Of a stretch of 64,000 nucleotides of DNA, positions 1 through 64,000 are shown in pieces (within the stretch, counting starts at the first letter, position 1; each line of letters opens with the position of its first letter). The DNA comes from a virus, in IMG/VR virus record IMGVR_UViG_3300042869_000676, positions 11,628 through 75,627 of that record, one strand, 5' to 3'. The notes beneath the pieces were generated by a model. That model saw nothing but the letters and a program-made list of their open reading frames with translations. It ran no database searches and had not been told where the DNA came from. A program made the translations under genes and the position numbers.

Positions 1-1
1 T

Positions 2-388
2 GAAGCGGCACCTTCTGTCCGGCGCCCGGCAGTGGTGAGCTTCAATGCCGAAAAGTACATTATGGTAAAGGAAAGTGATTTGAATAAGCTAGTAGAAGAG
101 AAGACTAAAGAAGCTATTTTAAATTCATATAAAATAAAGCCAAACACGAATACTATTTCTGTTAATAATGAGAACACGAATGGTAATGTTGTAAATAATG
201 AGCCTACTGATATTGTTCCAGTTGGGAAAGTGCCAACCGTTGAGACCTTGGTGGTTAAACCACAGGAAACTTCGTCTATTGGCAGGTACTTGGCGACGGT
301 AGTGGTGGTGCTAGGGTTCATCTTAGGAGTGGGCTGGCTGTTCTGGAAGAACAAACTCGCCGCAGCTAAAGAAAAGAAAACCGAGTAA
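2..388 (+). CDS. hypothetical membrane-anchored protein, probably 5'-partial
   Basis: Frame is open from position 2. C-terminal hydrophobic helix (LATVVVVLGFILGVGWLFW) followed by a basic tail. Confidence 0.65.
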   Translation, partial: EAAPSVRRPAVVSFNAEKYIMVKESDLNKLVEEKTKEAILNSYKIKPNTNTISVNNENTNGNVVNNEPTDIVPVGKVPTVETLVVKPQETSSIGRYLATVVVVLGFILGVGWLFWKNKLAAAKEKKTE

Positions 389-390
389 AG

Positions 391-437
391 TGGCGCATTC
401 TTAGGGTTGTGGCGCATTGTTTCGGTTATGGCGCATT
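391..437 (+). repeat. three TGGCGCATT boxes at 19-bp period
   Basis: Copies start at 391, 410 and 429. Confidence 0.85.
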
Positions 438-441
438 TTTC

Positions 442-500
442 GTGGAACATCTTTGCGTTGTGGAACATTTTTGTGGAACATCTTTAGCTTCGTGGAACAT
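442..500 (+). promoter_or_regulatory. four GTGGAACAT boxes (parS half-site-like)
   Basis: Copies at 442, 460, 473 and 492, with the same spacing as the cluster at 6363-6421. Confidence 0.75.
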
Positions 501-532
501 TTGATTTTTTAATCTTTTTTTAAGAAAAGGTA

Positions 533-561
533 TTGACCAGAGGTTAAAAATCATTTTTAAT
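533..561 (+). promoter_or_regulatory. sigma70-type early promoter
   Basis: TTGACC-N17-TTTAAT. Shares GAAAAGGTATTGAC with the promoter at 1760. ATG follows at 570. Confidence 0.6.
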
Positions 562-569
562 TCTGGGGT

Positions 570-797
570 ATGAATGAAACACCAATTAAAAAAGGCAGAG
601 GTCGCCCCGCTGGTGGCACCTCTTTTGTAAACGTGTCTATCGCTGACTTGAAACGGTTCGGAGAAATTCCTGTTCCTGTTTCTCGCGTGTGGCTTGAAAA
701 AATGGGCTTGACGGTCGCAACAATCTCACCCATTGTTAGCGAAGTTAAACAAGAAATTGCTCCCGCTATTGAATTCAAATTGACCCAACTAAACTAA
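570..797 (+). CDS. small protein with an N-terminal AT-hook-like motif
   Basis: KKGRGRP motif. Stop overlaps the next start (TAATG). Confidence 0.75.
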   Translation: MNETPIKKGRGRPAGGTSFVNVSIADLKRFGEIPVPVSRVWLEKMGLTVATISPIVSEVKQEIAPAIEFKLTQLN

Positions 798-1735
798 TGA
801 AAGCTCGTTTCTCCAACCTAATCGGCCAAACTGATGTCAAGAAGAAGTTCGATTTCTATCTCGACTCTCAGAATCAATCACAACGTTTTCCTTTTGTTTT
901 GCTCACGGGCGCAAAGGGAATGGGCAAGACCGAGTTCGCCAAAGAAGCGGCTCGATCTATCGTTGGGAAAAGTGGCGAAGCTCGCCCATTTCTTGAGATC
1001 AACTGCGGCACAATCAAAAACGCGCAAATGTTCTTTGAGCAAGTGTTCGCACCTGTGATTCAAAACAATGAAGTTACTGTTCTGCTGGATGAGTGTCATG
1101 CTCTGCCCAAAGACTTAATGACTGTGCTTCTCTCTGCTTTTAACACTGAGAAAACTGAGCGCAAACAAATCTCTTGGAAGGACGGACTCTACGAGTTCAA
1201 TTTCAAGATGCAGAGTTTCATGTTGGCAACGACTGAACAAGATCGTTTGTTTGGCCCATTGAAAGATCGTTTGCTGTCGATTGATTTTCAAGCCTACTCT
1301 GTGGCGGAAACTGCTGAGATTATCAAACGCGCATTCCCTGACATTAGTTTTGAAGGTGATGTGCTTAGTCTCGTTGCCAAAACTGTTCGTGGAAATGCTC
1401 GCTCTGCTATCCAACGCGCAAAACAGATTGAGATGTATTGCCAGACGAAACACAAGAAAACGTTTGACGTTGCTGACTGGACTTCACTCTGCGACAAGAT
1501 CGGCATCAACTCATCTGGTCTTTCTAATTCTGAGATTCAAGTGTTGACAACTCTTAAACAGCGCGGCGACTGCTCGCTTTCAATGTTGAGCGCAGTCACA
1601 GGTATGTCTCGCTCTGCGCTTCAACGCGACGTGGAAATCTTCCTCTTGCAGCGCGGTTACATGAAGATCGAAGGTTCCAGAAAGATTACCGCAGAAGGTG
1701 TCAAGGCTTTGTCTGCTATCGAGGAGAAAAAATAA
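797..1735 (+). CDS. ruvB: RuvB-like AAA+ ATPase (Holliday junction branch-migration motor family)
   Basis: Walker A GAKGMGKT, Walker B LLDECH, ATT sensor-1, PLKDR arginine finger, RGNAR sensor-2, C-terminal winged helix. 312 aa. Confidence 0.85.
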   Translation: MKARFSNLIGQTDVKKKFDFYLDSQNQSQRFPFVLLTGAKGMGKTEFAKEAARSIVGKSGEARPFLEINCGTIKNAQMFFEQVFAPVIQNNEVTVLLDECHALPKDLMTVLLSAFNTEKTERKQISWKDGLYEFNFKMQSFMLATTEQDRLFGPLKDRLLSIDFQAYSVAETAEIIKRAFPDISFEGDVLSLVAKTVRGNARSAIQRAKQIEMYCQTKHKKTFDVADWTSLCDKIGINSSGLSNSEIQVLTTLKQRGDCSLSMLSAVTGMSRSALQRDVEIFLLQRGYMKIEGSRKITAEGVKALSAIEEKK

Positions 1736-1759
1736 AAAGAAAAAAGATAGGAAAAGGTA

Positions 1760-1787
1760 TTGACGAGTGCAGAAAAATCCTCACACT
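1760..1787 (+). promoter_or_regulatory. sigma70-type promoter for the ncRNA/tRNA operon
   Basis: TTGACG-N16-CACACT with an A-rich upstream tract. Confidence 0.55.
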
Positions 1788-1804
1788 CATTTTCGTTGAG
1801 GTCA

Positions 1805-2200
1805 TCTGACTCCCGCCCCCCACGCCTGACAATACTAGGTGGGGCGGGAAATCAGGTTGTTCTTTCTAATTTTGGTTGAGAAAAAGAGTATCGAGCGCGG
1901 CGAAGAGCCAAGCGACGCCTAATCGACCAAAATTTTGTAACGCTAAAAATCCCAAGCAAGAGTGCTTCTATGTGAAAACGGTAAAAGTCCGTCACGGGAG
2001 GTAAAGCCACGAATAGAGGCTTACTCGTTACAATCTAATTTTTGTGGTGAAGCAAAGTATGGAGCAGCCCTTCCTAGTGCTGGGTATTAGCGGTTGAAAA
2101 CTACCGCCGCCACATTAAAACTTTCCTCAATCCGCCGATCCACATTGGCTGGTGAGGAACCCTGGAAGTGGGTCGCGCATACTTTAATCACGCGAATAAT
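1805..2200 (+). ncRNA. cluster of about 5 structured non-coding RNA elements
   Basis: No ORF in the track. Successive closed stems at 1805-1856, 1868-1934, 1935-2033, 2043-2114 and 2123-2196, separated by short A/T-rich linkers. Confidence 0.6.
2043..2115 (+). ncRNA. tRNA-like element (non-canonical)
   Basis: 7-bp acceptor TGTGGTG/CGCCACA, 5-bp T-stem GCGGT/ACCGC, 73 nt. Atypical T-loop and anticodon loop. Confidence 0.55.
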
Positions 2201-2248
2201 TTTGCTAGCTAAACTAAACAATAACTGATTGCTTAACTAAATACTAAA

Positions 2249-2704
2249 ATGCCTAACTGGTGCCAAAACAACATCGCCATCTCTGGTGATTTAAATAAAT
2301 TTAAAACGTGGCTTAACGGTGAACCGTTCAGCCTGAATAAGATTGTGCCAATGGATCAAATCTTATTGGAAGATGAAGGCTGGCATAATTGGCGCATCGA
2401 GAATTGGGGAACTAAATGGGACGTGGACGTAGAGGCTGAAATCACTTTCAGCGGAGACAGTGCGATACTTATCCACTTCAACAGTGCGTGGGGACCGCCT
2501 AACTTAGCTATCGCTAAGCTCTCAGAATCTTTTCCAGAGATTACAATTGAACACTCTTATCTTGAAGAAGGTATGTGCTTTGTTGGCAAAGATGTCTATT
2601 CTAATGGCGCTCTTCGTAACGCAGTATGCTACGAAGACCCTAGCAAAGAAGAGTGGAAAGAACTTGCCACTGCTGAATTTAACTGGGAACCTTACGAGGA
2701 ATAA
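2249..2704 (+). CDS. DUF1281/YubB ferredoxin-like fold family protein
   Basis: MPNWC N-terminus, W..W...NWGTKW, F.SAWGPP and Y.EEG..F.G motifs. Confidence 0.8.
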   Translation: MPNWCQNNIAISGDLNKFKTWLNGEPFSLNKIVPMDQILLEDEGWHNWRIENWGTKWDVDVEAEITFSGDSAILIHFNSAWGPPNLAIAKLSESFPEITIEHSYLEEGMCFVGKDVYSNGALRNAVCYEDPSKEEWKELATAEFNWEPYEE

Positions 2705-2709
2705 AACTT

Positions 2710-2895
2710 ATGGCTAAAACTAAAACCAAAACAACTTATGCTTTCTCTGTTAATTTTTATAATTTGCTTGAAGCTGCTTCTCAGGAAGAAGCCGAAAAGC
2801 AGGTATTAGAAATTCTCCGCCAAGCTGTAGAAAAGAAAGACCTCTCAGACTTTGAGATTTACTCCCATAGCAAAGATTACTTTTTAATTCACTAA
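2710..2895 (+). CDS. hypothetical protein
   Basis: 61-aa ORF tightly packed in the operon. Confidence 0.65.
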   Translation: MAKTKTKTTYAFSVNFYNLLEAASQEEAEKQVLEILRQAVEKKDLSDFEIYSHSKDYFLIH

Positions 2896-2896
2896 A

Positions 2897-3067
2897 ATGC
2901 CCCTACCAGAAGAAGCAACTTCCACAATGAATACACTGCGATTCATTTACAGTAAGTATAAAGCTGAATTCGATAAAGCTCTCAAGTATGATGAGAAGAA
3001 AGATCGCAAGTATCAGAACGAAATGAGGAAATTGCAACGAGAAAAGCTTAAACAACAAATAGCTTAA
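2897..3067 (+). CDS. hypothetical basic protein (56 aa, not in the ORF track)
   Basis: ATG at 2897, TAA at 3065-3067; MPLPEEATSTMNTLRFIYSKYK...KQQIA. Fills the gap before the tRNAs. Confidence 0.6.
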   Translation: MPLPEEATSTMNTLRFIYSKYKAEFDKALKYDEKKDRKYQNEMRKLQREKLKQQIA

Positions 3068-3074
3068 TAGTTTA

Positions 3075-3149
3075 GTCCTTATCGTATAACGGATAATACA
3101 AGGCTCTTCTAAAGCCTCAATGAAAGTTCGATTCTTTCTGGGGACACCA
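3075..3149 (+). tRNA. tRNA-Arg(TCT)
   Basis: Acceptor GTCCTTA/TGGGGAC, anticodon arm AGGCT-CTTCTAA-AGCCT, GTTCGATTC T-loop, encoded CCA. Confidence 0.9.
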
Positions 3150-3151
3150 TC

Positions 3152-3224
3152 GGGCAGATAGCTTAGTGGTTAAAGCAAAGAACTCATAATTCTGTGATCG
3201 GGGGTTCAAGTCCCTCTCTGCCCA
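3152..3224 (+). tRNA. tRNA with CAT anticodon (Ile2 more likely than elongator Met)
   Basis: Acceptor GGGCAGA/TCTGCCC, loop CTCATAA, GTTCAAGTC. The G1-C72 pair excludes an initiator. No encoded CCA. Confidence 0.85.
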
Positions 3225-3238
3225 TTTCTTTAGAGACA

Positions 3239-3360
3239 AAAGGTGAACCACTTATCTCTTAATACTAAAAGACGAAAGCTGAACTAGATAATACTTAATA
3301 ACGAAAGGTGAACTACTTAATACGTAATAACGAAAGGTGAATGCGTTAATAAGTAATAAT
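3239..3360 (+). repeat. four degenerate 29-36 bp repeats with core AAAGGTGAA
   Basis: Cores at 3239, 3275 (AAAGCTGAA), 3304 and 3333. Two more at 6095 and 6130. Confidence 0.8.
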
Positions 3361-3366
3361 AAAAAC

Positions 3367-3466
3367 AGGGGTAGGTAGGGGTAGGTAGGGGTAGGTAGGG
3401 GTAGGTAGGGGTAGGTAGGGGTAGGTAGGGGTAGGTAGGGGTAGGTAGGGGTAGGTAGGGGTAGGT
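3367..3466 (+). repeat. (AGGGGTAGGT)10 tandem array
   Basis: Ten perfect 10-mers read directly. Confidence 0.95.
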
Positions 3467-3502
3467 GAATTGAGATTGGTTCTCAGTCTCAACGGTGGAG
3501 CA

Positions 3503-3532
3503 GAAAAAACCCGCCCTTTTCGGGGCGGGTCG
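3503..3532 (-). terminator. intrinsic terminator of the DUF932 gene
   Basis: ACCCGCCC-TTTTCG-GGGCGGGT stem with a T-run on the minus strand. Identical to 7497-7526. Confidence 0.85.
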
Positions 3533-3550
3533 CTTTGGCGATCTCTGCGA

Positions 3551-4348
3551 TTAGTTAGCGCCGATCTCGGCAGGCAAAACAACGTTGATTCCTGCGAATG
3601 GGTCGAGGACGCTGTGAAGGATCGAGGACCGAATCGGGAGAGCGTTCAAATTCCCCTTGTAGATTTCGGTGAAGGCATTGTGAAGGCTCCAGAGGTTGCG
3701 CGGTGCAAACTCTTCGTGCAAGGGCTTGTCCCACTGGTCGAGCACATCGGCGATCATATTTTTGCCGATTGCGCCAGACCGATAAGAGCGCAAGATGAGG
3801 TTTCCAGCGGTCTCGTCGTCGAGATTCGTGTTCGTGTATTTTTTGACGCGGGTCTCGTGGTTCGTCCACATCTCGCCAAGCTTACCAAGCGCTTCGCCCA
3901 TTTTCTTGGGTAGGTCGAGCATGATGTTGGTGGTGTGGCGGCGACCGATCACAATTTCGTTGTGGAAAACAAGATTGTCGCAGACGAAAGGTGCGTTGCC
4001 AGCGCAAATGCCAGCGCGAAAATCTTTGCAGTGCGAGTTACGCAAGCCGACAACGGTGCCAGAGGTAGCGCCGTCTTTTTTCATGTCGATCTGAAACAAG
4101 CCAAAGTAATTTTGACCATATTTTGCAAGGGTGTGGTGTTCTTTGATTACGCTCAGGCCTTTTTCTGCGAGCTGGTCGCGGAAAATTTCGACCATGCGAT
4201 TGTGGCTCACTGGCACGAAGCTGCGGGTAGTTTCGGGCAAGGGGACGTTGCCGATATCGGCAAATTCTACGGCGACGTTTCTGCCTCCTGCAACGTGCAG
4301 GTTCAACTCGCGCTTCTGATTAACTTGGGGGACATTTACAGTTTCCAT
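3551..4348 (-). CDS. DUF932 family protein
   Basis: PVSH, VGLRNSH, G...FVCDNL.F, RRHT and LWSLHNAFTE motifs. Confidence 0.75.
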   Translation of the reverse strand: METVNVPQVNQKRELNLHVAGGRNVAVEFADIGNVPLPETTRSFVPVSHNRMVEIFRDQLAEKGLSVIKEHHTLAKYGQNYFGLFQIDMKKDGATSGTVVGLRNSHCKDFRAGICAGNAPFVCDNLVFHNEIVIGRRHTTNIMLDLPKKMGEALGKLGEMWTNHETRVKKYTNTNLDDETAGNLILRSYRSGAIGKNMIADVLDQWDKPLHEEFAPRNLWSLHNAFTEIYKGNLNALPIRSSILHSVLDPFAGINVVLPAEIGAN

Positions 4349-4584
4349 TTTTTTGTGTGTTTTATTGGTTGCGACTAGGTGATCTAGTCGATGAGGAAAA
4401 ACTGAAGTATCTGTTTAGACCGTGCAAGCCTTTTTGACGAATTAGTTGAAAAGAATCTTTGGGTATTTTTGCGGAAGGTGTTGACAAGTGCTTTGATTTT
4501 TTGTTGGGAAAATTGCGCGGCGCGCTTATATCAGAAAATGGCGCAAAGTCAACCCGGTATTTTTCTTTTTAGAAATTATTTATT

Positions 4585-4613
4585 TTGACAACGGTGTTTT
4601 ATTCTGGTAAAAT
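4585..4613 (+). promoter_or_regulatory. near-consensus sigma70 promoter with no downstream ORF
   Basis: TTGACA-N17-TAAAAT with extended TG. Predicted start about 4619-4620, at the G-rich repeat. Confidence 0.7.
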
Positions 4614-4618
4614 AAAAC

Positions 4619-4670
4619 AGGGGTAGGAAAATTTTGATTAGGGGTAGGTAGGGGTAGGGGTAGGAAAATT
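4619..4670 (+). repeat. mixed AGGGGTAGG array
   Basis: Four GGGGTAGG cores with GGAAAATTT spacers. Confidence 0.9.
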
Positions 4671-4688
4671 TGTTCCACGTGGAACAAA
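4669..4688. promoter_or_regulatory. parS-type palindrome TTTGTTCCACGTGGAACAAA
   Basis: Perfect 20-bp palindrome. The 16-bp core TGTTCCACGTGGAACA matches the bacterial chromosomal parS consensus. Confidence 0.65.
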
Positions 4689-4712
4689 AAAAGCGAGGCA
4701 GTTACGCCTCGC
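4686..4712 (-). terminator. intrinsic terminator of the 5994-4742 gene block
   Basis: GCGAGGC-AGTTAC-GCCTCGC stem with a T-run on the minus strand. Confidence 0.75.
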
Positions 4713-4741
4713 AAATTTTGGATGAATTATTTATTTAAAGA

Positions 4742-4933
4742 TTAACTTTTTTGAATTGGAATGAATAGTTTAGTTACTCGTTGATTTCTAGGGTGGTTCA
4801 TATAATTTAAAGATATAGAATGTCCTTTGATTTTATCAATCTTCGCCTCCATACGAGTAAGGAGCCTTCGATCTTTTTCGTTTTGAGCGATCATGCAGAT
4901 GCTCATTGTATCTTCTTTAACGGATGTTTTCAT
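4742..4933 (-). CDS. hypothetical protein
   Basis: 63-aa ORF in a minus-strand operon. Confidence 0.6.
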   Translation of the reverse strand: MKTSVKEDTMSICMIAQNEKDRRLLTRMEAKIDKIKGHSISLNYMNHPRNQRVTKLFIPIQKS

Positions 4934-4940
4934 GTTTCGT

Positions 4941-5219
4941 TTAGTTTTTTTGTTTTATGTATTTCTCCATCTCGTCCCGAATTTCGTCGGGCATGAAGCA
5001 AGAAAAGTATTTTTCAGAACTAGATCCTTTCCAGTCCCAGATTGAGCAGTCGTGGTTTTGACCATCTAATTCCGCTGTGAAATACCAGACGGCGCAACAT
5101 TTTCCATCTATGCTCGCAGTAGGTTGAAAGCCGAGAGCATTTGAAATTTCGTCGATGGTGAAGCCAAAGATAGTTCCGGTTTTGTAATTGTTTCCGATTT
5201 CTGCGGGTGTGATTCTCAT
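4941..5219 (-). CDS. hypothetical protein
   Basis: 92 aa. ATGA overlap with the upstream gene. Confidence 0.7.
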   Translation of the reverse strand: MRITPAEIGNNYKTGTIFGFTIDEISNALGFQPTASIDGKCCAVWYFTAELDGQNHDCSIWDWKGSSSEKYFSCFMPDEIRDEMEKYIKQKN

Positions 5220-5653
5220 TTGTAAAAAATATGATTTTCGATTGTAACTGTTGCAAGCATTTTTTTATTCCAAGATGGATTTATTTTTGTCGTGTGATAA
5301 AACTGTGCGTTTTTCGTGTAATTAGTGGAGCCAAGATTTTGAGCAATTTTGAGAGCGTTTGACCATTTCTTGTGTTTCTTTGCTTTGTTGATCTCAGCTT
5401 CAACATCTTTGCCGTTCCAACAAGAGAACTGTTTGCGCTGCAAACAAACTTGCATTGGCGAAAGTTTGCGCGAGATTGAACGGTTGTAAATCACTTCGGC
5501 AACAGCAGACATTGCGCGAAAATCGCGCTCGCCGCCAGCCTCGGCAATCAAAGTTGCGGCGACAATCTCAGTTGCGCTGACTGTTACAACCGATTTGCTG
5601 TGCAATGAGTTCAGCCCAGAAAAAAACGCGAGGAGAAGGCAAAGGGATTTCAT
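5216..5653 (-). CDS. SleB/Hydrolase_2-family cell wall hydrolase with signal peptide
   Basis: EAGGE, AVAEVIYNR, QFSCWN, FYHT and IENHIFY motifs. Hydrophobic N-terminus. Confidence 0.85.
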   Translation of the reverse strand: MKSLCLLLAFFSGLNSLHSKSVVTVSATEIVAATLIAEAGGERDFRAMSAVAEVIYNRSISRKLSPMQVCLQRKQFSCWNGKDVEAEINKAKKHKKWSNALKIAQNLGSTNYTKNAQFYHTTKINPSWNKKMLATVTIENHIFYK

Positions 5654-5732
5654 TTTTGTTGAGGTGTTGAATGGTTTGGTAACGGGAAAAGTTGTTTGCG
5701 ATAAAGATTTCAGCGAGTTCGTATTCGTTCAT
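5568..5732 (-). CDS. possible 54-aa protein overlapping the hydrolase start
   Basis: ATG at 5732 after an A-rich leader; MNEYELAEIFIANNFSRY...QRN; TGA at 5568-5570. Confidence 0.4.
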   Translation of the reverse strand: MNEYELAEIFIANNFSRYQTIQHLNKNEIPLPSPRVFFWAELIAQQIGCNSQRN

Positions 5733-5740
5733 TTTTTTTG

Positions 5741-5762
5741 AGGGGTAGGGGTAGGAAAATTT
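5741..5762 (+). repeat. short AGGGGTAGGGGTAGGAAAATTT unit
   Basis: Same unit as the 6164 array, squeezed between two ORFs. Confidence 0.85.
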
Positions 5763-5994
5763 AACCAGACGAGTCAGCCCAGAAAGCTAATTTCTTAGAT
5801 GGCGAAATGTAAAGGGATTCGTGCATAGAAAGCCGAATTTCTTTCAAGTCGGTTACGTCGGACAAAACGGCGGGGCGAGTTTTCCAGCCGTTTGCTGCGC
5901 CAAGATTAGTATAGCCAAGTACGTCGTTGAAAAAATTAACTTCAATTTTTTCGCCGTTTAACAAGAGGGTTTTTTTTCCGTGAATGTTGGTCAT
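5761..5994 (-). CDS. hypothetical protein
   Basis: 77 aa, preceded by TTGCAA-N17-TAGTTT on the minus strand (6029-6001). Confidence 0.7.
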   Translation of the reverse strand: MTNIHGKKTLLLNGEKIEVNFFNDVLGYTNLGAANGWKTRPAVLSDVTDLKEIRLSMHESLYISPSKKLAFWADSSG

Positions 5995-6163
5995 GGCTAA
6001 AAACTATTTTTTTTTCGTGGTGGTTGCAAGTTTTTTTTTAGATTTATTTTTTATTTTTTGAGAAAAAAGCTTGACAAGAGTTTCGGCAAATAGTAAAGGT
6101 GAATGAGTTCTGTTCTAATAACAAACATGAAAGGTGAACGTGTTAATACCTAATAACAAATCT

Positions 6164-6327
6164 AGGGGTAGGAAAATTTTTAGGGGTAGGGGTAGGAAAA
6201 TTTTTAGGGGTAGGGGTAGGGGTAGGAAAATTTTTAGGGGTAGGGGTAGGAAAATTTTTAGGGGTAGGGGTAGGAAAATTTTTAGGGGTAGGGGTAGGGG
6301 TAGGAAATTTTTAGGGGTAGGGGTAGG
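6164..6327 (+). repeat. [(AGGGGT)1-3 AGG AAAATTTTT] compound array
   Basis: Seven G-blocks separated by six A3-4/T5 spacers. Confidence 0.95.
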
Positions 6328-6362
6328 CGTTTTGAGATTAGGTCTCAACTTCAATAAACGGC

Positions 6363-6421
6363 GTGGAACATTTCGGCACCGTGGAACATTTTCGTGGAAC
6401 ATTTCGCGCAGCGTGGAACAT
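6363..6421 (+). promoter_or_regulatory. four CGTGGAACATTT boxes (parS half-site-like)
   Basis: GTGGAACAT at 6363, 6381, 6394 and 6413. Confidence 0.75.
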
Positions 6422-6508
6422 TTTGGCGTGCCAACCTCGTTTTTTTAGCAAAGATTTTTTTTTATTTTTTAGTCGTTTTTTTTCGTTGGGTGTGGTTTAT
6501 TTCCTGCG

Positions 6509-7225
6509 ATGAAAAAAACACTTCCCTTGCTTGCTTTCGGCGCGGACGCGAAAACGTCAAAAGGCGCTTTGCTTAATTACTTGACGGGCATTTTATACTT
6601 GGCTCCGGCCAATGAAGGAGGATTTGGAAATCTTTGCGTGAATGCTTCGGCGGGTTGTCTCTTGTCCTGCCTTTTCACGGCGGGGCGGGGTCGGATGTCA
6701 AACGTTCGCCTCGGTCGAATTCGGAAGACACGTTTATTTTTTACGGATAAAAAAGCATTTTTTGAACAGTTAGAAAAGGACATCGCGCGCGGCATGAAAC
6801 GGGCGGCGAAATTGGGGCTAGGGTATTGCGTGCGGCTGAACGGGACGAGCGACGTTCCCTGGGAACGTTTGGGGATTTTCGAAAAATTTCCGTCCGTGCA
6901 ATTTTATGATTACACGAAAAGCGTTTCGCGTGCGCTCGCGCACGCTCGCGGGGAAATGCCGTCGAATTATTATTTGACGTTTTCGCGCTCTGAATCAAAC
7001 GAAACGGACGCGCTCGCAGTGTTGGCTGCGGGCGGCAACGTTGCGGCGGTGTTTTCCTCGCCGAATTACCCGCAAACGTGGAAAGGGTTTGAAGTGGTGG
7101 ACGGTGACAAGTCGGATCTGCGTTTTTTAGACAAGCGGGGCGGCGCTGTGGTTGCGTTGTATGCGAAGGGAAAAGCGAAAAAGGACGCAAGCGGCTTCGT
7201 CATTCAAACGGGGGGCGGCGCGTGA
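6509..7225 (+). CDS. phage gene product 88 (GP88)-like protein
   Basis: C..AS.GC...CL..AGRG, VRLNGTSD..W, FYDYTK, YYLTFSRSE and DGD..DLRFLD motifs. Confidence 0.75.
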   Translation: MKKTLPLLAFGADAKTSKGALLNYLTGILYLAPANEGGFGNLCVNASAGCLLSCLFTAGRGRMSNVRLGRIRKTRLFFTDKKAFFEQLEKDIARGMKRAAKLGLGYCVRLNGTSDVPWERLGIFEKFPSVQFYDYTKSVSRALAHARGEMPSNYYLTFSRSESNETDALAVLAAGGNVAAVFSSPNYPQTWKGFEVVDGDKSDLRFLDKRGGAVVALYAKGKAKKDASGFVIQTGGGA

Positions 7226-7290
7226 TTTCTTTTATCGTCTTTTTGGTGGTGCTCTGGTTTATGCTATCAAAGCAAAGGGCCAAGCGATAA
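7222..7290 (+). CDS. 22-aa membrane peptide MISFIVFLVVLWFMLSKQRAKR
   Basis: GTG start overlaps the gp88 stop (GTGA). Ends 3 nt before the terminator stem. Confidence 0.55.
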   Translation: MISFIVFLVVLWFMLSKQRAKR

Positions 7291-7293
7291 AAC

Positions 7294-7325
7294 GGGGCGG
7301 GCCTAGCGGCTCGCCTCTTTTTTTT
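7294..7325 (+). terminator. intrinsic terminator
   Basis: GGGGCGGGCC-TAGC-GGCTCGCCTC followed by T8. Confidence 0.85.
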
Positions 7326-7374
7326 GTGCGCGTGTGCGCGTGTGCGCGTGTGCGCGTGTGCGCGTGTGCGCGTG
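7325..7374. repeat. (TGTGCGCG)6 alternating purine-pyrimidine tract
   Basis: 50 bp of strict Y-R alternation. Confidence 0.95.
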
Positions 7375-7380
7375 ATGCGT

Positions 7381-7493
7381 AGGGGTAGGGGTAGGGGTAG
7401 GGGTAGGGGTAGGGGTAGGGGTAGGGGTAGGGGTAGGGGTAGGGGTAGGGGTAGGGGTAGGGGTAGGGGTAGGGGTAGGGGTAGGGGTAGGGG
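7381..7493 (+). repeat. (AGGGGT)18-AGGGG telomere-like array
   Basis: 19 GGGG tracts at 6-bp period. Confidence 0.95.
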
Positions 7494-7496
7494 CAC

Positions 7497-7526
7497 GAAA
7501 AAACCCGCCCTTTTCGGGGCGGGTCG
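7497..7526 (-). terminator. intrinsic terminator
   Basis: 30-bp exact copy of 3503-3532. Confidence 0.85.
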
Positions 7527-7550
7527 TTGGTTGCGTTGCGTTGCTTTGCG

Positions 7551-8081
7551 TTAGCTTACGCGGCGCACGCTCCGCACCGCAATCAAATTTTTTTCCCCTA
7601 GCGTATAACAAGCAAATTCCTTTTTCTCGGCAAATTCAGACGCGAGGCAAAGGGACTCGATCACGGCACGGGAGACGCTTTTCCCGTTGAGACGGAAAAC
7701 GGTTTTGCAAGCGCGGGGCGTGCCGTCGCTGTTGTTCACGGGGTAAAGGCGGAGATAGAAAGCTCCCTTGTGCTCTATCAAACGATTCTCCATGCCGTCA
7801 ACCCATTTGCCCCACGGTAAACCCTGATTCTCTGCGGGCGCGTCGCCATTGGCGCGGGCCTCGATGACCGATTGGCGGTTGTCGTGCTTTGCGCCGACTT
7901 GAACCGTTGAGCGGACTGATTTTGTGATGATGTCGGAAACTCCTTTGCGGGTTTTCATCGGGCGGCTCCATGAGACGCCAACAAATTGACCGGCGGGCAC
8001 GCTCAAAAGTGCGGCGGCGATTGGTGACAAGGTGGCGGTTGCGGTTGCGGTTGCGGTGGCGGTGGCGGTGGCTGTTTTCAT
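7551..8081 (-). CDS. hypothetical early protein with an N-terminal Thr-Ala repeat
   Basis: 176 aa. LPWG.W and IEHKG..YLRLYP motifs. A/C-rich leader and its own terminator. Confidence 0.75.
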   Translation of the reverse strand: MKTATATATATATATATLSPIAAALLSVPAGQFVGVSWSRPMKTRKGVSDIITKSVRSTVQVGAKHDNRQSVIEARANGDAPAENQGLPWGKWVDGMENRLIEHKGAFYLRLYPVNNSDGTPRACKTVFRLNGKSVSRAVIESLCLASEFAEKKEFACYTLGEKNLIAVRSVRRVS

Positions 8082-8189
8082 ATGTGTTTTTTTTGTGTTG
8101 TTGTTGGTAACGAAAAACAGCGTGCATTTTTATTTGCCGAATTCAAGAAAAAAATCGCACGAACTATTTTTTTATTTTTAGAAATTCGC

Positions 8190-8219
8190 TTGACACGTTT
8201 TTTGTTTTTTTGGTAGGAT
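8190..8219 (+). promoter_or_regulatory. sigma70-type promoter pointing into the palindrome array
   Basis: TTGACA-N18-TAGGAT with extended TG. Confidence 0.55.
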
Positions 8220-8227
8220 GCGAAAAA

Positions 8228-8402
8228 CACTATAGCGAATTCTATAGTGGCGCGAGGAAATGATATAGCGTTGTATCAAAAATGATATAGCACTATATCA
8301 AAAAGTATATAGCGCTATATACACCCCCCGCCCTTATATAAAAAAGTATATAGCGAATTGTATAGGGCGCGGGGGGGGATGGTAATTCCTCACTCTACCA
8401 TC
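8228..8402. repeat. phased TATAGC palindrome array with C/G-tract inverted repeat (candidate origin or packaging/terminus site)
   Basis: 18-bp palindromic units at 8261, 8283 and 8305 (22-bp period). Related units at 8228 and 8346. CCCCCCGCCC...GGGCGCGGGGGGGG. Confidence 0.75.
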
Positions 8403-8614
8403 AATTTAAACCATCTTAATTTAATTACCCCCAAGGCTATCTTTACTTATCTCACTTACATTTACTTGCTTTACTTACCCTTGATTAGCTTATATATCTT
8501 ACCTGTATATAAACATACCTAAAAGAAACACTATCCCCCCACCCTTTTCTGAGAAAATGAGAAAATATCTAAAAGAATAGGAACAAAAACTCACTTTCCG
8601 GGCGGGGGAGAATT

Positions 8615-9211
8615 TTACCTAGCCTTTGGCTTAATTCCTTCTTCTTCTAGCTGTTTATCATAGGCTAAAGAAACGAGCATAGCTTCTTCATGTGTTTCAA
8701 AATAACCTAAATGTTTGCCGCATCTTTTAACACGGTATTTTTTAGATCCATCTTTAAACGTTAATATGAATATTCCGTACTTATAATTTTTTAGTTTTTT
8801 ATTGTTATTATTTTGCTTCATAGTAACTTCATATAAATTAGATATAGAGTTATTTAAGGGATTTTTATCTCTATGATCTACAAGCATATTTATTTCAGGC
8901 CAACGCTTGTGATACATAGTATATAGCAAAGTATGAACATGGTGATTTTTTCTTTTAAACGAGGTCCTTTTGTATCCGTTCCATATACTAGTAATCTCTT
9001 TGCCTGAATTTCTGTTAGTTAATGTGCCTTTTTCAAAATCAGCGATAAATGACTCCGACAAATCTTCTGGAGTTGGTCTATTTTTGTATTCAAAATAAAG
9101 CTTTACAAACTCGTCTATATCCATATGCTGGCTTCTTTTATAACGAAAAATCGCATCTTTTTCTTGAAAAGACATAGATAGCTCTTCTGGCTGTTGATTT
9201 TCTTGATTCAT
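8615..9211 (-). CDS. HNH homing endonuclease with a C-terminal AP2-like domain
   Basis: VDHRDKNPLNN..SNL...T..QN and HLGYFET..EA motifs. Confidence 0.8.
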   Translation of the reverse strand: MNQENQQPEELSMSFQEKDAIFRYKRSQHMDIDEFVKLYFEYKNRPTPEDLSESFIADFEKGTLTNRNSGKEITSIWNGYKRTSFKRKNHHVHTLLYTMYHKRWPEINMLVDHRDKNPLNNSISNLYEVTMKQNNNNKKLKNYKYGIFILTFKDGSKKYRVKRCGKHLGYFETHEEAMLVSLAYDKQLEEEGIKPKAR

Positions 9212-9214
9212 AAA

Positions 9215-9919
9215 TTAACCTTCGTTGAAAAATTCTCCGTGTAATTTTCGACCTATTTCATCTCGCCAAGCTTTAAGTATTTGAATTGTAGCTTCAACAA
9301 ATTCTTTTTTAACAGTCATCGACTTGAAATATTTCTTCCCATTACAAGAAACACAAGCATCAACACGCACGCGATCATCAGAAATAGAACGCACAAAAAC
9401 ACCTTTTACCCCTGATTTGTTACTTTCGTACAATGATTTGTTACTGGCGTTTTGAGAATTAGTACTTTCTCTTAGATTGCAAGGTCTATTATCTGTTTTA
9501 TCTTCATTTATATGATCTACCTTATAGCCTTTTTTGGCCCAACGACCATTATGTAAACAAAAAATAATTTTATTAAGAAAAACCGTAAAATAATAACCCT
9601 CAAATTTTATACTGGCTACTATATATCCCTGACGTTTTAAAAAGCCAACTTTATCACCAGCCTTTTTATTACCACTGTTGTTTTTTAAAAACAAATTTCC
9701 ATCTTCGTCATGATAATACATCTTAGCTAATTGTTCTGGAGAAATAACATCTTCAATCCTTTTTTTTGGCCCCTTATACTCCCAAACATCCATTGCATAG
9801 TTGAAGTTTTCTATTCCGCCGATTCTTTTTACTAAGAGTCTAATTTCAGCAAGCATTTCTGCCGTCACAATTAACTCTTTTTTTTGATTTGTTTGTTTTG
9901 CTTTTTTAGTTAGCGCCAT
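9215..9919 (-). CDS. HNH homing endonuclease
   Basis: VDHINEDKTDNR..NLR..T.SQN..N and NKSGVKGV motifs. Confidence 0.85.
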   Translation of the reverse strand: MALTKKAKQTNQKKELIVTAEMLAEIRLLVKRIGGIENFNYAMDVWEYKGPKKRIEDVISPEQLAKMYYHDEDGNLFLKNNSGNKKAGDKVGFLKRQGYIVASIKFEGYYFTVFLNKIIFCLHNGRWAKKGYKVDHINEDKTDNRPCNLRESTNSQNASNKSLYESNKSGVKGVFVRSISDDRVRVDACVSCNGKKYFKSMTVKKEFVEATIQILKAWRDEIGRKLHGEFFNEG

Positions 9920-9928
9920 ATAAATACT

Positions 9929-10450
9929 TTACTTAACCTTTTCCGCTAAAAGCGCCAACAACTCATTAGAGATATCTTCTTTATCTACCGTATAATCAGG
10001 AAGAGTAGTAGAAGAGCCTGAATAATGGTCAAATTCGGAAACTTGAACGTAATTCAACGGCCCCAAATGCGCCAAATAGCGACATTTTTCTTCGTTATAG
10101 TCTTCTGGAAGGTTATCGAACAACCAAACAGCGCCCGGTTCAATTTGAGGAATTTTGCCAGTGCGCCCGCGAATATCCTCACGAGAGTATATATCTTCGG
10201 CCTCAAATCCAAAGGAAAAGGCTTTGTTCATGGCAAGAGCATAGTCTCTTGTAGCTACTGTGAGCATAAAAACCTTAGCCTTCTTACGAGCTTGCTCAAG
10301 AAACGCGACAGAACATTCTCTAACCTTCGTATTATAATGCTCTTTTGAGCTTAAAGTTATCTTTTGATAACCGGGCATAACTGATTTGGAGAATAATCCA
10401 TAAGTATGGATTAATGTTTCATCTAAGTCAACGAATATGTATTTGTTCAT
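9929..10450 (-). CDS. HAD-superfamily (FCP1/NIF-like) phosphatase
   Basis: FVDLDETLIH motif I, T.A.RDYA, and LFDN. Confidence 0.75.
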   Translation of the reverse strand: MNKYIFVDLDETLIHTYGLFSKSVMPGYQKITLSSKEHYNTKVRECSVAFLEQARKKAKVFMLTVATRDYALAMNKAFSFGFEAEDIYSREDIRGRTGKIPQIEPGAVWLFDNLPEDYNEEKCRYLAHLGPLNYVQVSEFDHYSGSSTTLPDYTVDKEDISNELLALLAEKVK

Positions 10451-10482
10451 GTTATGCCTTAATTAAAAATATTAAAAATAGC

Positions 10483-11019
10483 TCAATCAAAGTTGCTAAT
10501 TTGAATCCCAAGTACAAGGTCATCCCCAGTACTATCCTGTTTTTCAGTGTTTTCATTAAATTTTGGTATTTTGTGTAGGTATGGTTCTAAATCAAATCTT
10601 CCAGCGTGAAATTCGGCGTGGCAGTTCTTGCATAATGGGGCGCATTTCTGTAGTTCTTTTATAAGTTCTTCATCATCTAATTTTCTTCTACACTCTCCTA
10701 TCTCAAACTTTTTCTCTGACGGGACAATGTGATGAAAGTCTATTGCTTCCGGAACAGAATGTCCGCATCTGATACATGCGCCGCCTAAATGGTTAATATA
10801 ACTAATTTTTAAACATCTTGCTACATCTCTCCTCGTTTTTAAATTTCTATGTGGAGTTTTATCATGGCATTCTTTACAACTTCCCCTAAGACCAAATCGA
10901 CCTGCCTTATTCACATAGAAATCAGAGAAAAGCTTAAGCAATTTACAAGCACGACAAGTTTTATGTGTTACAGTTTGATGCGTCACTAAAGTATCAACTA
11001 TTGTATCAGTTTGCGTCAT
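10483..11019 (-). CDS. zinc-binding HNH endonuclease
   Basis: CxxC pairs, DFHH and LCKNCH..FH motifs. Confidence 0.75.
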   Translation of the reverse strand: MTQTDTIVDTLVTHQTVTHKTCRACKLLKLFSDFYVNKAGRFGLRGSCKECHDKTPHRNLKTRRDVARCLKISYINHLGGACIRCGHSVPEAIDFHHIVPSEKKFEIGECRRKLDDEELIKELQKCAPLCKNCHAEFHAGRFDLEPYLHKIPKFNENTEKQDSTGDDLVLGIQISNFD

Positions 11020-11212
11020 TCAAATCCTCTTCATAAGGTGGCTGAGAACCATTTTTAATATAAAAAAACAATTCTTTTAAGCCTTTAACAAAGTCACGCC
11101 CGGCTTCTTTAGAGTTAAAGGTCATTTGAATCAAGAATGTTAAGCCTCCCAGCACAATAAAGGCTGGGATAGCTAATAGCGCCCAAATTAATCTAAAAAC
11201 TAAGCTTTTCAT
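11006..11212 (-). CDS. small membrane protein
   Basis: Likely ATG at 11212 (MKSLVFRL...). One hydrophobic helix. Confidence 0.6.
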   Translation of the reverse strand: MKSLVFRLIWALLAIPAFIVLGGLTFLIQMTFNSKEAGRDFVKGLKELFFYIKNGSQPPYEEDLNDAN

Positions 11213-11213
11213 T

Positions 11214-11813
11214 TTAGGTCCAAAACTTTTCGCGGTTTTTAACCACAAAGTCGCACAAAACTGTGTCGCATTCGTTAAGGTGTTTGTCCATTTCAATGTA
11301 AGCTGTGAAATTATCATTCTCTAAACTCAAAGCGTGATTGTGAATATCGTCTAAAAGCTTTTGCCGTCCACCTTTAGCGTAATCGTAAGCTTCTTTAAGT
11401 TGTTTAACGAATTGAATTTCCTTTTCAGTCTCTGAACAAATATGTTCAAGATATTTTTCTCTTTCAACTAGCTCAACAACGCAAGCAAGATGAAACAAAA
11501 CAATAATTTCGACCATATCCATTTCTCCGCTCTTATCAAACACAGCGTTACGAAACTCTTTGCGTGGATGACGCAAGAAATTCTTGATTTTGCGCTTAAT
11601 AAATCGGTAATTGGAACCAACTGAATAATAGCAATCATCATAAGTTTCTCTTAGGAAACGCTGAACAGGATACTGAACGGACAAGTAAGCGTAATACTTG
11701 TCCCACTCTCTAAAACCTAGAGCGTATGGCGCAACGTACCACCCAGTAGGCCAAAACCATACTTTCTTTTCTGTTTTTTCTTTACCTTGTGAAATGTATT
11801 CTTCTGCTGTCAT
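11214..11813 (-). CDS. hypothetical protein
   Basis: 199-aa ORF in the operon. Confidence 0.75.
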   Translation of the reverse strand: MTAEEYISQGKEKTEKKVWFWPTGWYVAPYALGFREWDKYYAYLSVQYPVQRFLRETYDDCYYSVGSNYRFIKRKIKNFLRHPRKEFRNAVFDKSGEMDMVEIIVLFHLACVVELVEREKYLEHICSETEKEIQFVKQLKEAYDYAKGGRQKLLDDIHNHALSLENDNFTAYIEMDKHLNECDTVLCDFVVKNREKFWT

Positions 11814-11818
11814 ATTAT

Positions 11819-12454
11819 TTAGAGTTCGATTGTTCTAGCAGTGTTAATTGGTTTGTATTGTTCAGTGCAGATAGCTGCATTAACAAACATAGTGTTGTTT
11901 TTAACTTCAATGCCGTAGCCATTGTGGATATGGCCAAAAACATGAAGCTTAAGTTTAAGGTTTTCAGTGATTGTAGTGAATAAGTTGGCGCATCCAACGT
12001 GAACATTGCCCGGAGCTTTGTCAAGAATACTCATAGGTGGACCATGAGTAATCAAAACATCAGTATTTTTTGGAATCAAGTTCCAATGTTCTTGAATAGC
12101 CAATCCGCGTTTGCGATTAAACGCCCAATCAAAGAATTCTGGTTGAACTGGCGATCCCCAAAAGTTTAAACCTTCAATTGTGACGCCTTCATCTTGAAGA
12201 TAGTGAATGCCCGGCGGTATGATCGCGTTGATTTCAGAACGGCTTGCTTTTTCCATCCATTTATCATGATTACCAGCGATAACAAGCTTGTATTTGTGCG
12301 GCAAAGAGCCGAACCATGCGAAAAACTCGACGCAATCAAAGTAATCGCCGCCATTACAAAAGTCTCCAGAGTGGATAATCATATCTCCATCTGGAATCTT
12401 ACCTTTTAAATGACCGTGAAGTCCATGAGTGTCTGAAATACAAATAATTTTCAT
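11819..12454 (-). CDS. calcineurin-like metallophosphoesterase
   Basis: SDTH, HSGD, AGNHD, LITHGPP and FGHIH motifs. Confidence 0.92.
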   Translation of the reverse strand: MKIICISDTHGLHGHLKGKIPDGDMIIHSGDFCNGGDYFDCVEFFAWFGSLPHKYKLVIAGNHDKWMEKASRSEINAIIPPGIHYLQDEGVTIEGLNFWGSPVQPEFFDWAFNRKRGLAIQEHWNLIPKNTDVLITHGPPMSILDKAPGNVHVGCANLFTTITENLKLKLHVFGHIHNGYGIEVKNNTMFVNAAICTEQYKPINTARTIEL

Positions 12455-12687
12455 ACGAATTCAACCATTTCTTTGTCGCCATCTACGATATACTTTAAAA
12501 ATGTTTTATATTCTTCGCTAACGGTAGATTCAATACCGATTACATAAGCAGTCATTAAAATATCGGACAAGAGCTTCTCTTGCGTTTCCGTAGAGTAAGC
12601 TTTTAGCGCGTTAATGTGGCCTTCAAACTTTTTTGGAAGCTTTAACTTTGCTGGTTTTTTGTTTTTTAGATTTTTCTTTGGTTTCAT
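12451..12687 (-). CDS. hypothetical protein
   Basis: 78 aa, ATGA coupling to the next gene. Confidence 0.65.
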   Translation of the reverse strand: MKPKKNLKNKKPAKLKLPKKFEGHINALKAYSTETQEKLLSDILMTAYVIGIESTVSEEYKTFLKYIVDGDKEMVEFV

Positions 12688-12910
12688 TAGTTTCTACTCC
12701 ATAATAATCACAAACTATGCGAAGAGCACCCGCGAGAGTGAGGTTGTATTCCAAATCCTCTGTTTCCCAACTTTCTAATTTCTTTTTAGACTGCAAAATT
12801 TTAACATTTTGCATTGTATTCTCATAATGCCATTTGAGGCTAGTTGATGTGAGACTATCGGCCAAATCTGCGCTAAAGAGAGGAATCTCTGAGAGAGTTT
12901 TTGAGTTCAT
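12623..12910 (-). CDS. hypothetical protein
   Basis: Likely ATG at 12910 (MNSKTLSEI...). Confidence 0.65.
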   Translation of the reverse strand: MNSKTLSEIPLFSADLADSLTSTSLKWHYENTMQNVKILQSKKKLESWETEDLEYNLTLAGALRIVCDYYGVETNETKEKSKKQKTSKVKASKKV

Positions 12911-13091
12911 AATTTTTAGAGTGGTCGGTTTTAAACCAAATGTCAAGACTTTGTGATAAGAAATCGTAAAATTCATCATCTTCTCGCACAGAATTAAAAC
13001 GAATGTCTCGATTTGCGAGTTCTTGATACACCGCAGCAGTCATTGCAACGATGTCTCCTTTGTAGATTTCTTTGTTAGTTGTTAAGGTCAT
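12873..13091 (-). CDS. hypothetical protein
   Basis: 72 aa, ATGA coupling to the upstream gene. Confidence 0.6.
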   Translation of the reverse strand: MTLTTNKEIYKGDIVAMTAAVYQELANRDIRFNSVREDDEFYDFLSQSLDIWFKTDHSKNYELKNSLRDSSL

Positions 13092-13648
13092 GCGATTTTG
13101 TGAAAAAAGTTAGCGATTGCTGTAAAAAACTTATATTTGTAGCGAGAGAAATTGCGGTAAGTGAGAGTATAAAAAATATACTTATTGTACCAAAGATTAT
13201 GGTTTTTAGCGATCTGCTCTTTCCATCTCTTCTCATTTTCTAGTCTCTCTTTGTTTGATTCTTTAGTGAATTTCGCCAAAACAATGCTATCGCAAACGCC
13301 GTGAGTGAAAGTAGCTTCGTAATCTACGGAGCAGTCCCAAAGATCAAGAACGTCTCGGTAATAAGTGTAGAAAACGATCTTGCCGTGATGGTTAACTTGT
13401 TCAAGATACTCTCCGCTTCTTTCCATATGGCCGAAATCCCAAGGGCCAGATGGCTTTTCTGGCTCGACAAATTTATTCACTTCGTATTTTCGTACAAAGA
13501 GTTTTTTGCCTTGGATAATATAAGTTTCTAAGCAATTGATCAAATCTTTAGTTTGAAAATCGCCGTTATTAGAGTTTAGGCCAAGGCAAATCATTTCCTC
13601 TGAGTAAGGAAGAGTGTCGCTAACGATAATTGTGTCGAACATTCCCAT
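13088..13648 (-). CDS. conserved phage hypothetical protein (MGMFD...FQTKDL type)
   Basis: MGMFDTI, FQTKDL and Y.A.F..G motifs. Confidence 0.75.
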   Translation of the reverse strand: MGMFDTIIVSDTLPYSEEMICLGLNSNNGDFQTKDLINCLETYIIQGKKLFVRKYEVNKFVEPEKPSGPWDFGHMERSGEYLEQVNHHGKIVFYTYYRDVLDLWDCSVDYEATFTHGVCDSIVLAKFTKESNKERLENEKRWKEQIAKNHNLWYNKYIFYTLTYRNFSRYKYKFFTAIANFFHKIA

Positions 13649-13652
13649 AAAA

Positions 13653-13901
13653 TTATTTATTTGGTTTTAAAGTTTTGGAAACGAGGTATCCGTCTCCTGA
13701 TGGAGTGAAATCAACACTATCTCCTTCATTAAGTCCAGCCTTTTTGAGCATTTTTTTTGGAATTACAATGAAGTAGCCGTCTTTGTCTTGAAGAACAGGC
13801 ACTTGCACCTTATTTTTCTTTTTAAAAATATCATCAATTCTGTTTGCGAATTCGTCAGAAGAGATAGAAGATGGGCGACGTTTTGATCCTTTTCCGTTCA
13901 T
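13653..13901 (-). CDS. AbrB/MazE-like swapped-hairpin DNA-binding protein
   Basis: IVIPKKMLKKAGLNEGDSVDF pattern. Confidence 0.65.
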   Translation of the reverse strand: MNGKGSKRRPSSISSDEFANRIDDIFKKKNKVQVPVLQDKDGYFIVIPKKMLKKAGLNEGDSVDFTPSGDGYLVSKTLKPNK

Positions 13902-13953
13902 AAGTTATAGTAGTTCAAGAGGTGGTTTTTCCAGTTAAAGTGTAAAAAATAGC

Positions 13954-14319
13954 ATGGAAGATCAGATGAATTCTTTTATTTCTCAAAATTCGGTACTTTT
14001 GGTAGCGGGCGTTGCTTCGTTGCTGTTTAAAGAATTTATCATCAACATTGTCAAGAGCATTATCTTTAAAATGACATCTGGATTAAAAGAAGATGACGTT
14101 TTAATGTTTTGGGACGGCACAAAAAGCCCAGCGAGAATTGTGAGAATCGGCTTAATGTCAACAACTTTGTTTATCTACGACGTAAACGAAGAAGGAATCA
14201 TTACTGGCGGCAGTCGTCTTGTTATGCAGAACGTGAAACTGGAAAATGTCAAGTTCTTGAAACGGCTAGCAATGATTGACGACGCTGATCTTAAACAGTT
14301 CAAAAAAAGTGTAAAATAA
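13954..14319 (+). CDS. small membrane protein, possibly with an MscS-type beta domain
   Basis: N-terminal hydrophobic helix, then GLKEDDV...ARIVRIGLMSTT. GTGTAAA at 13940. Confidence 0.6.
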   Translation: MEDQMNSFISQNSVLLVAGVASLLFKEFIINIVKSIIFKMTSGLKEDDVLMFWDGTKSPARIVRIGLMSTTLFIYDVNEEGIITGGSRLVMQNVKLENVKFLKRLAMIDDADLKQFKKSVK

Positions 14320-14323
14320 TCAG

Positions 14324-15112
14324 ATGCCTTACGTTACTTACGATAAAATCAGGGCGTATTTTACGAACGCTGATAGCGCTACCGACAACATCTTGTACGC
14401 AACTAGTTTAAGCGCATCAAACACAACTAGTTTAAAAAGAGTTAGAAGAATTGGTCAGGAGATGGATTACTACATTCAAACTGGCCCAAAAAGTTCAAGT
14501 ATTTCCGCAAATGTTCTTTTAGTTTCTGGAGAAATCAACAAAATCATCAATTTAACTGGAGATTCTGTTGGCGGATCAGCAATCAAAGTTCCAGATTACC
14601 AATTTAGTAAATGTTATTTAAAAAGTTTTTCCGCATCGTTTGAACCTTGGAAAGTTGCGTCTGCCGCTTTACAATTCGACTCTTACGGATTAGCTAATGG
14701 CACAGGAGTTTACGCTTATACTGAACAGCAAGCTTCTTCTGAGGTTTTGCTCTCGCCTTTAAGAGCAACAACAATTCAATTCTCTGCTCCAAGCTTTTCC
14801 ACTACTCCAATCTCACAGTACGAGAATATTTCTTTCGATATTCAAGTTGATAGAGTTCCAAATTTTGTTATTGGCTCGGAATATCCCGAAAAAGTTAGCG
14901 TTTCTAAAGTTACAAAATCTTTGCAAGTAAACGGACTGTCCAATGCAGATTGGCTATCTGATTATCAACCAAACACAACAGTAACCTGCACAATTACAAT
15001 GTCGGACGCTACTGTTTTTTCGGTAGCTGGCGTTTTATCTAATCAAAGTCTCTCTGTTGATTCCAACGGAGTAGCTAAAGGAGGATTGCAGATTATTGAA
15101 GAGATGGTTTAA
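14324..15112 (+). CDS. virion structural protein, tail-tube-like paralog
   Basis: FDIQVDRVPNFVIGSEYP resembles motifs in 46528, 58364 and 60078. GTGTAAA at 14309. Confidence 0.55.
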   Translation: MPYVTYDKIRAYFTNADSATDNILYATSLSASNTTSLKRVRRIGQEMDYYIQTGPKSSSISANVLLVSGEINKIINLTGDSVGGSAIKVPDYQFSKCYLKSFSASFEPWKVASAALQFDSYGLANGTGVYAYTEQQASSEVLLSPLRATTIQFSAPSFSTTPISQYENISFDIQVDRVPNFVIGSEYPEKVSVSKVTKSLQVNGLSNADWLSDYQPNTTVTCTITMSDATVFSVAGVLSNQSLSVDSNGVAKGGLQIIEEMV

Positions 15113-15118
15113 CACTTT

Positions 15119-15898
15119 ATGGCAAAAAAAGCCCCTAAGAACAAGAAAACTAAACCTGCGGGAATCACAATTCCGCAACTAAAACAAGAAATCAAATTTA
15201 AAGAAAGAAAATTTAAGTTTTCAGATAAGCAACAAGACTTATTAAAAATACTTTTAAACGAGCAGACCAAAATCTCTTTCATCGCTGGACCAGCGGGAAC
15301 ATCAAAGACATTTATGGCTGTTTACGCAGCGTTAAACCTCATTAGCAACAATGACAAAGAAATCATTTACATTAGAACAATCGCAGAGAGCGGAGAGAAA
15401 TCTCTAGGAGCACTGCCCGGAACAGTTGGCGACAAATTTGCGCCTTACTTGATTCCTCTTGAGGATAAAGTTCACGAAATGATCGAAGCTACTGATGCTT
15501 ACCGTCTTAAAGACGATGGTAGGCTTACCGCAATACCAGTTAACTTCCTAAGAGGCAGCACATTCACTGATAAAATCATTATTGCTGATGAAGTGCAAAA
15601 CTTTACAGCTAAAGAGATTACAACTCTCTTAACTAGAATCGGAGAAGGTACAAAAATCTTTTTATGCGGAGATTTTATGCAGTCCGACATTAAAGTTAAG
15701 AATGGTTTCCTTGATTTCTTTGAACTTTTCACTGGAGAAGACTGCATGGAAAAAGGAATCTATACTTTTGAGTTCTCTGAAGAAGATATTAAAAGAAGCG
15801 AAATCTTAAAATTTGTTGTAAAGAAGATTAACAATATTAATCTCCGTTATAGAATAAAAGATGAGCAGCGCAACGTCAAAAACGTCTCAGTTGAATAG
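15119..15898 (+). CDS. phoH: PhoH-like ATPase
   Basis: GPAGTSKT, LG.LPG, FLRG.TF, DEVQN, TRIG and GD..QSD motifs. Confidence 0.92.
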   Translation: MAKKAPKNKKTKPAGITIPQLKQEIKFKERKFKFSDKQQDLLKILLNEQTKISFIAGPAGTSKTFMAVYAALNLISNNDKEIIYIRTIAESGEKSLGALPGTVGDKFAPYLIPLEDKVHEMIEATDAYRLKDDGRLTAIPVNFLRGSTFTDKIIIADEVQNFTAKEITTLLTRIGEGTKIFLCGDFMQSDIKVKNGFLDFFELFTGEDCMEKGIYTFEFSEEDIKRSEILKFVVKKINNINLRYRIKDEQRNVKNVSVE

Positions 15899-16202
15899 TT
15901 GGGCAAATATTATTAAGGTATTTGGCGGAATTTTGATCGCCTGTACGTTGTACTACCTAAATACAACGTATGTAAAGAAGGATGATTTTAATCCTGTTGC
16001 TTTAGAGATGAAAGTTCAGGCAGAGCAAATGTCTTACGTTAATACAGAGGTAAAAAATATTTCTCGACGCCTTTCAAAGATAGTAGATGACGAAGGAAAG
16101 CCAGTTAATACAGACAAAATGGTTGAAATACAGAAAGATATTACTAAGATATTAGTAAAGCTGGAAAACCTTAACGATAAGGTTGACCGCATATCTAAAT
16201 AA
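15861..16202 (+). CDS. membrane-anchored coiled-coil protein
   Basis: One hydrophobic helix followed by heptad-like segments. Confidence 0.65.
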   Translation: MSSATSKTSQLNSWANIIKVFGGILIACTLYYLNTTYVKKDDFNPVALEMKVQAEQMSYVNTEVKNISRRLSKIVDDEGKPVNTDKMVEIQKDITKILVKLENLNDKVDRISK

Positions 16203-16206
16203 TAAT

Positions 16207-16584
16207 ATGGCTATCACTTTCTGTTCATCGTGCGGCGCAAAACATGAGTATGTTGGATTTGCGCCAAACTTTTGCTCAAAATGCGGTTCTTCTTTTGGCT
16301 CGAAAGCTGTTCAACAGTCAACGGCAAAAGTTCAGCAGAAACCAACTGCTATTCGCAGTTCACAAGTAGAAGACGATGACGAAGATTCTTCCGATATTGA
16401 GGAGCTTCCACACATAGAGTCGTTAGACGTTGAAATCGCAATGGAAGGAGGCTTTAAAGCCTTCAGCCTTGAAGATCTACAACGGAATCCCATGCAAGCG
16501 CAAGCTAAGAAATTCAAAGCAAAGCGCTCTGATGGTATTGATGGCCTATCTCCCGAAAAATATGGAAGCTCAAAAGCTCGGTAA
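16207..16584 (+). CDS. double zinc-ribbon protein with an acidic region
   Basis: FCSSCG...PNFCSKCG. Likely ATG at 16207. Confidence 0.75.
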   Translation: MAITFCSSCGAKHEYVGFAPNFCSKCGSSFGSKAVQQSTAKVQQKPTAIRSSQVEDDDEDSSDIEELPHIESLDVEIAMEGGFKAFSLEDLQRNPMQAQAKKFKAKRSDGIDGLSPEKYGSSKAR

Positions 16585-17269
16585 GATAACCTACGAAGAT
16601 AAAAAAGACATTATAGACAAAATCATTGAGAAGCACAGATATATCTGGCAGCTCAAAGCTATTTGTTGGATGGATTACGAAGATGTCGCACAGATTGTGC
16701 GATTCCATATCTCAAAGAAGTGGCATATGTGGAAGCAAGATCGCGCACTTGAACCTTGGATAGCTAGAATCACTTCTAATCAGATCAAGAACTTGCTTCG
16801 CAACAACTACTCTAACTATACTCGCCCATGTTTAGGTTGCAAGTATAATCAAGGCAACGAACCACCAGCGTGCTCGATCACACCAAGCGGAAGACAGTGT
16901 TCTGAATGTCCTTTATACAGGAAATGGGAGAAAACAAAAAAGAGTGCATACGATGTTAAGCTTTGTGTATCTATCGAAGGCCACACAGATGCTGTTCACT
17001 CAATGCGAGATCAGAATTTTGACATTTTATCTAGCGCAGCTCGCCTTCATGAAGAAATGCGCTTATACCTTGCTCCTAAGCAATACAGGGTCTATACAAG
17101 GCTTTTCGTTGACGGTGTGGACGAGGAGAAGGTAGCGGCGGAAATGGGCTACAAGACGAACGAAAAGGGTAAAAAGGCTGGATATAAACAAATCAAAAAT
17201 CTTAAGAAGCTATTTAGACAAGTAGCTCTAAAAATTTTACAATCGGAGGATATTTTAAGTGGAAGCTAA
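16562..17269 (+). CDS. sigma70/ECF-like RNA polymerase sigma factor with a Cys-rich insertion
   Basis: Region 2-like DYEDVAQ...W..RI..NQIKNLLR and region 4-like L..KQ..V......G....VA.EMG. Likely ATG at 16562. Confidence 0.65.
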   Translation: MEAQKLGKITYEDKKDIIDKIIEKHRYIWQLKAICWMDYEDVAQIVRFHISKKWHMWKQDRALEPWIARITSNQIKNLLRNNYSNYTRPCLGCKYNQGNEPPACSITPSGRQCSECPLYRKWEKTKKSAYDVKLCVSIEGHTDAVHSMRDQNFDILSSAARLHEEMRLYLAPKQYRVYTRLFVDGVDEEKVAAEMGYKTNEKGKKAGYKQIKNLKKLFRQVALKILQSEDILSGS

Positions 17270-18335
17270 ACAAGAAACAACAGACATCTCTTTCACAAAC
17301 GAAGAGGCAACACAAATTAGAGACTTAGCCAAACAATTTCCTGATTTAAATACTATCACGCGCAAATTCTTTGCTAATGAGAAGCTTGATGGGCGGTCTA
17401 AGCAGGGAATTGCTATTAGATCGTTCTTAGCAAGCAACAAAATCAATTATAAAACATCTAAGTATGAAAGAGCAGCGGACATTGAGTTCTCAGAGTCTCA
17501 AAAAGAGTTTATTATTGATCAAACAGCTATTGGATTGTCTGCTGTAAGAATTGCCGAACTCATTTTTCCTGATCGCAGAATTGTTAACCTTGGAGTTGAG
17601 CAAAGAGCTGTGGCAAACTTCATTAGAACGGTAAACGCAGAAGGTCAACCTGAATCCGAAAGCGCTATTGGCGTAAAGTATTTAGTTCCGCGTTCTGTTG
17701 AGCGCGTAGTTAACAAAATCAATCAAGCTACTGGCGAAAAGATCAATAAAGAAAAATTAAACCGCCAACATAAATTCTGTATTGAGAAGCTTACTATCAA
17801 TTTAGCCAACTCGCGGTTTCAAAAGATCATTAACTGCTATACATCACAAGAAGATCGTAATATTTTCGAGGAAGAGTTCATTAGAATGACTTGGGACAAG
17901 CCTGACCTTACTGCTGATGAAGTTAATTTGTACATGAACGTGTGCAAAGAAATTATCAACTTGGAAACAACTTCAAGACACTTGGATAAGCTGAATAAAA
18001 TGTTTGAAGATACTCAAGAGCAGAACGAAATGAGTATTCGTCTTGCCGAAATCATCAAAGCGAAGAGCGGCGAGTATCATCAATGCGAAGGCCGCGTAGA
18101 AAGCTTGATTAAAAAGCTTCAAGGTGATAGATCAGGGCGCATCAACGCTAGACAAAAGGAGAATGCTTCTATCTTAGCTATTGTTCAGCTGTTTCAAGAC
18201 GAAGAAGAGCGCGCTAACATGATCAAGATCGCTGAAATGCAAAAGACTCTTGTTAGAGAGGAAGCTGGCAAGCTTGAAAGTATGGTTGAGTGGAAAGCTC
18301 GTATCTTGGGCATATCATTAGATGATGCCGTTTAA
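17259..18335 (+). CDS. hypothetical coiled-coil protein (candidate terminase small subunit)
   Basis: 358 aa with an HTH-like segment, two genes upstream of terL. Function inferred from position only. Confidence 0.5.
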   Translation: MEAKQETTDISFTNEEATQIRDLAKQFPDLNTITRKFFANEKLDGRSKQGIAIRSFLASNKINYKTSKYERAADIEFSESQKEFIIDQTAIGLSAVRIAELIFPDRRIVNLGVEQRAVANFIRTVNAEGQPESESAIGVKYLVPRSVERVVNKINQATGEKINKEKLNRQHKFCIEKLTINLANSRFQKIINCYTSQEDRNIFEEEFIRMTWDKPDLTADEVNLYMNVCKEIINLETTSRHLDKLNKMFEDTQEQNEMSIRLAEIIKAKSGEYHQCEGRVESLIKKLQGDRSGRINARQKENASILAIVQLFQDEEERANMIKIAEMQKTLVREEAGKLESMVEWKARILGISLDDAV

Positions 18336-19296
18336 GTGCAAAGAATGTAATCAAGATTTTCCAAGCGAAAGAAGTCTTCATACTCATTTGAAGAAGCATA
18401 AGATGTCGCTTGCAGACTACTACTGCGCCCATTACCCGAAGAAAAACCTCTTAACTGGTACAAAGCTAAGCTTCAAGGATAAAGAGTCTTATTTTGAAAA
18501 GGATTTCGAGAACAGAGAGCAGTTATTAAAGTGGTGCAACTTTGAAAAAGCAGAAGTTGTTAAACCGTATATCAAACAACTGCTTGAAAGGCGAGTAGCT
18601 AACAAAGAATTAGTTGTTGCGCCTAGTCATATCGAAATTGAGACAAGCGAACTGCCAAGTATCGACTGTTTCAAGAAGCATTACGGTTCTTACTCGGCGG
18701 CTTGTTCTGAGATTGGCATAAAGCCAATGTTCACAAAGAATATCCACAAAGATTTTTACTCTGACTACTCTAACGTTAATATATTCATTGATACAAGAGA
18801 GCAGCAGCCATTGCAGTTTCAGAATCAGAGAGAAGTTAAGCTAGATTTTGGAGACTATACTGCTGGTGGGCAAAATTATTCTAAAACATTTGTTGATAGA
18901 AAATCAGAAGGTGATTTTAAGAGCACTTTAGTTGGAGAAAACTTTGACAGATTTAAAAGAGAGATCGAGAGATGCAAATCTATGGATTGTTTCTTGTTTA
19001 TTGTAGTGGAATCTAGTTTTGATCAGATCAAGAACAATAACGACTTCACCTCACATAAATCCAACTTAAAATTCGTATATCACAATATGCGTTTGTTGCA
19101 ACAAGAGTTCCACAAGAACTGTCAATTCGTTTTTTCTGGTAGCAGAAAAAATAGCGTAGCGTTAATACCTAAACTTCTCGTTTGCGGCCCAAAACTTTGG
19201 GAAACAGACATTCAATACTTCATAGAAAAGGATCAATCATGGCTTGGATCGTTGGCGACCAAAAAAGAAAAAGCATTTACAATAGCAATAAAGTAA
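18322..19296 (+). CDS. C2H2 zinc finger plus ERCC4/XPF-family nuclease
   Basis: CKEC...LHTHLKKH; IDTREQ.P, GDY and VDRKS..DF motifs. Confidence 0.75.
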   Translation: MMPFKCKECNQDFPSERSLHTHLKKHKMSLADYYCAHYPKKNLLTGTKLSFKDKESYFEKDFENREQLLKWCNFEKAEVVKPYIKQLLERRVANKELVVAPSHIEIETSELPSIDCFKKHYGSYSAACSEIGIKPMFTKNIHKDFYSDYSNVNIFIDTREQQPLQFQNQREVKLDFGDYTAGGQNYSKTFVDRKSEGDFKSTLVGENFDRFKREIERCKSMDCFLFIVVESSFDQIKNNNDFTSHKSNLKFVYHNMRLLQQEFHKNCQFVFSGSRKNSVALIPKLLVCGPKLWETDIQYFIEKDQSWLGSLATKKEKAFTIAIK

Positions 19297-21110
19297 ACGA
19301 AGAGATTTTAAAGAAAGAAGGTTATCTAGAAGAGCGCGAAGCTAAGATTCTTCTATATAAATTTCTGCGCAGCAACATTTCGTTCGCTTCTGAGATTATT
19401 TGTGGTGTAAAACCGTTTCCGTTTCAGCATCTCGCAATTAAAACGATGTTTGAAACAGATTACTCCATGATGGTATGGAGTCGCGGTCTCTCCAAGAGCT
19501 TCACCTGTGCTGTTTTCGCTGCATTAGACGCGATTTTGAATCAAGGTGTTCACATTGGCATTGTAAGTAAAACATTTCGTCAAGCAAAGATGATTTTCCG
19601 CAAGATTGAGGAAATCGCGGACAAGCCAAATGCTATTTTCTTAAAGCAAGCTATCACAAAGGTATCTAAGAGTTCGGACGAATGGACAATGGAGTTTGGC
19701 CGCAGCAAAATTACCTGCTTACCACTTGGTGACGGTGAAAAGCTTCGTGGTTTTCGCTTTCACCGTATGATGATTGACGAGTTCTTGTTGATGCCCGAAA
19801 GAATCTTTAACGAAGTTATTATTCCGTTCCTTTCTGTTGTGCAAAATCCAACAGAGAGAAAAGAAGTATATGATTTGGAGACTCAGTTGATCGCTAGAGG
19901 AGATATGACTGAAGAAGAGCGTTTTAGATGGCCGAATAATAAAATTATTGTACTGTCTTCTGCGTCTTATCAGTTTGAGTATATGTATAAGTTGTATAAG
20001 CAATATGAATCGCTTATCAAGTTTCCGGAAAAGGATGGAAAAGGTAATTCGACTAGAGCTATCTTGCATTTCGCTTATGATGTAGCTCCTCATGGTCTTT
20101 ACGATGAAAGTTTGCTGACTCAAGCCAAGTCAACTATGTCTGAATCACAGTTCCAAAGAGAATTCGGTTCTAGATTCATGGACGATTCTTCTGGTTACTT
20201 TAAACTAAGCAAGATGCACGAATGCACAATCAAGCCGCTTGAAGGACAGGCTATTGAAGTGGCTGGTCAGAAAGGTTCTGATTATATTTTAAGCTTCGAT
20301 CCTTCGTGGGCAGAGAATGAATCGTCTGACGACTTTGCCATGAACCTTATTAAGCTCGATGTTCCTAATCGCAAAGGAATTCTCGTTCATAATTACGCTG
20401 TATCAGGAACTAATCTTAAAAAGCACATCGACTATTTAGCTTACTTGATGAATAACTTCAACATCGTTGGAATGTGCGGAGACTATAACGGCGGCGTGCA
20501 GTTTATTAATGCCGCAAACGAAAGCGAAGTATTTAAAAACGCTAAAATCGAAATTAAAATGTTTGAAGCTGATTTTGATTCGCCTGAAAAGTATCAAGAC
20601 GAAATTCGTAGAGCAAGAAGAGCGTATAATTTAAAAGACACTCGCATTTGTTACCTTAGAGTTCCAACAAGCTCTTGGATTCGCTACGCTAACGAGTTAT
20701 TGCAATCTAACTTCGATCATAGAAAGATGTTGTTCGCCGCAGAAGCTGTTGATAACGATTTCACAGCTCAAAAGAACAAGACCATTCCAATTAAAACGAT
20801 TAAATTCTTCCGTGATCAAGAAGATAATCAAACGAACGATGCAAAGATGGTCGATTTCGTTGATCATCAATCTGATTTGATCGAATTGGTTAAAGCGCAA
20901 TGTTCCTTAATCATTCCAACAACAACAGCTAATGGACATCAGAGTTTTGACTTGCCGCCAGAACTAAAAAGACAAAGTGGAGCAGAAAAAACCCGTAAAG
21001 ACTCATACTCTTGCTTAGTATTAGGCAACTGGATGATGAAAATCTATTTTGATATGATGGATTGTCCAGAACAACAGCCGCAAACTTTTACTCCGTTCTT
21101 CGTGAGGTAA
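19239..21110 (+). CDS. terL: terminase large subunit
   Basis: SRGLSKS Walker A variant, LRGFR, MMIDE Walker B, SFDP and RKDSYS nuclease motifs. Precedes the portal. Confidence 0.85.
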   Translation: MAWIVGDQKRKSIYNSNKVNEEILKKEGYLEEREAKILLYKFLRSNISFASEIICGVKPFPFQHLAIKTMFETDYSMMVWSRGLSKSFTCAVFAALDAILNQGVHIGIVSKTFRQAKMIFRKIEEIADKPNAIFLKQAITKVSKSSDEWTMEFGRSKITCLPLGDGEKLRGFRFHRMMIDEFLLMPERIFNEVIIPFLSVVQNPTERKEVYDLETQLIARGDMTEEERFRWPNNKIIVLSSASYQFEYMYKLYKQYESLIKFPEKDGKGNSTRAILHFAYDVAPHGLYDESLLTQAKSTMSESQFQREFGSRFMDDSSGYFKLSKMHECTIKPLEGQAIEVAGQKGSDYILSFDPSWAENESSDDFAMNLIKLDVPNRKGILVHNYAVSGTNLKKHIDYLAYLMNNFNIVGMCGDYNGGVQFINAANESEVFKNAKIEIKMFEADFDSPEKYQDEIRRARRAYNLKDTRICYLRVPTSSWIRYANELLQSNFDHRKMLFAAEAVDNDFTAQKNKTIPIKTIKFFRDQEDNQTNDAKMVDFVDHQSDLIELVKAQCSLIIPTTTANGHQSFDLPPELKRQSGAEKTRKDSYSCLVLGNWMMKIYFDMMDCPEQQPQTFTPFFVR

Positions 21111-21168
21111 AACGAAAGTCATAAAAGTACTTTTGATACTTTTAGTGTAACTTTTAATATATAATCAT

Positions 21169-23160
21169 ATGTCGCGTTCATATAACAAGAAGTCGGACTA
21201 TTGGAGCAAGTTCAACAAGCCAGAAAGCAGCTCGCTTCCTGTTCATAACAACTACGAACCAAAGCTTTTAGGAGAATCTTACTTCACAGAAGTTGCCAAA
21301 GCTTCTTATAGCCGTCCAGTTCAAGGAGCTACAGACACAGCACAGAGCACAAAGATTCCAAGAAACGGAACTGACCACAACATTCGCCGCTATGCTCTTT
21401 TGAGTCAAGGAATGCTTCCTTATCAGTTCTCTAAAGACGGTGTTGACATTCGTGATGCTATTTTGCTTTGCCAAAAGGCTTACGCAAACGTCGCTTTAGT
21501 TAGAAACACAATCGACATTGCCACAGAGTTCGCTAATACAGAGATTTATCTTGAAGGCGGCACTGCGCGTAGTAGAGAATTCTTTACTAAGTGGTTTGAG
21601 AAGATCAAACTATGGAAATTGAAAGACCAATACTTCCGCGAATACTATCGCAGCGGAAACATCTTCTATTACCGTATCGACGGAAAATTTAAAGCAGAAG
21701 ATTTTAAACTTTTGTCTGGTTTAAGCGAAAACGGAGTCGTCAATAACAAGATTCCTCTTCGCTACATCTTAATTAATCCTTACGAAATCGTTGCTAAAGT
21801 TTCCGCTTCATTTTCAGAAGCGATTTACGAAAAACTTCTTTCTGAATACGAGTTAGAAAGACTCAGAAATCCAAAAGACGACGCAGATAGAGAATTGTTT
21901 AAAGCTCTTCCTGCTGATATGCAGAAGAAGGTTAAAGATAAGGCTTATTTTAGAGATGGATTAAAGATTAAACTTGATCCATCATTTTTGCTATACTCTT
22001 TCTATAAGAAACAAGACTACGAGCCATTTGCAATTCCGTTTACCTTTCCGATCATGGAAGATGTTAATGCGAAACTGGAATTAAAGCATATTGACCAAGC
22101 TATTTCTCGCACAGTAGAGAATGTATTGTTGCTTATCACTATGGGCGCGCCTCCTGACGAGGGCGGCATCAATCCAGCAAATATGGCGGCAATGCAATCG
22201 TTGTTTATGAACGAAAGCGTTGGCAGAGTTCTCGTTTCTGACCATACAACAAAAGCTGAATTCATTATTCCTGACTTAAAGAAGGTTGTTGGCGAAGAAA
22301 AATACAAGATTCTTAATCAAGATATTAAAGAAGGCTTAATGAACGTTCTTGTTGGCGACGACAAGTACAACGGTCAGACCGCGAAGATTGGCTTCTTCAT
22401 GGAGCGCCTTAAAGAATCGCGCAACTGTTTCTTGAACGACATTCTTCAACCAGAAATCATTCGCATCTCAAAAGATTTAGGATTTAAAGCTTATCCTACT
22501 GCTAAATTTAAACAAATTGATCTTAAAGACGAGATTCAATATATGCGCACAGTTAGCCGTTTGATGGAGCTGTCGATTATCACTCCAGAACAAGGTATTG
22601 AAGCTATGGCTAACGGCAAATTGCCTTCTTCGGAAGAATTAAGTCCAGCTCAAGACAAACTCGTAGAAGAAAGAAAGAAAGGATACTACAATCCTCTTGT
22701 TGGCGGCGTTCCAATGACTGAAGATCCAAACGCACCAGAGCCAGCTGCTCCTGTTGCCGCTGGAAAGCCAGTTAATAAACTTTCTAGAACTCCAACGGCG
22801 AAACCAAAGAACTCTATACCTGGCAGACCGCTAGGAACAAAGTCAAAAGCTTCTACTTCTGATATTCAATCTACTGTTTATGCAGTTGACGCTTTCATGA
22901 AAGCTTCTGAGACGTTCACTGCTGAAAAGTTTGGCGTATCTAAGCTTAACGATCAGCAAAAATCGAGCGTAATCGAGCTATGTAAGAAAGTTGTTGCTGC
23001 TTCTAGCAAAGAAGAATGGACAACTAGACTACAAGCTTGTGTACAAGATTTAGGCAATATCGAAAAGCTTCAACCAATGAAAGAAATCACTGATACTGCT
23101 GATGAATTTCTATTGGACGAATATTCTGCGGCTATTTTGTATCATTCTGCTGTAAAGTAA
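21169..23160 (+). CDS. portal protein
   Basis: 663 aa directly after terL; REYYRSGN.F.Y and YKKQDYEPFA.P. Synteny. Confidence 0.75.
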   Translation: MSRSYNKKSDYWSKFNKPESSSLPVHNNYEPKLLGESYFTEVAKASYSRPVQGATDTAQSTKIPRNGTDHNIRRYALLSQGMLPYQFSKDGVDIRDAILLCQKAYANVALVRNTIDIATEFANTEIYLEGGTARSREFFTKWFEKIKLWKLKDQYFREYYRSGNIFYYRIDGKFKAEDFKLLSGLSENGVVNNKIPLRYILINPYEIVAKVSASFSEAIYEKLLSEYELERLRNPKDDADRELFKALPADMQKKVKDKAYFRDGLKIKLDPSFLLYSFYKKQDYEPFAIPFTFPIMEDVNAKLELKHIDQAISRTVENVLLLITMGAPPDEGGINPANMAAMQSLFMNESVGRVLVSDHTTKAEFIIPDLKKVVGEEKYKILNQDIKEGLMNVLVGDDKYNGQTAKIGFFMERLKESRNCFLNDILQPEIIRISKDLGFKAYPTAKFKQIDLKDEIQYMRTVSRLMELSIITPEQGIEAMANGKLPSSEELSPAQDKLVEERKKGYYNPLVGGVPMTEDPNAPEPAAPVAAGKPVNKLSRTPTAKPKNSIPGRPLGTKSKASTSDIQSTVYAVDAFMKASETFTAEKFGVSKLNDQQKSSVIELCKKVVAASSKEEWTTRLQACVQDLGNIEKLQPMKEITDTADEFLLDEYSAAILYHSAVK

Positions 23161-23163
23161 TTC

Positions 23164-24777
23164 ATGGCGTTTAAGTATAAGACGAAATTAGATAACATTT
23201 CTGTCGCTTGTCACAAAGTGGGCAGCAAAGATTTTCAAATTTCCAAAGCTTCTCTTGATGAGCTGAAAAAGCTCTCTCCAAATATTAACTTTGAAGATAA
23301 TCCTGATTTATTAGGAGTGTCTTTTAACTTAGCTGTGCCAAATATGGTAAACCATAATGGCGACGGTATTTCAGGAGCTACTGCTGCTAAAATCGCTAAA
23401 AGATTTGTTAACAAGTATCTAAATATCGAGCATAACAAGAAACGTGTTATCGGTCATATCACTAACTACGGATTTAATAGATTAAGCGACAATGTCTCCA
23501 TGACAGAAGAAGAAGCGAGCAAAACATTAGATCCATTTTATTTATCAGTTGCAGGAGTTGTTTATAAAACAGTAGATTCGTCTTTTACTTCTTTGATGAT
23601 TCGCAATTCTGATCCTGCTGATTCGTTCAGAAACTCAATTTCGGCAAGTTGGGAAATTGGTTTTAGCAGTTATTATTTAGCTGTTGGAAGCGACAATTTA
23701 AAAGAAGCGGACATCATTACTGATCCAGAAACTGTTGCAGAATACTCAAAATTTTTAAAAAGTAGAGGCGGCAACGGAAGAATGCAAGATGGCACAGCGA
23801 TTAACAGAGTTATCGTTGGAGAAATCTATCCGCTAGGAGGAGGATTCACTACAAATCCAGCTGCGCAAGTTAATGGCGTAGTGGCATTTGATTCTAAGGT
23901 TTCAGTTTCTCTCCGAGACTCCGAAGATGAAGCTTCAGAGGAGGAGCCGCAAGATTTAGAGATGCAAGATTCATCAAAAGATTACCGTCACGAGGTGATG
24001 GCGTTTTTAATGAATAAAAAATCAAATTCCATTTTAGAGATAAAAAATGTAAAAAATATAAACCATATGGACTTAGAAAAACTTATCGCAGAACTCAAGG
24101 GTGCTCTTCTTGAGAAAAAGTTCGGTGAAGAAGCTGTTGCTTCAATGACCAGCCAATTCACAGAAGCTATCAAACAAAAAGACACAGAATACCGCGATTC
24201 AATCGCTGCCGAAAAAAATGCTAAAGAACAAGCTCAGAAGCTTTACAACGAAACTGTTGCTTCTGTTGAACAAATGAAAGCTTCTTTGGCCGCAACTCAA
24301 GAAGAGTTGAATAAAATTAAAGAACAGAAAACTCAAGAAGAAGCCGTTGCTCGCCTCAATGCTCGCGTTAGCGAACTTGATGCTGCTTACGAACTCTCTG
24401 ACGAAGACCGCAAGGTTATCATTGGCGAAGTTCAAACTCTTGATTCTGTTGAAGAAGCTTTCGCTTCTTACAAAGAAAAATTTGGTGTTGTATGGAAACA
24501 CAAGAGCAAGGACTTCATCAAGGCGCAAGCCGCTGAAATCGAAAAGAAGATTTCAGAACAAGTTGAAGCTCGCCTCAAAGAAGTTAGCAAAGCTTCTGTT
24601 GCTACCGTTGTTGAAACAAAGGTAGAAGACAAGAAACCTGACATTACAGCTGCTCTCGAAAGCGCTGTTGCTACAAACACCGCGCCAGATAGTCAAACAT
24701 CTGTCGAAATCAACTTCCGCGATAAGTTTGCACAAGCTTTTTCGCGTGAAAACATTAGCGTAAGCTATTCTAAATAA
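23164..24777 (+). CDS. prohead protease/scaffold fusion
   Basis: N.N.D, LNIEH...VIG, SASWE and T.NPA protease-like motifs. Long C-terminal coiled coil. Confidence 0.7.
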   Translation: MAFKYKTKLDNISVACHKVGSKDFQISKASLDELKKLSPNINFEDNPDLLGVSFNLAVPNMVNHNGDGISGATAAKIAKRFVNKYLNIEHNKKRVIGHITNYGFNRLSDNVSMTEEEASKTLDPFYLSVAGVVYKTVDSSFTSLMIRNSDPADSFRNSISASWEIGFSSYYLAVGSDNLKEADIITDPETVAEYSKFLKSRGGNGRMQDGTAINRVIVGEIYPLGGGFTTNPAAQVNGVVAFDSKVSVSLRDSEDEASEEEPQDLEMQDSSKDYRHEVMAFLMNKKSNSILEIKNVKNINHMDLEKLIAELKGALLEKKFGEEAVASMTSQFTEAIKQKDTEYRDSIAAEKNAKEQAQKLYNETVASVEQMKASLAATQEELNKIKEQKTQEEAVARLNARVSELDAAYELSDEDRKVIIGEVQTLDSVEEAFASYKEKFGVVWKHKSKDFIKAQAAEIEKKISEQVEARLKEVSKASVATVVETKVEDKKPDITAALESAVATNTAPDSQTSVEINFRDKFAQAFSRENISVSYSK

Positions 24778-24812
24778 TAACAATCAAGTAAATATATAAT
24801 AAGGAAAACAAT

Positions 24813-25433
24813 ATGGCTATTCGTCTCTTACCATTCCGTCAACTCAATGAGTTTGACGTGGTCAATATGTACGCCCTTGTTGACGCTGCCGTTAACGAGA
24901 GCACAACAGGCGTTGGCAGCGGTGACGCAGGTGTTTTCGTTAAAGTTTCCGCAGGTAACTTTGACTTAGATCCTGTTTCATACGCTTCCGACTCATACCT
25001 CGGCAAAACCGATTATCCGCATATCGGTGCTGCCCAATATCCAAAGGTTAACCTCAAGGTTACACCTGCCGCCTCTGGCGACCTCACAAACTGCCTCGGC
25101 ATCACTCTCCGTCAAACTGCTAAAACAGATGAAAACGGCGAAAAACTTCTCTACTACCGCCAAAAAGCGGAAGAGCTGATGTGTGTTCTGCCTGGTCAAG
25201 CTGTTCCAGTTGCTACTCGTGGTATCTTCTCGCTTGGCGCTGGCGCTATCGACGGTACCCTCACAGTTGGCTCTGGCTTCAAACTTTCCGCCAATGGTGG
25301 TAAAGTTACAGGCTGCGCTCACAGTGACGCTGGCAAACTCGGCCTTGTTCTTGGAACAGGCTCACGCACAACTCTTAACGGTGTTGCTGATCAATTCAAC
25401 GGCGGTTTCGCTGTTGTAGGTCTGCGTATGTAA
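24813..25433 (+). CDS. capsid decoration/minor head protein
   Basis: Gly/Ala-rich, highly biased codons, directly before the major capsid gene. Confidence 0.6.
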   Translation: MAIRLLPFRQLNEFDVVNMYALVDAAVNESTTGVGSGDAGVFVKVSAGNFDLDPVSYASDSYLGKTDYPHIGAAQYPKVNLKVTPAASGDLTNCLGITLRQTAKTDENGEKLLYYRQKAEELMCVLPGQAVPVATRGIFSLGAGAIDGTLTVGSGFKLSANGGKVTGCAHSDAGKLGLVLGTGSRTTLNGVADQFNGGFAVVGLRM

Positions 25434-25467
25434 TTGAACAATAAAATATAAAAGGAAAAAATTTATA

Positions 25468-26607
25468 ATGAAAATCACATTAAAGCGCACACCAGAACAG
25501 ATTGAGCTTATCAAAGCTATGGCTAGCCGCAACCGCACCATCGCTTACGATGCGCAAGTTGCTCTCGCCTCTTTCATCGGACCTGTACTTGCAGAAGTTA
25601 TCAACAACGCTCCTACACTGAGCAACTTGTTCACAACTCTGCCATTCAATGCCGACGACAATCCCAGCATTCCGCTCGACCTCTACTTCGACATCAATGA
25701 CGAAGACTATATCACAGTATATTCTCAGTCAGTCGCTGGTGGTCTTCCAACCAATCAAGTTCTCCCAACCACATCCGAATTGAAAGTCGCTACTTACAGC
25801 CTCGACAGCGCTCTGTCGTTTGATCGTAAGTACGCTGCCAAACATCGTATGGACGTTGTAGCGAAAACCTTCACCCGCATGGCCCAAGAAGTTCTCTTGA
25901 AACAAGAACGCACTTCCGCCTCGCTGGTAATGGCCGCTCTCGCAGCCGCCACCACAAACAGCAAGCAGCACGTTCAAAAAGCTAACCAAGCTGGTCGTTT
26001 CCTCTTGGCTGACTTGAACGAACTGCTCACCCTCGCAAAGCGTATCTCCACATCGTGGGCTAACGGTACTCCTGCTGGTGGCGCTCGCGCTGGTTTGACC
26101 GACATTCTGGTTTCCCCAGAAATCGTTGAGCAAATTCGTGCAATGGCTTATAACCCAATCAACACCGTTTCTGGTATCACCGCTGCTGGCGGCACAGCTT
26201 CTTCAGTTGGCATTCCTGCCACTGACGAAATGCGCTCCGCTATCTACGGTGCAGCTGGCATTCCAAGCTTCTACGGCGTTTCGATCTTGGAATTCGTTGA
26301 AATGGGCAAAGGCCAAAAGTTCAACACCATTTTCGACACCGCTGCTGACGCCACCACCTTCACAAAGGCTGATGGTACAAGCTCTGGTGACTTCACTGGT
26401 TCCACACAAGAAATCATCGTTGGTATTGACCGCAGCCGCGAGTCACTCCTTCGTGTTGTCGCTACCGATCCAGATTCCAACTCGGAATTCACGCTCGTTG
26501 CCGACGACCAATTCAGCATCCGCCAAAATAAGATCGGTTATTTCGGCTCGATGGAAGAAGGCCGCATGATTCTCGACAATCGTGCGCTTGTTGGCAAGAT
26601 CGTCTAA
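25468..26607 (+). CDS. major capsid protein
   Basis: 379 aa, strong codon bias, position after the protease, followed by a strong terminator. Confidence 0.75.
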   Translation: MKITLKRTPEQIELIKAMASRNRTIAYDAQVALASFIGPVLAEVINNAPTLSNLFTTLPFNADDNPSIPLDLYFDINDEDYITVYSQSVAGGLPTNQVLPTTSELKVATYSLDSALSFDRKYAAKHRMDVVAKTFTRMAQEVLLKQERTSASLVMAALAAATTNSKQHVQKANQAGRFLLADLNELLTLAKRISTSWANGTPAGGARAGLTDILVSPEIVEQIRAMAYNPINTVSGITAAGGTASSVGIPATDEMRSAIYGAAGIPSFYGVSILEFVEMGKGQKFNTIFDTAADATTFTKADGTSSGDFTGSTQEIIVGIDRSRESLLRVVATDPDSNSEFTLVADDQFSIRQNKIGYFGSMEEGRMILDNRALVGKIV

Positions 26608-26625
26608 TAGAATAGTTCTTACGAA

Positions 26626-26652
26626 GCCCGCCTCGAAAGAGGCGGGTTTTTT
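26626..26652 (+). terminator. intrinsic terminator
   Basis: GCCCGCCTC-GAAA-GAGGCGGGT plus a T-run. Confidence 0.9.
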
Positions 26653-26698
26653 ATTCTCTATACTCTAGAAAAGTGTAAACTGTAAGGTATCATCTAGT

Positions 26699-27094
26699 AT
26701 GGAAACATCAACTGGACAGTCTAAAGTTAAAGAAAATCCGAGTCTTATGAGTGCTTTAAACAGCATTCAAGATAAGAACTCTAAGGAGTATCGTGATAAA
26801 GTTCGTGAACTAGAAACCGCTTTAGGCGTTAAAGAAGTAAATATTTTTGGCACAGCAAATCGCTCTATCTTTGAAGAAAATTTAGATGAGATGAACGAGA
26901 TGCAAATGCAAGCGTTGGCGCGTCGTCTTTACATTGATCAATCTGGCAGCAAGCCTATGTTAAAGAAGCGTTTGATGAGGCAGTTTGACACTCAGAACGT
27001 TCAGAGTCGTGGTTATTTTTCTCCTCAACCAAAACAAAAAGAGCTATTTTCTGAAAAACAGAAGATTGCTATGAACAAAATCTTAAATGGCTAA
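26699..27094 (+). CDS. hypothetical protein
   Basis: 131 aa. GTGTAAA at 26673. Confidence 0.7.
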   Translation: METSTGQSKVKENPSLMSALNSIQDKNSKEYRDKVRELETALGVKEVNIFGTANRSIFEENLDEMNEMQMQALARRLYIDQSGSKPMLKKRLMRQFDTQNVQSRGYFSPQPKQKELFSEKQKIAMNKILNG

Positions 27095-27575
27095 TATCGA
27101 ACAAGTAGCAAGCGGTATATTCTTCTACGAATTTGACGCTGATGTAGCAGAAGCTAATATCAGTGTCATTTCTGGTTGGATTACCGCAAACTTAGGCGAA
27201 ATCAACAACTTGATTTTTACTAATTTCACAGGCGAAGATGCTAGTCTTGGAAAAGAAGAACAAGATATTCTCAAGCATCTTTATATGGCGAGCTACTACA
27301 AAAAGAAGTCGAGAAACGTCATCAAATCTATTGGTTCTTCCTCTGGAAACGGAATCTTGTCTTTAAAAGACGAAGACAATACAATTGTGTTTGTTAATAC
27401 AAACGAAGTGAGCAAACAGTTTCATTCTTTATCGAAAAGTCATATGGAAGAAGTTAACAAACTTGTTTATGCTTATAATTATTATCAAGCAAGACCAACT
27501 CAAGTTGTAAACAAGAGTATGTTTAATGATGTTATGGGTTTGGTTGCTACTGGTACAGGTTTCATCATCTACTAA
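27087..27575 (+). CDS. hypothetical protein, possible head-tail adaptor
   Basis: 162 aa, helical. Function inferred from position. Confidence 0.55.
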   Translation: MANIEQVASGIFFYEFDADVAEANISVISGWITANLGEINNLIFTNFTGEDASLGKEEQDILKHLYMASYYKKKSRNVIKSIGSSSGNGILSLKDEDNTIVFVNTNEVSKQFHSLSKSHMEEVNKLVYAYNYYQARPTQVVNKSMFNDVMGLVATGTGFIIY

Positions 27576-27597
27576 AGTCTAGTTTTAATTAAAATTC

Positions 27598-27626
27598 AAA
27601 AGCGCACCCTTAAAAGTGCGCTTTTT
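27598..27626 (+). terminator. intrinsic terminator (possibly bidirectional)
   Basis: AAAAGCGCAC-N8-GTGCGCTTTTT. Confidence 0.75.
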
Positions 27627-27654
27627 GTGTAAATTTAAATGAACGCTTCTAACA

Positions 27655-27996
27655 ATGTCTGCTTCTACTTACAACATTTCCATAGAAACAAATACAGATT
27701 ATTCTGTTAGTCTTATACTTAAAGATGCTGGAGGCGTAGCAATCAATCTTACTTCTGCAACAATTGATGCAGAAATAAAACAGAATTATTATTCGCCAAC
27801 ACTTGTTGCTTTTACAGTAACGAAAACAAATCCTAGTATTGGATCAATCAAACTTGCTTTAACTGCTGCGCAAACTGCGGCATTACATCCGGGCGATTTG
27901 CAGTATGATGTTTTAGTAAAATTTGATAATGGTACATTTCAAAAAATATTAAAAGGAGTTATTTCGGTAACATCAGGCATAACATCACTCTCATAA
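27655..27996 (+). CDS. small beta-sandwich virion protein (BppU N-terminal-like adaptor)
   Basis: INLT...AEIK, G.I.L.LT..QT..L..G...YDV and ..G...V...IT pattern. Confidence 0.6.
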   Translation: MSASTYNISIETNTDYSVSLILKDAGGVAINLTSATIDAEIKQNYYSPTLVAFTVTKTNPSIGSIKLALTAAQTAALHPGDLQYDVLVKFDNGTFQKILKGVISVTSGITSLS

Positions 27997-27997
27997 A

Positions 27998-28687
27998 ATG
28001 CCCGAAGTAGTTGAAATTATTATATCTGGTAATGATGATGGGCCGATTCAAATTATTGAAGCGGATCAGTTCAATCATAACTCGCTTCCTGACTTACAAG
28101 GAGGAACTGGTGGTCAATATTATCACTTAACAAGTGGTCAATACAATTTCGTTACTGGTATTTTCGCAGATCAGATTGATCCTACTCACGACGTATTCTT
28201 TGAAAAGAATGTCTCTGTCTCAGGCACACTTCTTCTTGGTAGTGGAACAGACAATACTTTAAGTGGTATTCGTACAGCTGCTGATGGCAGTTTTTCTCAA
28301 GCTGGTGATGCTCAATATTCCGAATTTATTTTAAAAAGAGAAACAACAACAACTGGAACTTATGAGTTGGCGTTTCCAAATCAAATCAAGAAGTTAACTT
28401 TGCCTAATAACACTTCATGGTTCTTTAAAGTGAGAGTTATTGGAAGATCAACTGCTGGTTTAACATCAACGTTTAACGCAGAAGGCACAATTAAGAAAGG
28501 TATAAGCGCAGGATTCACAGAAATTGTTGGAGGAACAATTGTGAACGGAATAACTGATGAGTTGGCAGTTGGCGGAATCTTAATCGACGCTGACACAACT
28601 TATGGTTACTTGAAGATCAGCGCTTTAGGTTTGGCGGCGACTACAATTCACTGGGTTGCATTTCTAGATTTAATACAAGTAAAATAA
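27998..28687 (+). CDS. virion structural/fibre-associated protein
   Basis: HN.L..LQGG...YYHLT motif. C-terminal domain is paralogous to that of 28731-30761. Confidence 0.65.
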   Translation: MPEVVEIIISGNDDGPIQIIEADQFNHNSLPDLQGGTGGQYYHLTSGQYNFVTGIFADQIDPTHDVFFEKNVSVSGTLLLGSGTDNTLSGIRTAADGSFSQAGDAQYSEFILKRETTTTGTYELAFPNQIKKLTLPNNTSWFFKVRVIGRSTAGLTSTFNAEGTIKKGISAGFTEIVGGTIVNGITDELAVGGILIDADTTYGYLKISALGLAATTIHWVAFLDLIQVK

Positions 28688-28730
28688 CAACAAAATCGTG
28701 TAAATAATTTAATAACGGAGAATTTAAAAA

Positions 28731-30761
28731 ATGGCTATCTACTATACAGGCTCACTGGTCGGCAATCAAATCAACTTTACAACAGGCTCTGCGTCGATTG
28801 TTGCCGCTGACCTTAAACAGTACGTTATCGACCAGACAGTTTCTGGTGGACAAACTGGTTTAACCCCAAGCACAAAGGCTACATTCGACTTTACCACTGG
28901 TATCTCTGGTTACCTTAGTGGTCAAGCTTATGACTTGAGAGTTGCCACAGGAATTATCTCCAATTTCACTGGTACTCTTGGCTCTGCTGCTTTCCGCGAT
29001 ATCTCTGAAACTGTCGCGGAAAACGGCACAGGCGTTTCAACGTCTGATTCTGTATGGGATTTCGGCACAGGCTTGTCTGGCTACCTCTCTATCAACGCTG
29101 GTAATCTTTACCAAGTTAATGCTTCTAGCCCAACTGCTAATACAGCTAATATCAATTTAACTGGTCGTGTTAGCGGTCAAGTTTTCAATGATTTTGTTCA
29201 AGTAGTTGCTGGAACTGGTCTTGAACTTTCTGTTGCTACTGATGCAATTACAATTTCTCACAAAGATACTTCTAGCGTAGCTGATGTTACTGTTGCCGCA
29301 GCTGCTGGTTCTGCTATCACTGGTGTTGTATTCACTTTTGACCCATTTGGTCACGTTCTCTCTGCTACTGGTCAAACCGCAGTTATTGTTCGTGATCAAA
29401 TTGCTAGCGGCGTAACCACAACTGCTCCAAGTGAAGGTTCTGTTCATACTTTGTCTGGTTTGCTGAGAACTTTAATCAATGAATCGTATGCTAGAGATTT
29501 AGAAAGCGTAACAAACAGCGGAAATTCTACCACAAACGGAATTACAGTTGGCGATCTTACTGCAAATGGTAATGTGATTCTTGGTAGTGATGCTTCTGAT
29601 ACATTAACAGTTAAAGCTGGTCCAGTTGTTTTCTTAAACTCTGTTCAAAGCTCTGACGCTGTTGTTTTCGGTCCAAACGACGCGACAAAAGTTTCGGCTT
29701 ACAAATCCGACGCAAATCTTTTAAGACTTGATGGTAGTTTAGTCATTACTGGTAACTTAACTGTTAGCGGTACTACAACCTACATTAACACAACCGAAAC
29801 AAACATCGGTGATGCGCTAATTACTCTTAACGCTGACTTTACTGGAGCAGTACCAACTGAAAACGGTGGTATTGAAATTGAACGCGGCACAGAAGCAAAC
29901 ACAGCTCTCCGCTGGAACGAAGGTCTTGATCGCTGGCAGTTCACAAACGATGGAACGACATACTACAATATGCCGATCACATCGGAATTCACCATGTACG
30001 ACCTTGCTGTCGCTGCTGGTGGAACTAATGATGCGATTATCCGCATCACAGGCTCTAATGGCGACGTAAATGACATTACTATTAGCGGCTCTAGCGGAAT
30101 TCTTGTTACTGACAATGGTTCTAATCTGATTGTTGTTTCTCACGAAGATACATCTGCTGCCGTTAGCACAGTTAGCACAAATACTCAAGGCGTTGTAATC
30201 CAGAATTTCACTGGTCTAGTTGATATTTACGGTCACATCACTGGTCTTGGCGTTCAAACAACTGACCTTGACGTTCTTTATCCTCGCACTGGTCAAGTAA
30301 CACTTGATTACATCACCACAAACGGTTCTGGCACAGCTAACGATCTTGTTATCGGTGGCATTACAGTTTCAGGTTCTGCTCAAGCTAAGTCTGATCACTT
30401 TGCAGTTTACTGCACAACTACAGACGACGCAACCACAGAAATGTTCTTAAACGGAACATCTGGACGAGTCACTATCGCAAATAATTCTGCCGCTTCTTTC
30501 AAAGGAACAATCACAGCGTTCGATACAACAAACGCCAAAGCCGCTTCTTGGTCTTATGATTGCTTGGTTGCTAACAAAGCTGGTAATACAGCTCTTGTCG
30601 CTAACGCTATCGTCACAAAGTTCGCTTCTGAAAGCAACGCTCCTTGGGAAGTGTTCGTTGATGGCGACAATACAACAGATTCTCTAAAGCTCCAAGTTAA
30701 AGGCGAAGCCGCCGCTACAATCAAATGGACTGCTAGCGTAATTAGCGCTGTCGTTTCATAA
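28731..30761 (+). CDS. fibre-like structural protein
   Basis: Thr/Gly/Ser-rich; GNLTVSGTTTY.N, D..ITLN and GGIEIERG motifs of phage fibres. Confidence 0.7.
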   Translation: MAIYYTGSLVGNQINFTTGSASIVAADLKQYVIDQTVSGGQTGLTPSTKATFDFTTGISGYLSGQAYDLRVATGIISNFTGTLGSAAFRDISETVAENGTGVSTSDSVWDFGTGLSGYLSINAGNLYQVNASSPTANTANINLTGRVSGQVFNDFVQVVAGTGLELSVATDAITISHKDTSSVADVTVAAAAGSAITGVVFTFDPFGHVLSATGQTAVIVRDQIASGVTTTAPSEGSVHTLSGLLRTLINESYARDLESVTNSGNSTTNGITVGDLTANGNVILGSDASDTLTVKAGPVVFLNSVQSSDAVVFGPNDATKVSAYKSDANLLRLDGSLVITGNLTVSGTTTYINTTETNIGDALITLNADFTGAVPTENGGIEIERGTEANTALRWNEGLDRWQFTNDGTTYYNMPITSEFTMYDLAVAAGGTNDAIIRITGSNGDVNDITISGSSGILVTDNGSNLIVVSHEDTSAAVSTVSTNTQGVVIQNFTGLVDIYGHITGLGVQTTDLDVLYPRTGQVTLDYITTNGSGTANDLVIGGITVSGSAQAKSDHFAVYCTTTDDATTEMFLNGTSGRVTIANNSAASFKGTITAFDTTNAKAASWSYDCLVANKAGNTALVANAIVTKFASESNAPWEVFVDGDNTTDSLKLQVKGEAAATIKWTASVISAVVS

Positions 30762-30796
30762 GTGGGCGATGAATTTTGAAATTAACATAAAGCAAT

Positions 30797-32773
30797 ATGG
30801 GAGTTTACTATCTAGGAGCAAGTCCTCAACAAGTTGATTTTCAAATCGTTGATGTTGATACTGGCGTTTTCTTAAACGCGCAGAGTGGCATAGCTTATAG
30901 TTCAACTCGCTTAAGCGGGCAGCTTTCATCTTATTACGCAGACGCATCTAATCTAACTGGAACTGCAAATTTACCTTCTGGTGTTTTTGGTACATTAGAT
31001 GTTGATTCGTTTATTAGAAATGTATCAACCAAGTTCGTTGATTATACAGTTTCTACTGCTGACGATGTTATTATCTCAAGTTCAGCTGATCCAAAGACAA
31101 TTAGTTTAATCTACGCTTCTGGCAACGCTGGAAGACAGTTTGTAATCAAAAATAAAGGAGCTGGAACTGTTACAGTTAACGCTTCTGGAGTTGGTCAGAT
31201 TGATGGCGCAGATACTTATTCTTTGCCGCAATATCAATCTATATCTGTGTTTAGCGATGGATCAACTTGGAACGCTGATGCTGGTAAGCAAGGCATTCAA
31301 GGTATTCAAGGCTTGCAGGGCGTACAAGGAACTCAGGGTCCACAGGGAACTCAAGGCGTTCAGGGTACGCAAGGCGTTCAAGGAACTCAAGGCGTTCAGG
31401 GTACGCAAGGTTTACAAGGCCCACAAGGAACGCAGGGTGTTCAAGGTACTCAAGGTTTGCAAGGCCCACAAGGAACTCAAGGAGTTCAAGGTACACAAGG
31501 CGTTACTGGTTCGCAAGGCTCAACAGGCGCAACTGGAGCACAAGGAACTACTGGAGCTACAGGCGCGCAGGGAACTACTGGTACTAACGGCGCTACAGGT
31601 TCACAAGGCTCAACAGGAGCTACTGGCTCGCAAGGCGCTCAAGGAACGCAAGGAAGAACAGGCGCGCAGGGGACGACAGGCGCAACAGGTAATACTGGTA
31701 ATACCGGTTCGCAAGGTGCAACAGGTTCAACTGGATCTACAGGCGGTACAGGCGCTACAGGCGCGCAGGGGGCGACAGGCGCAACAGGTAATACTGGTAA
31801 TACTGGTTCACAAGGCGCGACTGGCTCAACTGGATCTACAGGATCAACTGGCGCAACAGGAGCGCAGGGAATTTCTGGCGCAACAATAGACAATACAGAA
31901 AGAACTTTATCCCGTTTATCTTTCACGGGTGTTGGTGGAAATTCTAATGTAACTTTTGGAGCAAATCACTATTCAATTGGTCAAGCTGGAGGAGGTTGGG
32001 ATTATCCATATCCAGATTTAATTATTGGTTACCATACAGGTATTCGCATTGGTGGGTACTGGAATTACGGCGGTACAAGATTCTATAATGATTCACCAAC
32101 TTCTAATGGTGGTGCCGAAGCTGAATTAATGTCGATAGGTAATGGAGATAATAACGTAAGAGTTCAAAATACAATTTATGCCGCAGTTTTTTCCGATATT
32201 AACAATACTGCATATTATTTAGATCCAAATTCAAACTCCAATTTTGCTGGATCTATAAGCGTTAGCCAAAATAACGCTTCGGGTGGAGGCATCATTCTCG
32301 CTGATGATGGCGACATTGTTGATTTGAATGACGCTTACTGTTCAATGCGATTTACCTCTGGAGTTCGTATTTTTAGCGCAAATAGAAGTGGTAGCGCGGT
32401 TATTAGTCTAGGAAGTAACGGAGCAATCGTAGCGAATTCTAATATTACCGCTTATGGAAGCGCTTCTGATATTAGATTAAAAGAAAATATTGTTCGTATT
32501 GATAACGCATTAAATAAGGTAATGCAGATAAATGGTTATTATTTTAACTATACTGGTAAAACTGAACGTATGGTTGGCGTTGTCGCGCAGGAAATTGAAC
32601 CAGTTTTAAAAGAAGTCGTATATGAATACGAAAATATCGAAACAAAAGAAAAGAACAAAGCTGTTTACTACGGAAATATCACAGCTCTTCTTATCGAAGC
32701 GATGAAAGAGCAGCAAGCTACCATCGAATCACTAAAAGACCGCATTTTAGTGCTGGAAAACATTAAAAACTAA
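30797..32773 (+). CDS. collagen-like fibre with a C-terminal peptidase S74 intramolecular chaperone
   Basis: Gly-X-Y run at about 31283-31880; [16 protein letters not shown] and [10 protein letters not shown]. Confidence 0.85.
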
Positions 32774-32791
32774 TTTAAAATATATAAATTT

Positions 32792-33151
32792 ATGGCTATC
32801 ACATATACATGGAAAGTAACAGGTATCAAGGTAAAAGACGAAGGCGCAAATAAGAACGCTATCGTTCAAACCTACTGGAAAAAAATCGGTACAGACGAAA
32901 ACGGCAACGTTGGAGAATTCTCTGGCGCTACTCCTTTCACAAGCGCGAACGTTCCTGACGGACAGTTCGTTGCATTTGAAACTCTTACTGAAGCTAATGT
33001 TATCGCGTGGGTTCAAAGTGTCGTAACTGGCAGCTACGAAGAGCACGTTAACGAGCAAATCGCCAAGCAACTCGCTAAGAGCGATCCAGTAGAAATCAAA
33101 ATGCCTTGGGATACTGGTGTTGCCCCTTCTGGCTCTGCTCCAACCCCATAA
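32792..33151 (+). CDS. small fibre-associated protein
   Basis: MAITYTW, F..F..LTE..V..WV and MPW motifs seen next to phage fibres. Confidence 0.65.
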   Translation: MAITYTWKVTGIKVKDEGANKNAIVQTYWKKIGTDENGNVGEFSGATPFTSANVPDGQFVAFETLTEANVIAWVQSVVTGSYEEHVNEQIAKQLAKSDPVEIKMPWDTGVAPSGSAPTP

Positions 33152-33266
33152 GTTAGGTTGAGTTTATATAGCAGCTATGTTTTAGCCTTAAATGGTTAAA
33201 ATATAGTTCGTTTTATGCTCAATTTAACTGTAAATCTAGTTATCGGATTAAGGTAACTATAATAAC

Positions 33267-36200
33267 ATGGGTAAATACTACTTAGGTTCTCAATCAGGCG
33301 CGCAGGTAAACTTCTCAGTAGCAGATGCTACTGGAGTTATTAGCGACTTGAACTTAAGCGGTCTTTATCTTAGCGTAACTGGTAAAGCCGCCGATTCTGC
33401 GAAACTTAACGGAACTGGCGCTGACTATTATCGAAATGCTGGTAACTTAACTGGCTATATATTTGTTGATACAACAGGAATCACAAATGATATTACTGGT
33501 TTATTAGATCTTCCTAATAACTACCTTTCAATTACTGGTAAAGCTGCCGATTCTAATCTCTTAGATGGATATGATAGCTCTTATTTTAGAGATGGAAGTA
33601 ATATTACAGGAAATGTAGTATTAAGCGGCGTTTTTACTGGTCTATTTAGCGGCGCAATATCTCATACTGATTATGTTGATTTCCATACTGGAACAACGTT
33701 TGGTTCACTTCCAGCTCGTTTAAAATGGAACGAAGAAGATGGAACAATTGACCTTGGATTAAAAGGCGGAAACGTAGTTCTTCAAGTTGGTCAAGATGCT
33801 GTTTCTTATGTATCAAATGCAGAAGCGACAACTCTTAATAAAGGTGAAGTTGTTTACTTATTCGGCGCTCATGGAGATCGCGCTTCTGTAAAAAGAGCTT
33901 CTAATTCTACTGAAGCTACATCAAGCAAAACATTAGGTGTTGTATTAGAATCTATTGCTCCAAACGGTGTTGGATTTGTAATGTCTAACGGTGTTGTTGA
34001 AGGGCTTTCTCTTGGAAGTTTTCAAGCTGGTGATTCTGTTTGGCTAGGCTCAACACCCGGCACTTTTACTGCAACTAGAGCGCTCGCTCCAAGTCATCTT
34101 GTTTTCATTGGTGTTATAGCTAGAGCAAATAACGGTAACGGTCAATTATACGTTAAAGTTCAAAACGGTTTTGAACTAAACGAAATTCATGACGTAAAAA
34201 TTACTGGTTTAGCTAACAACGATTTCTTAATTTATAATAGCGGCTCTGGTCTTTGGGGAAATAAACAAGCTGATGCTTCAATTATTGTTAACACTCCGTA
34301 CAGCGGAATTTCTTCAACTAATGTTCAAGATGCAATCAACGAATTAGAAGATGAAAAACTTTCAATCACAGGAAAAGCTGTTGATTCAGATTCTTTAGAC
34401 GGAAATGATTCAACGTATTATAGAAACGCCGCAAACTTAAGTGGTGTTGCTACTTTACCTTCTGGCGTTTTCAATTATCTTAATGTTACTGGAACTCTTG
34501 ACGCCGATTCTTTTGTTAGAAACGTAAATGTAAAAACTGGTCACTATACTTTAACAACTAGTGATGATAATATTGTTTTTGATTCCGCTACTCCATATAC
34601 TGCCACTTTAATCTCAGCTTCTTCTAATGTTGGTCGCCAATTTGTTATCACAAACAAAGGATCTGCGCAAATTACTGTTGACGCTACTTACAATGGGCAA
34701 ATTGATGGAGCTAATGCTTATTACTTAGAACAGTATAAGACTCTTGTTTTAATTAGTGATGGCGCAACTTGGAATTCTGTTGGTGGTAGCCAAGGCGTTC
34801 AAGGCTCTCAAGGATTACAAGGCGTTCAAGGAACTCAAGGCGTTCAAGGAACGCAAGGAGTTCAAGGAACGCAAGGTGTTCAGGGCACACAAGGTATTCA
34901 AGGCACTCAAGGAGTTCAAGGTACGCAAGGAATTCAAGGATTGCTTGGTATTCAAGGAGCCGAAGGCGCGCAAGGCATTCAAGGAATTCAAGGTGTTCAA
35001 GGAACAACTGGTATTCAAGGATCTGCTGGTTATATCGGCGCAGACGGTTCTCAAGGCACTTTTGGTTCGCAAGGCACACAAGGAACTCAAGGAATTCAAG
35101 GTCTTCAAGGACTTGAAGGCTCACAAGGAACTCAAGGAGTTCAAGGCGTTCAAGGCGTTCAGGGAACTCAAGGCGTTCAAGGCGTTCAAGGATTGCAGGG
35201 CGTTCAAGGAACACAAGGAATTCAAGGCACTCAAGGCTTAGAAGGCTTACAAGGCGTTCAAGGCACACAAGGAGTTCAAGGAATTACTGGCGCTCAAGGA
35301 GCAACAGGCTCACAAGGAGCGCAGGGAACTCAAGGTATTCAAGGCTTAGAAGGTGCGCAAGGTACACAAGGAGTTCAAGGAACACAAGGAATTCAAGGAT
35401 TAGAAGGACTGCAAGGCGTTCAAGGCACACAAGGAATTCAGGGCGTTCAAGGCACTCAAGGCGTTACTGGTTCTCAAGGTGCAACAGGCTCACAAGGCAC
35501 TCAAGGCACTCAAGGAGTTCAAGGAATTACTGGATCACAAGGCGCACAAGGTACTCAAGGCGTTCAAGGCACTCAAGGTGTTCAAGGCGACAGAGGTATT
35601 GAAATTTCTACTTCTGCAACTGCTCCAGTTTCTGCTGAAGCTAATGATCTTTGGTGGAATTCTTCTGACGGTAATTTAAATATTTATTATAGCAGCAATT
35701 GGGTAGAAGCTTTCTCTGCTATCGCTGGTCCACAAGGAACAACTGGTGGACAAGGTGTAACAGGCGCACAAGGAACTGCTGGAACATTCGGCGGCGCTGC
35801 TTTCGATTATACTTTCAGCGACTCAACAACTGACGCTGACCCAACATCTGGTAAACTTCGTTTAAATAACGCTCTATTCTCTTCTGCTACTGAATTATAC
35901 ATTAGCCAAACAGACGATTTAAGCGTTTCTATATACAATTTCTTACAGACCATTGATGATTCTACTTCTGCAATCAAAGGTCACTTCTCGATCACTAGCA
36001 AAACAACTCCAGCTAATTCTGTTTTATTTAGTATCACTGGAAGTCATACTCATGCGACAAATTACTTTAAAGTTCCAGTAAGTAAATTATCTGGCGTAAA
36101 TTCTTTCTCAAACAACGAAGACATTGTAATTACTTTTGCTAGAACTGGTGACGTTGGTGACGCTGGCGCTCAAGGTACACAAGGGTTGCAAGGCGTTCAA

Positions 36201-39200
36201 GGGTTGCAAGGCGTTCAAGGGTTGCAAGGCGTTCAAGGGTTGCAGGGCGTTCAAGGAATCCAAGGAGAAACTGGTTCGCAAGGAGCAACTGGTTCTCAAG
36301 GCGTTCAAGGGTTGCAGGGCGTTCAAGGATTGCAGGGATTAGAAGGTGCTCAAGGCGTTCAAGGCGTTCAAGGAACGCAAGGAATCCAAGGAGAAACTGG
36401 TCTACAAGGAGCAACTGGTAGCCAAGGAACACAAGGAGTTCAAGGAATCACTGGTCTGCAAGGCACGACGGGATCACAAGGAACTCAAGGCGTTCAAGGA
36501 ACTATTGGTTCTCAAGGAACTGCTGGTTACATTGGCGCTGATGGCGCACAAGGAGCAACTGGAACAACTGGCGCTCAAGGATCGCAAGGAATTCAAGGCG
36601 TTCAGGGTGTTCAGGGAGTTCAAGGCACTCAAGGTGTTCAGGGCACGCAAGGACTTCAAGGCGTTCAAGGATTGCAAGGCGTTCAAGGCGTTCAAGGCGT
36701 CACTGGCTCGCAAGGCGCTAGCGGCTACGTTGGTTCTGATGGCGCGCAAGGCTCCACAGGCGCGCAAGGCATTCAAGGCTTGCAAGGTGTTCAAGGTCTT
36801 AAAGGAACACAAATAACAACATCTGACTCTGCGCCCGGCTCTCCAACCGTTAATGATCTTTGGTGGAACTCCACATCTGGTACATTGATGATTTATTACT
36901 ATGATGGCGATACTTTTCAATGGGTAGATGCTGCTGCTGGCGCAGTTGGTTCGCAAGGTGCAACAGGTGCTCAAGGTGCAGTTGGTGCGCAAGGCGCAAC
37001 TGGTTCACAAGGCGCTCAAGGAACTCAAGGAGTTCAGGGAGCTAACGGCTCGCAAGGAACAACTGGAGATACTGGTGCTCAAGGCTCAACTGGCGCTCAA
37101 GGCGTTCAAGGCATCACTGGTACGCAAGGTATCACTGGTCAAACAGGCGCTCAAGGAGCAACTGGCGCACAAGGAACTTCTGGAACAAACGGTTCACAAG
37201 GAACAACTGGTAGCCAAGGAGCTACTGGTACACAAGGAACAGTAGGAGCACAAGGAACAACTGGTGCTCAGGGCGTTCAAGGAACTTCGGGAGCTTCGAT
37301 TCTTGGTACAGCGAATACTTGGGCAAATACAAATGCGTTTACGACGTTGAGCGCGAGCAGTTCAATCAGCGGTGCAGTTGGAGCATATTTTCCTTCTATT
37401 TCGCCCGCGCCATCTGGCTCTAATCTAGAAGTAGGTTATGACTCCGGCAGCAACATTGGTGTGTTACAGGCTTACAATCGCACAGGCTCTGCTTGGCGCG
37501 ATGTCGGAATGTATGGGTTGACTTCAAAACACTTTGCCAGCGGTTCCTTGATTGGCACATTCTCCTCCACCGGCCTCGCCGTGACCGGGGCGTTGTCGTC
37601 TACCACAGGAGCCAACTTTGCGACGAGCAGCGGCAACGTCGGCATTGGGACGAGTTCGCCTTCTGGATATTTGGCAAACAAACTTGTCATAAATACAGGC
37701 ACTGATTACAACAATGGCATAACTATCGCTAGTGCATCAAATAGAAATGGCTCAATCTGGTTTGGTGATGGAACAACGGGCAATGAGTCGTATCGTGGCG
37801 GCATTGATTATCAACACACCACAGACACATTGTATTTATACGCAGGTGCTTTAGGTAATTTCACACTCACCTCCACTGGCGTCGCCGTGACTGGAACAAT
37901 TAGCGGTACTGGAGCAAATACATTTGTTTCAACCACAGCAAGTGGTAACTGGGGATTTGTTCACAGTAATTTTTATGCGGGTCAGGGTGGAAATGTATAT
38001 AGCAAAGGTTTCAGCAGCGGAGCCATAGGCATCTTTAATGGAAGTGTCACTGCCCAAGATATTTATTTGTACAATCAGAACGACCCAGGCGCCGGTATTC
38101 TTGTATTAAAAGCCAGCGGTAACGTCGGCATTGGGACGACGAGTCCTACGTCTAAACTGACAACATATTATACAGGAATTTACGACAGTAATACTACTCG
38201 GTTTGTTGACATTGCTGGTGAGTTTTTTGGAACTGATCCATCTTCAGCCACTAACGCGGGAGCTTTTACTGGCATAAGAATGGGTAACATTACGGCTGGA
38301 AAATACGCCATGATGGGCGCGGTTTCTGAAGATAATTTAGGTTTTTCAAGAGCGAATGGTTTATCTTTTTGGACATCTCCGCAGGACACTGCGCCAATCG
38401 AGAGGTTGCGTATTAGCAACGCTGGTAACGTCGGCATTGGTACTGCGAGTCCTAGCGCAAAACTTGAAGTTAATGCCGGAACTGGAACTCCTGCATTTAA
38501 TAACGGAATTGCAATAGTAACAGGTAATAGTACATTTACTGATGGTCACGGTGGCATACTTCAGTTTCAAAATGAAGATGTGATAACGGCAGCAGTTAGA
38601 GGAATAAGAGAAGCTGGTTGGGGTTCTGCGATAGCTCTATATACCCATAATACAAGTTCCGGAAATACATTTGGCACTACTGTCGTAGAGAGAATGCGCA
38701 TCGACAGCAGCGGCACTCTGCTGGTGGGGACGACAAATACTGATCCAACATTTAACCGTGTTAATGGCACAAACATTACGAGCGATGGAAGAATTTATGC
38801 GCGAGCTACTGGTTCTTGGGACTTAGGTGCCAATAGCTCTACTCCAATTCATATTGCATTTTATACAGACAACGGCTCTGCGCGGGTAAATGCTGGCTCA
38901 ATTAGTTCGTCTGGCAGCACCACAACCTACGCAACCAGTTCCGACTATCGCCGCAAATCTAACGTCCAAGACCTTACTGGCAGCGGCGCGTTTATCGACG
39001 CTCTAAAACCGCGCACGTTCGATTGGGATACTGGCGACAAGGGCGTTGGTTTCGTTGCTCACGAATTTGCTGAGGTATCTCCTTCGTCTGTTAGTGGCGA
39101 AAAAGACGCCGTAGATTCTGACGGCAAGCCTGTCTATCAAGCCATGCAAGCCTCCTCATCTGAAGTTATCGCCAACCTAGTTGCAGAACTTCAATCCCTA

Positions 39201-39233
39201 CGCGCCCGCGTAGCCGCACTCGAAACCAACTAA
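33267..39233 (+). CDS. large collagen-like fibre (1988 aa) with GNVGIGT repeats and an S74 chaperone
   Basis: Three G-X-Q blocks, two APxxx..NDLWWNS domains, GNVGIGT repeats, SSDYRRK and GFVAHE. Confidence 0.85.
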
Positions 39234-39278
39234 TATACCTATTAGAAACTAACAGAAATTAATGTAAAATAATATAGT

Positions 39279-42002
39279 ATGGCCGTTCCAATTTCATTTC
39301 CCGCAAACCCGACTGTAAATCAAGTCTATACTAACGCCCAAAACAAAAATTGGCGCTGGAACGGTACGTCTTGGAAAGCTTTCAACAGCTCTTTCTTTGA
39401 TACTACAAATGCGGACAATATTGTAACTGGAACACTTGCTAATGCGCGAATTCATTCAGTATTAACTGGAAAGACATATAACGGAATTTCGCCAACAACT
39501 CATACCACCGGGTTCTCTGTTGCTGGTGGAAGTGAAACTAGCAAAACTTTAACTGTTCGCAACACTTTAGCTATTCAAGGAACTGATAATGGTTATTTGG
39601 ATATTGGAGCTGGTGGAGTTCTTAAGAGCGCCGCTTTTACTGATGCTTCGCAAGGAACTACAGGCGCGCAGGGTACGCAGGGCGTGCAAGGCACTCAAGG
39701 AGTGCAGGGAACTACTGGTATTCAAGGGTCGCAGGGCGTTCAGGGGTTGCAGGGAGTTCAGGGTACTCAAGGTATCACTGGCTCGCAAGGTGCGACAGGA
39801 TCGCAAGGAACTGGTGGAACAATCGGCGTAAATGGCGCTCAAGGTTCAACTGGAGCTACTGGTTCGCAGGGTACTACAGGAACAACAGGAACAACAGGAG
39901 CTACAGGCTCGCAAGGTGCTCAAGGAACGCAAGGAAGAACAGGCGCGCAGGGAACAACAGGAACTACTGGTAATACTGGTAATACTGGTTCGCAAGGCGC
40001 GACAGGCTCAACAGGTAATACTGGTAATACTGGTTCTACTGGCGCAACTGGCGCAACAGGCGCACAAGGAACTTCGGGTGCAACAATTTTAGGTAACACT
40101 CAAGCTTGGAGTGCGGTAAATTCTTATAATTATCTTAGTGCAAGTGGAATTGCAAATAGTTCGTTTAGTATTGGCACTTCCGTACTTGGTGGCGTTCATA
40201 TTAATCCAGGCGGTGGGACTGGTGGAGGAAATTCCTACGAAGGCGCAATTACTTTCGGCGTTGGTAACAATGCAGCTGCTCAAGCTGGTATTTACGTAAG
40301 TAATAACGGCAGTGAAGGTACTCATATGGCTTTTGCTACTACGGACAGTTACGCAACTGGCCCGCAGATTGGTTTGAGAATTATGAATACTGGTTATTCA
40401 TATTTTCCAAGAAACTATGTTGAATCTGCTGGAAGTTTTCGCGCTCCATTATTTTATGATAGTAATAATACAAGTTATTATTGTGATCCAGCGAGCGGAA
40501 CTAATCTTAATGGAACATTTGTAAATAATGGCGGAACAACAATGACTGGTGGTTGGAATCGCAGCATGCTTTTGTCTGCCACGTTTCCAGTTCTTGTATT
40601 TGGTTCTAATGCTACAAAATTTTCGGGAATAGGTGTTGATTACAGTAGTGCCGCAGCAGGAATGTTTTTCTGGGTTAACGGTTCCAGCAGTGATATTAGC
40701 GGAACTGGAAACGTAGCTCTTGGTATTAATACTGGTAATTATGTAACAGCTTATGGTTCATTCCGCGCACCAATTTTCTATGACAGTAATGATACAGGAT
40801 ATTATTGCGATCCAGCCAGTACCAGTAGATTAAATGCAATTACCTATACTAATATGTATAGTTCGGCTAGTTCGGCTTACGGGTTTTTTGGAAATAATGT
40901 TTATACAGATACTGTAAATTCTGGCGCTGCTGGTGATCCATTGGAATTATGTTATCATACAGGAGCTTATACTACTACATCTGGTAGTATGCGAGCGCCA
41001 CTTTTTTATGATAGCAGTAATACTTCATATTATTGTGATCCTGCATCTACATCAGTATTGTATAGAACATTAACTTCTCATGTTTCTCTAGATTCAACGC
41101 GTGTTGTTGCTCCAGGAGGTGGATCATATACAACTCAATCATCCTCTATTACTGGTGCGATTAAAATTAAACTTCCAACAGCCAAGCTTAATTCAAATAC
41201 GATGTTGCGTTTTACTGTTAAAATTTACCAGTATAGCACGGGTTTATGTCATGAATTTAATATTGGTGGATATAATTACAATGGTGGTCAATGGTATAAT
41301 GTATTTGCAACTCAAGTTAGCGATGGATCGACTTCTCCATATACCGTAAGATTTGGTTATGATTCGACTGCAAATTGTATTTGGATAGGAGAAACTGGCA
41401 GTTCTTGGTATTATCCTCAAGTTTTCGTAACCGATTTTCAAGCAGGATATTCAGCAATTAATAGTGATTGGGCTGACGGTTGGGAAGTCAGTTATGTAAC
41501 TTCTTTCAATTCAGTAACTGAATCTAGAGTAGCTTCAATGGCGTTCACAACCAATAATGGTTCTGGAACAACATTATATGCTACTATTTTTTACGACGCT
41601 AACAATACCGCATATTATGTAGATCCAACTGATAGTTCCACTTCTATTCGTTGCGCTGGGAATATCACAGCTTATTACTCCGACGAACGCTTAAAAACCC
41701 ATTTAGGTAAAATTGAAAACGCAGTTGATAAAGTCAAAACATTAGAAGGTTTCTATTACGAAGCTAACTCTATCGCTCAATCTTTTGGCTATAAAGTTAA
41801 ACGTGAAGTTGGCGTAGGCGCACAAGCTGTTCAAAAAGTTCTTCCCGAAATCGTTTCAGAAGCGCCAGCTTCTGCGAAATACCTTACGATTGATTACTCA
41901 AAGCTAGCTCCTCTTCTCATTGAAGCAATTAAAGAACAACAACAACAGATTGAACACCAACAACTCCAAATCGAAGAACTAAAAGCGTTAATTAAAAAAT
42001 AA
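39279..42002 (+). CDS. collagen-like fibre with FRAP.FYDS..T.YYCDP repeats and an S74 chaperone
   Basis: FP..P..NQ.Y N-terminus, Gly-X-Y run, four FYD..N..YY.DP repeats, SDERLK. Confidence 0.85.
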
Positions 42003-42008
42003 TTTAAA

Positions 42009-45000
42009 ATGGCCCTTAATTTCCCAACATCACCAGAACTAAATCAAGTTTATACCAGCGGCACCCGGAGTTGGCGTTGGGATGGCTCGTCTTGGGTCGC
42101 AAACAATAGCGTAACGAATATATTAGGCTATATCCCGGTTAATAAGGCGGGCGACACTATGAGTGGCGGCTTAAATGTGCCAAATGTTAACGCTGTTACT
42201 GTTACGGCGAATTCTAGTGGATTTAGCATCGCTGGTGGTAGTTCTTCGTCAAAAACTTTAACTGTTTCAAATGGAGTAACTATTGCTGGAACAGATGGTT
42301 CAACTTTAAATATTGGCGCTGGTGGAACTCTTTTAAGTGGCGCTTTTCAAGCTTCTTCGCAAGGAACAACTGGCGCGCAAGGCGTGCAAGGAACAACTGG
42401 TTCGCAAGGCGCTCAAGGAACAGATGGAGTACAAGGAAACACAGGCGCACAAGGCACACAAGGACTTACTGGACCTAATGGCATACAGGGCGCAACTGGA
42501 ACTCAAGGCTCTACAGGAACTCAAGGAGCAACTGGCGTTCAAGGTTCAACTGGTGCTCAAGGAATTCAAGGAATTACTGGTTCGCAAGGTGCAACTGGAA
42601 CGCAAGGAGCAGTAGGTTCAACAGGCGGAACAGGAGCAACTGGCTCTACTGGCGTTCAAGGTTCAACTGGCGCTCAAGGAACTTCGGGCGCATCTATTTT
42701 AGGAACTAATAACACTTGGACTGGAACAAATGCGTTTACTTATCCGTCAGGCACCGCAATTATTTCATTAGATAGTACAGCTTCTTTAGGTACTGGTACT
42801 GGACTCAGCCTTGCTTGGAGATCGTATTCAAATTCGGGAAATAGTATTCTAGCAACAACAGCTGCTATGAGAGGAGCTAGAGAAAACTCTACTTCTGGTA
42901 ATTATGCTGGTTTATTTTCTATATATACCACAGATTCTGGTGGATCTAATCTTGAGCGTTTTCATATTAATAGTAGTGGAAATGTTGGTATTGGTACGAC
43001 GAGTCCTGCTGCAAAACTCCATGTCAATGGTGGTGAAATTTACGTTCAAAGCACCGACTATGGTCGCGTAATGTTTGTTCGTGGTAGTACTAGCATTTGG
43101 GCTGTTGGACCAAGAAACACGGACGATCTTTACATTCGCCGCGAAGGTGGGTCGGCAAATGTGATTTTTGATGGTGGCAACGTCGGCATTGGCGTAACCG
43201 CACCAACAGCTTCCTTACAGGTTGCTTCGTCTTCTGCTCTTGCTGCCGGTAATCCTTCAATTATTTTGCAAGGCTCAAATAACACAGAGCGGATTAGTAT
43301 CCGCAGCACATCCGCGTCTGTATTTGTTGCTCAATTTGCCAATGGCACACTTGCAAGCCCAACGGCTGTAACCACTGGCAACTTTCTTGGTAGCTACCAA
43401 TTTGGCGGATATGCTGCAACGCTTTGGACTAGGGGCGCACAAGTCTCTGGTTCTGCCGCTGGCACATGGACAGACACAAGCACCCCAGCAAATATAGTAT
43501 TTGAAACAGTTCCCTCAGGCTCTACAGGATTTTTAGAACGTATGCGTATCGACAGCAGCGGTAACGTCGGTATTGGAACGGCAAGTCCTGCAAATAGATT
43601 ATCGGTCGCTGGTTCAGGTACATCGCTATTTCACTTTTTAGGCGAAGGTAATACATATTATGTATTACGTTCTAGAAATAGTGCAGATAGCGCGTTTGCT
43701 GATTTAGTATTAAGAACTGATGATTTTGTAATAGAAGCAGGAACTTCTGGAGCAGTAACCGAACGTCTTAGATTAGGAGATACTGGTAATTTTAATATAG
43801 ATTCAGGAACATTTTTTGTTGACGCTCTAAATGACAGGGTCGGCATTGGTACGACGAGTCCTGCTTATAAATTACATCTCAGTGGAGGTTCTGATACTCG
43901 TATTCAAATAGACGCAACCTCTACTCAAGGATTTTATTTTACAAAGGCAGGAACTAATAACGGAACATTTCGCGTAGATACTGACGGTAATTTTGAGTTT
44001 TACACCAAGACGGTTTCCCAAGCAATGGTTCTAACGGCTGCTGGCAAAGTCGGCATTGGGACGACGAGTCCCGGAGCAACATTAGACGTAAACGGAAACG
44101 GACGTTTTATACAAAACGCCGCAGCGACGACAGGAGCAATTATTCTTCGTCAAGCCGCAGCAGATGCGGAAGGTTCATTCATTCAGTGGGTCAATAATGC
44201 GAACACCGTTGAAAAAGGTTGGTTTACTGTAGATACATCTAGCAACATGAAATTTGCTACGGTTTCTACCGAGCGGATGCGTATAACTTCGACAGGCAAC
44301 GTAGGTATTGGGACTAGCTCACCTGGTAACTTTAGATTGAATGTCACATATAGTACAGGTAATTATGCGCCTGTAGAATTTAGCGGACCAGGAGTAGCGG
44401 CTTGGGGTATTGGATTAGTTGTGCGAACAACTGGCGGCACTGATGGTGCGGCAATTTTATTAAGAAACCGTGACGTAAAAAACTGGCAAATTCGTGGTGA
44501 AGCTAGCGGAACAGGATTTCATATTACAGAAGATGGTGGTGATGGAAATTACGGTAGCGGATTCGGTACTGCAAGATTGACGATTGCTGCTGGCGGCGCT
44601 GTCAATATTCCCGGTTCTCTTTCCAAAGGTTCTGGCTCATTCCGCATTGAACATCCACTACCTTCAAAATCCGAAACCCACGAACTTGTTCACTCTTTCA
44701 TCGAAGGTCCACAAGCTGATCTTATTTATCGCGGTAAAGCAACACTAGTAAACGGTGCTGCATCCGTGAATATTGACACCTCCGCCACTATGACAGAAGG
44801 CACATTTGAAGCTCTCTGCCGTGAAGTTCAATGTTTCACTACTAACGAAAGCGGTTGGACTGCTATTCGTGGAAAAGTTACAGGCAATATTCTCACAATT
44901 CAAGCTCAAGATTCTACCTGCACAGACGAAATTTCTTGGATGGTAATTGGCGAACGCCAAGACAAACATATGATGGATACTGAATGGACAGACGAAAATG

Positions 45001-45077
45001 GTAAAGTAATTGTTGAGCCTTTAAAACCAGTTAAAGAATTAGCAAGCGATAGTGAAACAACAGAAACTAATTCTTAA
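42009..45077 (+). CDS. collagen-like fibre with multiple (GN)VGIG repeats
   Basis: N-terminus paralogous to 39279. Six VGIG repeats. C-terminal [12 protein letters not shown]...HSFIEGP domain. Confidence 0.85.
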
Positions 45078-45141
45078 AATACACCAACAACACAACAAAA
45101 ACTTATTAGATAAAAACGTTGTTTAATTAATAATAAATAAA

Positions 45142-46107
45142 ATGCCACTCCCGGTATCACCAAATCCAATTTCCCTTAACCTAGTTAATTTAGAACTTGG
45201 TCTTGCAGGAACAGCGACGATTTCAATGAACGACGCTGCTGTGCGTACTCTTGCTGGTGTTGGCGGCAGTGGCACAACGATTTCTATGAGTAATTTGCAT
45301 GGAAAGAGTAATTCTATTTCAGCTACTGGTGGCACAGTAACTACAAGCGGCGGATATAAGATACATACATTTACTTCTTCTGGAACTTTCTCGGTTTCAT
45401 CAGTTCCTTCTGGAGCTACAATAAGATATTTAGTAGTTGCTGGAGGTGGCGGTGGCGGTGGAGCTTCTGGCTTTTTCGGAGCTGGTGGTGGAGCTGGCGG
45501 ATTAAGATATAGTGGGTCATACTCAATTTCGGCTGGAAGTTACGCTGTAACAGTTGGCGGCGGCGGTGGTGGAGCTGCGCGTGGTGACGGAGGATCTGGA
45601 GCTACTGGATCAGGATCTTCTTTTGCCTCTATTTCTAGCTCAAGCGGTGGTGGCGGCGGAGCTTACGGAAATAACGGAGGCGGTAACGGAGGTTCTGGCG
45701 GTGGCGCTGCTCAATCTCACGCGTCTATAGGCTATGCTGATGGAGGCGGCAGCGGGAATAACGGAGGAGAAGGAAGTCCATGGGGACGCGGCGGCGGTGG
45801 TGGCGCAGGAGCTGTAGGCGGAAACGCTATTGATGGAAATCTTCAAGGAGGAGCTGGCGGATCTGGTCTTTCTTACGATATTTCAGGAACTAGTACAGCT
45901 TACGCTGGAGGCGGTGGTGGCGCTGGATATTATGTTGGAGGAGGCGCTGGTTCTGGAGGTGGTGGCACTGGTGGCGTAGGGCAAAGTGACGTTGGCGCAA
46001 CAGCTGGCCAATCTGGAACTGGCGGTGGTGGCGGTGGCGGAACAAATTCTAACGGCGGACAAAACGGAGGTTCTGGAGTAGTTATCATTAGTTACTTAGG
46101 AGCTTAA
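45142..46107 (+). CDS. glycine-rich virion protein
   Basis: IHTFTSSGTF, YLVVAGGGGG, YAGGGGG and GGSGVVII motifs. Confidence 0.8.
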   Translation: MPLPVSPNPISLNLVNLELGLAGTATISMNDAAVRTLAGVGGSGTTISMSNLHGKSNSISATGGTVTTSGGYKIHTFTSSGTFSVSSVPSGATIRYLVVAGGGGGGGASGFFGAGGGAGGLRYSGSYSISAGSYAVTVGGGGGGAARGDGGSGATGSGSSFASISSSSGGGGGAYGNNGGGNGGSGGGAAQSHASIGYADGGGSGNNGGEGSPWGRGGGGGAGAVGGNAIDGNLQGGAGGSGLSYDISGTSTAYAGGGGGAGYYVGGGAGSGGGGTGGVGQSDVGATAGQSGTGGGGGGGTNSNGGQNGGSGVVIISYLGA

Positions 46108-46117
46108 TAAAAATTTT

Positions 46118-46462
46118 ATGGCACACTTCGCAGAAATTAATTCGCAAAATCTAGTATTAAGAGTTCTTGTTGTTCCTGATGAAGAACAGCATCGCGGACA
46201 AGAGTTCTTAGCTAGTGACCTTAAACTTGGAGGAACTTGGATTCAAACAAGTTATAATGGAACTATTAGAAAAAATTACGCAGGAATAGGAGATACCTAT
46301 GATTCTTCTAGAGATGCTTTTATTTCTCCTAAACCGTTTCCATCATTCGTTCTAAACGAACAAACTTGCAGATGGCAAGCTCCAGTGCCATGCCCAAGCG
46401 GAGAACTTCATGAGTGGAACGAAGCTTCTTTAAACTGGATTTTAGTTCAACCTCCTGTTTAA
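46118..46462 (+). CDS. conserved small protein accompanying glycine-rich fibres
   Basis: MAHFAEI, W.QTSYN...RKNYAGIG..YD...DAF..P.P.PS motifs. Confidence 0.75.
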   Translation: MAHFAEINSQNLVLRVLVVPDEEQHRGQEFLASDLKLGGTWIQTSYNGTIRKNYAGIGDTYDSSRDAFISPKPFPSFVLNEQTCRWQAPVPCPSGELHEWNEASLNWILVQPPV

Positions 46463-46477
46463 AAAAATCTAACCAAT

Positions 46478-46506
46478 AAAAAAGCCCCGAATTTCTTCGG
46501 GGCTTT
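46478..46506. terminator. bidirectional intrinsic terminator between convergent late units
   Basis: AAAAAAGCCCCGAA-TTTC-TTCGGGGCTTT. Confidence 0.85.
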
Positions 46507-46527
46507 GTTGTTTATGGGGTATTTAGT

Positions 46528-47649
46528 TTAGGAAGCTGTAGCAACGAAGACGCCGTTTGTGGAGTCTTGTGGCGCACCGATCTGCGATGTGAACACGAGA
46601 TCAACTGTCTTGTTGTCACCAAGCGAAGAAGACAAGCTTTCACTAACGAGCTTGGCATTTCTGATTTGGTAAACAAGTTTTTCAGCATTAGCTGGATCTC
46701 TGAAAGCGAATTTCAAGGTCTTGAAATCGTCGTTGTTAACCAACGAGAAGAGATTACCAGCAGCTTTCAAGTCAGCAACAATAGCGGAAACGTTAACGGT
46801 AACTTCAACTGGGAAGTCGATAACCTTAGCGTAGCCGAAACGATTGCCGAGACGTTGAAGTGTGGTACGGCCAATTGGAATATCAATCGAGAAAGATTGA
46901 ATATGCGCAGCGGAATTACCAGAGTCAACGCCTGTTGGCATATCAACGATAATTGGATCAACCAATTCCATTGTAATGTCGCCGGGGCGAAGAGCAGAGA
47001 GACCTACGCTGCCAGTAGTTGGAGCAGGAAGAACGAACTGATTAGAGCCAGTAGCGCTAGTTTCTACAGTCAAAGAAGGAAGAGTGCCGCTGTTGCCTTC
47101 AACAACATTGATATTCAAACCTTCAATTGTGACTGAAGCGGTAGGAATGCTACCAACAGCTGCTTCGATACCGTATTGGGTAACGAAACCGTTGCCGATT
47201 GTGATGGTGCTAGAAGCGGCACCAGTCAAAGTGGAGCCAGCAGAACCAGCAGCGTCATTGCCTTCTGGAGCGGTGAAAATGTGGAAGTTACGACCAGAAA
47301 CTGTTGCAGTGTCGTTTGTCTGTGTAGAGTCAATAAGACCGCTAATAAAAGACAAAGTTGTTCCGACGCCAGTTCCTACGCTGAAACCAAGAGCGGTTTC
47401 GTTGTTACCTGTGGTCAGGTAATACGAGAAGTCAAGGTTAATTGTAGGTGGTTCCAAGATGATAGCGTCAATACGAGCAAGATTACCAAATTGGTTAATA
47501 TCTTGACGAGCGACAGAGAAGCCATAGTTGGCCGATTGTACACGGTGCAACTGCTTGATGTTGTTAGCCGCATGAGTAGCTGTTGGTACAAGAGTACCAT
47601 CGCTAACGAAAAGGGCTTCTGATTGATAAATTACTCTATTACGTGCCAT
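46528..47649 (-). CDS. major tail (tube) protein, putative
   Basis: 373 aa, beta-rich, codon bias like the capsid gene, own terminator, follows neck-like genes. Confidence 0.65.
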   Translation of the reverse strand: MARNRVIYQSEALFVSDGTLVPTATHAANNIKQLHRVQSANYGFSVARQDINQFGNLARIDAIILEPPTINLDFSYYLTTGNNETALGFSVGTGVGTTLSFISGLIDSTQTNDTATVSGRNFHIFTAPEGNDAAGSAGSTLTGAASSTITIGNGFVTQYGIEAAVGSIPTASVTIEGLNINVVEGNSGTLPSLTVETSATGSNQFVLPAPTTGSVGLSALRPGDITMELVDPIIVDMPTGVDSGNSAAHIQSFSIDIPIGRTTLQRLGNRFGYAKVIDFPVEVTVNVSAIVADLKAAGNLFSLVNNDDFKTLKFAFRDPANAEKLVYQIRNAKLVSESLSSSLGDNKTVDLVFTSQIGAPQDSTNGVFVATAS

Positions 47650-47711
47650 AAGTTTTAAAAGTTAAGAGAAGGTTTAAATACTTTACATTCTTTTGCCTAG
47701 AAATGGAATCC

Positions 47712-48557
47712 TTATGCTCTAGGGTATCTATATTGGGTGATTTCAAAATCAATAAAGCCAATATAGGTTTTTACATTAGACGATCTTGATCTAGTGTCTT
47801 TAAGTTTAGACACAGTAACGTCGTCTATAAACAGCTCAACAGAAGGATTTGGGTTAGCGTAGTAATCGCTGTAATTGTACGGATAAGATTTAAGGTCGCC
47901 GTATTCAGTTAAAGGATATTCGCCAAAGTCTTTTTCGGTAAATACTTTCTTTTGAGTGTCTGCAAAAAGCGACAAGACCCCATCTAAGTGATATGGATTG
48001 TCAGTGAAAACAACGCATTTCATAATAGAGCGAGTTTCGTCTTCGCCGCCAAAAGAGAAAGGTTTGTTTTTGATAGAATCAGAAACAATGAAAACAGCAG
48101 GAATAATCTCGTCGTAAGGCTGAATATAAGTTCCGCTACGAGGAAATTTGAGGTTTTCGTCAAAATTGTTCTCAATGATAAGATCGTCTTCATCTTCATT
48201 GCTCATGTAGATGCTAAAATCTTTAACAGAGTAAGCTCCTGTAACATTAGCTGTGGCGGCAACTCCAGTAGTTAAAACGCGGCCATTAAGATAATCCATT
48301 ACCAACCCGCCGCCCCTAGGCTTGAAAACAGAATTGACGAATACACCAGAGGGAACAATTGCTCCAGATACACTGGAATCAAAGACGAATTGTTTATGAG
48401 AACTTCCAAAAACTTTGTAGGCAGTTGATATTCTTGGATCTTCATAGTTATAAAATTTACCTGTTTGATTTGAGAAAGCTTCGCCTTCGCTAAGAAGGTG
48501 ATGGTCAAACCACAAAGCGAATGAAGTGGCTACGTTATGTTGGTATTGTGGTTTCAT
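47712..48557 (-). CDS. tail completion/terminator-like protein, putative
   Basis: PAVFI...P...GG motif. Immediately upstream of the tube gene. Confidence 0.5.
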   Translation of the reverse strand: MKPQYQHNVATSFALWFDHHLLSEGEAFSNQTGKFYNYEDPRISTAYKVFGSSHKQFVFDSSVSGAIVPSGVFVNSVFKPRGGGLVMDYLNGRVLTTGVAATANVTGAYSVKDFSIYMSNEDEDDLIIENNFDENLKFPRSGTYIQPYDEIIPAVFIVSDSIKNKPFSFGGEDETRSIMKCVVFTDNPYHLDGVLSLFADTQKKVFTEKDFGEYPLTEYGDLKSYPYNYSDYYANPNPSVELFIDDVTVSKLKDTRSRSSNVKTYIGFIDFEITQYRYPRA

Positions 48558-49134
48558 CTAGTTGAGAGAATTTCTTTTCGTAGCGGTTGAGAATGTCGCT
48601 AATATATTTTACATTTTTAAATCGAACTTTCGAGGCAATTTTTGATTTAACTTGAATAGCCGGGCCAGAACGAGATTGTGGATAGTTTTTCTTTTGATTA
48701 TAAAGATACCAACCTACGCCAGAAATGCCAGTTTCAATGCCTTTGGCCCAGCTTCTGCCTTCGGCCCAAGGCATAGGAGTAACGTCCCAAATGTCTTCTG
48801 GAGCTGGCAGGTAAATGTTCCAGATTGGACCATCATCAGTTAATGTGCGAAATCTAATAACTGTTTTATCAAATTCTCGCTTAATAGCGTCAATAGGAGA
48901 AGTGCCAGCTTCAAATCCAATAAAAGTAAACAAATTGCCATAGCCACCTAAAGTGTTGCTTGAGTTTGACGCTCCTACGCCAATTGAAATCTCTTTAGTT
49001 ATTTCATGATTCATTAGCTCTCTAATCATCTCAGCTTTAATATTATTAAAACTTCTTTCGATCTTTTTATCGAAATCTTCTTTAACTAATTGGGCAACTT
49101 GCCTTTTAACTGACTTATCTAATTGAAACGCCAT
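48535..49134 (-). CDS. neck/tail completion protein, putative
   Basis: Basic 199 aa, W..GIE.G motif. Position. Confidence 0.5.
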   Translation of the reverse strand: MAFQLDKSVKRQVAQLVKEDFDKKIERSFNNIKAEMIRELMNHEITKEISIGVGASNSSNTLGGYGNLFTFIGFEAGTSPIDAIKREFDKTVIRFRTLTDDGPIWNIYLPAPEDIWDVTPMPWAEGRSWAKGIETGISGVGWYLYNQKKNYPQSRSGPAIQVKSKIASKVRFKNVKYISDILNRYEKKFSQLDETTIPT

Positions 49135-49137
49135 AAA

Positions 49138-49590
49138 TTATTCGTCAACAGGAGACAGTAAGAAAGAATAGTATTGTGGGCCAAACATACCATAAGGCTT
49201 GTAATCAGAAGCTATAGAATATCTGCGCCCATCAAGATCAACTTTTCTAGCTTCTTTTAGTTTAACATAAGCATCATACTGAACTTTGATTTTAACAGAG
49301 CCTGTTGGATAAATAACTTTTTGTTGATCTAAGGTACCCGGAAACACGCTTTGTTCATTTGAAACATACTTGATTCTAGCTTTAAATGTAAACGACTGAG
49401 GAGTTAAGCTACTGTATGCTGTGTTATCTAAATCTCTCTTGTAGAAGCTGTTGTAGGTAGGAGAAGTAGATATGATAACAACTGTTGGATTCATGATAAC
49501 AGTAATTTCACGCGAAAATGTTTCATGGATATCATCCATTGCGGAATTAATAAAAGATTTCTGTGTAGCAGAAATGTATGAAGTCGCCAT
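49138..49590 (-). CDS. head-closure (stopper)-like protein, putative
   Basis: 150 aa, beta-rich with ..DG..Y.I.. Position. Confidence 0.5.
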   Translation of the reverse strand: MATSYISATQKSFINSAMDDIHETFSREITVIMNPTVVIISTSPTYNSFYKRDLDNTAYSSLTPQSFTFKARIKYVSNEQSVFPGTLDQQKVIYPTGSVKIKVQYDAYVKLKEARKVDLDGRRYSIASDYKPYGMFGPQYYSFLLSPVDE

Positions 49591-49643
49591 ATTTTACTTT
49601 ACACTTTGGATTTTAAATGTAATATATAATAAGGCAAAAGGAT

Positions 49644-49940
49644 ATGACAGGCAAAGAATATTTAAATGATAAAGTTAAGGTGAACACCTCTGATCTGTTC
49701 AAGAGGATGCTTGGTATTTTAGAAGATATTAAGCATGAACATGATAGGCAATTTGCTCTGCTATACACCTCTGCCCCAGATTCTTTTAAGCCAGTTGTGC
49801 GCCAAGCAAACTATTTAGACGAAGATCAAATGAGTTGGTTACGCAAGCGCGTGCTAGACATGGGCAACGAATCAATCAGAAAGATGTCTTCCGATTTGGA
49901 AGTTATCAGAGTAGAATTTCAACACACATTTAAACAATGA
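49644..49940 (+). CDS. hypothetical protein
   Basis: 98 aa, ATGA coupling to the next gene. Confidence 0.7.
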   Translation: MTGKEYLNDKVKVNTSDLFKRMLGILEDIKHEHDRQFALLYTSAPDSFKPVVRQANYLDEDQMSWLRKRVLDMGNESIRKMSSDLEVIRVEFQHTFKQ

Positions 49941-50671
49941 AAGAATTATTCGATTTCACAGTCATGCTTCCAAAAGAAGTTGATGTCACAGAAACAAAAG
50001 AAGAAAATGGTCAGACCATTACTATTACTAAAAAAGTAACAGAAGAAGTTCCGCATCGCGTAGTTTTTAAGCAGCCGTCGCGCAGAGATATTGAAGACTC
50101 TGATCTTCAATTCAGCATTGAGCTTTCTAACTGCGTAAAGAAAGGCATTCTCACAAAAGGTATGTTGCTTAAAAAGTATTCTGATACTGGAGGTCTTTCT
50201 TCACAAGACGACTCACAGCGTTTAAGTAGTCTTTACGCCGCAATTGGTAAATTACAACAAAAGTATATGTTGATGAAAACAGAAGATGGCTCTGAATCTT
50301 TAGAGAAAAACGACGTTCTTCAACAAATCGCAGTTCTGAGAAAAGAAGCTGTTGATCTTGAAACTGTTTATCTTTCCTTCTTTAACAATACCGCTGATAC
50401 TATTGCGCAAAACAGCGTTATTCGCTGGTTCTGTTTGAATATGACTCATAAGCAAGTTGCGAATGGGCCAATCGAACCAATGTTTAAAGGATCAACGTAC
50501 GAACAAAAACTAGACTCTCTTTCGGATCTCGATGAAAACGGCGATCCGCTGTTCACAAAGGTTTACACTAAACTGATTACGTTCACTTCTTTTTGGTATT
50601 TCAGTAAAACAGTTTCTAAAGACGACTTCAAAAAACTAGACGAAGACATTGCAGCGGGAAAATTTGAGTGA
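49937..50671 (+). CDS. tail assembly chaperone, putative
   Basis: 244 aa, two genes upstream of the tape measure. Confidence 0.5.
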   Translation: MKELFDFTVMLPKEVDVTETKEENGQTITITKKVTEEVPHRVVFKQPSRRDIEDSDLQFSIELSNCVKKGILTKGMLLKKYSDTGGLSSQDDSQRLSSLYAAIGKLQQKYMLMKTEDGSESLEKNDVLQQIAVLRKEAVDLETVYLSFFNNTADTIAQNSVIRWFCLNMTHKQVANGPIEPMFKGSTYEQKLDSLSDLDENGDPLFTKVYTKLITFTSFWYFSKTVSKDDFKKLDEDIAAGKFE

Positions 50672-51641
50672 AATAGACCTATTTATTAGGTTTACAGAAA
50701 TCATTAAGGGCTACTCAACGGCTGAATACCGTAGTAGCCCTATTTTTGTTAAGCATTTAGGCTGCAATGAAAAAGCTATTTTTGATTTAAGGTACAAACA
50801 GTTTCATAAGATAGCGGTAGATAAGGGGATACCTACAGAAGAACAGTCGTTGGAAACTGCAAAAAAAGAAGGTTTTTGGAGCGATAACGATGAAGCAGAA
50901 ATCGCTAAAATTCAATCTTATATTGAACGGTTGAATGTTACTAAAAAAAATCTTTTTAAATCTTTAGAGATTAAAGAGATTCAGAAAGTAATAGACGAGC
51001 AAAAAGAAAAGTTGATAGCTAAATTAACAGAAAGAAGAAGCGTTTTAGGAAAAACTGTAGAAGAGTACGCTTCAAATAGATCGAGCGACTATATTATTTA
51101 CGAGTCTTTTTACAAAGACGAAGAATTGAAACAAAAATTTTTTTCGATACAAGACTTTGAGGATATGTCTTACGAGGAATTAGTAGAGTTTATCTTGCTT
51201 TATAACACATTCATGCACGACTTTATGGATATTAATATCCAGAAAACTGTTCTGATGGACTTCTTTAATCAATATTTTTTGGTACTTGATTATCCGACAG
51301 AATTCTTTGGTTTGCCTATGGTAAAACTTACTGATTTTCAAGTAAGAATTATAATGTATGGTAAGATATTTAAGAGTATATTTGACAATGTAGAGAATAT
51401 TCCTGACAATATTAGAAAAGACCCTGAAGCTTTACTAGCGTATAAGGACAAATCTACCGCTAAAAAAGACTTTGATTCTAAACACGCTCCAAAAGGAGAT
51501 GTTAGCGCATCTATGGTATTCGGCGCAAGTAAAGAAGATATGGACGATAACAACATGAAGGGCACTTCTCTTAATAAGTTGATGAAAGAGAAAAAAACTC
51601 TTAATATGGAAGAGCTAATGAAATTACATGGCGAAGGTTAA
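50664..51641 (+). CDS. hypothetical protein (possible second tail chaperone)
   Basis: Long ORF. Probable TTG start at 50664 overlapping the upstream stop. Confidence 0.6.
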   Translation: MSEIDLFIRFTEIIKGYSTAEYRSSPIFVKHLGCNEKAIFDLRYKQFHKIAVDKGIPTEEQSLETAKKEGFWSDNDEAEIAKIQSYIERLNVTKKNLFKSLEIKEIQKVIDEQKEKLIAKLTERRSVLGKTVEEYASNRSSDYIIYESFYKDEELKQKFFSIQDFEDMSYEELVEFILLYNTFMHDFMDINIQKTVLMDFFNQYFLVLDYPTEFFGLPMVKLTDFQVRIIMYGKIFKSIFDNVENIPDNIRKDPEALLAYKDKSTAKKDFDSKHAPKGDVSASMVFGASKEDMDDNNMKGTSLNKLMKEKKTLNMEELMKLHGEG

Positions 51642-51674
51642 TCTTTGAGTGTAAAATACTCAAAAGGTTAAAGG

Positions 51675-54600
51675 ATGGCAAACATACTATCAATTCAAGG
51701 AAAAGTTACTGGTATTAATGAGTCTGTTCAAGCGCAAGAAAAGGCGCTTAAGCCGCTTAATATACAAGCTAATGTTAAATTAAATGAAGGGTCATTAGGA
51801 AAATTATCTCAGCCACTTGGAAGGGTTACTGGGCTTGCTACAGAGTTTGAAAAGTCTATCGCAGCATCTAATGCTCGTGTTATCGCCTTCGGCGCTTCGG
51901 TAGGTATCATAAACGGTATTCAAAACGCCTTTGCAAGCCTTGTAACAACGACAATAGAAGTCCAAAAAAGTTTAGCTCAAATCGGTGCCGTTAGCGGAAA
52001 AAGCGGAGATGAGCTTAATCGTTTCGGTGATAGTCTTTTTGAATTGGCGAAAAATACTGGACAATCATTTAAAATAGCAAGCGAAGCCGCCGTTGAATTC
52101 TCTCGTCAAGGTTTAAGTTTGCAGGAAACCTTATCTAGAACTAACGATGCTTTAACGCTGGCTAGATTCACTTCTTTAAGCGCGGCTGATGCTGTTGATG
52201 TTTTAACTGCTGCGGTAAATTCTTTCGGCAGTTCAGGATTAACAACCTCAGAGATTTTAAATAAATTAGTCGCCGTAGATAGCAAATTCGCCGTTTCTGC
52301 TGCTGATTTAGCTAACGGTTTATCTCGCGCTGGATCTATCGCTCAAGATGTTGGCGTATCTTTTGACGAATTAAACGGCATAATTACAGCCGTTCAAGAA
52401 AAGACTGCGCGTGGTGGCGCTGTAATTGGTAACGCATTTAAATCTATTTTCACAAGAATCAGATCTGAAGATACGATTCAAGCTTTACAAAAAATAGGCA
52501 TTTCTTCGGTAGATGCTGCTGGCAACGTAAGACCAGTCGTTCCAATCCTTAAAGAATTGGCGTCAACTTTAAATACTCTATCTGGCACAGAAAAAATTCA
52601 AGCATTAGAAGCGGTAGGTAGCAAATACAACATCAACATTTTAAATGCTTTACTTCAAGATTTAAATTCTGCGGAAAGTCAATTTGATAAATCAAAAACA
52701 ACATCTTCTAATGCAAGTAGTGAAGCTTATCAAAGACAAATAGAATTAAATAAATCGCTAGATGCGATAATCAATAGCGTTTCTGTTTCCACGGATAAAT
52801 TAGCAAATTCAATAGGACGAATTGGAGTATCGGATAATTTAAAAGGTTTGTTAAACTTTTTCGGGGATTTAGTATCGTCAATTAATAGTGTTATAGATTC
52901 AGAAGGAATTGGGGGAAATATAGCAAAAGGTTTAATTAGCGGCTTAGGAGGAGTGTTTTTTAAAGTAGGTATTCCTGTATTGACTGCTTTGTTTGTAATA
53001 TTAACAAAAAATATTATTCAGTTCGGGGCTGAATCTTTACAGACTATTCTAGGATTAAATTCTAAAGTAAAAGAAAGAGAGGCTTTAGAGCAAGCGGTAT
53101 ATAATACATTGATTAGTAACGAAAGCGTAATGCAGCGGATGAACTCTCTTGCTGGAGATAGAAAAGCGCAAGAAAAAGCTTTGTTGAAAATTTATAATGA
53201 TCAAGAAATTGCTTTAAAAAAGGTTAGAGATATATCTGTCGCTCTTGCCCCAGCTATTCAAACAGGTGGATTTAGCGCGACATCAGGGAAACTTGTAAAG
53301 AAAGGCTCATCTGGATATTTACCAGCTCAAGAAGCCGCCGATGTTAGCCGTGGAGTTGGAGGAGCTAGCTCTTCATCTAAAGTAGTTTCTATTCCAAATT
53401 TTGCTTTTGGTGGCGGCAAAAAGGGAACAATGATCGCTAATACTAGCGAGTATATTGTGCCTAATTACGCTAACGGTGGATCGGCTATCTTTAACCAAGA
53501 TATGATTAGATCATTTGGCCTTCCTGCTGGAGCTAAAAAACTCGGAGCAGCTGGTGGATACGTTCCAAATTTTGCTAATGAAATAGGAGTTAGACCAGCA
53601 TCTACTATAGCTGGAGATGATTTTGAAGAAAGAGTCCGTGATTATTTGGGCGTGCCTGAAACAAGAGGATCGAACGCAATTTTTGATTTTTATCCTGGCG
53701 ATTTAGATAAAGCCCCTCAAGACAAAAAAAATGCTTTAGGTGTTAAAGGATCTTGGGGAGATCTTAAACTTAATTTTAATGAGTACGCTAGAAAAAGTAT
53801 ATTAGCCAAATTAATAAACGGCAACCAAGATACCGCTCCAGATAAAATAATAAAGGCAACAAAAGCTAATAGACAATCTATTTCGCTTAACGAAACTTCA
53901 CAAATTGATGGAGCAACTCTTTTTTATAAAGCTTTTGACAATAATCCAAAACAAGGACAATCAGAGATTAAACAAACATTGGGGACAATTTTAAAAGAAG
54001 GAAAACAATCTACAAAACTTTTAAGTTTATTTGATGAAATTAGAACTGATCCTGGCGCTGTTAAAAAAGTAGGTATGCTAAAAAATAATGCGGGCAAAAA
54101 AATGTCCAGCATAATGGTAAAGGCGAATTTAGAAGAAAACGCTATTATTGATCCTGAGTCTTTTCAAACAGGAGCCGCTTCATTAGGTTACATTCCTAAC
54201 TTTGCAGACCCATTAAAAGCTGCCGTTGAAAGAGAAATGGCGGCTGGATTAGATCCTTCTCAAATCCGCATCACAAAAGACGCAAGATTAAAAAATGGAA
54301 AAAATCCAGAAGGATTTGCCGTCATTAACACAAGAGACGAACCAGATGGGAAGATTCCAAATTTTGCCGACGATAAACCAGCTCAAGGCTCAGGAATGTT
54401 TGGGGGTAATAGAAAAGATAAAAGAGCCGCACTAAAAGAGTTAGATTCAATTGCAGGACAAAAAAAAGAAATAGAGTCATCTAATATTTTAAGCGACGCA
54501 AAGAACAAACTAACTAAAGAAATTATTTTAAGTCAGATAGCTTATAGAAATGGATCAATTAACGAAAATAATTTAATAGAAAAGATAAAGTCTTTATCTG

Positions 54601-57600
54601 TGACTTACGGGTTAAACGAAACTGCGCAAAAAAATCTTTTAACAAATACTGAAAGTTTTATATCTAAAATAAAATCAAGTCCAGCGGCAAATATAAAAAA
54701 TTTGCCATTCCCAAGTTTAGAAGGAGTACCTGTTTCAAAAACAAGCAAAGCAAATAAAGAGCCACAAGAATTTAATCCTACAAAATTTTTCGCATTACAA
54801 GCGGCAGCAGTAGGAGCTACATCAGCAATGCAATCTTTAGCTAAAGAAGGATCAGGAGCTGCAATGAGTTTAGAAGCTGCTGGAGGAGTTTTAGGGACCG
54901 TGTTTACGGGGCTTTCTTTTATAGGCACGAAAATAAATCCTTTGGTTGCCGTAGTAAGCGTTGCGACATCTGCTTTTGCTAATTTAGCTCCAGTAATAGG
55001 CAAATATATAAGTTCACTAGAAACAGAAGGAGAAAGATTTTCCAAGCAATTAAAAGAATTGGGCGATCAGGCCAAAAAAACAGGAGAAGAATTAACTGCG
55101 GAAAAGATTTTAGGTTTATTGGGGGATGCAAAAACAAAAGGAGAAGAAGCTAAAGAACAACAATCCCTTGAACTACAAGTTTTAAATCAAGCTAACAGTT
55201 TAGGAGTAACATCTAGCAGCGGGGATGCTAATGGTTTAAGTGAGTCAGAAATACAAAATATATTAAACGTACTCCGAGCAATGGGGGGCGTTGAAGGCGT
55301 TGGGATAGATAAAAAAATAAACAAAGATATATTAACAAGTTTTCTAACACAATCTACAAAATTACAGACAATTCCTAGCCCAGAATTAGGAGAAGAACTT
55401 AAAGTAAGAAAATTTGACTTAAATGCTTTTAGAGAAGTTTCAAGGAGACCTTTGGAAGAAGTTGTAGCAAAAGCAAAAAAGAGAGCTGAAACAAATATTG
55501 ATTTACGTGAATCGGGCGGAGTTAGAGAACTTCAAAAAAGAGAAGTTATTTTAGCCAGACAAGCAGAACAGGAGTTTTTAATAAACGACGCTTATCAAAG
55601 AAGAATTAATACGTTAGACGAAGAATCTAAAAAACTTAGAGAGAATAATTCAATTCTTACTGAAAAACAAAAAATTGAAAAAGAATTAATAAATTCGCAA
55701 CAAAGAATAAACGCGGAAGCGAAAAAAGAAAGAGAATTAAGTATTTTATCTGTAAGAACTTCTCTTCAAAAAGCAAAAGAACAAGGATCTCTTGTGTCTT
55801 ACAAGCCATTGGTAAAAAATAGTCCATTTATAAATAGAGAATCATATGATCAAGAATCAAATTTTAATATAAAATCAATATTAAATTCGGATTTTTCAAG
55901 ACCTTCTTCTGTAGCTAGGAAGGGTTCTATTTCTGCGTTAGAAAACCCTTTTGTAAATAATAGAAAAATACCTATACCAAGATATGGAGATGATTTAGGA
56001 AAAGATGCTAAAGGGCCATTAGAAAATTTATCTGACGATACTATAAAACAAATTTTATCTAAAATTAACCAAGGAGAGGGGCAACAAGCGGCGGCTAGTT
56101 TAATACCTGGTTTTGCGAAAGCAAGTATAGAATCTCAAACAAAAGTTTTAGATAGTTTAAAACCAGCAGCTGAGTCTTTAAGAAAAGCCGATATCGGAGA
56201 AGCGAACAGGTTATTTAAAGCTGCTATTGAAAAAGCTATTCCTCAAACAGATAAGAATGCGAAAGAAATAGAAGGTTTAAATAGCATCATTGCAAACTCA
56301 ACGCAAGCTAATGAACTGTACGCTCAAAATGTAGAGTTAGCTGCCCAAAAATACGAAATCGACGCTAAAAATAAAGCAATCTCTGCTCGTATTGAAGTAG
56401 ATAACATGGCTAAAAATGCTAAAGTTGATGACGAACTAACGGCATTTAAAAAAGTTACTTTGGAGCAGTATAAAACAGGTTATACCGAAGATGTAAAGCG
56501 AGCTAATATCGCTAAAAAATTAACGGATGCAGAAGACGCTTTAGTCAGATCAGAAAACGATAAAAACGAAAACAACAAAGTTGATGTGGCTTTAACGAGA
56601 CAAAGATTTGGTGCGGAAAGAAACGAAATCAGAAGAAAGATTACTATTCAAGATGCATATAATTCTCAAATAAGTCAATTGGCTTTAGATCAAAAAGTAG
56701 CAGATGAACTTAGATTAGAAAAATCTAGTTTAATTGATGCCACAAGAAAGTTAACGGCTCAATATAATAATTTAGCGGCGGTTACAGAAAACGAAAAAAC
56801 TAAAATATCAAATCAATTAGGTAGTGAAATTATATCTACAATATCTAAAGGAGACGCTTACTCTGGAACTTCAATTAATTTAAGGGAACAAGCCAAAGCT
56901 TCTGTATTAAAACAAAATCTTAAAGGTAAAGAATTTAAAGATCTTTCTTTGGAAGAGCGCTCTAACTTAACAACTGGAAAAGCTAACACTATCGGACAAA
57001 ACCTGAGAATCGAAGGTTCTGGTTTATTAGATGAAGCTAAAACATTTCAACAAATACTTGGGCAAGATACCCCAAAAGCATTAGCTGACGGTTTAACTGA
57101 AGCTATGAAAGTTGGTCTTTCTGGGGCCGATAATATTGGAGAAGCTTTACAAAATGTAGCTAAATCTTTCCTGCAAACAATTCAATCCGCAATGTTAGAG
57201 TCTGCCTCTAAAAATATAGTTGGAAGTTTTACTGCTGCTATTGGAGGATCTCAAGGAGGATACGTTAAAAAATTCGCTACTGGCGGTATGGTTACTGGCG
57301 GATCTGGAATCCGTGATGACGTACCAGCAATGTTAAGCGCTGGTGAATACGTTATGCGTAAATCTGCCGTTCAAAAATATGGCGCGGAAAATATCGCCAA
57401 GATGAATGATGGTGGCATTTTTCTTCCTGGTGTTCGTGGTGGATCAGCAATTTCTGGATACGATCAATTATCTAAGTTTGCAAATCAAACAACAACAAGC
57501 GGCGCTACTGATATATTGCAAGGAACTGGATCAACAGCTTACGCTAATCTTGAAGATCAAAGCTCTAGACTCTCTAGATTTGGATTGATGAACGAAGATA

Positions 57601-58364
57601 CTATTAAAGGAGAAGTTACTAGTGCTCAACAACAAGGTTTAGATCTTATCGCTAAGAGAGAAGCTTACAGAACACAGCAAAGAAAAGCTATGCAACAACA
57701 GATTATTTCTACCGTGGCTTCTATTGCTGTTGCTTATGGAGCTGGAAAATTAAGATCAGCAATGAAGACTAAACCAACAACGAAATTAGATTATGGGCAA
57801 AATAATTTTAAAGGTGGAATTGAAAATTTAAACAATACTGTTTTAAATAATCAAGGATTGGCAAATGCGATTCCAAATGATAAATTTGAAAGTTTATATT
57901 TTAATTCTGCACCTCGCGTTGGAGTTGGAAATGCAATTGGATATAGAGGAGGAGCATATGGCGGAATGATCGCTGGATTTAACAATGGTGGCGGACCAAC
58001 AGATGATATTCCAGCCTTATTAATGGGCGGCGAATACGTTATGAATCGCGCCACCACCCGTAAGTACGGCAAACAGTATCTTGACTCAATGAATACTGGT
58101 CGCGCTAGATTTGCGGATGGCGGCGAAGTTGGCATGGACGCTACCGTAGAATCGTCAGACTCTAAGGCAAAAATTGACTCTAAAACAGGAACCGCAGTAA
58201 ACATTAGCATTAATGTTTCTGGCAGTAGTTCTTCTAGTGAGTCACAAGGTCAAACATCACAAGGTGGCGTAGATTATAAGAAGATGGGAGAACGGATTAA
58301 GGCTGTAGTGCTTGAAACCATTAACGAAGAAAAACGTTTAGGGGGAGCACTCAGAAGTAGATAA
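51675..58364 (+). CDS. tail tape measure protein (TP901-type core), 2229 aa
   Basis: EFSRQG, VD..FAVS..DLA.GL.RAG and GNAFKSIFTR core. C-terminal FA.GG.V and D.VPAML..GEYV repeats. Confidence 0.92.
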   Translation: MANILSIQGKVTGINESVQAQEKALKPLNIQANVKLNEGSLGKLSQPLGRVTGLATEFEKSIAASNARVIAFGASVGIINGIQNAFASLVTTTIEVQKSLAQIGAVSGKSGDELNRFGDSLFELAKNTGQSFKIASEAAVEFSRQGLSLQETLSRTNDALTLARFTSLSAADAVDVLTAAVNSFGSSGLTTSEILNKLVAVDSKFAVSAADLANGLSRAGSIAQDVGVSFDELNGIITAVQEKTARGGAVIGNAFKSIFTRIRSEDTIQALQKIGISSVDAAGNVRPVVPILKELASTLNTLSGTEKIQALEAVGSKYNINILNALLQDLNSAESQFDKSKTTSSNASSEAYQRQIELNKSLDAIINSVSVSTDKLANSIGRIGVSDNLKGLLNFFGDLVSSINSVIDSEGIGGNIAKGLISGLGGVFFKVGIPVLTALFVILTKNIIQFGAESLQTILGLNSKVKEREALEQAVYNTLISNESVMQRMNSLAGDRKAQEKALLKIYNDQEIALKKVRDISVALAPAIQTGGFSATSGKLVKKGSSGYLPAQEAADVSRGVGGASSSSKVVSIPNFAFGGGKKGTMIANTSEYIVPNYANGGSAIFNQDMIRSFGLPAGAKKLGAAGGYVPNFANEIGVRPASTIAGDDFEERVRDYLGVPETRGSNAIFDFYPGDLDKAPQDKKNALGVKGSWGDLKLNFNEYARKSILAKLINGNQDTAPDKIIKATKANRQSISLNETSQIDGATLFYKAFDNNPKQGQSEIKQTLGTILKEGKQSTKLLSLFDEIRTDPGAVKKVGMLKNNAGKKMSSIMVKANLEENAIIDPESFQTGAASLGYIPNFADPLKAAVEREMAAGLDPSQIRITKDARLKNGKNPEGFAVINTRDEPDGKIPNFADDKPAQGSGMFGGNRKDKRAALKELDSIAGQKKEIESSNILSDAKNKLTKEIILSQIAYRNGSINENNLIEKIKSLSVTYGLNETAQKNLLTNTESFISKIKSSPAANIKNLPFPSLEGVPVSKTSKANKEPQEFNPTKFFALQAAAVGATSAMQSLAKEGSGAAMSLEAAGGVLGTVFTGLSFIGTKINPLVAVVSVATSAFANLAPVIGKYISSLETEGERFSKQLKELGDQAKKTGEELTAEKILGLLGDAKTKGEEAKEQQSLELQVLNQANSLGVTSSSGDANGLSESEIQNILNVLRAMGGVEGVGIDKKINKDILTSFLTQSTKLQTIPSPELGEELKVRKFDLNAFREVSRRPLEEVVAKAKKRAETNIDLRESGGVRELQKREVILARQAEQEFLINDAYQRRINTLDEESKKLRENNSILTEKQKIEKELINSQQRINAEAKKERELSILSVRTSLQKAKEQGSLVSYKPLVKNSPFINRESYDQESNFNIKSILNSDFSRPSSVARKGSISALENPFVNNRKIPIPRYGDDLGKDAKGPLENLSDDTIKQILSKINQGEGQQAAASLIPGFAKASIESQTKVLDSLKPAAESLRKADIGEANRLFKAAIEKAIPQTDKNAKEIEGLNSIIANSTQANELYAQNVELAAQKYEIDAKNKAISARIEVDNMAKNAKVDDELTAFKKVTLEQYKTGYTEDVKRANIAKKLTDAEDALVRSENDKNENNKVDVALTRQRFGAERNEIRRKITIQDAYNSQISQLALDQKVADELRLEKSSLIDATRKLTAQYNNLAAVTENEKTKISNQLGSEIISTISKGDAYSGTSINLREQAKASVLKQNLKGKEFKDLSLEERSNLTTGKANTIGQNLRIEGSGLLDEAKTFQQILGQDTPKALADGLTEAMKVGLSGADNIGEALQNVAKSFLQTIQSAMLESASKNIVGSFTAAIGGSQGGYVKKFATGGMVTGGSGIRDDVPAMLSAGEYVMRKSAVQKYGAENIAKMNDGGIFLPGVRGGSAISGYDQLSKFANQTTTSGATDILQGTGSTAYANLEDQSSRLSRFGLMNEDTIKGEVTSAQQQGLDLIAKREAYRTQQRKAMQQQIISTVASIAVAYGAGKLRSAMKTKPTTKLDYGQNNFKGGIENLNNTVLNNQGLANAIPNDKFESLYFNSAPRVGVGNAIGYRGGAYGGMIAGFNNGGGPTDDIPALLMGGEYVMNRATTRKYGKQYLDSMNTGRARFADGGEVGMDATVESSDSKAKIDSKTGTAVNISINVSGSSSSSESQGQTSQGGVDYKKMGERIKAVVLETINEEKRLGGALRSR

Positions 58365-59140
58365 TGAGCAAAAATTCATCAGTCTCTAATTACGATAATA
58401 GTTTATACATTAGCGGCCACAAAATATTTGGCGTTAATAGTGTTAATTTTGGCTACTCTCTTCCAGTTGACCATGTTAGTGTCATTGGTTATTCAAAGTT
58501 TAAAACCTTCACTTCTAGCGCGCCGCAATCTTCTTTAAGCGTTCAGAAATACTTATCTCCTGCCGATTTCTTTTTAAATTTTACAGGATTAAATCCTCTA
58601 GTTGGAGGAGTAGATTATAAAGGAAAAAAGTTTGGCTTTAATTCGGCTTACCTTACATCGTATTCAGTTGCCGCTTCTGTTGGCAATTTCCCAAATCTAA
58701 ATGCAAGCTTCTCTATATTTGGAGACGTAGGAGATGAATTTGGAGGAAATGGAGCTTCTGAAACTGGAGCTTTGAGAGTCGTAAGGCCCGGTGATATTAG
58801 AATCGAGTGCGACGGAAGCGGCACTAACAGAATTGAATCCTTTACTTATTCGTTAGAATGCAAAAGAGAAGCTTACTATCATCCAACAGGTAGCGGCGCA
58901 ATGGAAGTTGTTACAGTTAAACCGTTTAAAGTAAATGCTGATTTTACTATCGGCGTTGATGACTATGAAGCTAAAAGGGCTTTTGACTACTTGTTGAATT
59001 CTAATAGTAGAAAGATTACTATAGAGATAGGCTCATTAGCTACATTTACAATGGACAATATGGAGCTTATATCAGAAACTTTAAATACATCTTCTACCGA
59101 TGATTTGGTGATAACTCTTACATATCAAGGATTCATCTAA
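58364..59140 (+). CDS. tail-tip protein, tube-fold paralog
   Basis: Directly after the tape measure. YLTSYSVAASVG.FP matches FVTQYGIEAAVGSIP of the tube protein. Confidence 0.6.
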   Translation: MSKNSSVSNYDNSLYISGHKIFGVNSVNFGYSLPVDHVSVIGYSKFKTFTSSAPQSSLSVQKYLSPADFFLNFTGLNPLVGGVDYKGKKFGFNSAYLTSYSVAASVGNFPNLNASFSIFGDVGDEFGGNGASETGALRVVRPGDIRIECDGSGTNRIESFTYSLECKREAYYHPTGSGAMEVVTVKPFKVNADFTIGVDDYEAKRAFDYLLNSNSRKITIEIGSLATFTMDNMELISETLNTSSTDDLVITLTYQGFI

Positions 59141-60078
59141 TGTCTTTCTTTTACGATAGAGATCAAAATATATCTGGGTCTATACCTGCAACGTTAGACT
59201 ATACGCCTTCTTATGGCGCTACAGTTGAATTCTCCGCAGACTTGTCGGCATATACTACCACAGATAACTATCTGCACATTATGCCAAAAGGATTGAATCA
59301 TTTGCAAATGAAAATGAATCTTCCGTTTGAGAACAAAAAGCAAGAAGATGCGCGCAAAATACTTGGTTACATTGAATCTTTAAATGGTACTGGTCATTTC
59401 TTATATACTGATCCAGCTCAAATTTATAAACCGATTCGTATGTTTTGCGACAATATCGAAAACTCATTTAATGAAAACGATCTTCATACAGTTAGCGTAT
59501 CTTTGAGTTCTGATCAAGCTGCGTCGTTGTTAAAATGGGACACTGCTTACGTTACAGGTAGCAATATGAAAGGCGAGTATTCTGCTGGAGTAGCTTACTC
59601 TAGATTTGATGTAGTAAGAAATATCGCCGCAAATGCAAACAATTTATACGATTCTTTTTACTATGTCACTGGTGACATTAGCGTAGGCGAAAATACTGCG
59701 ATCTCTAACTCGAAATTTACAAAAGAGTTTTTCTTTCAGCCAACTTATCCAGCTCAAGTATCAAAAGAAACATCTGTAATCAAAACAGAGCTGCCGTATT
59801 CTTTCACGAAAAGAGCTGATTTCGGAATGCACGCTAATGTTTTAAAATCATTAAAACTAGATTTCAAAGGAATTTCGGATAACGAGGCTAGATGTATTTT
59901 GCACTTTTTATGCGGTAAACAAGGATATAGAAAATTCCAATATAAGTTTCCAAAGATTTACGATCAAAACAAACTCTTCTTTTCAAATCAATGGAGTCAC
60001 ACGTTCGTTTACAAAAACGTAAATGATATTTCTTTAACTCTAATAGAAGATCCGCTTGGGGCAAGAAAGGCTTACTAA
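59140..60078 (+). CDS. minor tail protein (lambda gpM/distal-tail-like, internally duplicated)
   Basis: Two copies of P.Y...V...G.....L.F.....EAR.IL.....G...F.Y..P.IY. Confidence 0.65.
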   Translation: MSFFYDRDQNISGSIPATLDYTPSYGATVEFSADLSAYTTTDNYLHIMPKGLNHLQMKMNLPFENKKQEDARKILGYIESLNGTGHFLYTDPAQIYKPIRMFCDNIENSFNENDLHTVSVSLSSDQAASLLKWDTAYVTGSNMKGEYSAGVAYSRFDVVRNIAANANNLYDSFYYVTGDISVGENTAISNSKFTKEFFFQPTYPAQVSKETSVIKTELPYSFTKRADFGMHANVLKSLKLDFKGISDNEARCILHFLCGKQGYRKFQYKFPKIYDQNKLFFSNQWSHTFVYKNVNDISLTLIEDPLGARKAY

Positions 60079-61238
60079 TGAGAAAACTAATTTCATACGA
60101 AATGGAAATGATGTTTGTTGGTTCGCGGGATGCGTTCGTTACTGCGAGTAACACTGGCAACGCAGTTTCTCGCTTAGACTTTATTCAGAGCTATGGCTTT
60201 TCTTTTAATATGGATCGCCAGCCGTTAAAGCAGATTGGGTCTTCAGCGTTTGCTGCAAGACATAGCCAATTATCTCCAGATGTAGAATTGGACGTTTCTT
60301 ATTTATTGAATGACGGATGGAATGAAAAACATTTAGGATTAGATTTTACTGATAACGCCTACACAAATCCTTTATATACTATTTTAACTGACGATAAAGA
60401 TAGAAACTTTTATGTAATGATAGCTAACGATCAAGCTAAAGATGCTGTAGCTTCTTTTACTCCAACTGATTTTAATGTTTTGGGAATAGGTAATACGTAT
60501 TTAGGTTCTTATAGTATTAGAACGTCTGTTGGTCAAATGGCCGAAGTTAGTTGCAAATACGTTGGCGCTAACGCGCAGATTACGAACTACTCAGCTACAA
60601 ATTATGTTCCAGCCGTAAATACAGCTCTGGCGGGAGAAGACTCGCAAGCGCAAAACAAGAGATATGGGTTTAATTTTTATAACGCTTCTAGACCAACTAG
60701 AATTCAAAACGCATTTACTGGAGTGTTTGATGGAGGTTGCCCTTACAACTCAACAAGTATTGTCGCTACAAACAACAGCGGATCAGCGGGAATTAAGTTT
60801 GGTTTTGTATTCGATAATTTTCAATCGTTAGATATTGCGGTTAACTTAGAAAGAAAAGCTCTTTATGGATTTGGCAGCAATTATCCTTTTGCTAGAAAGA
60901 TTCAAAAACCAATAGTGGGAACAATGTCTTTGGATTCTATAGTGAATTCTTTTGATGCTGAAAAGCTTAATGAGAAGTTCACGCAAGAAGATGTGTCCGC
61001 TGCTGGTTATGATTTTGACATTTTGTTTAAAAACTCCAACCAAGATAAAAAACTAGGAGTAAAGATACAGAACGCCAAATTAGATTCGTATTCAATTAAT
61101 GGTCAAATTGGCGACAAGTCTATAATTCAAACATCTTGGTCGTTTGAGATTACCGAATCGACAGGTATCTTAATATCTGGAGCTTACAATCAGCCAACGT
61201 TAAGCGCGATTTATACTAACGAATCTATCAATCCTTAA
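60078..61238 (+). CDS. tail-tube paralog
   Basis: Collinear similarity with 46528-47649 (IQSYGFSFNMDRQPLKQIG vs VQSANYGFSVARQDINQFG; IQNAKLDS vs IRNAKLVS). Confidence 0.7.
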   Translation: MRKLISYEMEMMFVGSRDAFVTASNTGNAVSRLDFIQSYGFSFNMDRQPLKQIGSSAFAARHSQLSPDVELDVSYLLNDGWNEKHLGLDFTDNAYTNPLYTILTDDKDRNFYVMIANDQAKDAVASFTPTDFNVLGIGNTYLGSYSIRTSVGQMAEVSCKYVGANAQITNYSATNYVPAVNTALAGEDSQAQNKRYGFNFYNASRPTRIQNAFTGVFDGGCPYNSTSIVATNNSGSAGIKFGFVFDNFQSLDIAVNLERKALYGFGSNYPFARKIQKPIVGTMSLDSIVNSFDAEKLNEKFTQEDVSAAGYDFDILFKNSNQDKKLGVKIQNAKLDSYSINGQIGDKSIIQTSWSFEITESTGILISGAYNQPTLSAIYTNESINP

Positions 61239-61251
61239 TGTAAATATAAGT

Positions 61252-64000
61252 ATGAGCAAGAGAATAACAGAACTTCCTTTGGCGACTCAGTTAAACAATG
61301 AGGATCAATTCATATTTTATAGCAATTCTGACAAAGAAACGCAAAGAATCAATGCTGGAATTTCTCTTAACGTTATCGCTAATAATCTGCCCAGCGTATT
61401 AAAGGCAACAACAAATGCTAGCTTAGGTATAGCTAATGCTGCCTTGGCTGACGCAAAAGCGGCTGAAGCTCTTGCGAACGCGGCAACCGCACAAGCATCA
61501 GCAGAAGGAGCGCAAACATCCGCAGACGGAAAAGCTAAAGTTTATTATCAGTCATCGGCTCCAACTGGCGGAACTTATAACACTGGAGATATTTGGTATG
61601 ATACTGATGATAATTATAAAATATATGTAAGATCAGGATCATCTTGGGTTGCTAGTTTTGGGCCAATGCTTAAATTAGATGGAAATAATAATATTTCTGG
61701 CCTTTTAAAAGCAGATGGAACAGATAAAAGTTTTGTTTTGGTTGCTGACAATTTTCAAGTATGGAATGGAGTTAGCGCTGAAGTTCCATTTGAAGTTGTA
61801 GAAGATCCATCAAATCCTCCTAATCAAGTAGTAAGAATTAAAAACGCTCAAATTCAAACTGTTGATGCCGGAAAAATAACTTCTGGTTTTTTATCTTCTC
61901 AGGTTCTTGAATTAGCCAACGCAAACGCTTATTTACAATCAAGTTCTTTCATTGAAACTTGGACTTCTGGTAAAGTTTTTAGACAAAAAAGTTTAGGCAA
62001 AGCTACTCCTAGCGATCAATTGCAGTGCAAGGTTGAGCAGGCAAATGGAACGTTTATTGTTTACGATTGTCTTTCTACTCACACATCGAGTGGAGCTTCG
62101 TTTCCGGGTGTTGGCGGGCTTTGGGCGCAGACTTCTACGCAGCCATCCGCGCAATCTATTGGCTTTAGAATTGTTGGCAATGGTCAAGCTGAATTTAATG
62201 GAGTGTCTGTAAGAGGAGATGTTTTAGCGTTGACTGGTTATTTTGGTGATAATAAAAACGTAACTAAAATTGGAGCTAATGGATTAACTATCGGAAATCA
62301 AGGATATATTAAGTCAGACGGAATCACCTATGCTGCAACAGCTTTTTCTGGTAATGGATTTTTCTTAGGTAACACACAGGGAGAAGGACAAGAAAATGCT
62401 TATCAATTTTATATTGGAAACGCGGCTACGAGTAAATTTTTAAGATGGGACGGAACTAATTTAGTTATCAACGGTAGAATAGCTACTGGAAGTGTATTAG
62501 GTGATTCAAATTCAGGCAGCTCTGTTAATAGCCAAGGCGGTTTAATTATTGGATCTACAATAGGAATTAGAAGAAACGTAGATGATAATGTATTATCAAT
62601 AACAGGAGGAACCGATAACTGGGGCGCAGTTGGCGCTGATAATGGCGCAGGACAAATAGATTTGGTTGGCAAAAACAGTCTAATAGGAAATGCTGGAGTT
62701 GTTCAATTAATTGGCGGAAAGGCTCCTACTGGAGACATTCTTTTAAGAACTTGGTTAGGAACTGAAAATTATTTTAATGACTGCTTAACCGCCAGTAGAA
62801 ATGGGTCTGTAGGTATAAATGATACAGCGCCATCTAATTCAAATGGAATTAAACTTGACGTTTACGGAAGCATGAGGATAAGAGAAGGTGTTGTTTATTC
62901 AACTTATTCAAGTCCATTTAATGGATATACTGTTGCTCTTAACGATGGAGCCAATAACATTAGATTTAAATATGACGATGGTTTATACGCTAAGATTAAT
63001 GATAGTGAGCCTATATTAATTGGCGAAGGCGGAGAAGGCAATCAAGGCAATCAGGGCGAACAAGGCTTTCAAGGCTATCAAGGCAATCAGGGCGAACAAG
63101 GCGAACAAGGCGAACAAGGCGAACAAGGCGAACAGGGCGATCAAGGCTTTCAAGGCTATCAAGGCTATCAAGGCGAACAAGGCGAACAAGGCGAACAGGG
63201 CGATCAAGGCTTTCAAGGCTATCAAGGCTATCAAGGCGAACAGGGCGAACAGGGCGAACAGGGCGAACAGGGCGAACAGGGCGAACAAGGCGAACAGGGC
63301 AATCAAGGCTTTCAAGGCTATCAAGGCTATCAAGGCGAACAGGGCGAACAAGGCGAACAGGGTGATCAAGGCTTTCAAGGCTTTCAAGGCTTTCAAGGCT
63401 ATCAAGGCTATCAAGGCTATCAAGGCGAACAGGGCGAACAGGGCGAACAAGGCGAACAAGGCGAACAGGGCGATCAAGGCTTTCAAGGCTTTCAAGGCTA
63501 TCAAGGCTATCAAGGCGAACAGGGCGAACAGGGCGAACAAGGCGAACAAGGCGAACAGGGCGATCAAGGCTTTCAAGGCTATCAAGGCTATCAAGGCTAT
63601 CAAGGCGAACAGGGTGAACAGGGTGATCAAGGCTTTCAAGGCTATCAAGGCTATCAAGGCTATCAGGGCGAACAAGGCGATCAAGGCGCAGCTGGCACTA
63701 ACGGTACTAACGGTACTAACGGTACCAACGGTTCACAAGGCGATCAAGGCTATCAAGGCTATCAAGGCAATCAGGGCGAACAAGGCGATCAAGGCGCAGC
63801 TGGCACTAACGGTACTAACGGTACTAACGGTACCAACGGTTCACAAGGCGATCAAGGCTATCAAGGCTATCAAGGCTATCAAGGCTATCAAGGCAATCAG
63901 GGCGAACAAGGCGATCAAGGCGCAGCTGGCACTAACGGTACTAACGGTACTAACGGTACCAACGGTTCACAAGGCGATCAAGGCGCAGCTGGCACTAACG
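61252..64000 (+). CDS. tail-tip/fibre protein with a C-terminal collagen-like repeat, 3'-partial (absent from the ORF track)
   Basis: ATG at 61252 (MSKRITELPLA...). No in-frame stop in the stretches I read; frame continues into G-X-Q repeats from about 63022 to the window end. Confidence 0.85.
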   Translation, partial: MSKRITELPLATQLNNEDQFIFYSNSDKETQRINAGISLNVIANNLPSVLKATTNASLGIANAALADAKAAEALANAATAQASAEGAQTSADGKAKVYYQSSAPTGGTYNTGDIWYDTDDNYKIYVRSGSSWVASFGPMLKLDGNNNISGLLKADGTDKSFVLVADNFQVWNGVSAEVPFEVVEDPSNPPNQVVRIKNAQIQTVDAGKITSGFLSSQVLELANANAYLQSSSFIETWTSGKVFRQKSLGKATPSDQLQCKVEQANGTFIVYDCLSTHTSSGASFPGVGGLWAQTSTQPSAQSIGFRIVGNGQAEFNGVSVRGDVLALTGYFGDNKNVTKIGANGLTIGNQGYIKSDGITYAATAFSGNGFFLGNTQGEGQENAYQFYIGNAATSKFLRWDGTNLVINGRIATGSVLGDSNSGSSVNSQGGLIIGSTIGIRRNVDDNVLSITGGTDNWGAVGADNGAGQIDLVGKNSLIGNAGVVQLIGGKAPTGDILLRTWLGTENYFNDCLTASRNGSVGINDTAPSNSNGIKLDVYGSMRIREGVVYSTYSSPFNGYTVALNDGANNIRFKYDDGLYAKINDSEPILIGEGGEGNQGNQGEQGFQGYQGNQGEQGEQGEQGEQGEQGDQGFQGYQGYQGEQGEQGEQGDQGFQGYQGYQGEQGEQGEQGEQGEQGEQGEQGNQGFQGYQGYQGEQGEQGEQGDQGFQGFQGFQGYQGYQGYQGEQGEQGEQGEQGEQGDQGFQGFQGYQGYQGEQGEQGEQGEQGEQGDQGFQGYQGYQGYQGEQGEQGDQGFQGYQGYQGYQGEQGDQGAAGTNGTNGTNGTNGSQGDQGYQGYQGNQGEQGDQGAAGTNGTNGTNGTNGSQGDQGYQGYQGYQGYQGNQGEQGDQGAAGTNGTNGTNGTNGSQGDQGAAGTN
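63022..64000 (+). repeat. 9-bp-unit coding minisatellite (GGC NNN CAR, GGT ACT AAC)
   Basis: Encodes GEQ/GYQ/GFQ/GDQ/GNQ/GTN triplets. Confidence 0.9.

Follow-up and report, generated by a model that had tools for sequence, protein, structure and literature searches.

Short, oriented DNA repeats are familiar from several described systems. The KOPS associated with FtsK-type translocases follow the consensus GGGNAGGG, iteron replicons carry extra arrays as control sites, and phage T5 has its first-step-transfer region. ParB of Pseudomonas aeruginosa binds single GTTCCAC half-sites genome-wide, dimerisation not being required (PMC10419367). The locus considered here belongs to an uncultured long-tailed phage from lake metagenomes, with a full genome of ~130-150 kb of which the contig (IMG/VR record IMGVR_UViG_3300042869_000676; 75,627 bp) represents about half. 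Coordinates refer to the window, i.e., the whole 64,000-nucleotide stretch analyzed (positions 11,628 to 75,627 of that record).

The interval 389-8610 (Table 1) is a genuine, delimited and distinctive unit, a conserved control region of 8 kb with phage-specific repeats in its spacers. Motif counts made over the whole contig, together with shuffle controls, placed in this island all 49 copies of GGGGTAGG (all on the + strand; 0.53 expected by chance, with 0 of 100 shuffles reaching 49), 10 of the 13 copies of GTGGAACA (12 of them in the window, where 1.19 are expected) and five of the seven copies of AAAGGTGAA, confirming the concentration of motifs reported by a first-pass annotation of the same DNA. 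The five co-oriented GGGGTAGG arrays, the parS-type palindrome, the two identically spaced box quartets, the 50-bp alternating purine-pyrimidine tract (the only one of at least 20 nt in the genome), the inverted repeats, the duplicated terminators and the phased palindrome array listed there are likewise present, and three genes (3551-4348, 6509-7225, 7551-8081) have indeed a higher GC content, 52-57% vs. ~31-40% in the other genes measured. The promoters described as back-to-back correspond to two consensus matches, at 4585 and at 4481 (a TTGACA hexamer only), but both lie on the + strand. As for the domain assignments, DUF1281 was recovered (DUF1281_C, E = 1.4e-13), while the DUF932 match fell below the cut-off (E = 1.8e-4; 21.8 vs. 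23 bits).

Relatives keep a syntenic island, as seen with L001 and L058, behind a conserved operon encoding an AT-hook protein (p75) and a RuvB-like ATPase. Motif tables covering 13 loci, the window and 12 relatives, describe a spacer grammar, fixed and specific to the phage, in which AAAGGTGAA units are followed by a GC-rich, structure-prone element, then by either or both of a TGAGA..TCTCA inverted repeat and CTATAG palindromes, and finally by iteron arrays, with promoters and terminators accompanying them. Motif grammar and slot order are constant among relatives while genes and cassettes are exchanged, an outcome that the first-pass annotation had proposed as a test. Cassette content and order vary among strains at the repeated spacers, where the gene replacements are located; in L058, for instance, the hydrolase cassette precedes the DUF932 cassette.

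Table 1. Features of the island, with positions in the window.
Feature	Position	Strand	Remark
Three GTGGCGCATT-type boxes, 19-bp spacing	390-437	+	second iteron-like motif; also in L058
Iteron quartet 1 (yCGTGGAACAWTTT)	442-499	+	upstream of p75 promoter; conserved in L001, L002, L058, L059
p75, small AT-hook protein (GRGRPAGG)	570-797	+	conserved partner of RuvB-like gene
RuvB-like AAA+ ATPase, C-terminal winged helix	797-1735	+	
Conserved non-coding leader, candidate structured RNA	1740-2248	+	variable inserted modules at 1870-2100
DUF1281_C (Api92-like) gene	2249-2704	+	variable cassette
Two small conserved genes (61 aa, 56 aa)	2710-3067	+	
tRNA-Arg(TCT) and tRNA-Met(CAT)	3075-3224	+	
29-bp units with AAAGGTGAA, ~3.5 copies	3239-3359	+	conserved left flank of array 1 slot
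G array 1, (AGGGGTAGGT)x10	3367-3466	+	slot of GC palindrome in relatives; L057 ends inside
TGAGA..TCTCA inverted repeat	3470-3492	.	conserved right flank of array 1 slot
Terminator hairpin	3508-3531	-	identical to 7502-7525 copy
DUF932-like gene	3551-4348	-	conserved island member; weak Pfam match
Sigma-70-type promoter match, 11/12, extended -10	4585-4613	+	best in 1-10000; reads into array 2
G array 2, GGGGTAGG with AAAATTT spacers	4620-4664	+	
20-bp palindrome, inverted iteron pair, parS-like	4669-4688	.	unique to this strain
Terminator hairpin	4693-4712	-	
63-aa ORF	4742-4933	-	position held by HTH-like gene in relatives
Cassette: 92-aa gene, SleB-type cell-wall hydrolase (Hydrolase_2), overlapping 54-aa ORF	4941-5732	-	
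54-aa ORF, helix-turn-helix-like appearance	5568-5732	-	overlapping in hydrolase cassette
G array 3, two units	5742-5755	+	
77-aa ORF	5761-5994	-	strain-specific
Two AAAGGTGAA units	6095-6138	+	downstream of TTGACA hexamer at 6071
G array 4, compound (GGGGTA)2-3 GG AAAATTTTTA unit, ~7 repeats	6163-6327	+	
TGAGA..TCTCA inverted repeat	6332-6348	.	
Iteron quartet 2	6363-6420	+	upstream of GP88 gene
GP88-family gene (PF17338)	6509-7225	+	conserved island member
Terminator hairpin with T8 tail	7294-7317	+	
(GTGCGCGT)n tract	7325-7374	.	alternating purine-pyrimidine, self-complementary
G array 5, (GGGGTA)x19	7379-7493	+	L031 starts inside
Terminator hairpin	7502-7525	-	duplicate of 3508-3531
176-aa gene, 57% GC	7551-8081	-	no known family
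Sigma-70-type promoter match, 10/12	8190-8219	+	
Phased TATAGCG / CTATAG palindromes	8226-8365	.	operator-like
Conserved non-coding stretch, few G on + strand by eye, terminal hairpin	8369-8610	+	island right edge

The G arrays are found at the same places in two independent assemblies, L057 and L031, each of which breaks within an array, and are therefore not an assembly artefact. In L031 the array is adjoined by a 96% identical copy of the 176-aa gene, whose product is modeled as a beta-barrel with weak WYL/Sm-like matches. In siblings at ~91% nucleotide identity the G arrays are missing, and a symmetric GC palindrome is found at the corresponding positions. Three independent assemblies with arrays, set beside these siblings without, indicate by sequence comparison that the arrays are a trait of the lineage; array-bearing and array-free variants were both found in one lake sample. 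The GC-rich element of all array-free relatives examined, except L073, is the 15-bp palindrome CCGGGCC-N-GGCCCGG, flanked in relatives by CTATATA motifs. Alignment showed that arrays 1 and 4 occupy the exact slots of this palindrome, with AAAGGTGAA units on the left and TGAGATT..TCTCAAC on the right, and the same flanks enclose it in L058, L059, L068 and L071. Array 2 is only loosely equivalent in place, and for arrays 3 and 5 no palindrome counterpart was found among the relatives seen. The presence of G-quadruplex-prone GGGGTA arrays in slots that relatives devote to a GC palindrome is unusual. Arrays 1 and 5 conform to the canonical G4 pattern, which elsewhere in the genome is matched only twice, both times in collagen-like repeats, and folding energy prediction with a G4 term gave gains of ~44 and ~154 kcal/mol, respectively. 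Convergent terminators bracket these two arrays, and + strand promoter-like sites or hexamers lie upstream of array 2 (4585) and array 4 (TTGACA at 6071). The available RNA-library contigs derive from a related strain and carry no strand or level information.

The GC palindrome and a small HTH-like gene occur together, and both are missing from this genome. In G001 and G004 the gene is present and the palindrome does not occur outside the island, in G000 and G003 the palindrome is absent and the gene was not found, and ten further loci bearing the palindrome also have the gene. The C-terminus of its product has a helix-turn-helix look, judged by sequence appearance alone, and searches of Pfam, PHROG and PDB sequences returned no match for it; the association may represent perhaps just one or two evolutionary events. 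The GGGGTA arrays might be neutral microsatellites devoid of function, grown by replication slippage of a G-rich seed in spacers that the loss of palindrome and binder had released from constraint. Their units are perfect tandems whose structure and copy number differ slot by slot, they are limited to one recent lineage, unrelated viral contigs show sporadic short (GGGGTA)n arrays, and a possible seed, GGGGAAAATTCCCC, adjoins the palindrome in the 49% GC clade. Such an origin would, however, require the GGGGTA unit to have expanded five times independently in a 4-kb stretch, always on one strand, and at no other place in 75 kb; the exact placement in conserved slots and the retention of the arrays in a copy diverged to 89% identity also argue against it, and we consider it unlikely.

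The GTGGAACA boxes had been interpreted as parS half-sites. They are 14-bp asymmetric iterons, yCGTGGAACAWTTT, with alternating 19/13-bp spacing: the consensus was drawn from 137 unique sites, spacings are only 19, 18 or 13 bp, and the sites repeat in direct orientation at a fixed phase, each with a conserved flank, WTTT, that falls beyond parS. In the window two quartets (442/460/473/492 and 6363/6381/6394/6413) share an identical 18/13/19 spacing. Iterons lie inside the island also in relatives (22 of 23 copies in G001, six of seven in G002), on a single strand throughout. Iteron arrays are retained in two sub-clades and were absent from four distant relatives (three of which are at least 95% complete) that have a RuvB-like gene. 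Their co-orientation, whatever the direction of the genes, would fit replication or translocation at least as well as transcription.

According to the first-pass annotation, the island recruits or titrates host factors: GTGGAACA boxes and palindrome would bind ParB, GGGTAGGG arrays would steer an FtsK-type translocase, and TGAGA..TCTCA would bind a Fur-type regulator. The GTGGAACA 8-mer is in fact one arm of TGTTCCACGTGGAACA, the palindrome at 4671-4686, and the base preceding it is mostly C, as at the parS center; binding of the P. aeruginosa protein to single half-sites (PMC10419367) provides a precedent, and the 8-mer does not vary between sub-clades whose proteins share 72% identity, as might be expected if its binder were a strongly conserved protein of the host. 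The GGGTAGGG of the arrays fits the KOPS consensus. Nevertheless, the full palindrome occurs in this strain only, relatives having phased direct repeats (19/13) with the additional WTTT flank, G004-G006 are without iteron arrays, and a search of three half-genome records, which are fragments, revealed no ParB_N gene. Binding of host ParB to the single boxes is conceivable but unsupported here. The KOPS-like polarity does not hold: it is not conserved, since the close relatives have the symmetric palindrome in place of the arrays. Nothing shows a hijack of host chromosome machinery, which is not supported, and decoy or recruitment of host factors seems highly unlikely; overall, the first-pass interpretation is partly supported.

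Of 80 loci, most have a p75-type gene immediately before the RuvB-like gene, and the RuvB-like protein matches RuvB structures over its full length (E = 6e-17). Complex modeling supports the prediction that the C-terminal strand of p75 docks on the RuvB-like protein (ipSAE 0.73 vs. 0.08 for the best control; at least 77% of contacts in common among runs, partner pLDDT at least 54), the ipSAE mark used being reached by 58 of 80 solved complexes and two of 110 mismatched pairs. As an iteron binder p75 is unsupported, its N-terminal region being nearly identical in G004-G006, yet these are without GTGGAACA arrays.

A replication origin, in which iteron arrays would load or control an initiator or helicase, possibly the p75/RuvB-like pair, has more in its favor but is still improbable. 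R-loops formed by transcripts of the G arrays would serve to prime or open the origin, and the extra arrays would have a control function, as they do in iteron replicons. In the 38-40% GC clade one array immediately precedes the p75/RuvB-like operon, in distant relatives other fourfold repeats lie upstream of it, and the operon itself offers a hexameric motor of the RuvB type, equipped with a winged helix, together with a predicted AT-hook adaptor. In unrelated viral contigs, GTGGAACA 8-mer arrays adjoin primase-helicase genes (DUF3854/DUF927/HTH_56; DUF5906/VapE). The iterons are also island-restricted and co-oriented, T-run/A-run tracts adjoin the arrays of relatives, and on the + strand G exceeds C and T exceeds A over minus-strand genes as well. 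Yet cumulative GC skew has no global turning point at the island, the four to six arrays, dispersed across 7 kb where cassettes meet, do not resemble a single origin, and arrays are missing in relatives whose p75 is near-identical and whose RuvB-like protein is 70-74% identical. Known initiators, moreover, do not include RuvB-family proteins, and further replication genes or origins may exist in the half of the genome outside the contig.

Comparison with the first-step-transfer region of T5 would make the island the first-entering or terminal DNA, and its repeats injection-stop, pac or concatemer-junction signals. The dense direct and inverted repeats, the region of small genes ~11 kb upstream of the large terminase gene, the co-orientation of elements and the numerous assemblies that break at island repeats are in keeping with it; short-read assembly, though, is expected to break contigs at repeats. 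Moreover, the ends of assembled contigs do not pile up and the repeats are distributed over several spacers, not one site. A terminal repeat was looked for at the contig ends and none was found, and the contig ends in a collagen-like repeat; its ends are assembly breaks. An entry or packaging role appears barely plausible.

Our preferred reading, held tentatively and with slightly less than even confidence, is that of a grammar of boundaries and regulation peculiar to the phage, a structure-prone element having taken the place of a presumed protein-operator pair. The spacers would be modules that delimit and regulate convergent and divergent cassettes; the iterons would seed a cooperative, polar array of a putative phage protein, and the GC palindrome would serve as operator of the HTH-like protein. 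This lineage would have swapped the latter pair for protein-independent DNA prone to G-quadruplexes and R-loops, which, lying on the non-template strand of rightward transcription, may work as a roadblock or insulator. The repeated spacers may double as recombination substrates for the shuffling of cassettes among these phages.

Across its relatives the island behaves as a special, conserved unit: the motif grammar of the spacers is kept while the genes between them are swapped, the outcome that the first-pass annotation had proposed to look for in related phages. Relatives were reached in IMG/VR and in metagenomes either through the RuvB-like protein or through the iteron pattern, and the island was found syntenic in a clade of 38-40% GC (L001, L002, L045, L046, L054, L058, L059 and others) and in one of 49% GC (L041, L051, L053, L056), whose RuvB-like protein shows 72% identity. 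In the related locus L058 the hydrolase cassette precedes the DUF932 cassette; set against L058 and L001, the window has the order swapped and genes replaced between conserved spacers, with break-points at the repeats. Repeated spacer modules stand at every cassette boundary, together with duplicated terminator hairpins. PeSL-mediated cassette shuffling is described for the hyperplastic regions of T4-type phages (PMC2839356, PMC4122927); both cases have repeated composite promoter/terminator motifs flanking small, variable and mostly unknown genes, and indels, replacements and reordering between close relatives at the repeats, here seen by contig comparison. The spacers of the island add phased iterons, a conserved GC palindrome or G-quadruplex (G4) arrays and operator-like palindromes, its cassettes lie on both strands, and the phage belongs to an unrelated long-tailed lineage.

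Features of the island and of the remainder of the window (window coordinates)
Feature	Position	Strand	Remark
Box GTGGCGCATT, three copies at 19-bp spacing	390-437		immediately before iteron quartet 1
Iteron quartet 1	442-499
p75 (75-aa AT-hook protein) and RuvB-like AAA+ ATPase (312 aa)	570-1735	+	p75 at 570-797
Conserved non-coding stretch	1740-2248		3' of a AAAAGGTATTGAC promoter-like site
DUF1281_C gene, two small genes, then tRNA-Arg and tRNA-Met		+	after about 500 nt of conserved non-coding DNA
G array 1	3367-3466	+
DUF932-like gene		minus	own cassette; weak match
G array 2	4620-4664	+
parS-like palindrome TGTTNCACGTGNAACA	4671-4686
63-aa ORF, 92-aa gene, SleB-type cell-wall hydrolase with overlapping 54-aa ORF, 77-aa ORF		mostly minus	hydrolase at 5216-5653 (minus); 54-aa ORF at 5568-5732
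G array 3	5742-5755	+
G array 4	6163-6327	+
Iteron quartet 2	6363-6420
GP88-family gene		+	followed by p176
G array 5	7379-7493	+
p176 (GC-rich 176-aa gene)	7551-8081	minus
Three HNH-type endonuclease genes	8615-11019	minus	GC 31-37%; immediately right of the island
Large terminase	19182-21110
Collagen-like coding repeats	31289-31869, 34791-37265, 39670-40073, 42358-42575, 63035-63966

The motifs first noticed in this interval were recovered. The five co-oriented GGGGTAGG arrays hold 49 copies in the genome, against a chance expectation of 0.53, all on the + strand and all between 3367 and 7493; the alternating purine-pyrimidine tract is the sole long one in the genome, and the AAAGGTGAA units, TGAGA..TCTCA inverted repeats, duplicated terminator hairpin and TATAGCG palindromes are present as well. 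The G arrays are real and not products of a single assembly. The independently assembled locus L057, 97% identical over window -2560..3418, has array 1 at the same place, and L031, another independent assembly (89-98% identical over 7411-16090), has array 5 at the same place; both contigs break inside a G array. Across IMG/VR, (GGGGTA)4 was found in 33 stretches, mostly single arrays, all on unrelated contigs of varied GC except L031.

Among the relatives examined that contain no GGGGTAGG arrays, all but one carry 1-9 copies of the palindrome CCGGGCC-N-GGCCCGG, which is restricted to the island, adjoins iteron arrays and CTATATA-type motifs, and is absent from the window genome. The flanks of its spacer site (hereafter the slot) align at base level, with AAAGGTGAA units on the left and TGAGATT..TCTCAAC on the right, and between them stand array 1 (and array 4) in the window and the palindrome in L058, L059, L068 and L071. 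Array 2 adjoins an iteron pair, and in L001 the palindrome abuts a six-copy iteron array at a similar place; arrays 3 and 5 had no palindrome counterpart among the relatives seen. Since the siblings L058 and L059, at about 91% nucleotide identity, keep the palindrome, the exchange between palindrome and array is recent, and both variants were found in one lake sample. As to the wider setting of the palindrome, in the 49% GC clade a TTGACR hexamer often precedes it by 1-16 nt and CTATATA motifs follow it; in L075-L077, from a clade with a 70-71% RuvB-like protein, it forms the core of an extended symmetric site, TTTTACAA..palindrome..TTGTAAAA.

Arrays 1 and 5 fit the canonical G4 pattern (at least four runs of at least three G, loops of 1-7 nt), while arrays 2 and 4 fit it only with longer loops; the predicted folding gain with a G4 term is about 44 kcal/mol for array 1 and about 154 kcal/mol for array 5. 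When transcription runs rightward, from the tRNA operon, the GP88 gene, a promoter-like site at 4585 or a TTGACA hexamer at 6071 as sources, the G-rich strand of the arrays is the non-template one; arrays 1 and 5 are flanked by convergent terminators.

The palindrome has a companion gene. Relatives encode a 97-190-aa protein whose conserved C-terminal part of about 65 residues (GWLxEEERxKIAFYAQxLP...IAxKFxxSxxTV) looks like a helix-turn-helix; the family has no Pfam, PHROG or PDB-sequence match. This helix-turn-helix-like gene is in all palindrome-bearing loci covering the slot (genome records G001 and G004-G007; loci L046, L051, L054, L058, L059, L068 and L071) and missing from both palindrome-free records, G003 and that of the window genome (G000); in the window a 63-aa ORF sits at its position. 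The co-occurrence, which may reflect one or two evolutionary events, is suggestive of a candidate trans factor.

The iterons form another component of the spacers. For GTGGAACA, 1.19 copies are expected in the window and 12 were counted, 10 of these inside the island, and the two quartets described as identically spaced do share a spacing of 18/13/19. The asymmetric 14-bp consensus, yCGTGGAACAWTTT, derives from 137 unique sites, spaced by 19 (or 18) bp alternating with 13 bp, a period of 32 bp or about three helical turns, in arrays of 2-10 copies that keep to a single strand throughout. The boxes are conserved in both the 38-40% and the 49% GC clades. One half-genome relative has 22 of its 23 copies inside the island and another has 6 of its 7; in four distant relatives that carry the RuvB-like gene, three of which are at least 95% complete, the 8-mer occurs as scattered single copies only. 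The second box of the table, GTGGCGCATT, recurs at the right edge of the island in L001 (17690-17730) as two opposite-strand copies separated by about 28 bp. By eye, the match to a DnaA box extends to only 7-8 of 9 positions.

The first-pass annotation had read these motifs as sites recruiting host chromosome machinery, and this part of it found no support. The parS-type palindrome does exist, as one perfect 16-bp copy made of an inverted GTGGAACA pair, but the full palindrome is limited to the window strain, which speaks against a parS centromere; the palindromic site TTCCACGTGGAA is absent from L001 and L002, and relatives carry direct repeats only. No match to ParB_N (PF02195) was found in G000, G001 and G002, each record about half a genome. 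The idea of a host ParB is not absurd, since the P. aeruginosa protein binds single GTTCCAC half-sites (PMC10419367), and the 8-mer corresponds to one parS arm, with the one perfect palindrome being of the CC/GG type (PMC10419367); what is conserved here, however, is a tandem direct repeat of fixed phasing with an extra WTTT flank, in which the island departs from chromosomal parS. The proposed FtsK/KOPS role fares no better: the GGGNAGGG octamer occurs only in the five local tandem arrays and is not dispersed along a replichore, and the G arrays, missing from close relatives, have no conserved strand polarity.

In the best-supported reading the iterons would be bound by a phage protein. The genes adjoining them encode p75 and the RuvB-like ATPase. 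As p75 keeps a near-identical N-terminal region in G004-G006, which have no GTGGAACA arrays, it is not supported as the iteron reader and was not adopted. The hydrolase cassette with its small helix-turn-helix-looking ORF is present in all iteron-positive islands; the 54-aa ORF, 64% identical to the L001 copy and marginally matched in the 49% GC clade (E = 3e-4 in one comparison), may be regarded as a candidate iteron binder, albeit a weak lead. It shares 86 nt with the start of the hydrolase gene, read in a different frame, and both frames look conserved between the window phage and L001.

The main rival explanation is that the island functions as a replication origin. An asymmetric site repeated directly and in phase (14 bp, alternating 19/13) is a feature of iteron origins, and in the unrelated viral contigs L037, L042 and L055 the iteron 8-mer forms arrays, with direct as well as inverted sets, that adjoin primase-helicase genes, which keeps this reading alive; these neighbours are of the DUF3854/DUF927/HTH_56 and DUF5906/VapE-like kinds, and the arrays there look like replication origins. 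Cumulative GC skew has no global turning point at the island, and distant relatives carry other fourfold repeats upstream of the p75/RuvB-like module. Among iteron replicons, P1 has incC/incA with RepA and lambda an ori with the O protein; the island shares with them asymmetric, helically phased direct repeats, with one array upstream of the adjacent operon and more a few kb away, but its adjacent ATPase is RuvB-like rather than a known initiator, its arrays stand at several cassette boundaries, and relatives with the same operon lack them. The stoperators of mycobacteriophage L5 are asymmetric repressor sites, intergenic and in one orientation, and the iterons recall them in their many asymmetric copies, strictly co-oriented and confined to short intergenic spaces; L5 sites, however, occur singly across the whole genome and are oriented with transcription, whereas those of the window are tandem phased arrays in one orientation regardless of gene direction, within one 8-kb island. 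Phage T5 has a repeat-rich non-coding region (the injection stop signal) in its first-step-transfer DNA, and is likewise a large siphovirus with tRNAs, HNH endonucleases and direct/inverted repeats and palindromes dense among small genes; here, by contrast, the contig is without a terminal repeat, the repeats are spread between cassettes, and homology to the T5 pre-early genes is lacking.

In the operon next to the first quartet, the ATPase scores 30.6 bits with RuvB_N (PF05496, cut-off 27) and 33.2 bits with RuvB_C (PF05491, cut-off 24.7), its residues 6-301 match RuvB structures full-length (E = 6e-17), and the combination of a P-loop RuvB_N domain with a RuvB_C winged helix places it in the RuvB family (AAA+). 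The p75 gene lies directly upstream of the RuvB-like gene in most of 80 loci, on phage contigs of up to 213 kb. In the modelled complex the C-terminal strand of p75 (residues 65-75) docks on ATPase residues 49-93 with an ipSAE of 0.73, against 0.08 for the best control (among 80 solved complexes 58 came up to the ipSAE mark, among 110 mismatched pairs 2); the runs share at least 77% of contacts, with a partner pLDDT of at least 54, and the prediction supports docking of p75 on the ATPase via this strand. Modelled alone, p75 gave two short helices at a pLDDT of 69, too weak for a fold search. The arrangement resembles RuvAB in that the ATPase aligns full-length with RuvB and a small DNA-binding partner, predicted to dock, is encoded just upstream, and differs from it in that the partner, an AT-hook protein of 75 aa, has no relation to RuvA and the predicted contact lies off the RuvA-binding hairpin. 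Seen across L072-L151 and the window, the AT-hook/RuvB-like pair is a conserved two-gene module of many aquatic phage contigs, its small protein combining an RGRP hook with a short helical domain (VSKKWL) and, at the C-terminus, a conserved KIEFxLT strand.

Three island genes had been singled out as GC-rich, and they do reach 52-57% GC versus about 31-40% in the other genes measured. The DUF932-like product is a probable distant member of its family, judged from a match to PF06067 over residues 42-229 of 265 at 21.8 bits (E = 1.8e-4), below the gathering score of 23. The p176 protein, whose gene adjoins array 5, folds confidently (pLDDT 82.6), and its best VIA-align matches, too weak to convince, are the WYL/Sm-like barrels of PafBC, BrxR, CapW and DriD, at Z 5.2-6.2 (below the approximately 8 that VIA-align calls common), with 78-84 residues aligned at an rmsd of 2.5-4.8; a Foldseek search of the PDB with p176 had no hit at E <= 0.001, and the protein Atlas search yielded nothing useful for p176 or p75. 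Rfam matches in the island are the two tRNAs only. The non-coding stretch behind the RuvB-like gene contains a long GC hairpin and two more conserved stems, in which covariation cannot be shown because the sequences are too alike; within it 1870-2100 is a variable insert, partly present in some relatives, and pieces of it in other contigs adjoin tRNA-like 3' ends. At the other edge, a good promoter match at 8190 reads via the TATAGCG palindromes into a conserved non-coding sequence of about 250 nt (window 8190-8610) that looks G-poor on the + strand and has a terminal hairpin, possibly a non-coding RNA.

The window is the final 64 kb of one 75,627-bp viral contig that has no terminal repeat and whose 3' end falls within a collagen-like coding repeat, and its ends are therefore taken as assembly breaks; such repeats (Gly-X-Y type, CAAGGN-rich) occur in several large tail/fibre genes, in one of which the contig terminates. 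A tape-measure protein of 2,229 aa, alongside the large terminase, PhoH and a cluster of HNH endonucleases, identifies a long-tailed phage. The record is about 52% complete (CheckV), and since a RuvB-like protein 96% identical to that of the window sits on a 131-kb contig, the full genome probably measures 130-150 kb. At least 79% of the sampled words of the island were found in 23 lake/freshwater DNA runs, and megablast of the island against phage and plasmid collections gave no match. The host search through genome contigs ended in five MAG bins of discordant taxa, and RNA-library contigs over window 300-3366 derive from a 90-95% relative. Over window 3001-9000, G exceeds C and T exceeds A on the + strand, also where the island genes lie on the minus strand, and the minus-strand HNH genes to its right have the usual opposite sign; the skew of the island may stem from a mutational bias that is strand-specific or be the mark of a foreign origin.

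Taken together, the best-supported reading, in which we infer function throughout, is that the spacers would constitute a phage-specific boundary and regulatory grammar, that the iterons would be bound by a phage protein, and that in the window lineage a presumed protein-operator pair would have been substituted by G4-prone arrays. A bolder version, which we hold to be improbable, would have the helix-turn-helix-like protein and GC palindrome act as a sequence-specific pair at cassette boundaries, replaced in one phage lineage and in the same slots by protein-independent G4/R-loop microsatellites, non-B DNA thus serving as a swappable insulator/priming element, and polar iteron arrays orienting a RuvB-type motor recruited by the AT-hook protein. 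Were the arrays neutral and the iterons ordinary operators, the island would be a well-documented but ordinary hyperplastic regulatory region. If instead the substitution of a protein-operator pair by G4-prone arrays is true, the two variants would represent a natural near-isogenic phage pair, co-occurring in the same lakes and bearing palindrome or G-quadruplex arrays in identical slots, and would offer a ready-made test of whether, in the control of phage genes or in replication, non-B DNA can stand in for a protein-operator pair. The widespread, uncultured large aquatic phages would also gain a defined, conserved two-gene module, an AT-hook adaptor with a RuvB-like motor, and a repeat grammar that would account for the assembly of genomes of this group only as halves.

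Follow-up and report, generated by a model that had tools for sequence, protein, structure and literature searches.

An exchangeable array of putative small RNA genes behind a boxA-like leader in an uncultured lake phage

Phage tRNA regions are usually annotated as tRNA genes plus 'spacers', and the locus described here raises the question of what such spacer-like DNA may encode. The 64,000-nucleotide stretch that we analyzed (the window) belongs to a 75.6 kb IMG/VR phage record estimated to represent about half a genome, matches lake-water metagenomes, and comes from an uncultured lake phage of whose proteins PHROGs recognize few. Two of its protein genes are separated by a 513-nt gap in which the ORFs reach merely 39–44 aa and none is conserved, and two tRNA genes lie 0.9 kb downstream of the flagged RNA stretch on the same strand (Table 1). 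An earlier note on this DNA had described the RNAs in the gap as belonging to no recognized class, and database searches agree. Rfam 15 at gathering thresholds on the whole window left the block unmatched, by the tRNA model as well; at E ≤ 10 the block was again unmatched in a scan of 1600–3400 (1.8 kb), and a scan of 1790–2215 (426 nt) returned zero matches, tRNA included. BLAST of 1600–3300 against GenBank phages matched the tRNAs and nothing else. ARAGORN in default mode found no tRNA in the RNA block, and its intron, mitochondrial, tmRNA and low-threshold modes gave implausible calls apart from one unit, module C, which was called at the 60% threshold only and with a 2-nt 'anticodon'. A literature search found no paper on modules B or C or on such a polymorphic cassette site.

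Table 1. Features of the locus, in window coordinates.
Feature	Position	Strand	Description	Evidence
AAA ATPase gene	797–1735		312 aa, RuvB-like and clamp-loader-like domains; upstream of the gap	
Gap between protein genes	1736–2248		Contains the flagged RNA stretch	
Promoter-like site	1760–1787	+	-35 TTGACG (1760–1765), 16-nt spacer, weak -10 CACACT (1782–1787), A-rich tract upstream	Read from sequence
5′ GC-rich hairpin	1805–1855	+	Core 1811–1849, TCCCGCCCC/GGGGCGGGA (1811–1819/1841–1849); outer CUGA/UCAG pairs	Fold z -3.27
boxA-like motif	1858–1869	+	TGTTCTTTCTAA, with TGTTCTTT at 1858–1865	Relatives carry TGCTCTTTCTAAAAAC, CGCTCTTTCAAACA
Module A	1868–1934; indel block 1870–1928	+	Long hairpin; 12-bp A/U stem AATTTTGGTTGA/TCGACCAAAATT (1868–1879/1923–1934), GC-rich tip	Fold z -2.66
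Module B	1935–2033; indel block 1929–2041	+	8-bp closing stem TTGTAACG/CGTTACAA (1935–1942/2026–2033); 4-bp stem around two hairpins; third hairpin abutting the closing stem	Fold z -2.69
Module C	2043–2114; indel block 2042–2121	+	Three-way junction; 7-bp closing stem TGTGGTG/CGCCACA (2043–2049/2108–2114), 5-bp stem with loop UGAAAACU, long middle arm	Fold z -1.90
Hairpin D	2123–2159	+	TTCCTCA/TGAGGAA (2123–2129/2153–2159); inner GCCGAU/AUUGGC stem	Kept in all relatives
Conserved AGUGGGU, hairpin E, A/U tail	2160–2203	+	Hairpin E 2173–2195, TCGCG/CGCGA (2173–2177/2191–2195)	Invariant in relatives
Three co-directional ORFs	2249–3067	+	151 aa DUF1281_C protein (2249–2704), 61 aa, 56 aa; between RNA block and tRNAs	
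tRNA-Arg(UCU), tRNA-Met(CAU)	3075–3224	+		ARAGORN/Rfam

Folding and comparison both resolve the gap into discrete units. The stretch 1790–2250 folds with z = -4.11 on the + strand, where 0 of 100 shuffles were as stable, and with z = -2.42 on the - strand; folded singly, the units score between -1.7 and -3.3, and the minimum-free-energy fold recovers every unit drawn in the earlier note. All of the sequence features listed there, from the GC-rich hairpin and boxA-like motif through the closing stems of the successive units to the small 3′ hairpin, are present, the tRNA-like unit being weakly tRNA-shaped. The strongest confirmation of the units is independent of folding: their borders match clean indel blocks in related contigs. 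The observation of an RNA array is thereby confirmed, and its interpretation as a processed small-RNA operon is partly supported; since three ORFs separate the RNA block from the tRNAs, an operon that ends in the two tRNAs assumes read-through.

As relatives we took contigs that encode the ATPase next to the gap, of which IMG/VR supplied 2 and JGI/ENA metagenomes 15. Across 15 related contigs, the presence of each indel block (A, B or C) varies independently of the others: A+B+C occurs in the window and L084, B+C in L089, and B only in L085 and L091, and all three are dispensable in 9 of the 15 relatives, which carry no cassette (L086, L095, L098, L090, L097, L088, L002, L003 and L087). Cassette content differs even between contigs whose ATPase is 97–100% identical to that of the window, and within a clade at 90% ATPase identity B+C forms occur alongside empty ones; the turnover of content is therefore rapid. 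Every relative retains the promoter region, the GC hairpin, the boxA-like motif and hairpins D and E. Short direct repeats mark the cassette junctions (left TAAAAAC TTT, right TTAAAAC TTT; empty site AAAAAC TTTCC), a configuration that fits gain and loss through recombination or slippage at the linkers. Together with the occurrence of B and C in other phages described below, this modularity marks A, B and C as putative accessory RNA genes, of which B and C have been transferred between phages. The proposed decoy or antitoxin-like role of the units found no support at the locus, where a toxin gene and a repeat array like those of type III toxin-antitoxin systems are both absent; when compared with a ToxI-like arrangement the units proved mutually unrelated, and their neighbors encode AAA ATPase/clamp-loader-like and DUF1281_C proteins.

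The leader, kept in all relatives, combines a promoter-like site, a hairpin and a boxA-like motif. Of the sigma70 promoter that had been read here, the -35 hexamer is good and the -10 hexamer poor, and a consensus promoter scan of the window did not call the site at 1760–1787; the site is nearly invariant in 11 distinct relatives, and at the corresponding position behind the ATPase gene, contigs with a 72% identical ATPase read TTGACA-N16-TAGAGT. The stems of the 5′ hairpin are invariant in relatives and its apical loop is free to change (ACAAUAC, ACAGAUU, ACAGUCC), and because the loop varies in this way we read the hairpin as a probable structural or protective element and not as a sequence-read boxB. 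The boxA consensus GYTCTTTAANA is known from the leaders of rrn operons, suhB and CRISPR arrays (PMC5725501). Measured against this published consensus, from which the boxA of the phage's host may differ, the window motif matches the GTTCTTT core at 7 of 7 positions and has CTAA in place of the AANA tail; in the relative L090 the motif is GCTCTTTAAAA and agrees with the consensus at every position, and GTTCTTTAATC in the more distant contig L157 matches at 10 of 11 positions. In L099, L100, L110 and L157 the core likewise stands between promoters and the tRNAs or RNA modules downstream of them. At the - strand locus of L100, all 11 copies of GYTCTTT are on the strand that carries the tRNA genes and none on the other, and several lie between a TTGACA-N17-TATAGT promoter and a tRNA. 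Across the whole window the motif shows no enrichment (13 copies on +, 21 on -), and the copy at 1858 is the only one in a leader.

These comparisons show a recurring putative layout of promoter, boxA and RNA across phages and make a boxA reading of the leader motif plausible; the rrn-type leader proposed in the earlier note gains from the matched consensus core and from the recurrence of the motif before tRNA and noncoding RNA units of other phages. The order of elements is that of an rrn-type boxA leader, with a promoter, a hairpin, GYTCTTT(A)A and then untranslated structured RNA that needs Rho to be held off (PMC5725501). Unlike in rrn operons, the setting is phage-encoded, the window tail reads CTAA, no boxC was identified and Nus binding is predicted. 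The array would thus use a transcription signal familiar from rRNA operons, and the findings support boxA as a candidate marker for untranslated RNA operons in phage genomes.

Module B has the fullest comparative record. Diverged copies occur in L100 (a large-phage fragment), in L106/L107 (a phage fragment with 29 tRNAs) and in L110 (a phage-like contig in a MAG), and we aligned 7 distinct B sequences from 4 lineages (alignment A2) and built a covariance model from them (R1). In this alignment 96.8% of cells are paired under the B structure, versus 31–42% with slid partners, and 5 pairs have changed on both sides, versus 1.6 ± 1.0 in shuffles, none of 500 of which reached 5. The compensatory changes fall in three helices: the closing stem varies among TTGTAACG, TTTGACG and CGTGACG with a 3′ strand that matches each, the inner 4-bp stem among CCC/GGG, CGG/CCG and CCG/CGG, and in the third hairpin a G-C pair becomes A-U by way of G-U. 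Several stretches in junctions and loops, by comparison, are invariant (CUAAAAAUC, CUAUGUG, GGUAAAAGUCC and ACGAAUAGAGG), a single nucleotide separates the closing stem from a 7-bp stem, and neither side of a candidate CUAU/AUAG pseudoknot varies across A2. Model R1 finds one B copy per genome. In L100 and L110, B starts 3–5 nt past the encoded CCA of a tRNA-Glu(UUC) gene and the next promoter follows it; in L107 it lies within the array of 29 tRNA genes.

The search for further B homologs closed on the same set, two differently anchored scans of IMG/VR giving the same three contigs, a scan of species genomes the single MAG contig, and a search of 401 Bacteroidota genomes that MAG contig plus short chance matches. 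A weak R1 match in L099 (14.5 bits) was judged spurious. These data show B to be a new putative structured-RNA family with conservation at the RNA level. The claim of discrete RNA-level modules is thus borne out by block indels and by compensatory changes in B, and homolog and covariation analysis, named in the earlier note as a check, supports B and lends module A no comparative support. In L106, a tRNA-looking unit that starts GGTATACTATAGTGTAGTGGTAGCAC lies at about 400–490 (-), between B and tRNA-Lys(UUU); ARAGORN does not call it.

Module C is conserved more closely and travels farther. Copies 95–98% identical occur in L099, L100 and L157/L163; L099 and L100 (12–14 kb) encode no detectable protein in common with the window, and L157/L163 is a distant relative (ATPase 72% identical) that carries C at another locus, on the opposite strand relative to the ATPase gene. 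The flanks of C, a UUUU leader and a UUAAAAY trailer, are conserved with it. Only five sites vary. Three of the changes are compatible with pairing (in the closing stem U-G becomes U-A; the others are U-G to C-G and G-U to A-U), subject to how the middle arm is folded, and we treat that arm as a candidate because substitutions are few and one, in L157, breaks a minimum-free-energy pair. The 7-bp closing stem and the 5-bp stem follow one another without a gap, giving the 12-bp geometry of an acceptor/T-arm stack, and the loop is not a T-loop. Neither B nor C has an encoded CCA end or scores as a tRNA (Rfam at E ≤ 10 on 426 nt; ARAGORN). Comparison of the copies indicates that C is a second new RNA family besides B, with defined borders.

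The surroundings of C differ among its carriers. In L099 and L100 a promoter comes first, then a large hairpin with closing stem GTCAATCAAC/GTTGATTGAC, then AGTTCTTTTCTAAAAAC and then C. In L157, a promoter-like TTGCAC-N-TATTCT is followed by GTTCTTTAATCA, several folded RNAs and a strong terminator, and one of these RNAs, a 70-nt cloverleaf (L157:5853–5922, -), lies directly 5′ of C. Its acceptor stem has 8 bp, its arms are D- and T-like and its encoded end is ACCA; a 4-nt tetraloop replaces its anticodon loop, and ARAGORN does not call it. L099:10650–11120 (-) and its L100 equivalent have, between C and an E-type hairpin, roughly 150 nt of further structure with CTCTCAC/GTGAGAG as closing stem, and the extra structured blocks of these two contigs are probably more cassettes.

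Support for module A consists of its fold and of its presence or absence: it occurs in the window and L084 only and is absent from 13 relatives, and an 18-mer scan for it elsewhere in IMG/VR gave six chance matches inside GC-rich coding DNA and no copy. The fixed hairpins D and E (together, fold z -1.66) vary little. In D, one pair is U-A in 6 relatives, U-G in 2 and C-G in 1, and the apical loop is variable; hairpin E is present in a single copy within the window, and its homolog in L099/L100 shows a compensatory change from TCGCG/CGCGA to TGGCG/CGCCA. Because the U-G intermediates seen in B, C and D would read as C-A mismatches in RNA from the - strand, we take the + strand to be the RNA-coding strand.

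With moderate confidence, we propose that 1760–2210 is a Nus-antiterminated, promoter-proximal array of exchangeable genes for small stable RNAs on the + strand. Transcription would start at about 1795 and the stable 5′ hairpin would form; the boxA-like element, once transcribed, may load host NusB/NusE together with NusA, NusG and SuhB, leaving RNA polymerase Rho-resistant on ribosome-free RNA, as in rrn operons. The polymerase would then traverse the three cassettes, followed by the fixed hairpins D and E. In every cassette the 5′ and 3′ ends pair into a closing stem of 7–12 bp, and A/U-rich linkers lie in between; because of these end-pairing stems and the minihelix-like form of C and B, excision by host tRNA-processing enzymes is the most likely route of release, perhaps with RNase P making the 5′ ends and RNase E, RNase Z or exonucleases the 3′ ends. 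The released RNAs may be small and stable, as T4 rnaC and rnaD are, and recombination at the short AAAAC/TTT linker repeats would let cassettes be gained, lost and exchanged. Our best guess is that the released RNAs act in trans as tRNA-like ligands of a host or phage protein.

An alternative that we consider unlikely is that the folds form a cis-acting leader of attenuators, stabilizers or a sensor in the 5′ UTR of the downstream ORFs. The position of the block between a promoter and protein genes, with no terminator predicted on the + strand, would suit this role, as would the placement of D and E directly before the first ORF in every relative. The same leader, however, precedes different downstream genes in relatives, and A, B and C are dispensable as noted above. 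In L100 and L110, moreover, B sits at the 3′ end of a tRNA unit with a new promoter after it, and the C unit of L157 ends at its strong terminator ahead of the next gene; as a stand-alone RNA operon, the latter argues against a purely cis-regulatory role.

We give less credence still to the possibility that the units are decayed tRNA genes, functionless remnants of a former tRNA array. Conservation speaks against it: the helices of B are kept by compensatory changes and its loops are invariant across four lineages, C is 95–98% identical in phages without a detectable common protein in the DNA fetched, and no unit scores on the tRNA model at E ≤ 10 in the 426 nt. These observations outweigh the acceptor/T-arm geometry of C and its ARAGORN call at 60%, the tetraloop cloverleaf beside C in L157, and the variability of the true tRNA set among relatives, all of which a decaying array could explain.

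HDV-like theta ribozymes are small structured RNAs beside tRNA genes in gut-phage arrays, where they release tRNA 3′ ends, and they suggest another reading of similarly low probability, in which the units are self-cleaving ribozymes that cut a polycistronic transcript and possibly free tRNA 3′ ends. B resembles them in lying directly beside tRNA genes in L100 and L110, 3–5 nt after the tRNA-Glu CCA in these two lineages, and it has invariant junction and loop nucleotides between covarying stems. Its fold does not fit, however: the 5′ strand of B pairs with the very 3′ end, so that by inspection it cannot be threaded on an HDV-type nested double pseudoknot. Hammerhead core motifs are absent, and no Rfam ribozyme family (hammerhead, twister, pistol, hatchet or HDV-like) matched at E ≤ 10. 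Candidate assignments of B to a twister, hammerhead or HDV core came down to word-level likeness (UCCCAAGC, AAAAGU) that is not kept in the other B lineages.

Least probable is that the units are DNA-level mobile regulatory cassettes, promoter or recombination modules (PeSL-like, of T4-type phages) with folds as by-products, for although they move between loci and phages, have indels bounded by short direct repeats, lie in a gene-exchange hot spot and in L157 include within C a 10/12 promoter match (TTGAAA-N16-TAAAAT), that match is at chance level (1 found versus 1.3 expected) and has C as its last base in the window, every copy is co-oriented with neighboring RNA genes, and the wobble-compatible and compensatory substitutions point to selection on one-strand RNA pairing.

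Returning to the array of exchangeable small RNA genes, we note a further-reaching version of it that we hold to be improbable, in which the site would be a fast-evolving 'RNA accessory island' whose products act in trans as tRNA mimics or anticodon-loop binders against the host, for example by shielding the targets of tRNA-cutting defense nucleases. The B loop UAAAAGU is complementary to nucleotides 32–37 of tRNA-Lys(UUU) and the C loop UGAAAACU to the same positions of the phage tRNA-Glu(UUC); both loops are invariant and read U + codon + A. As a candidate signal this complementarity is not beyond chance, since 7% of composition-preserving shuffles equal it (p about 0.07).

To our knowledge, T4 rnaC and rnaD (species 1 and 2) have had no known function for fifty years, and they are the closest case to the cassettes described here: small structured RNAs arranged head-to-tail with phage tRNA genes, in the order tRNA-Arg, rnaD, rnaC with 1–6-nt spacers, with ends that pair and, in rnaC, a T-arm. 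The literature still lists both among RNAs without a known function (PMC9697503). Like them, B lies inside the tRNA arrays of L100, L107 and L110, and C follows a tRNA-shaped, CCA-ending RNA in L157. Unlike them, the units of the window lie between a boxA leader and ORFs, vary in their presence among near-identical phages and have no canonical T-loop; sequence and model similarity are absent as well, model R1 finding no match in the T4 tRNA region and BLAST none among GenBank phages. GOLLD and ROOL likewise have no known function, are encoded by phages or prophages and often lie near tRNA islands (PMC12286853), but each is a single RNA of 580–800+ nt with its own Rfam model, whereas the window holds a chain of independent 60–110-nt units that Rfam leaves unmatched.

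The cassettes thus connect to the old question of what rnaC and rnaD do, and they suggest that spacer-like DNA at this site consists of discrete, selected RNA genes that are swapped like protein accessory genes. B and C have defined borders, and B in addition a tested secondary structure and a covariance model. The A+B+C, B+C, B-only and empty variants in near-identical phages amount to a natural experimental series on the role of such RNAs.

Four lake metatranscriptome runs contain parts of the stretch. One run yielded a 544-nt contig of the B+C form, and a second, from a different study, a 284-nt contig of the B-only form that spans 1751 to 2163 and is the sole contig on the 1.8 kb. The latter extends upstream of the proposed -35, to 1751, possibly through read-through or DNA carry-over. 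As assembled contigs, from which starts, ends, strand and level are not readable, these RNAs give a weak hint that the RNA block is expressed and relatively abundant in RNA. In one metatranscriptome contig, the window spacer at 2205–2223 is replaced by 166 different letters, which places a variable point just past hairpin E.

Further variation lies downstream. The tRNA set differs between close relatives (L085, L086, L002 and L090), being Asp-Arg-Met, Asp-Arg or, as in the window, Arg-Met, and the ORFs between the leader and the tRNAs differ too, with close relatives carrying other small ORFs there. Separately, the C-loop pattern pulled out an unrelated conserved element of about 95 nt in about 35 IMG/VR contigs (L115–L162; for example L119:4881–4901, -), which consists of a terminator-like hairpin and T-run followed by TTACGGGTATTACG-N4-TGAAAACTAACAAGAGTTTT-N-CG-N3-TGAATAC.

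Follow-up and report, generated by a model that had tools for sequence, protein, structure and literature searches.

The locus described here raises the question of whether an ordered group of repeats that occurs twice in the DNA of an uncultured phage is one functional element or a set of parts with different origins. In the window, by which we mean the whole stretch of 64,000 nucleotides that was analysed (bases 11628-75627 of a single 75.6-kb virus contig, estimated completeness ~52%), the same three-part order is found at 3238-3492 (module A) and 6094-6348 (module D): 29-36-nt direct repeats of the AAAGGTGAA type, a GGGGTAGG array and a TTGAGA..TCTCAA hairpin. An earlier note had placed this recurrence at 3239-3492 and 6095-6348, and it is confirmed there.

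The contig carries genes for a large terminase and a portal-like protein, for long collagen-like fibre proteins and HNH endonucleases, and for two tRNAs; its GC content is 40%. Many uncultured relatives are present in IMG/VR, and DNA of the phage was detected in 24 lake-water DNA runs; a search for a cultured relative found none. The modules sit in 8 kb of DNA where the transcription units are short and run in both orientations; the genes there include those of a clamp-loader-like AAA+ protein, DUF1281_C, DUF932, an endolysin, GP88 and HNH. ParB_N and sigma-70 region 4 were not found in the contig, that is, in about 52% of the phage genome. Elsewhere in the window, several very long ORFs at 30797-45077 and 61252-64000 encode collagen-like Gly-X-Y repeats with a periodicity of 9 nt; they are probably fibre proteins, and the end of the contig falls within one of them. 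Near the start of the window, a stretch of ~490 nt without a long ORF (1760-2248) carries GC-rich hairpins 3′ of a repeated promoter-like box, GGTATTGAC, and has no Rfam match. Within it, 2122-2207 is 89-91% conserved in relatives whose adjoining DNA is ~80% identical.

Two modules and five arrays

Exact copies of AAAGGTGAA start at 3239, 3304, 3333, 6095 and 6130, and a variant, AAAGCTGAA, at 3275. Scored with a weight matrix of the 29-mer, five of these sites reach 30-41 bits and the sixth 16.9 bits; no other site in the 75.6-kb contig exceeds 7.0 bits, and shuffled genomes give at most 11.9. A seventh AAAGGTGAA, 229 bases 5′ of the window and within a nuclease ORF, is a chance match. A TTGACA box lies at 6077-6082, just 5′ of the module D 29-mers. 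The 29-mer was considered as a general promoter and rejected, there being no more copies in 75.6 kb. Like iterons, which lie at one or two loci, the 29-mers are phased direct repeats present at two loci only, beside A/T-rich DNA, and are conserved among relatives in the lineage, although their unit is longer than that of typical iterons. Because they are confined to the two clusters, we consider the 29-mers to be most likely iteron-like binding sites for a phage protein. An AAA+ ATPase with a C-terminal winged helix (797-1735), which gives RuvB_N/RuvB_C and clamp-loader matches, is a candidate binder because of its initiator-like architecture. No Rfam family matches the phage module region.

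In both modules the array is closed within a few bases by the TTGAGA..TCTCAA box, as the earlier note had observed (3466 to 3470 and 6327 to 6332), and nowhere else in the 75.6-kb contig does this inverted repeat occur. The two copies are weak stem-loops of 9-5-9 and 6-5-6 geometry. The first lies between array A and the minus-strand terminator, and the second between array D and the GTGGAACAT boxes. The flanks of the two modules do align, with identical bases in 47 of 70 columns on the left and 22 of 36 on the right, and the tandem unit between them differs, being the 10-mer AGGGGTAGGT repeated ten times in one module and a compound of TAGGGG and A4T5 in the other; on both points the earlier description holds.

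The modules contain only two of the five G arrays (Table 1). The word GGGGTAGG occurs 49 times against 0.53 expected, every copy on the + strand (49/49), and the copies are confined to five intergenic loci that together lie within 4.1 kb. Arrays B, C and E have neither the 29-mers nor the hairpin, which flank only A and D. The octamer GGGNAGGG has 28 exact copies in arrays B-E, again all on the + strand (28/28), and none in array A, which reads GGGTAGGT. These copy numbers, where they concern perfect arrays of 100-165 nt, come from a short-read metagenome assembly and may be inexact.

Table 1. Positions of the repeats and neighbouring signals in the window.
Feature	Position	Strand	Remarks
tRNA-Arg(TCT) and tRNA-Met	3075..3224	+	directly 5′ of module A; ARAGORN, Rfam
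Four 29-36-nt direct repeats, GAAAGGTGAA-N-TTAATA-NN-TAATAAY	3238..3366	+	TRF period 29
G array A, (AGGGGTAGGT)x10	3367..3466	+	perfect; GGGGTAGG core present, no exact GGGNAGGG
Hairpin A, TTGAGATTG-GTTCT-CAGTCTCAA	3470..3492	.	9-bp stem including one G-T pair, 5-nt loop; -5.0 kcal/mol as DNA
Intrinsic terminator of minus-strand DUF932 gene	3503..3532	-	
Sigma-70-like promoter, TTGACA-17-TGGTAAAAT	4585..4613	+	predicted; 11/12 plus TG; identical in L299
G array B	4619..4664	+	without 29-mers, without TTGAGA hairpin; identical in L299
Perfect palindrome TTTGTTCCACGTGGAACAAA	4669..4688	.	14-nt core GTTCCACGTGGAAC at 4672-4685
G array C	5741..5755	+	9 nt 5′ of start codon of minus-strand ORF 5568-5732; sense strand C-rich
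Two 29-35-nt AAAGGTGAA repeats of module D	6094..6162	+	
G array D, (TAGGGG)1-3 blocks with A4T5 linkers between	6163..6327	+	165 nt
Hairpin D, TTGAGA-TTAGG-TCTCAA	6332..6348	.	6-5-6; -3.7 kcal/mol as DNA
Four GTGGAACAT boxes	6362..6423	+	3′ of module D; half of parS palindrome
(TGTGCGCG)x7, strictly alternating pyrimidine-purine tract	7325..7380	.	between GP88 terminator and array E
G array E, (GTAGGG)x19	7379..7493	+	perfect; between two convergent terminators

The arrays adjoin transcription-unit ends. For both A and E, the array is situated just past an identical 30-nt minus-strand terminator, the copy of the DUF932 terminator at 7497-7526 being 100% identical to the original at 3503-3532. 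The predicted start of the promoter at 4585 is the first base of array B, and on the 3′ side of this array stand the parS-type palindrome and then a terminator. The GTGGAACAT quartet beside module D has a counterpart at 441-502, and the boxes of both quartets are spaced 18/13/19 nt; their assignment as DnaA-box-like sites was dropped, GTGGAACAT being half of the parS palindrome. The alternating tract next to array E is Z-DNA-prone, and in strain L299 it is longer and more degenerate. As judged by motif match, arrays A and E form quadruplex motifs over their full length (at least four runs of three or more G, loops of 1-7 nt), B and D do so within blocks only, and no further non-coding site in the contig matches.

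Comparison with related phages

One close strain, L299, is represented by a metagenome contig of 4,962 bases that is 88-94% identical to the phage (~93%), starts within array A and ends within array E. Sites A, B, D and E of this strain are occupied by arrays, and its two hairpins are unchanged. Array B is identical, array C is absent and array D is restructured, with 85 nt in L299 vs 165 nt in the phage (78 gap columns), whereas the flanks of module D are 93-97% identical. The proposal that the central array varies independently of its flanks is thus borne out. Site C of L299 holds a cassette of ~330 nt in place of the array; at its other insertion, near 5210, there is no array. The 380-nt intergenic stretch that contains the promoters, array B, parS and the terminator differs from L299 by one mismatch, compared with a mean divergence of 6.2%.

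More distant relatives retain only part of the module. In G001 and G002, at ~80% identity, the 29-mers are kept in five copies; at ~70% identity, G006 has one copy and G007 has variant forms. Neither a GGGGTAGG array nor a TTGAGA hairpin is found at the matching sites in G001, G002, G006 and G007, and other motifs take their place, namely TATAGC palindromes, CCGGGCCNGGCCCGG arrays and GTGGAACA arrays. The linkage of flank, array and box that the earlier note expected to find in related genomes is therefore present in one close strain (module D as a whole; module A as the array end and hairpin only, the contig starting inside array A) but absent at ~80% and ~70% identity. Several other repeats were seen in passing. 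The GTGGAACA arrays of the relatives are larger than the GTGGAACAT quartets of the window. Phased palindromes of the TATAGCGCTATA type lie at 8258-8355 of the window, and the same type of motif stands in place of the G array in G001, G002 and G006. In the 70% relative G007, a gap between convergent genes (L343:8830-9130) holds a C-rich cluster whose reverse complement contains GGGTAGGGGAGGGTAGGG; its polarity is opposite to that of the window arrays.

Because relatives at 70-80% identity keep only the 29-mers, we take the 29-mers to be old and the array and hairpin to be recent. The arrays are not essential, since relatives at 80% identity do without them, and as the 29-mers predate the arrays, the common three-part order may partly be a coincidence. 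On this comparison, the module is not an obligate three-part unit but a mosaic whose parts have different histories. What stands of the defined element described earlier is the recurring order; its parts are separable, since relatives have 29-mers but no arrays, and arrays B, C and E are bare. The accompanying statement that the arrays are not a product of slippage is wrong as worded, since the aligned sequences clearly indicate that the arrays change by slippage while the flanks stay fixed. What is non-random in the arrays is, by its sequence, the seed, which matches a repeat of one bacterial clade.

Scans of IMG/VR added little to this comparison. The pattern (GGGGTA)3GG gave at least 117 matches, and of those inspected almost every one was a coding linker rich in proline/threonine. 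The array-hairpin junction, the A/T-linked unit and the 10-mer unit, when sought there, returned chance matches or none, and no arrays were found in the IMG/VR neighbourhoods of GP88 and DUF932. One unrelated large virus, a 138-kb contig, carries non-coding GGGGTAGG-type repeats interleaved with GGTAACGTATTACGTTACTATTA repeats (L046:3880-4210).

A repeat and a polar octamer of freshwater Opitutae

The A/T-joined 21-mer GGGGTAGGGGTAGGAAAWTTT was searched in one genome per species, 185,579 species in all, and gave two matches, one of which is in Opitutae bacterium BS6 and reads GCAAAGGTGAATTTAGGGGTAGGGGTAGGGACAGGGGTAGGGGTAGGAAATTTTT there. The BS6 genome contains 22 copies of the 14-mer GGGGTAGGGGTAGG, compared with 0 for the reversed control. 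This 14-mer is present in 19 of the 41 nearest relatives of BS6, with up to 29 copies per ~2-Mb genome, and none of 300 other genomes sampled across Verrucomicrobiota has more than one copy; phyla beyond Verrucomicrobiota were covered with the 21-mer only. Of 25 motif clusters in 391 kb of BS6, 21 lie between genes. The clusters of this clade typically present a C-rich sense strand 1-60 nt 5′ of a start codon, which is also how array C is placed in the phage, or form inverted G-rich and C-rich arms. The copy number of the GGGGTAGGGGTAGG-type repeat varies between Opitutae genomes at the same locus.

At a minimum of nine loci in four Opitutae genomes, between housekeeping genes, the G motif forms the middle of a larger mosaic element, which has the order (GTGCAAAR)n-GTG, a short A/T stretch, four to five runs of the GGGGYAGGGG type, AGGAAAA..TTT and a long hairpin that starts with CAGGTCTC and includes AGGTCTC. 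This is the order of the phage modules, and the words AAAGGTG, GGGGTAGGGGTAGG, AGGAAAATTT and AGGTCTCA are common to both, the last of these being shared by phage hairpin D and the hairpin part of the bacterial element. AAAGGTGAA itself precedes the G motif in only two of the nine elements. The mosaic elements have no Rfam match and, as an interspersed family, are apparently undescribed. Examples in BS6 and its relatives are found in L391, L396, L400 and L401 (~1400-1800 of each) and at L380:980-1560. Inverted G and C arrays also flank the gene of a 23S rRNA-intervening-sequence protein beside a tRNA in Opitutae. With many intergenic copies, a fixed motif order, inverted arms and a variable copy number, the bacterial element resembles REP/BIME elements, although its sequences are unrelated to enterobacterial REP. 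The phage differs in having the G-rich arm only, in one orientation, and so lacks the long hairpins of the bacterial elements. Extending the idea of a host repeat to CCGGGCCNGGCCCGG, the GC-rich motif of the phage relatives, was rejected, as this motif is not enriched in the Opitutae clade. Two parS sites are present in each of the Opitutae genomes, and they are exactly the palindrome variant of the phage, GTTCCACGTGGAAC.

The octamer GGGNAGGG is a sub-motif of the Opitutae repeat. When all octamers with one free position were ranked without bias in the candidate host, it came out as the most strand-polar of 16,384 families. On a 481-kb Opitutae contig (G009 C1), its strand counts are 28:156, made up of 15:146 over the first 440 kb and 13:10 in the last 40 kb, which is a skew of ~91% over 440 kb. 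Along the same 481-kb span, the GC skew changes sign several times, and the polarity of GGGNAGGG is seen in genes of both strands, independent of gene strand. The next most polar family on this contig is GAGNAGGG (28:126). In Escherichia coli, GGGNAGGG is the KOPS, or architecture-imparting sequence, read by FtsK (PMC3384302; PMC2680272). KOPS are predicted from high skew and frequency, which in E. coli are 0.91 and 1 per 12.6 kb (PMC3384302); in the candidate host, the bacterium in which they were examined, GGGNAGGG shows a skew and frequency of this kind. This polarity is the behaviour expected of a KOPS-type sequence that orients FtsK, and the FtsK_gamma domain (PF09397) is present in three of three Opitutae genomes, at 90-92 bits. 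We therefore regard GGGNAGGG as a candidate KOPS of Verrucomicrobiota. An octamer this polar and frequent could instead be a Chi-type signal; RecC was not found in the candidate Opitutae host. The E. coli-type Chi octamer, GCTGGTGG, was rejected as an explanation of the arrays, its sequence being different. In the phage it is itself biased 12:1 to the + strand (12 sites, window 609 to 53550), with ratios of 7:1 and 10:1 in G006 and G007 and no polarity in the Opitutae sample; this bias may be a codon effect in Gly/Ala-rich genes.

Possible roles of the arrays

The anatomy, the comparisons with strains and relatives, the shared motifs and the polarity in the bacterial genomes are direct observations; we infer both that the Opitutae clade is the host of the phage and that some protein reads the arrays. 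The explanation that we prefer, and to which we give an even chance, is that the G arrays are a host-type polar repeat, expanded by slippage and read by a host DNA-handling protein, and that the 29-mers are a separate part belonging to the phage lineage. According to this explanation, the AAAGGTGAA 29-mers would be an old feature of an uncultured lake-phage lineage, and the G array would be a recent, strain-level addition whose core, GGGGTAGGGGTAGG, often followed by AAAATTT, matches the signature intergenic repeat of the Opitutae clade (GGGGTAGGGG). Once seeded, the motif would have grown by replication slippage into arrays whose unit grammars differ and which are still unlike between strains. 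The phage would infect a narrow clade of ~2-Mb freshwater Opitutae (Verrucomicrobiota), and the host-type parS beside array B would join the five co-oriented arrays in mimicking signals of the host chromosome. Arrays kept co-oriented suit a signal that is read directionally by a host protein; the most plausible reader would be FtsK, acting through its gamma domain, and the formation of G-quadruplexes would be a side property. A bolder form of this explanation, in which a phage of virulent type carries arrays of its host's FtsK-orienting octamer and an exact parS so that FtsK and ParB/SMC load and move or position phage DNA directionally, seems to us rather improbable.

The likeness to KOPS consists in the 28 co-oriented GGGNAGGG of arrays B-E and, in the candidate host, in the same octamer being the top polar family beside an FtsK gamma domain. 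Several observations nevertheless weigh against the preferred explanation. The host assignment comes from shared motifs only, and 48 kb of the phage gave no spacer or prophage match in 41 Opitutae genomes. The GC content of the phage is 23 points below the 63.5% of the candidate host. Chromosomal KOPS are dispersed single octamers, whereas those of the phage are tandem arrays clustered within 4 kb, of which array A lacks the exact consensus. We know of no phage that uses KOPS.

The arrays may also be neutral passengers, that is, host intergenic DNA or a chance seed that was expanded by slippage in a hyperplastic region, without function and in an accidental order. Arrays that are strain-specific, perfect, variable in length and absent from relatives at 70-80% identity are what such an origin would leave behind; the region is pieced together from genes of mobile type (HNH endonucleases, GP88, DUF932), and the copy number of the motif varies in bacteria too. 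However, all five loci are co-oriented, for which chance would give 1 in 16, sites A, B, D and E are kept despite 6-12% divergence of the flanks, and the array B region has changed at one position in 380 nt. The arrays are, moreover, longer than most host copies, though G-rich tracts are foreign to a genome of 40% GC. We judge neutrality to be a serious alternative, though a good deal less probable than the preferred explanation. Less probable again, and to our minds unlikely, is a structural role, in which transcription would trigger a G-quadruplex or R-loop at transcription-unit boundaries that blocks read-through or starts cassette-shuffling recombination. Arrays A and E are canonical quadruplex motifs and the sole non-coding ones in the contig, a Z-DNA-prone tract adjoins array E, and the strong predicted promoter starts exactly at array B and leaves the G-rich strand as the unpaired non-template. 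This geometry has been shown to be required at the pilE G4 of Neisseria, with its cis-acting small RNA (PMC3547852), but in the phage it is found at only one of five arrays, where it comes from a predicted promoter, and no other array has a convincing promoter. The proximity of the arrays to terminators, with the exact duplication of a 30-nt terminator, and the coincidence of array C with an insertion/deletion difference from L299 recall the PeSL cassettes of T4-type phages (PMC2839356), since here, too, sigma-70-like promoters and the duplicated terminator punctuate a hyperplastic region of small genes (PMC2839356; PMC4122927), and one array marks a cassette difference between strains. PeSLs, however, consist of a promoter and a stem-loop, with neither microsatellite arrays nor counterparts in host genomes; no L299 breakpoint lies between two arrays; and the potential to form quadruplexes explains neither why the core matches a clade-specific bacterial repeat nor why three unit grammars all keep GGGGTAGG.

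Action at the RNA level would account for the strict + strand polarity. G-rich transcripts would pair with the C-rich motif 1-60 nt 5′ of host start codons and disturb host expression; the proposed transcripts are an RNA of ~100 nt from the promoter at 4585, a tRNA-operon trailer that runs through array A and a GP88 leader that runs through array D. We consider this very unlikely. A predicted promoter is indeed followed by array B, two hairpins and a terminator, array A lies directly 3′ of tRNA genes on the same strand, and the sense strand just 5′ of host start codons is C-rich. However, a strong + strand terminator precedes array E, array C lacks a promoter on the + strand, there is no match to an Rfam family, and no RNA run is among the runs listed with the stretch. 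The most improbable of all, by a wide margin in our estimation, is the earlier view of an autonomous three-part element closed by a Fur/Zur/PerR-type operator. Fur-family operators have a 7-1-7 (or 9-1-9) geometry with the A/T-rich half-site TGATAAT. In its favour, the box recurs beside two arrays, only a few bases away, and L299 has it unchanged. Against this, copy D agrees by eye with the 7-1-7 consensus at only 9 of 14 positions, the two copies fold into stems that are unlike each other and unlike the operator, and they overlap no promoter. Arrays B, C and E lack the box, as do all relatives at 70-80% identity, and its AGGTCTCA recurs instead in the hairpin of the host mosaic element.

The repeat common to the phage and one bacterial clade offers a testable host prediction for a widespread, uncultured lineage of lake phages, namely small-genome freshwater Opitutae, for which we know of no cultured phage. 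The comparison has also exposed an apparently undescribed mosaic element and a KOPS-like polar octamer in Verrucomicrobiota. Even if the arrays are neutral, they would be a natural marker of DNA exchange between phage and host and a fast-evolving marker of strains. If FtsK or a similar protein does read them, the arrays would represent a new use of host chromosome-handling signals by a phage, a mimicry of host chromosome signals of a kind that has not been described for phages.

Follow-up and report, generated by a model that had tools for sequence, protein, structure and literature searches.

Why should five short, G-rich tandem arrays, all with their G-rich strand facing the same way, lie within 4.1 kb of a single phage contig? 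The phage, an uncultured one from lake water, carries them in its accessory ('hyperplastic') region, in which small genes are grouped into self-contained cassettes; we analysed this region within a 64,000-nucleotide stretch of DNA (hereafter, 'the window') belonging to a contig of 75,627 bp. Our answer, which we hold with somewhat more conviction than doubt, is that the arrays are young and hypervariable G-rich mini-/microsatellites, that they occupy the GC-rich slot in a boundary module which recurs in a constant orientation, and that they mark recombination joints.

Five arrays at cassette boundaries

All 49 matches to GGGGTAGG in the window lie on the plus strand and inside positions 3367–7493, against an expectation of 0.53 for shuffled sequence; the rest of the contig (~71 kb, both strands) contains none outside these 4.1 kb. 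A second motif, GGGNAGGG, occurs 28 times, likewise on the plus strand only and confined to arrays 2–5, with no exact copy in the 10-mer array 1. The sequence-only reading that drew attention to the region is thereby upheld for the positions and common orientation of all five arrays, for the presence of GGGNAGGG in the 6-mer but not, exactly, in the 10-mer arrays, and for the placing of three arrays just past (9–42 bp beyond) predicted minus-strand intrinsic terminators (3531–3508, 4712–4693 and 7525–7502). Its epithet 'telomere-like' suits the style of the sequence but not its location: every array is internal, with genes on both sides, and lies 15–19 kb from the contig end rather than at a replicon end, as telomere repeats would.

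Each of the five arrays is located at a cassette boundary. Taken alone, their co-orientation is weak evidence, because five arrays would share one direction by chance 1 time in 16; nor are the five independent, because they have flanks in common (Table 1). Arrays 1 and 4 both have 29-bp repeats on the left (repeat family D4) and an inverted repeat on the right (D6)—that of array 1, TTGAGATTGGTTCTCAGTCTCAA, being homologous to its counterpart at array 4 and to TGAGATTGAGTCTCA in relatives—whilst the 30-nt terminator (D12) beside array 1 recurs unchanged beside array 5, and arrays 2, 3 and 4 have the unit TTTTTAGGGGTAGGGGTAGGAAAATTT (D3) in common; array 3, taken with its T-run, matches internal units of array 4 at 96% identity (also D3). 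Every array thus has some flank or spacer in common with another, so the five are related by descent and did not arise separately. A duplicated sequence is also found upstream of two sigma-70-like promoters (D20).

Table 1. Arrays and flanking elements of the region, in window coordinates
Feature	Position	Strand	Description
29–32-bp repeats, AAAG[G/C]TGAA...TAATAA	3238–3363	+	n = 4; left flank of array 1; kept in all relatives (D4)
Array 1	3367–3466	+	(AGGGGTAGGT)x10, 100% pure, 10-bp period; tRNA/29-bp-repeat block on one side, terminator of minus-strand DUF932-like gene on the other
Inverted repeat TTGAGATTGGTTCTCAGTCTCAA	3470–3492	none	right flank of array 1 (D6)
Terminator module	3503–3532	-	30 nt; identical to 7497–7526 (D12)
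Sigma-70-like promoter, predicted	4585–4613	+	TTGACA-17-TAAAAT; 11/12 matches; directed into array 2
Array 2	4619–4670	+	compound: four GGGGTAGG plus AAAATTT spacers; same sequence in L268
Palindrome TGTTCCACGTGGAACA	4671–4686	none	two opposed boxes, parS-like; adjoins array 2; one mismatch in L268
Terminator of gene 4742–4933	4693–4712	-	ends the transcript 23 bp short of array 2 (predicted)
Array 3	5741–5762	+	single unit GGGGTAGGGGTAGGAAAATTT: two hexamers plus AAAATTT
29–32-bp repeats, as above	6094–6160	+	n = 2; left flank of array 4 (D4)
Array 4	6164–6327	+	GGGGTA runs (2–3 copies) alternating with AAAATTTTT; higher-order period 24/54/78; divergent genes 5761–5994 (-) and 6509–7225 (+) on either side
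Inverted repeat TTGAGATTAGGTCTCAA	6332–6348	none	right flank of array 4 (D6)
GTGGAACA box quartet	6363–6420	+	just past array 4 (D7)
Alternating purine-pyrimidine microsatellite	7325–7379	+	(TGTGCGCG)x6.8; adjoins array 5
Array 5	7381–7493	+	(GGGGTA)x19, 100% pure; flanked by two convergent terminators
Terminator module, second copy	7497–7526	-	identical 30 nt; 4 bp past array 5 (D12)

Do the arrays act through non-B DNA, with plus-strand G-quadruplexes or R-loops serving as polar blocks or insulators of plus-strand (antisense) transcription, as sites of replication pausing or priming, or as stimulators of recombination? On the G-rich strand only, arrays 1, 4 and 5 are predicted to form quadruplexes, at -44, -78 and -158 kcal/mol versus 0 to -15 kcal/mol when quadruplexes are disallowed; none is predicted for arrays 2 and 3. 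These energies derive from RNA parameters, and do not show that duplex DNA would fold in this way. The canonical rule (at least four G3+ tracts, loops of 1–7 nt) is satisfied by arrays 1 and 5, by array 4 with long loops only, and by neither array 2 nor array 3; quadruplex potential is therefore not what unites the five, and the G-quadruplex/R-loop fit claimed from sequence holds for arrays 1, 4 and 5 alone. The sigma-70-like promoter sequence directed into array 2 would suit such a role, as would the alternating purine-pyrimidine tract that adjoins array 5, the sequence of which is Z-DNA-prone. Arrays 1, 4 and 5, however, sit between terminators or divergent genes, and are therefore probably little transcribed; moreover, (CCCGG)3, which takes the place of the arrays in relatives (see below), has no strand asymmetry. 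We consider an explanation of this kind improbable.

Variation among near-identical strains

Three other assemblies represent near-identical phages (L214/L287, L267 and L268; ~93% nucleotide identity to the window). At matching junctions these carry arrays in matching orientation, with different copy numbers—those of the window being as assembled in a short-read contig, and the contigs of relatives breaking inside arrays 1, 4 and 5—and with one array missing. Array 4, 164 bp long in the window, is ~88 bp and differently arranged in L268 (L267 shows part of it only), and the (TGTGCGCG)n tract runs to 6.8 copies in the window versus 9.8, imperfect, in L268. The same 0.8 kb also contains (CGTTG)n and a coding (GGTGGC)n, further GT-rich microsatellites on the plus strand, of which the second varies in L214 too; together they indicate that mutation in this neighbourhood is prone to generate repeats. 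Arrays 1 and 5 are wholly pure, yet their flanks diverge by 4–13% among the strains.

L268 begins within array 1, and both L214 and L268 terminate within array 5. Breaks of this sort, in short-read metagenome contigs, are what might lead one to think of the arrays as artefacts of assembly, or of their co-orientation as accidental; we find this scarcely credible. Four separately assembled contigs from different samples have the same junctions and orientation, with unique flanks on both sides, and at least 24 lake-water runs hold 89–99% of the sampled words of the stretch; artefact is contradicted by the junctions and orientation shared between the independent assemblies L214/L287, L267 and L268.

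Differences between strains also fall at the arrays. Array 3 is absent from L267 and L268, its place being taken by a ~350-bp cassette with a small minus-strand ORF (identified by eye) and two GTGGAACA boxes; an indel/replacement between strains thus maps to this array. Comparing the window with L268, we see no non-coding differences (0/322) up to the end of array 2 versus 5/71 just beyond (p = 1.7e-4), and the next gene is 18% divergent; the right edge of array 2 is a divergence step. Divergence is heterogeneous across the inter-array segments as a whole (chi-square 93.6, p = 2e-19), partly reflecting unequal gene constraint, and for array 4 taken by itself the contrast in non-coding sequence falls short of significance (p = 0.17).

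The GC-rich slot in more distant relatives

Beyond the close sublineage, GGGGTAGG is found in none of 16 related loci (L269–L283, at 76–82% protein identity, and L284, at 97%); the arrays thus lack the conservation across related replicons expected of iterons or centromeres. In the relatives at 76–82%, the same junctions hold a conserved 15-bp (CCCGG)3, co-oriented GTGGAACA clusters and 29-bp repeats. Nine of the array-free loci were mapped (eight by their boundaries, with the (CCCGG)3 tandem repeats of L278, L281 and L282 in addition), and their cassette boundaries carry (CCCGG)3 with GTGGAACA clusters on the plus strand; clusters of GTGGAACA boxes occur at every cassette boundary in the relatives, on a single strand, whatever the orientation of the cargo genes. 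The (CCCGG)3 element is stable in length, and its neighbours are the 29-bp repeats, the inverted repeat and the GTGGAACA boxes that also accompany the arrays. Whatever the direction of the genes, each of the three repeat families of the region keeps strictly to one orientation. Both types of slot, G-array and (CCCGG)3, are present in L267, and both are found in one metagenome, Ga0208232 (L268 and L276).

The order of the cassettes also varies: the hydrolase operon precedes the DUF932 gene in L269, L270 and L273, the reverse being true of the window, L279 and L277, with modules and gene orientations unchanged. Together with the positions of the arrays at boundaries, the replacement at array 3 and the divergence step at array 2, such reordering backs the proposal, one alternative in the sequence-only reading, that these are recombination joints for cassette exchange.

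In the reading we favour, that of young satellites in a module slot, a GGGGTAGG(AAAATTT) seed would have taken over the (CCCGG)3 slot in one sublineage, reached further modules through homologous recombination or gene conversion, and grown into arrays as replication slipped. The module would have passed on its strict co-orientation, which would persist because colinearity survives only when the repeats that exchange are direct ones. No sequence-specific function of the octamer is required. Saying this, no seed copy of GGGGTAGG was found in the relatives searched, which leaves the origin of the octamer unexplained; the perfect purity of arrays could stem from selection rather than from slippage turnover; and one octamer at all five boundaries could equally fit a sequence-specific binding protein.

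A private DNA-binding protein of the sublineage, for which the arrays would be sequence-specific sites (operator, iteron or centromere-like direct repeats) taking over from (CCCGG)3 as the part of the module that is recognised, is a possibility that we rate as low. The octamer is, unlike quadruplex potential, identical at all five boundaries, array 1 has ten copies at a helical 10-bp period, and the position of the slot is kept across relatives along with the stable length of (CCCGG)3. Genes 5761–5994 and 7551–8081 accompany the arrays, and neither was detected when (CCCGG)3-type loci were compared; the 7551–8081 protein is modelled as an Sm/SH3-like barrel, whose best structural matches are ssDNA-binding WYL domains, although at Z 6.0–6.6 these are within the noise range of a common fold, and its homologues are present in 19 other phage contigs with no G-rich array nearby. 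Perfect head-to-tail 6-mers, and large swings in copy number between near-identical strains, are also atypical of iterons and centromeres; array 3 is dispensable, being missing from L267 and L268; and L267 mixes the two types of slot. A scan of 34 proteins (Pfam and/or PHROGs), from a contig that is about half of a genome and with small ORFs unannotated, yielded no ParA, ParB/ParR/ParG, TubR or Rep-type gene.

Could the arrays be a polar signal for a host motor or nuclease: a KOPS-like loading site for FtsK, a Chi-like attenuator of RecBCD/AddAB that protects one side of the DNA, or an injection stop? The 28 copies of GGGNAGGG, all on one strand, and the co-orientation of three repeat families whatever the gene direction, fit this idea, given that Chi and KOPS are themselves G-rich polar octamers, the recognition of which tandem copies would make more probable. 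KOPS and Chi act as dispersed motifs, however, skewed genome-wide, and here the 75.6 kb contig has no copy outside 4.1 kb. Given so local a motif, the KOPS-like loading of a translocase suggested from sequence finds no support. The 10-mer array does without GGGNAGGG, and relatives at ~80% identity, presumably facing similar hosts, have no arrays. The contig is estimated to be 52% complete, and a TerL search of bacterial genomes returned no match. We think it very unlikely that the arrays serve in this way.

The stable length of (CCCGG)3 suggests that the slot is itself functional, and therefore that its replacement may be too. It is conceivable, if rather doubtful, that the slot is a functional DNA signal, and that the sublineage has given up (CCCGG)3, which is palindromic and exposed to restriction, in favour of G-arrays that are strand-polar and not palindromic. 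The arrays would then play an active part in driving the exchange of cassettes or in protecting DNA, whether they work as hot spots of recombination (Chi-like, or GT-rich tracts preferred by RecA) or are sites for a phage protein. If so, the slot would constitute a phage-encoded, programmable 'joint' for gene shuffling.

Comparison with known systems

E. coli KOPS (GGGNAGGG) are polar sequences that orient FtsK, and the arrays resemble these and Chi in being G-rich, polar and built on an octamer, with exact GGGNAGGG in the hexamer arrays; they differ in being confined to 4.1 kb, and in lacking the motif in the 10-mer array and in relatives. At R1 parC and the type Ib par loci, short arrays of direct repeats serve as centromere/operator sites for ribbon-helix-helix proteins. 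Tandem direct repeats in non-coding DNA, and the 10-bp period of array 1, recall this arrangement; here, in contrast, the 34 proteins scanned included no partition or regulator partner, and the repeats are perfect, hypervariable and not kept in relatives. The stoperators of Cluster A mycobacteriophages—asymmetric, intergenic 13-bp repressor sites, single, dispersed and oriented relative to transcription—have in common with our arrays an asymmetric motif that recurs between genes in non-random orientation, but ours are tandem, and their orientation is absolute rather than set by gene direction.

Eukaryotic minisatellites (VNTRs) are hypervariable, with one G-rich strand and 'core' sequences. 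The likeness extends to short, strand-asymmetric G-rich units, perfect homogenisation within an array, copy number that varies between near-identical genomes and association with recombination joints. Here, though, we are dealing with a prokaryotic virus, with units of 6–10 bp and arrays of only 22–164 bp, which we read as markers of joints.

The closest analogue is the modular shuffling of promoter-early stem-loop (PeSL) cassettes in hyperplastic regions of T4-type phages (Arbiol et al. 2010, PMC2839356; Comeau et al. 2014, PMC4122927). Both have short repeated intergenic modules around small genes, putatively non-essential in our phage, with terminators and promoter-like sequences that are predicted ones here; in both, the insertions, deletions, replacements and reordering seen among close relatives have their endpoints at the modules. 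Our phage differs in being unrelated to T4 (a cultured-phage collection gave no match), in a module of several parts (29-bp repeats, GC-rich slot, inverted repeat and GTGGAACA boxes) that holds one absolute orientation even beside genes on the opposite strand, and in a slot that is, in this sublineage, a hypervariable G-rich tandem array; such arrays would mark a PeSL-like shuffling of cassettes, and may add homology for it.

Five co-oriented arrays between gene cassettes

Moving rightwards from the tRNA genes, we find all five G-rich tandem-repeat arrays where the sequence-only reading had placed them, with every particular of its observation confirmed; the copy numbers in the table are those of the metagenome-assembled contig, a 75,627-bp IMG/VR viral contig (estimated completeness 52%) of which the window represents bases 11628–75627. 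The motif GGGGTAGG occurs 49 times against an expectation of 0.53, on the plus strand every time, and has no copy on either strand in the rest of the 75,627-bp contig, so that no polarity reversal is seen elsewhere in it. Predicted minus-strand intrinsic terminators end 9–42 bp before arrays 1, 2 and 5, in keeping with the three arrays that the sequence-only reading had put just past such terminators. Also as described, GGGNAGGG, the motif likened to KOPS (the FtsK-orienting polar sequence of Escherichia coli), is found 28 times in the 6-mer arrays, in each case on the plus strand, with zero copies in the 10-mer array (array 1). That the arrays act as KOPS, Chi or an injection barrier appears very unlikely, as the dispersed, skewed distribution that defines KOPS and Chi is not seen; a chromosome-polarity reading of the arrays is not supported.

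The arrays part small, self-contained gene units, amongst which a search of positions 1–14000 against Rfam (E ≤ 1) placed only the two tRNAs above threshold. A function as promoters was rejected: the arrays lie 170–345 bp from the starts of the genes at 4348(−), 5994(−) and 6509(+), and array 3 directly abuts a start codon. Two predicted sigma-70-like promoters, which have 18 nt of upstream sequence in common, point into repeats; these might drive small repeat-derived transcripts, or may be chance matches, the host probably using other promoters. A phage sigma-factor-like gene lies further to the right, and several large structural genes contain long, collagen-like (Gly-X-Y) coding repeats.

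Arrays, cassettes and neighbouring features (window coordinates)
Feature	Position	Strand	Remarks
GTGGAACA boxes	442–500; 6363–6420		
tRNA-Arg + tRNA-Met	3075–3224	+	then array 1
Array 1	3367–3466	+	(AGGGGTAGGT)x10
DUF932-like gene	3551–4348	−	then array 2
Predicted sigma-70-like promoter	4560–4613	+	TTGACA-17-TAAAAT; points into array 2
Array 2	4619–4670	+	compound repeat
Palindrome TGTTCCACGTGGAACA	4671–4686		perfect, 16 bp; adjoins array 2
Four-gene set including cell-wall hydrolase	4742–5732	−	then array 3
Array 3	5741–5762	+	one short unit
77-aa gene	5761–5994	−	then array 4
Array 4	6164–6327	+	GGGGTA runs alternating with AAAATTTTT
GP88-family gene	6509–7225	+	then array 5
Microsatellite	7325–7379		(TGTGCGCG)x6.8; directly before array 5
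Array 5	7381–7493	+	(GGGGTA)x19
176-aa gene	7551–8081	−	then HNH endonucleases
Coding microsatellite	8031–8072		(GGTGGC)x7; inside 176-aa gene
Predicted sigma-70-like promoter	8169–8219	+	TTGACA-18-TAGGAT; points into 22-bp ATATAGCG repeats, 8258–8320
Sigma-factor-like gene	16430–17269		
TerL	19182–21110		in structural module, which begins further right than HNH endonucleases
Coding repeats, 9-bp period	31289–31869; 34791–35589; 36180–37265; 39670–40073; 42358–42575; 63035–63966		

With none of 42 gene starts in the window (1–64000) preceded by a Shine-Dalgarno sequence, and with A/T-rich upstream regions, the sequence suggests a host of Bacteroidota type; comparison of TerL with bacterial genomes gave no relative and hence no host call. 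At least 24 lake-water metagenome runs contain 89–99% of sampled words of window 3000–8200, indicating a persistent freshwater phage. No cultured phage matched window 1–12000 (megablast) or the 663-aa protein (tblastn).

Variation and descent of the arrays

Arrays are also present in three further assemblies of near-identical phages: L214/L287 (96% identity in the 176-aa protein), L267 and L268 (hydrolase 95–96% identical, DNA ~93%). They occupy the window's junctions with the same G strand, and the mixture of orientations that had been named as counting against a polar feature is not seen, none of the 12, 6 and 24 motif copies, respectively, being reversed. The contigs of these relatives terminate inside array 1, 4 or 5, as is to be expected where real repeats defeat short-read assembly; that the arrays are themselves an artefact, the other objection foreseen, is contradicted by their occurrence in four assemblies and is hardly credible.

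Within this group the arrays are hypervariable and dispensable. Array 4 is ~88 bp long and differently arranged in L268 (164 bp in the window), (TGTGCGCG)n has 9.8 imperfect copies there as opposed to 6.8, and array 3 is absent from both L267 and L268, its place taken by a ~350-bp segment with two GTGGAACA boxes and an apparent small minus-strand ORF. Purity is 100% in arrays 1 and 5 whilst flanking DNA differs by 4–13% between strains, so turnover within arrays exceeds the rate of point mutation. The coding (GGTGGC)n microsatellite, which encodes an N-terminal (Ala-Thr)n tract, has 9.3 copies in L214 versus 7 in the window; with (CGTTG)n it lies in a 0.8-kb stretch near array 5, all GT-rich on the plus strand, which fits a local repeat-prone regime.

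Judged by their shared flanks and spacers, the arrays are copies by descent. Arrays 1 and 4 share a left flank (D4, of 29–32-bp repeats) and a right flank (D6, an inverted repeat); an identical 30-nt predicted terminator module (D12) follows arrays 1 and 5; the unit TTTTTAGGGGTAGGGGTAGGAAAATTT is common to arrays 2, 3 and 4; and array 3, taken together with its T-run, matches internal units of array 4 at 96% identity (D3). The chance that five orientations agree, were they independent, is 1/16; since the arrays share descent, co-orientation is the default and no polar function is needed.

The arrays also appear to mark recombination joints. In L269, L270 and L273 the hydrolase set precedes the DUF932 gene, the reverse of the order in the window, L279 and L277, with modules and gene orientations the same. 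Comparing the window with L268, we see no differences over 322 bp ending at the end of array 2; differences start 6 bp beyond it, with 5 in the 71 non-coding bases that follow (p=1.7e-4), and the first gene past this edge is 18% divergent. Divergence of inter-array segments between the same two phages ranges from 3.0% to 13.7% (chi-square 93.6, p=2e-19), a heterogeneity that may come partly from gene-specific constraint; across array 4 alone, the non-coding contrast is not significant (p=0.17). In the same comparison 450 bp of intergenic DNA (3423–3550 plus 4349–4670) are identical, with 35 of 798 positions differing in the DUF932 gene between (p=2e-7); the boundary segments may have been exchanged recently, or may be strongly constrained.

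Further afield, (GGGGTA)3+ occurs in more than 117 IMG/VR contigs, none of those compared sharing flanks with this phage; a search with GGGGTAGGAAAATTT gave 51 single matches, apparently by chance, and the 10-mer array pattern matched one contig, in surroundings unlike this phage. Comparable arrays are absent from 80 GP88-bearing loci and from 8 DUF932-bearing loci (41–61% identity). Three unrelated phages with homologues of the 176-aa protein (L294, L296 and L306) have many intergenic arrays of another 10-mer, TACATTACAA / ATTACAATAC, around accessory genes; it may be common for cassettes in accessory regions to be separated by multiple short tandem arrays.

The slot in more distant relatives

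GGGTAGG was not found in any of 16 related loci (L269–L283, 76–82% hydrolase identity; L284, 97%), and the arrays thus appear young. At the window's array boundaries, the mappable array-free loci instead have a conserved 15-bp (CCCGG)3, as CCGGGCCCGGCCCGG or CCCGGCCCGGCCCGG, together with 29-bp AAAG[G/C]TGAA repeats and the inverted repeat TGAGATTGAGTCTCA, as in the window, and clusters of 2–12 GTGGAACA boxes, all plus in window orientation whatever the direction of neighbouring genes. Given the same boundaries and flanking elements, the G-arrays occupy the slot (the GC-rich position of the module) filled by (CCCGG)3 elsewhere. A single sample, Ga0208232, contains phages of both kinds (L268 and L276). 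The GTGGAACA boxes, which form groups of 4 to 12 at each cassette boundary in all relatives, keep to one strand and lie 70–160 bp upstream of genes of either orientation; they are the module's conserved element.

The filling (CCCGG)3 is length-stable, as in L269 (6624–6638, reverse complement) and L279 (7197–7211, reverse complement). Together with the octamer common to the arrays and the 10-bp period of array 1, this would suit a private binding-site array, a reading we consider rather unlikely given that the arrays are hypervariable, array 3 is dispensable, both slot types are present in L267, and no partner gene was found among the 34 proteins scanned against Pfam and/or PHROGs. The neighbouring 176-aa protein has homologues in 19 other phage contigs with no G-arrays nearby; its Sm/SH3-like barrel model (pLDDT 83.5) resembles ssDNA-binding WYL/Sm-like barrels at Z 6.0–6.6 (VIA-align), within noise, and its 55 homologues, with an invariant NQGLPWGxW-type motif, are all hypothetical, with no Pfam family and no PDB match by sequence or Foldseek.

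Non-B DNA, too, seems unlikely to account for the arrays: the proposed G-quadruplex fit holds for the G strand of arrays 1, 4 and 5, where predicted potential is strong, and fails for arrays 2 and 3, which have none, and (CCCGG)3 lacks strand asymmetry. Rho utilisation, for which minus-strand RNA beyond the terminators would be rich in C and free of G, was rejected: array 4 is not downstream of a minus-strand gene, and (CCCGG)3 has no C-over-G bias.

The window's whole contig has no (CCCGG)3, CCCGGG or GGGCCC sites, and its most depleted 4-bp palindromes are CCGG and GGCC (observed/expected 0.47 and 0.48), L268 being depleted too; restriction avoidance may have driven the replacement, although the contrast with relatives is unclean, their counts being raised by (CCCGG)3 itself. 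The palindrome beside array 2, which we take to be parS-like, is mismatched in the 93%-identical L268 (GTTCTACGTGGAAC), and distant relatives have direct GTGGAACA boxes only; its perfect form is therefore not conserved.

A proposed slot replacement at the modular boundary

The explanation we favour, and hold to be somewhat probable, is that of a hyperplastic cassette region whose boundary modules would recombine with each other and between co-infecting genomes. In one sublineage the module's GC-rich slot would have been replaced by a GGGGTAGG(AAAATTT) seed, which then spread from module to module and grew by slippage into hypervariable mini/microsatellites. The arrays may promote exchange, or may simply be carried along by it.

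The finding offers a concrete account of the make-up and rearrangement of the accessory-gene region in an abundant, uncultured lake phage: a multi-part module of constant direction links self-contained cassettes, and one of its slots can be replaced wholesale and then evolve as a hypervariable repeat. It removes a tempting but unsupported reading, that of borrowed chromosome-polarity signals, and the arrays explain the fragmentation of this phage's metagenome assemblies. Should they promote exchange, they would offer a simple handle, defined by sequence, on the shuffling of phage genes; if neutral, they would still be sensitive strain markers (VNTRs) for following the phage through lake time series.

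The feature is real and well-defined, and its closest analogue is the promoter-early stem-loop (PeSL) cassettes of T4-type phages, modules that recombine mutually and between co-infecting genomes (PMC2839356, PMC4122927). By analogy, the boundary modules of the window's phage are taken to recombine likewise; unlike PeSLs, these PeSL-like modular boundaries carry a hypervariable G-rich array.
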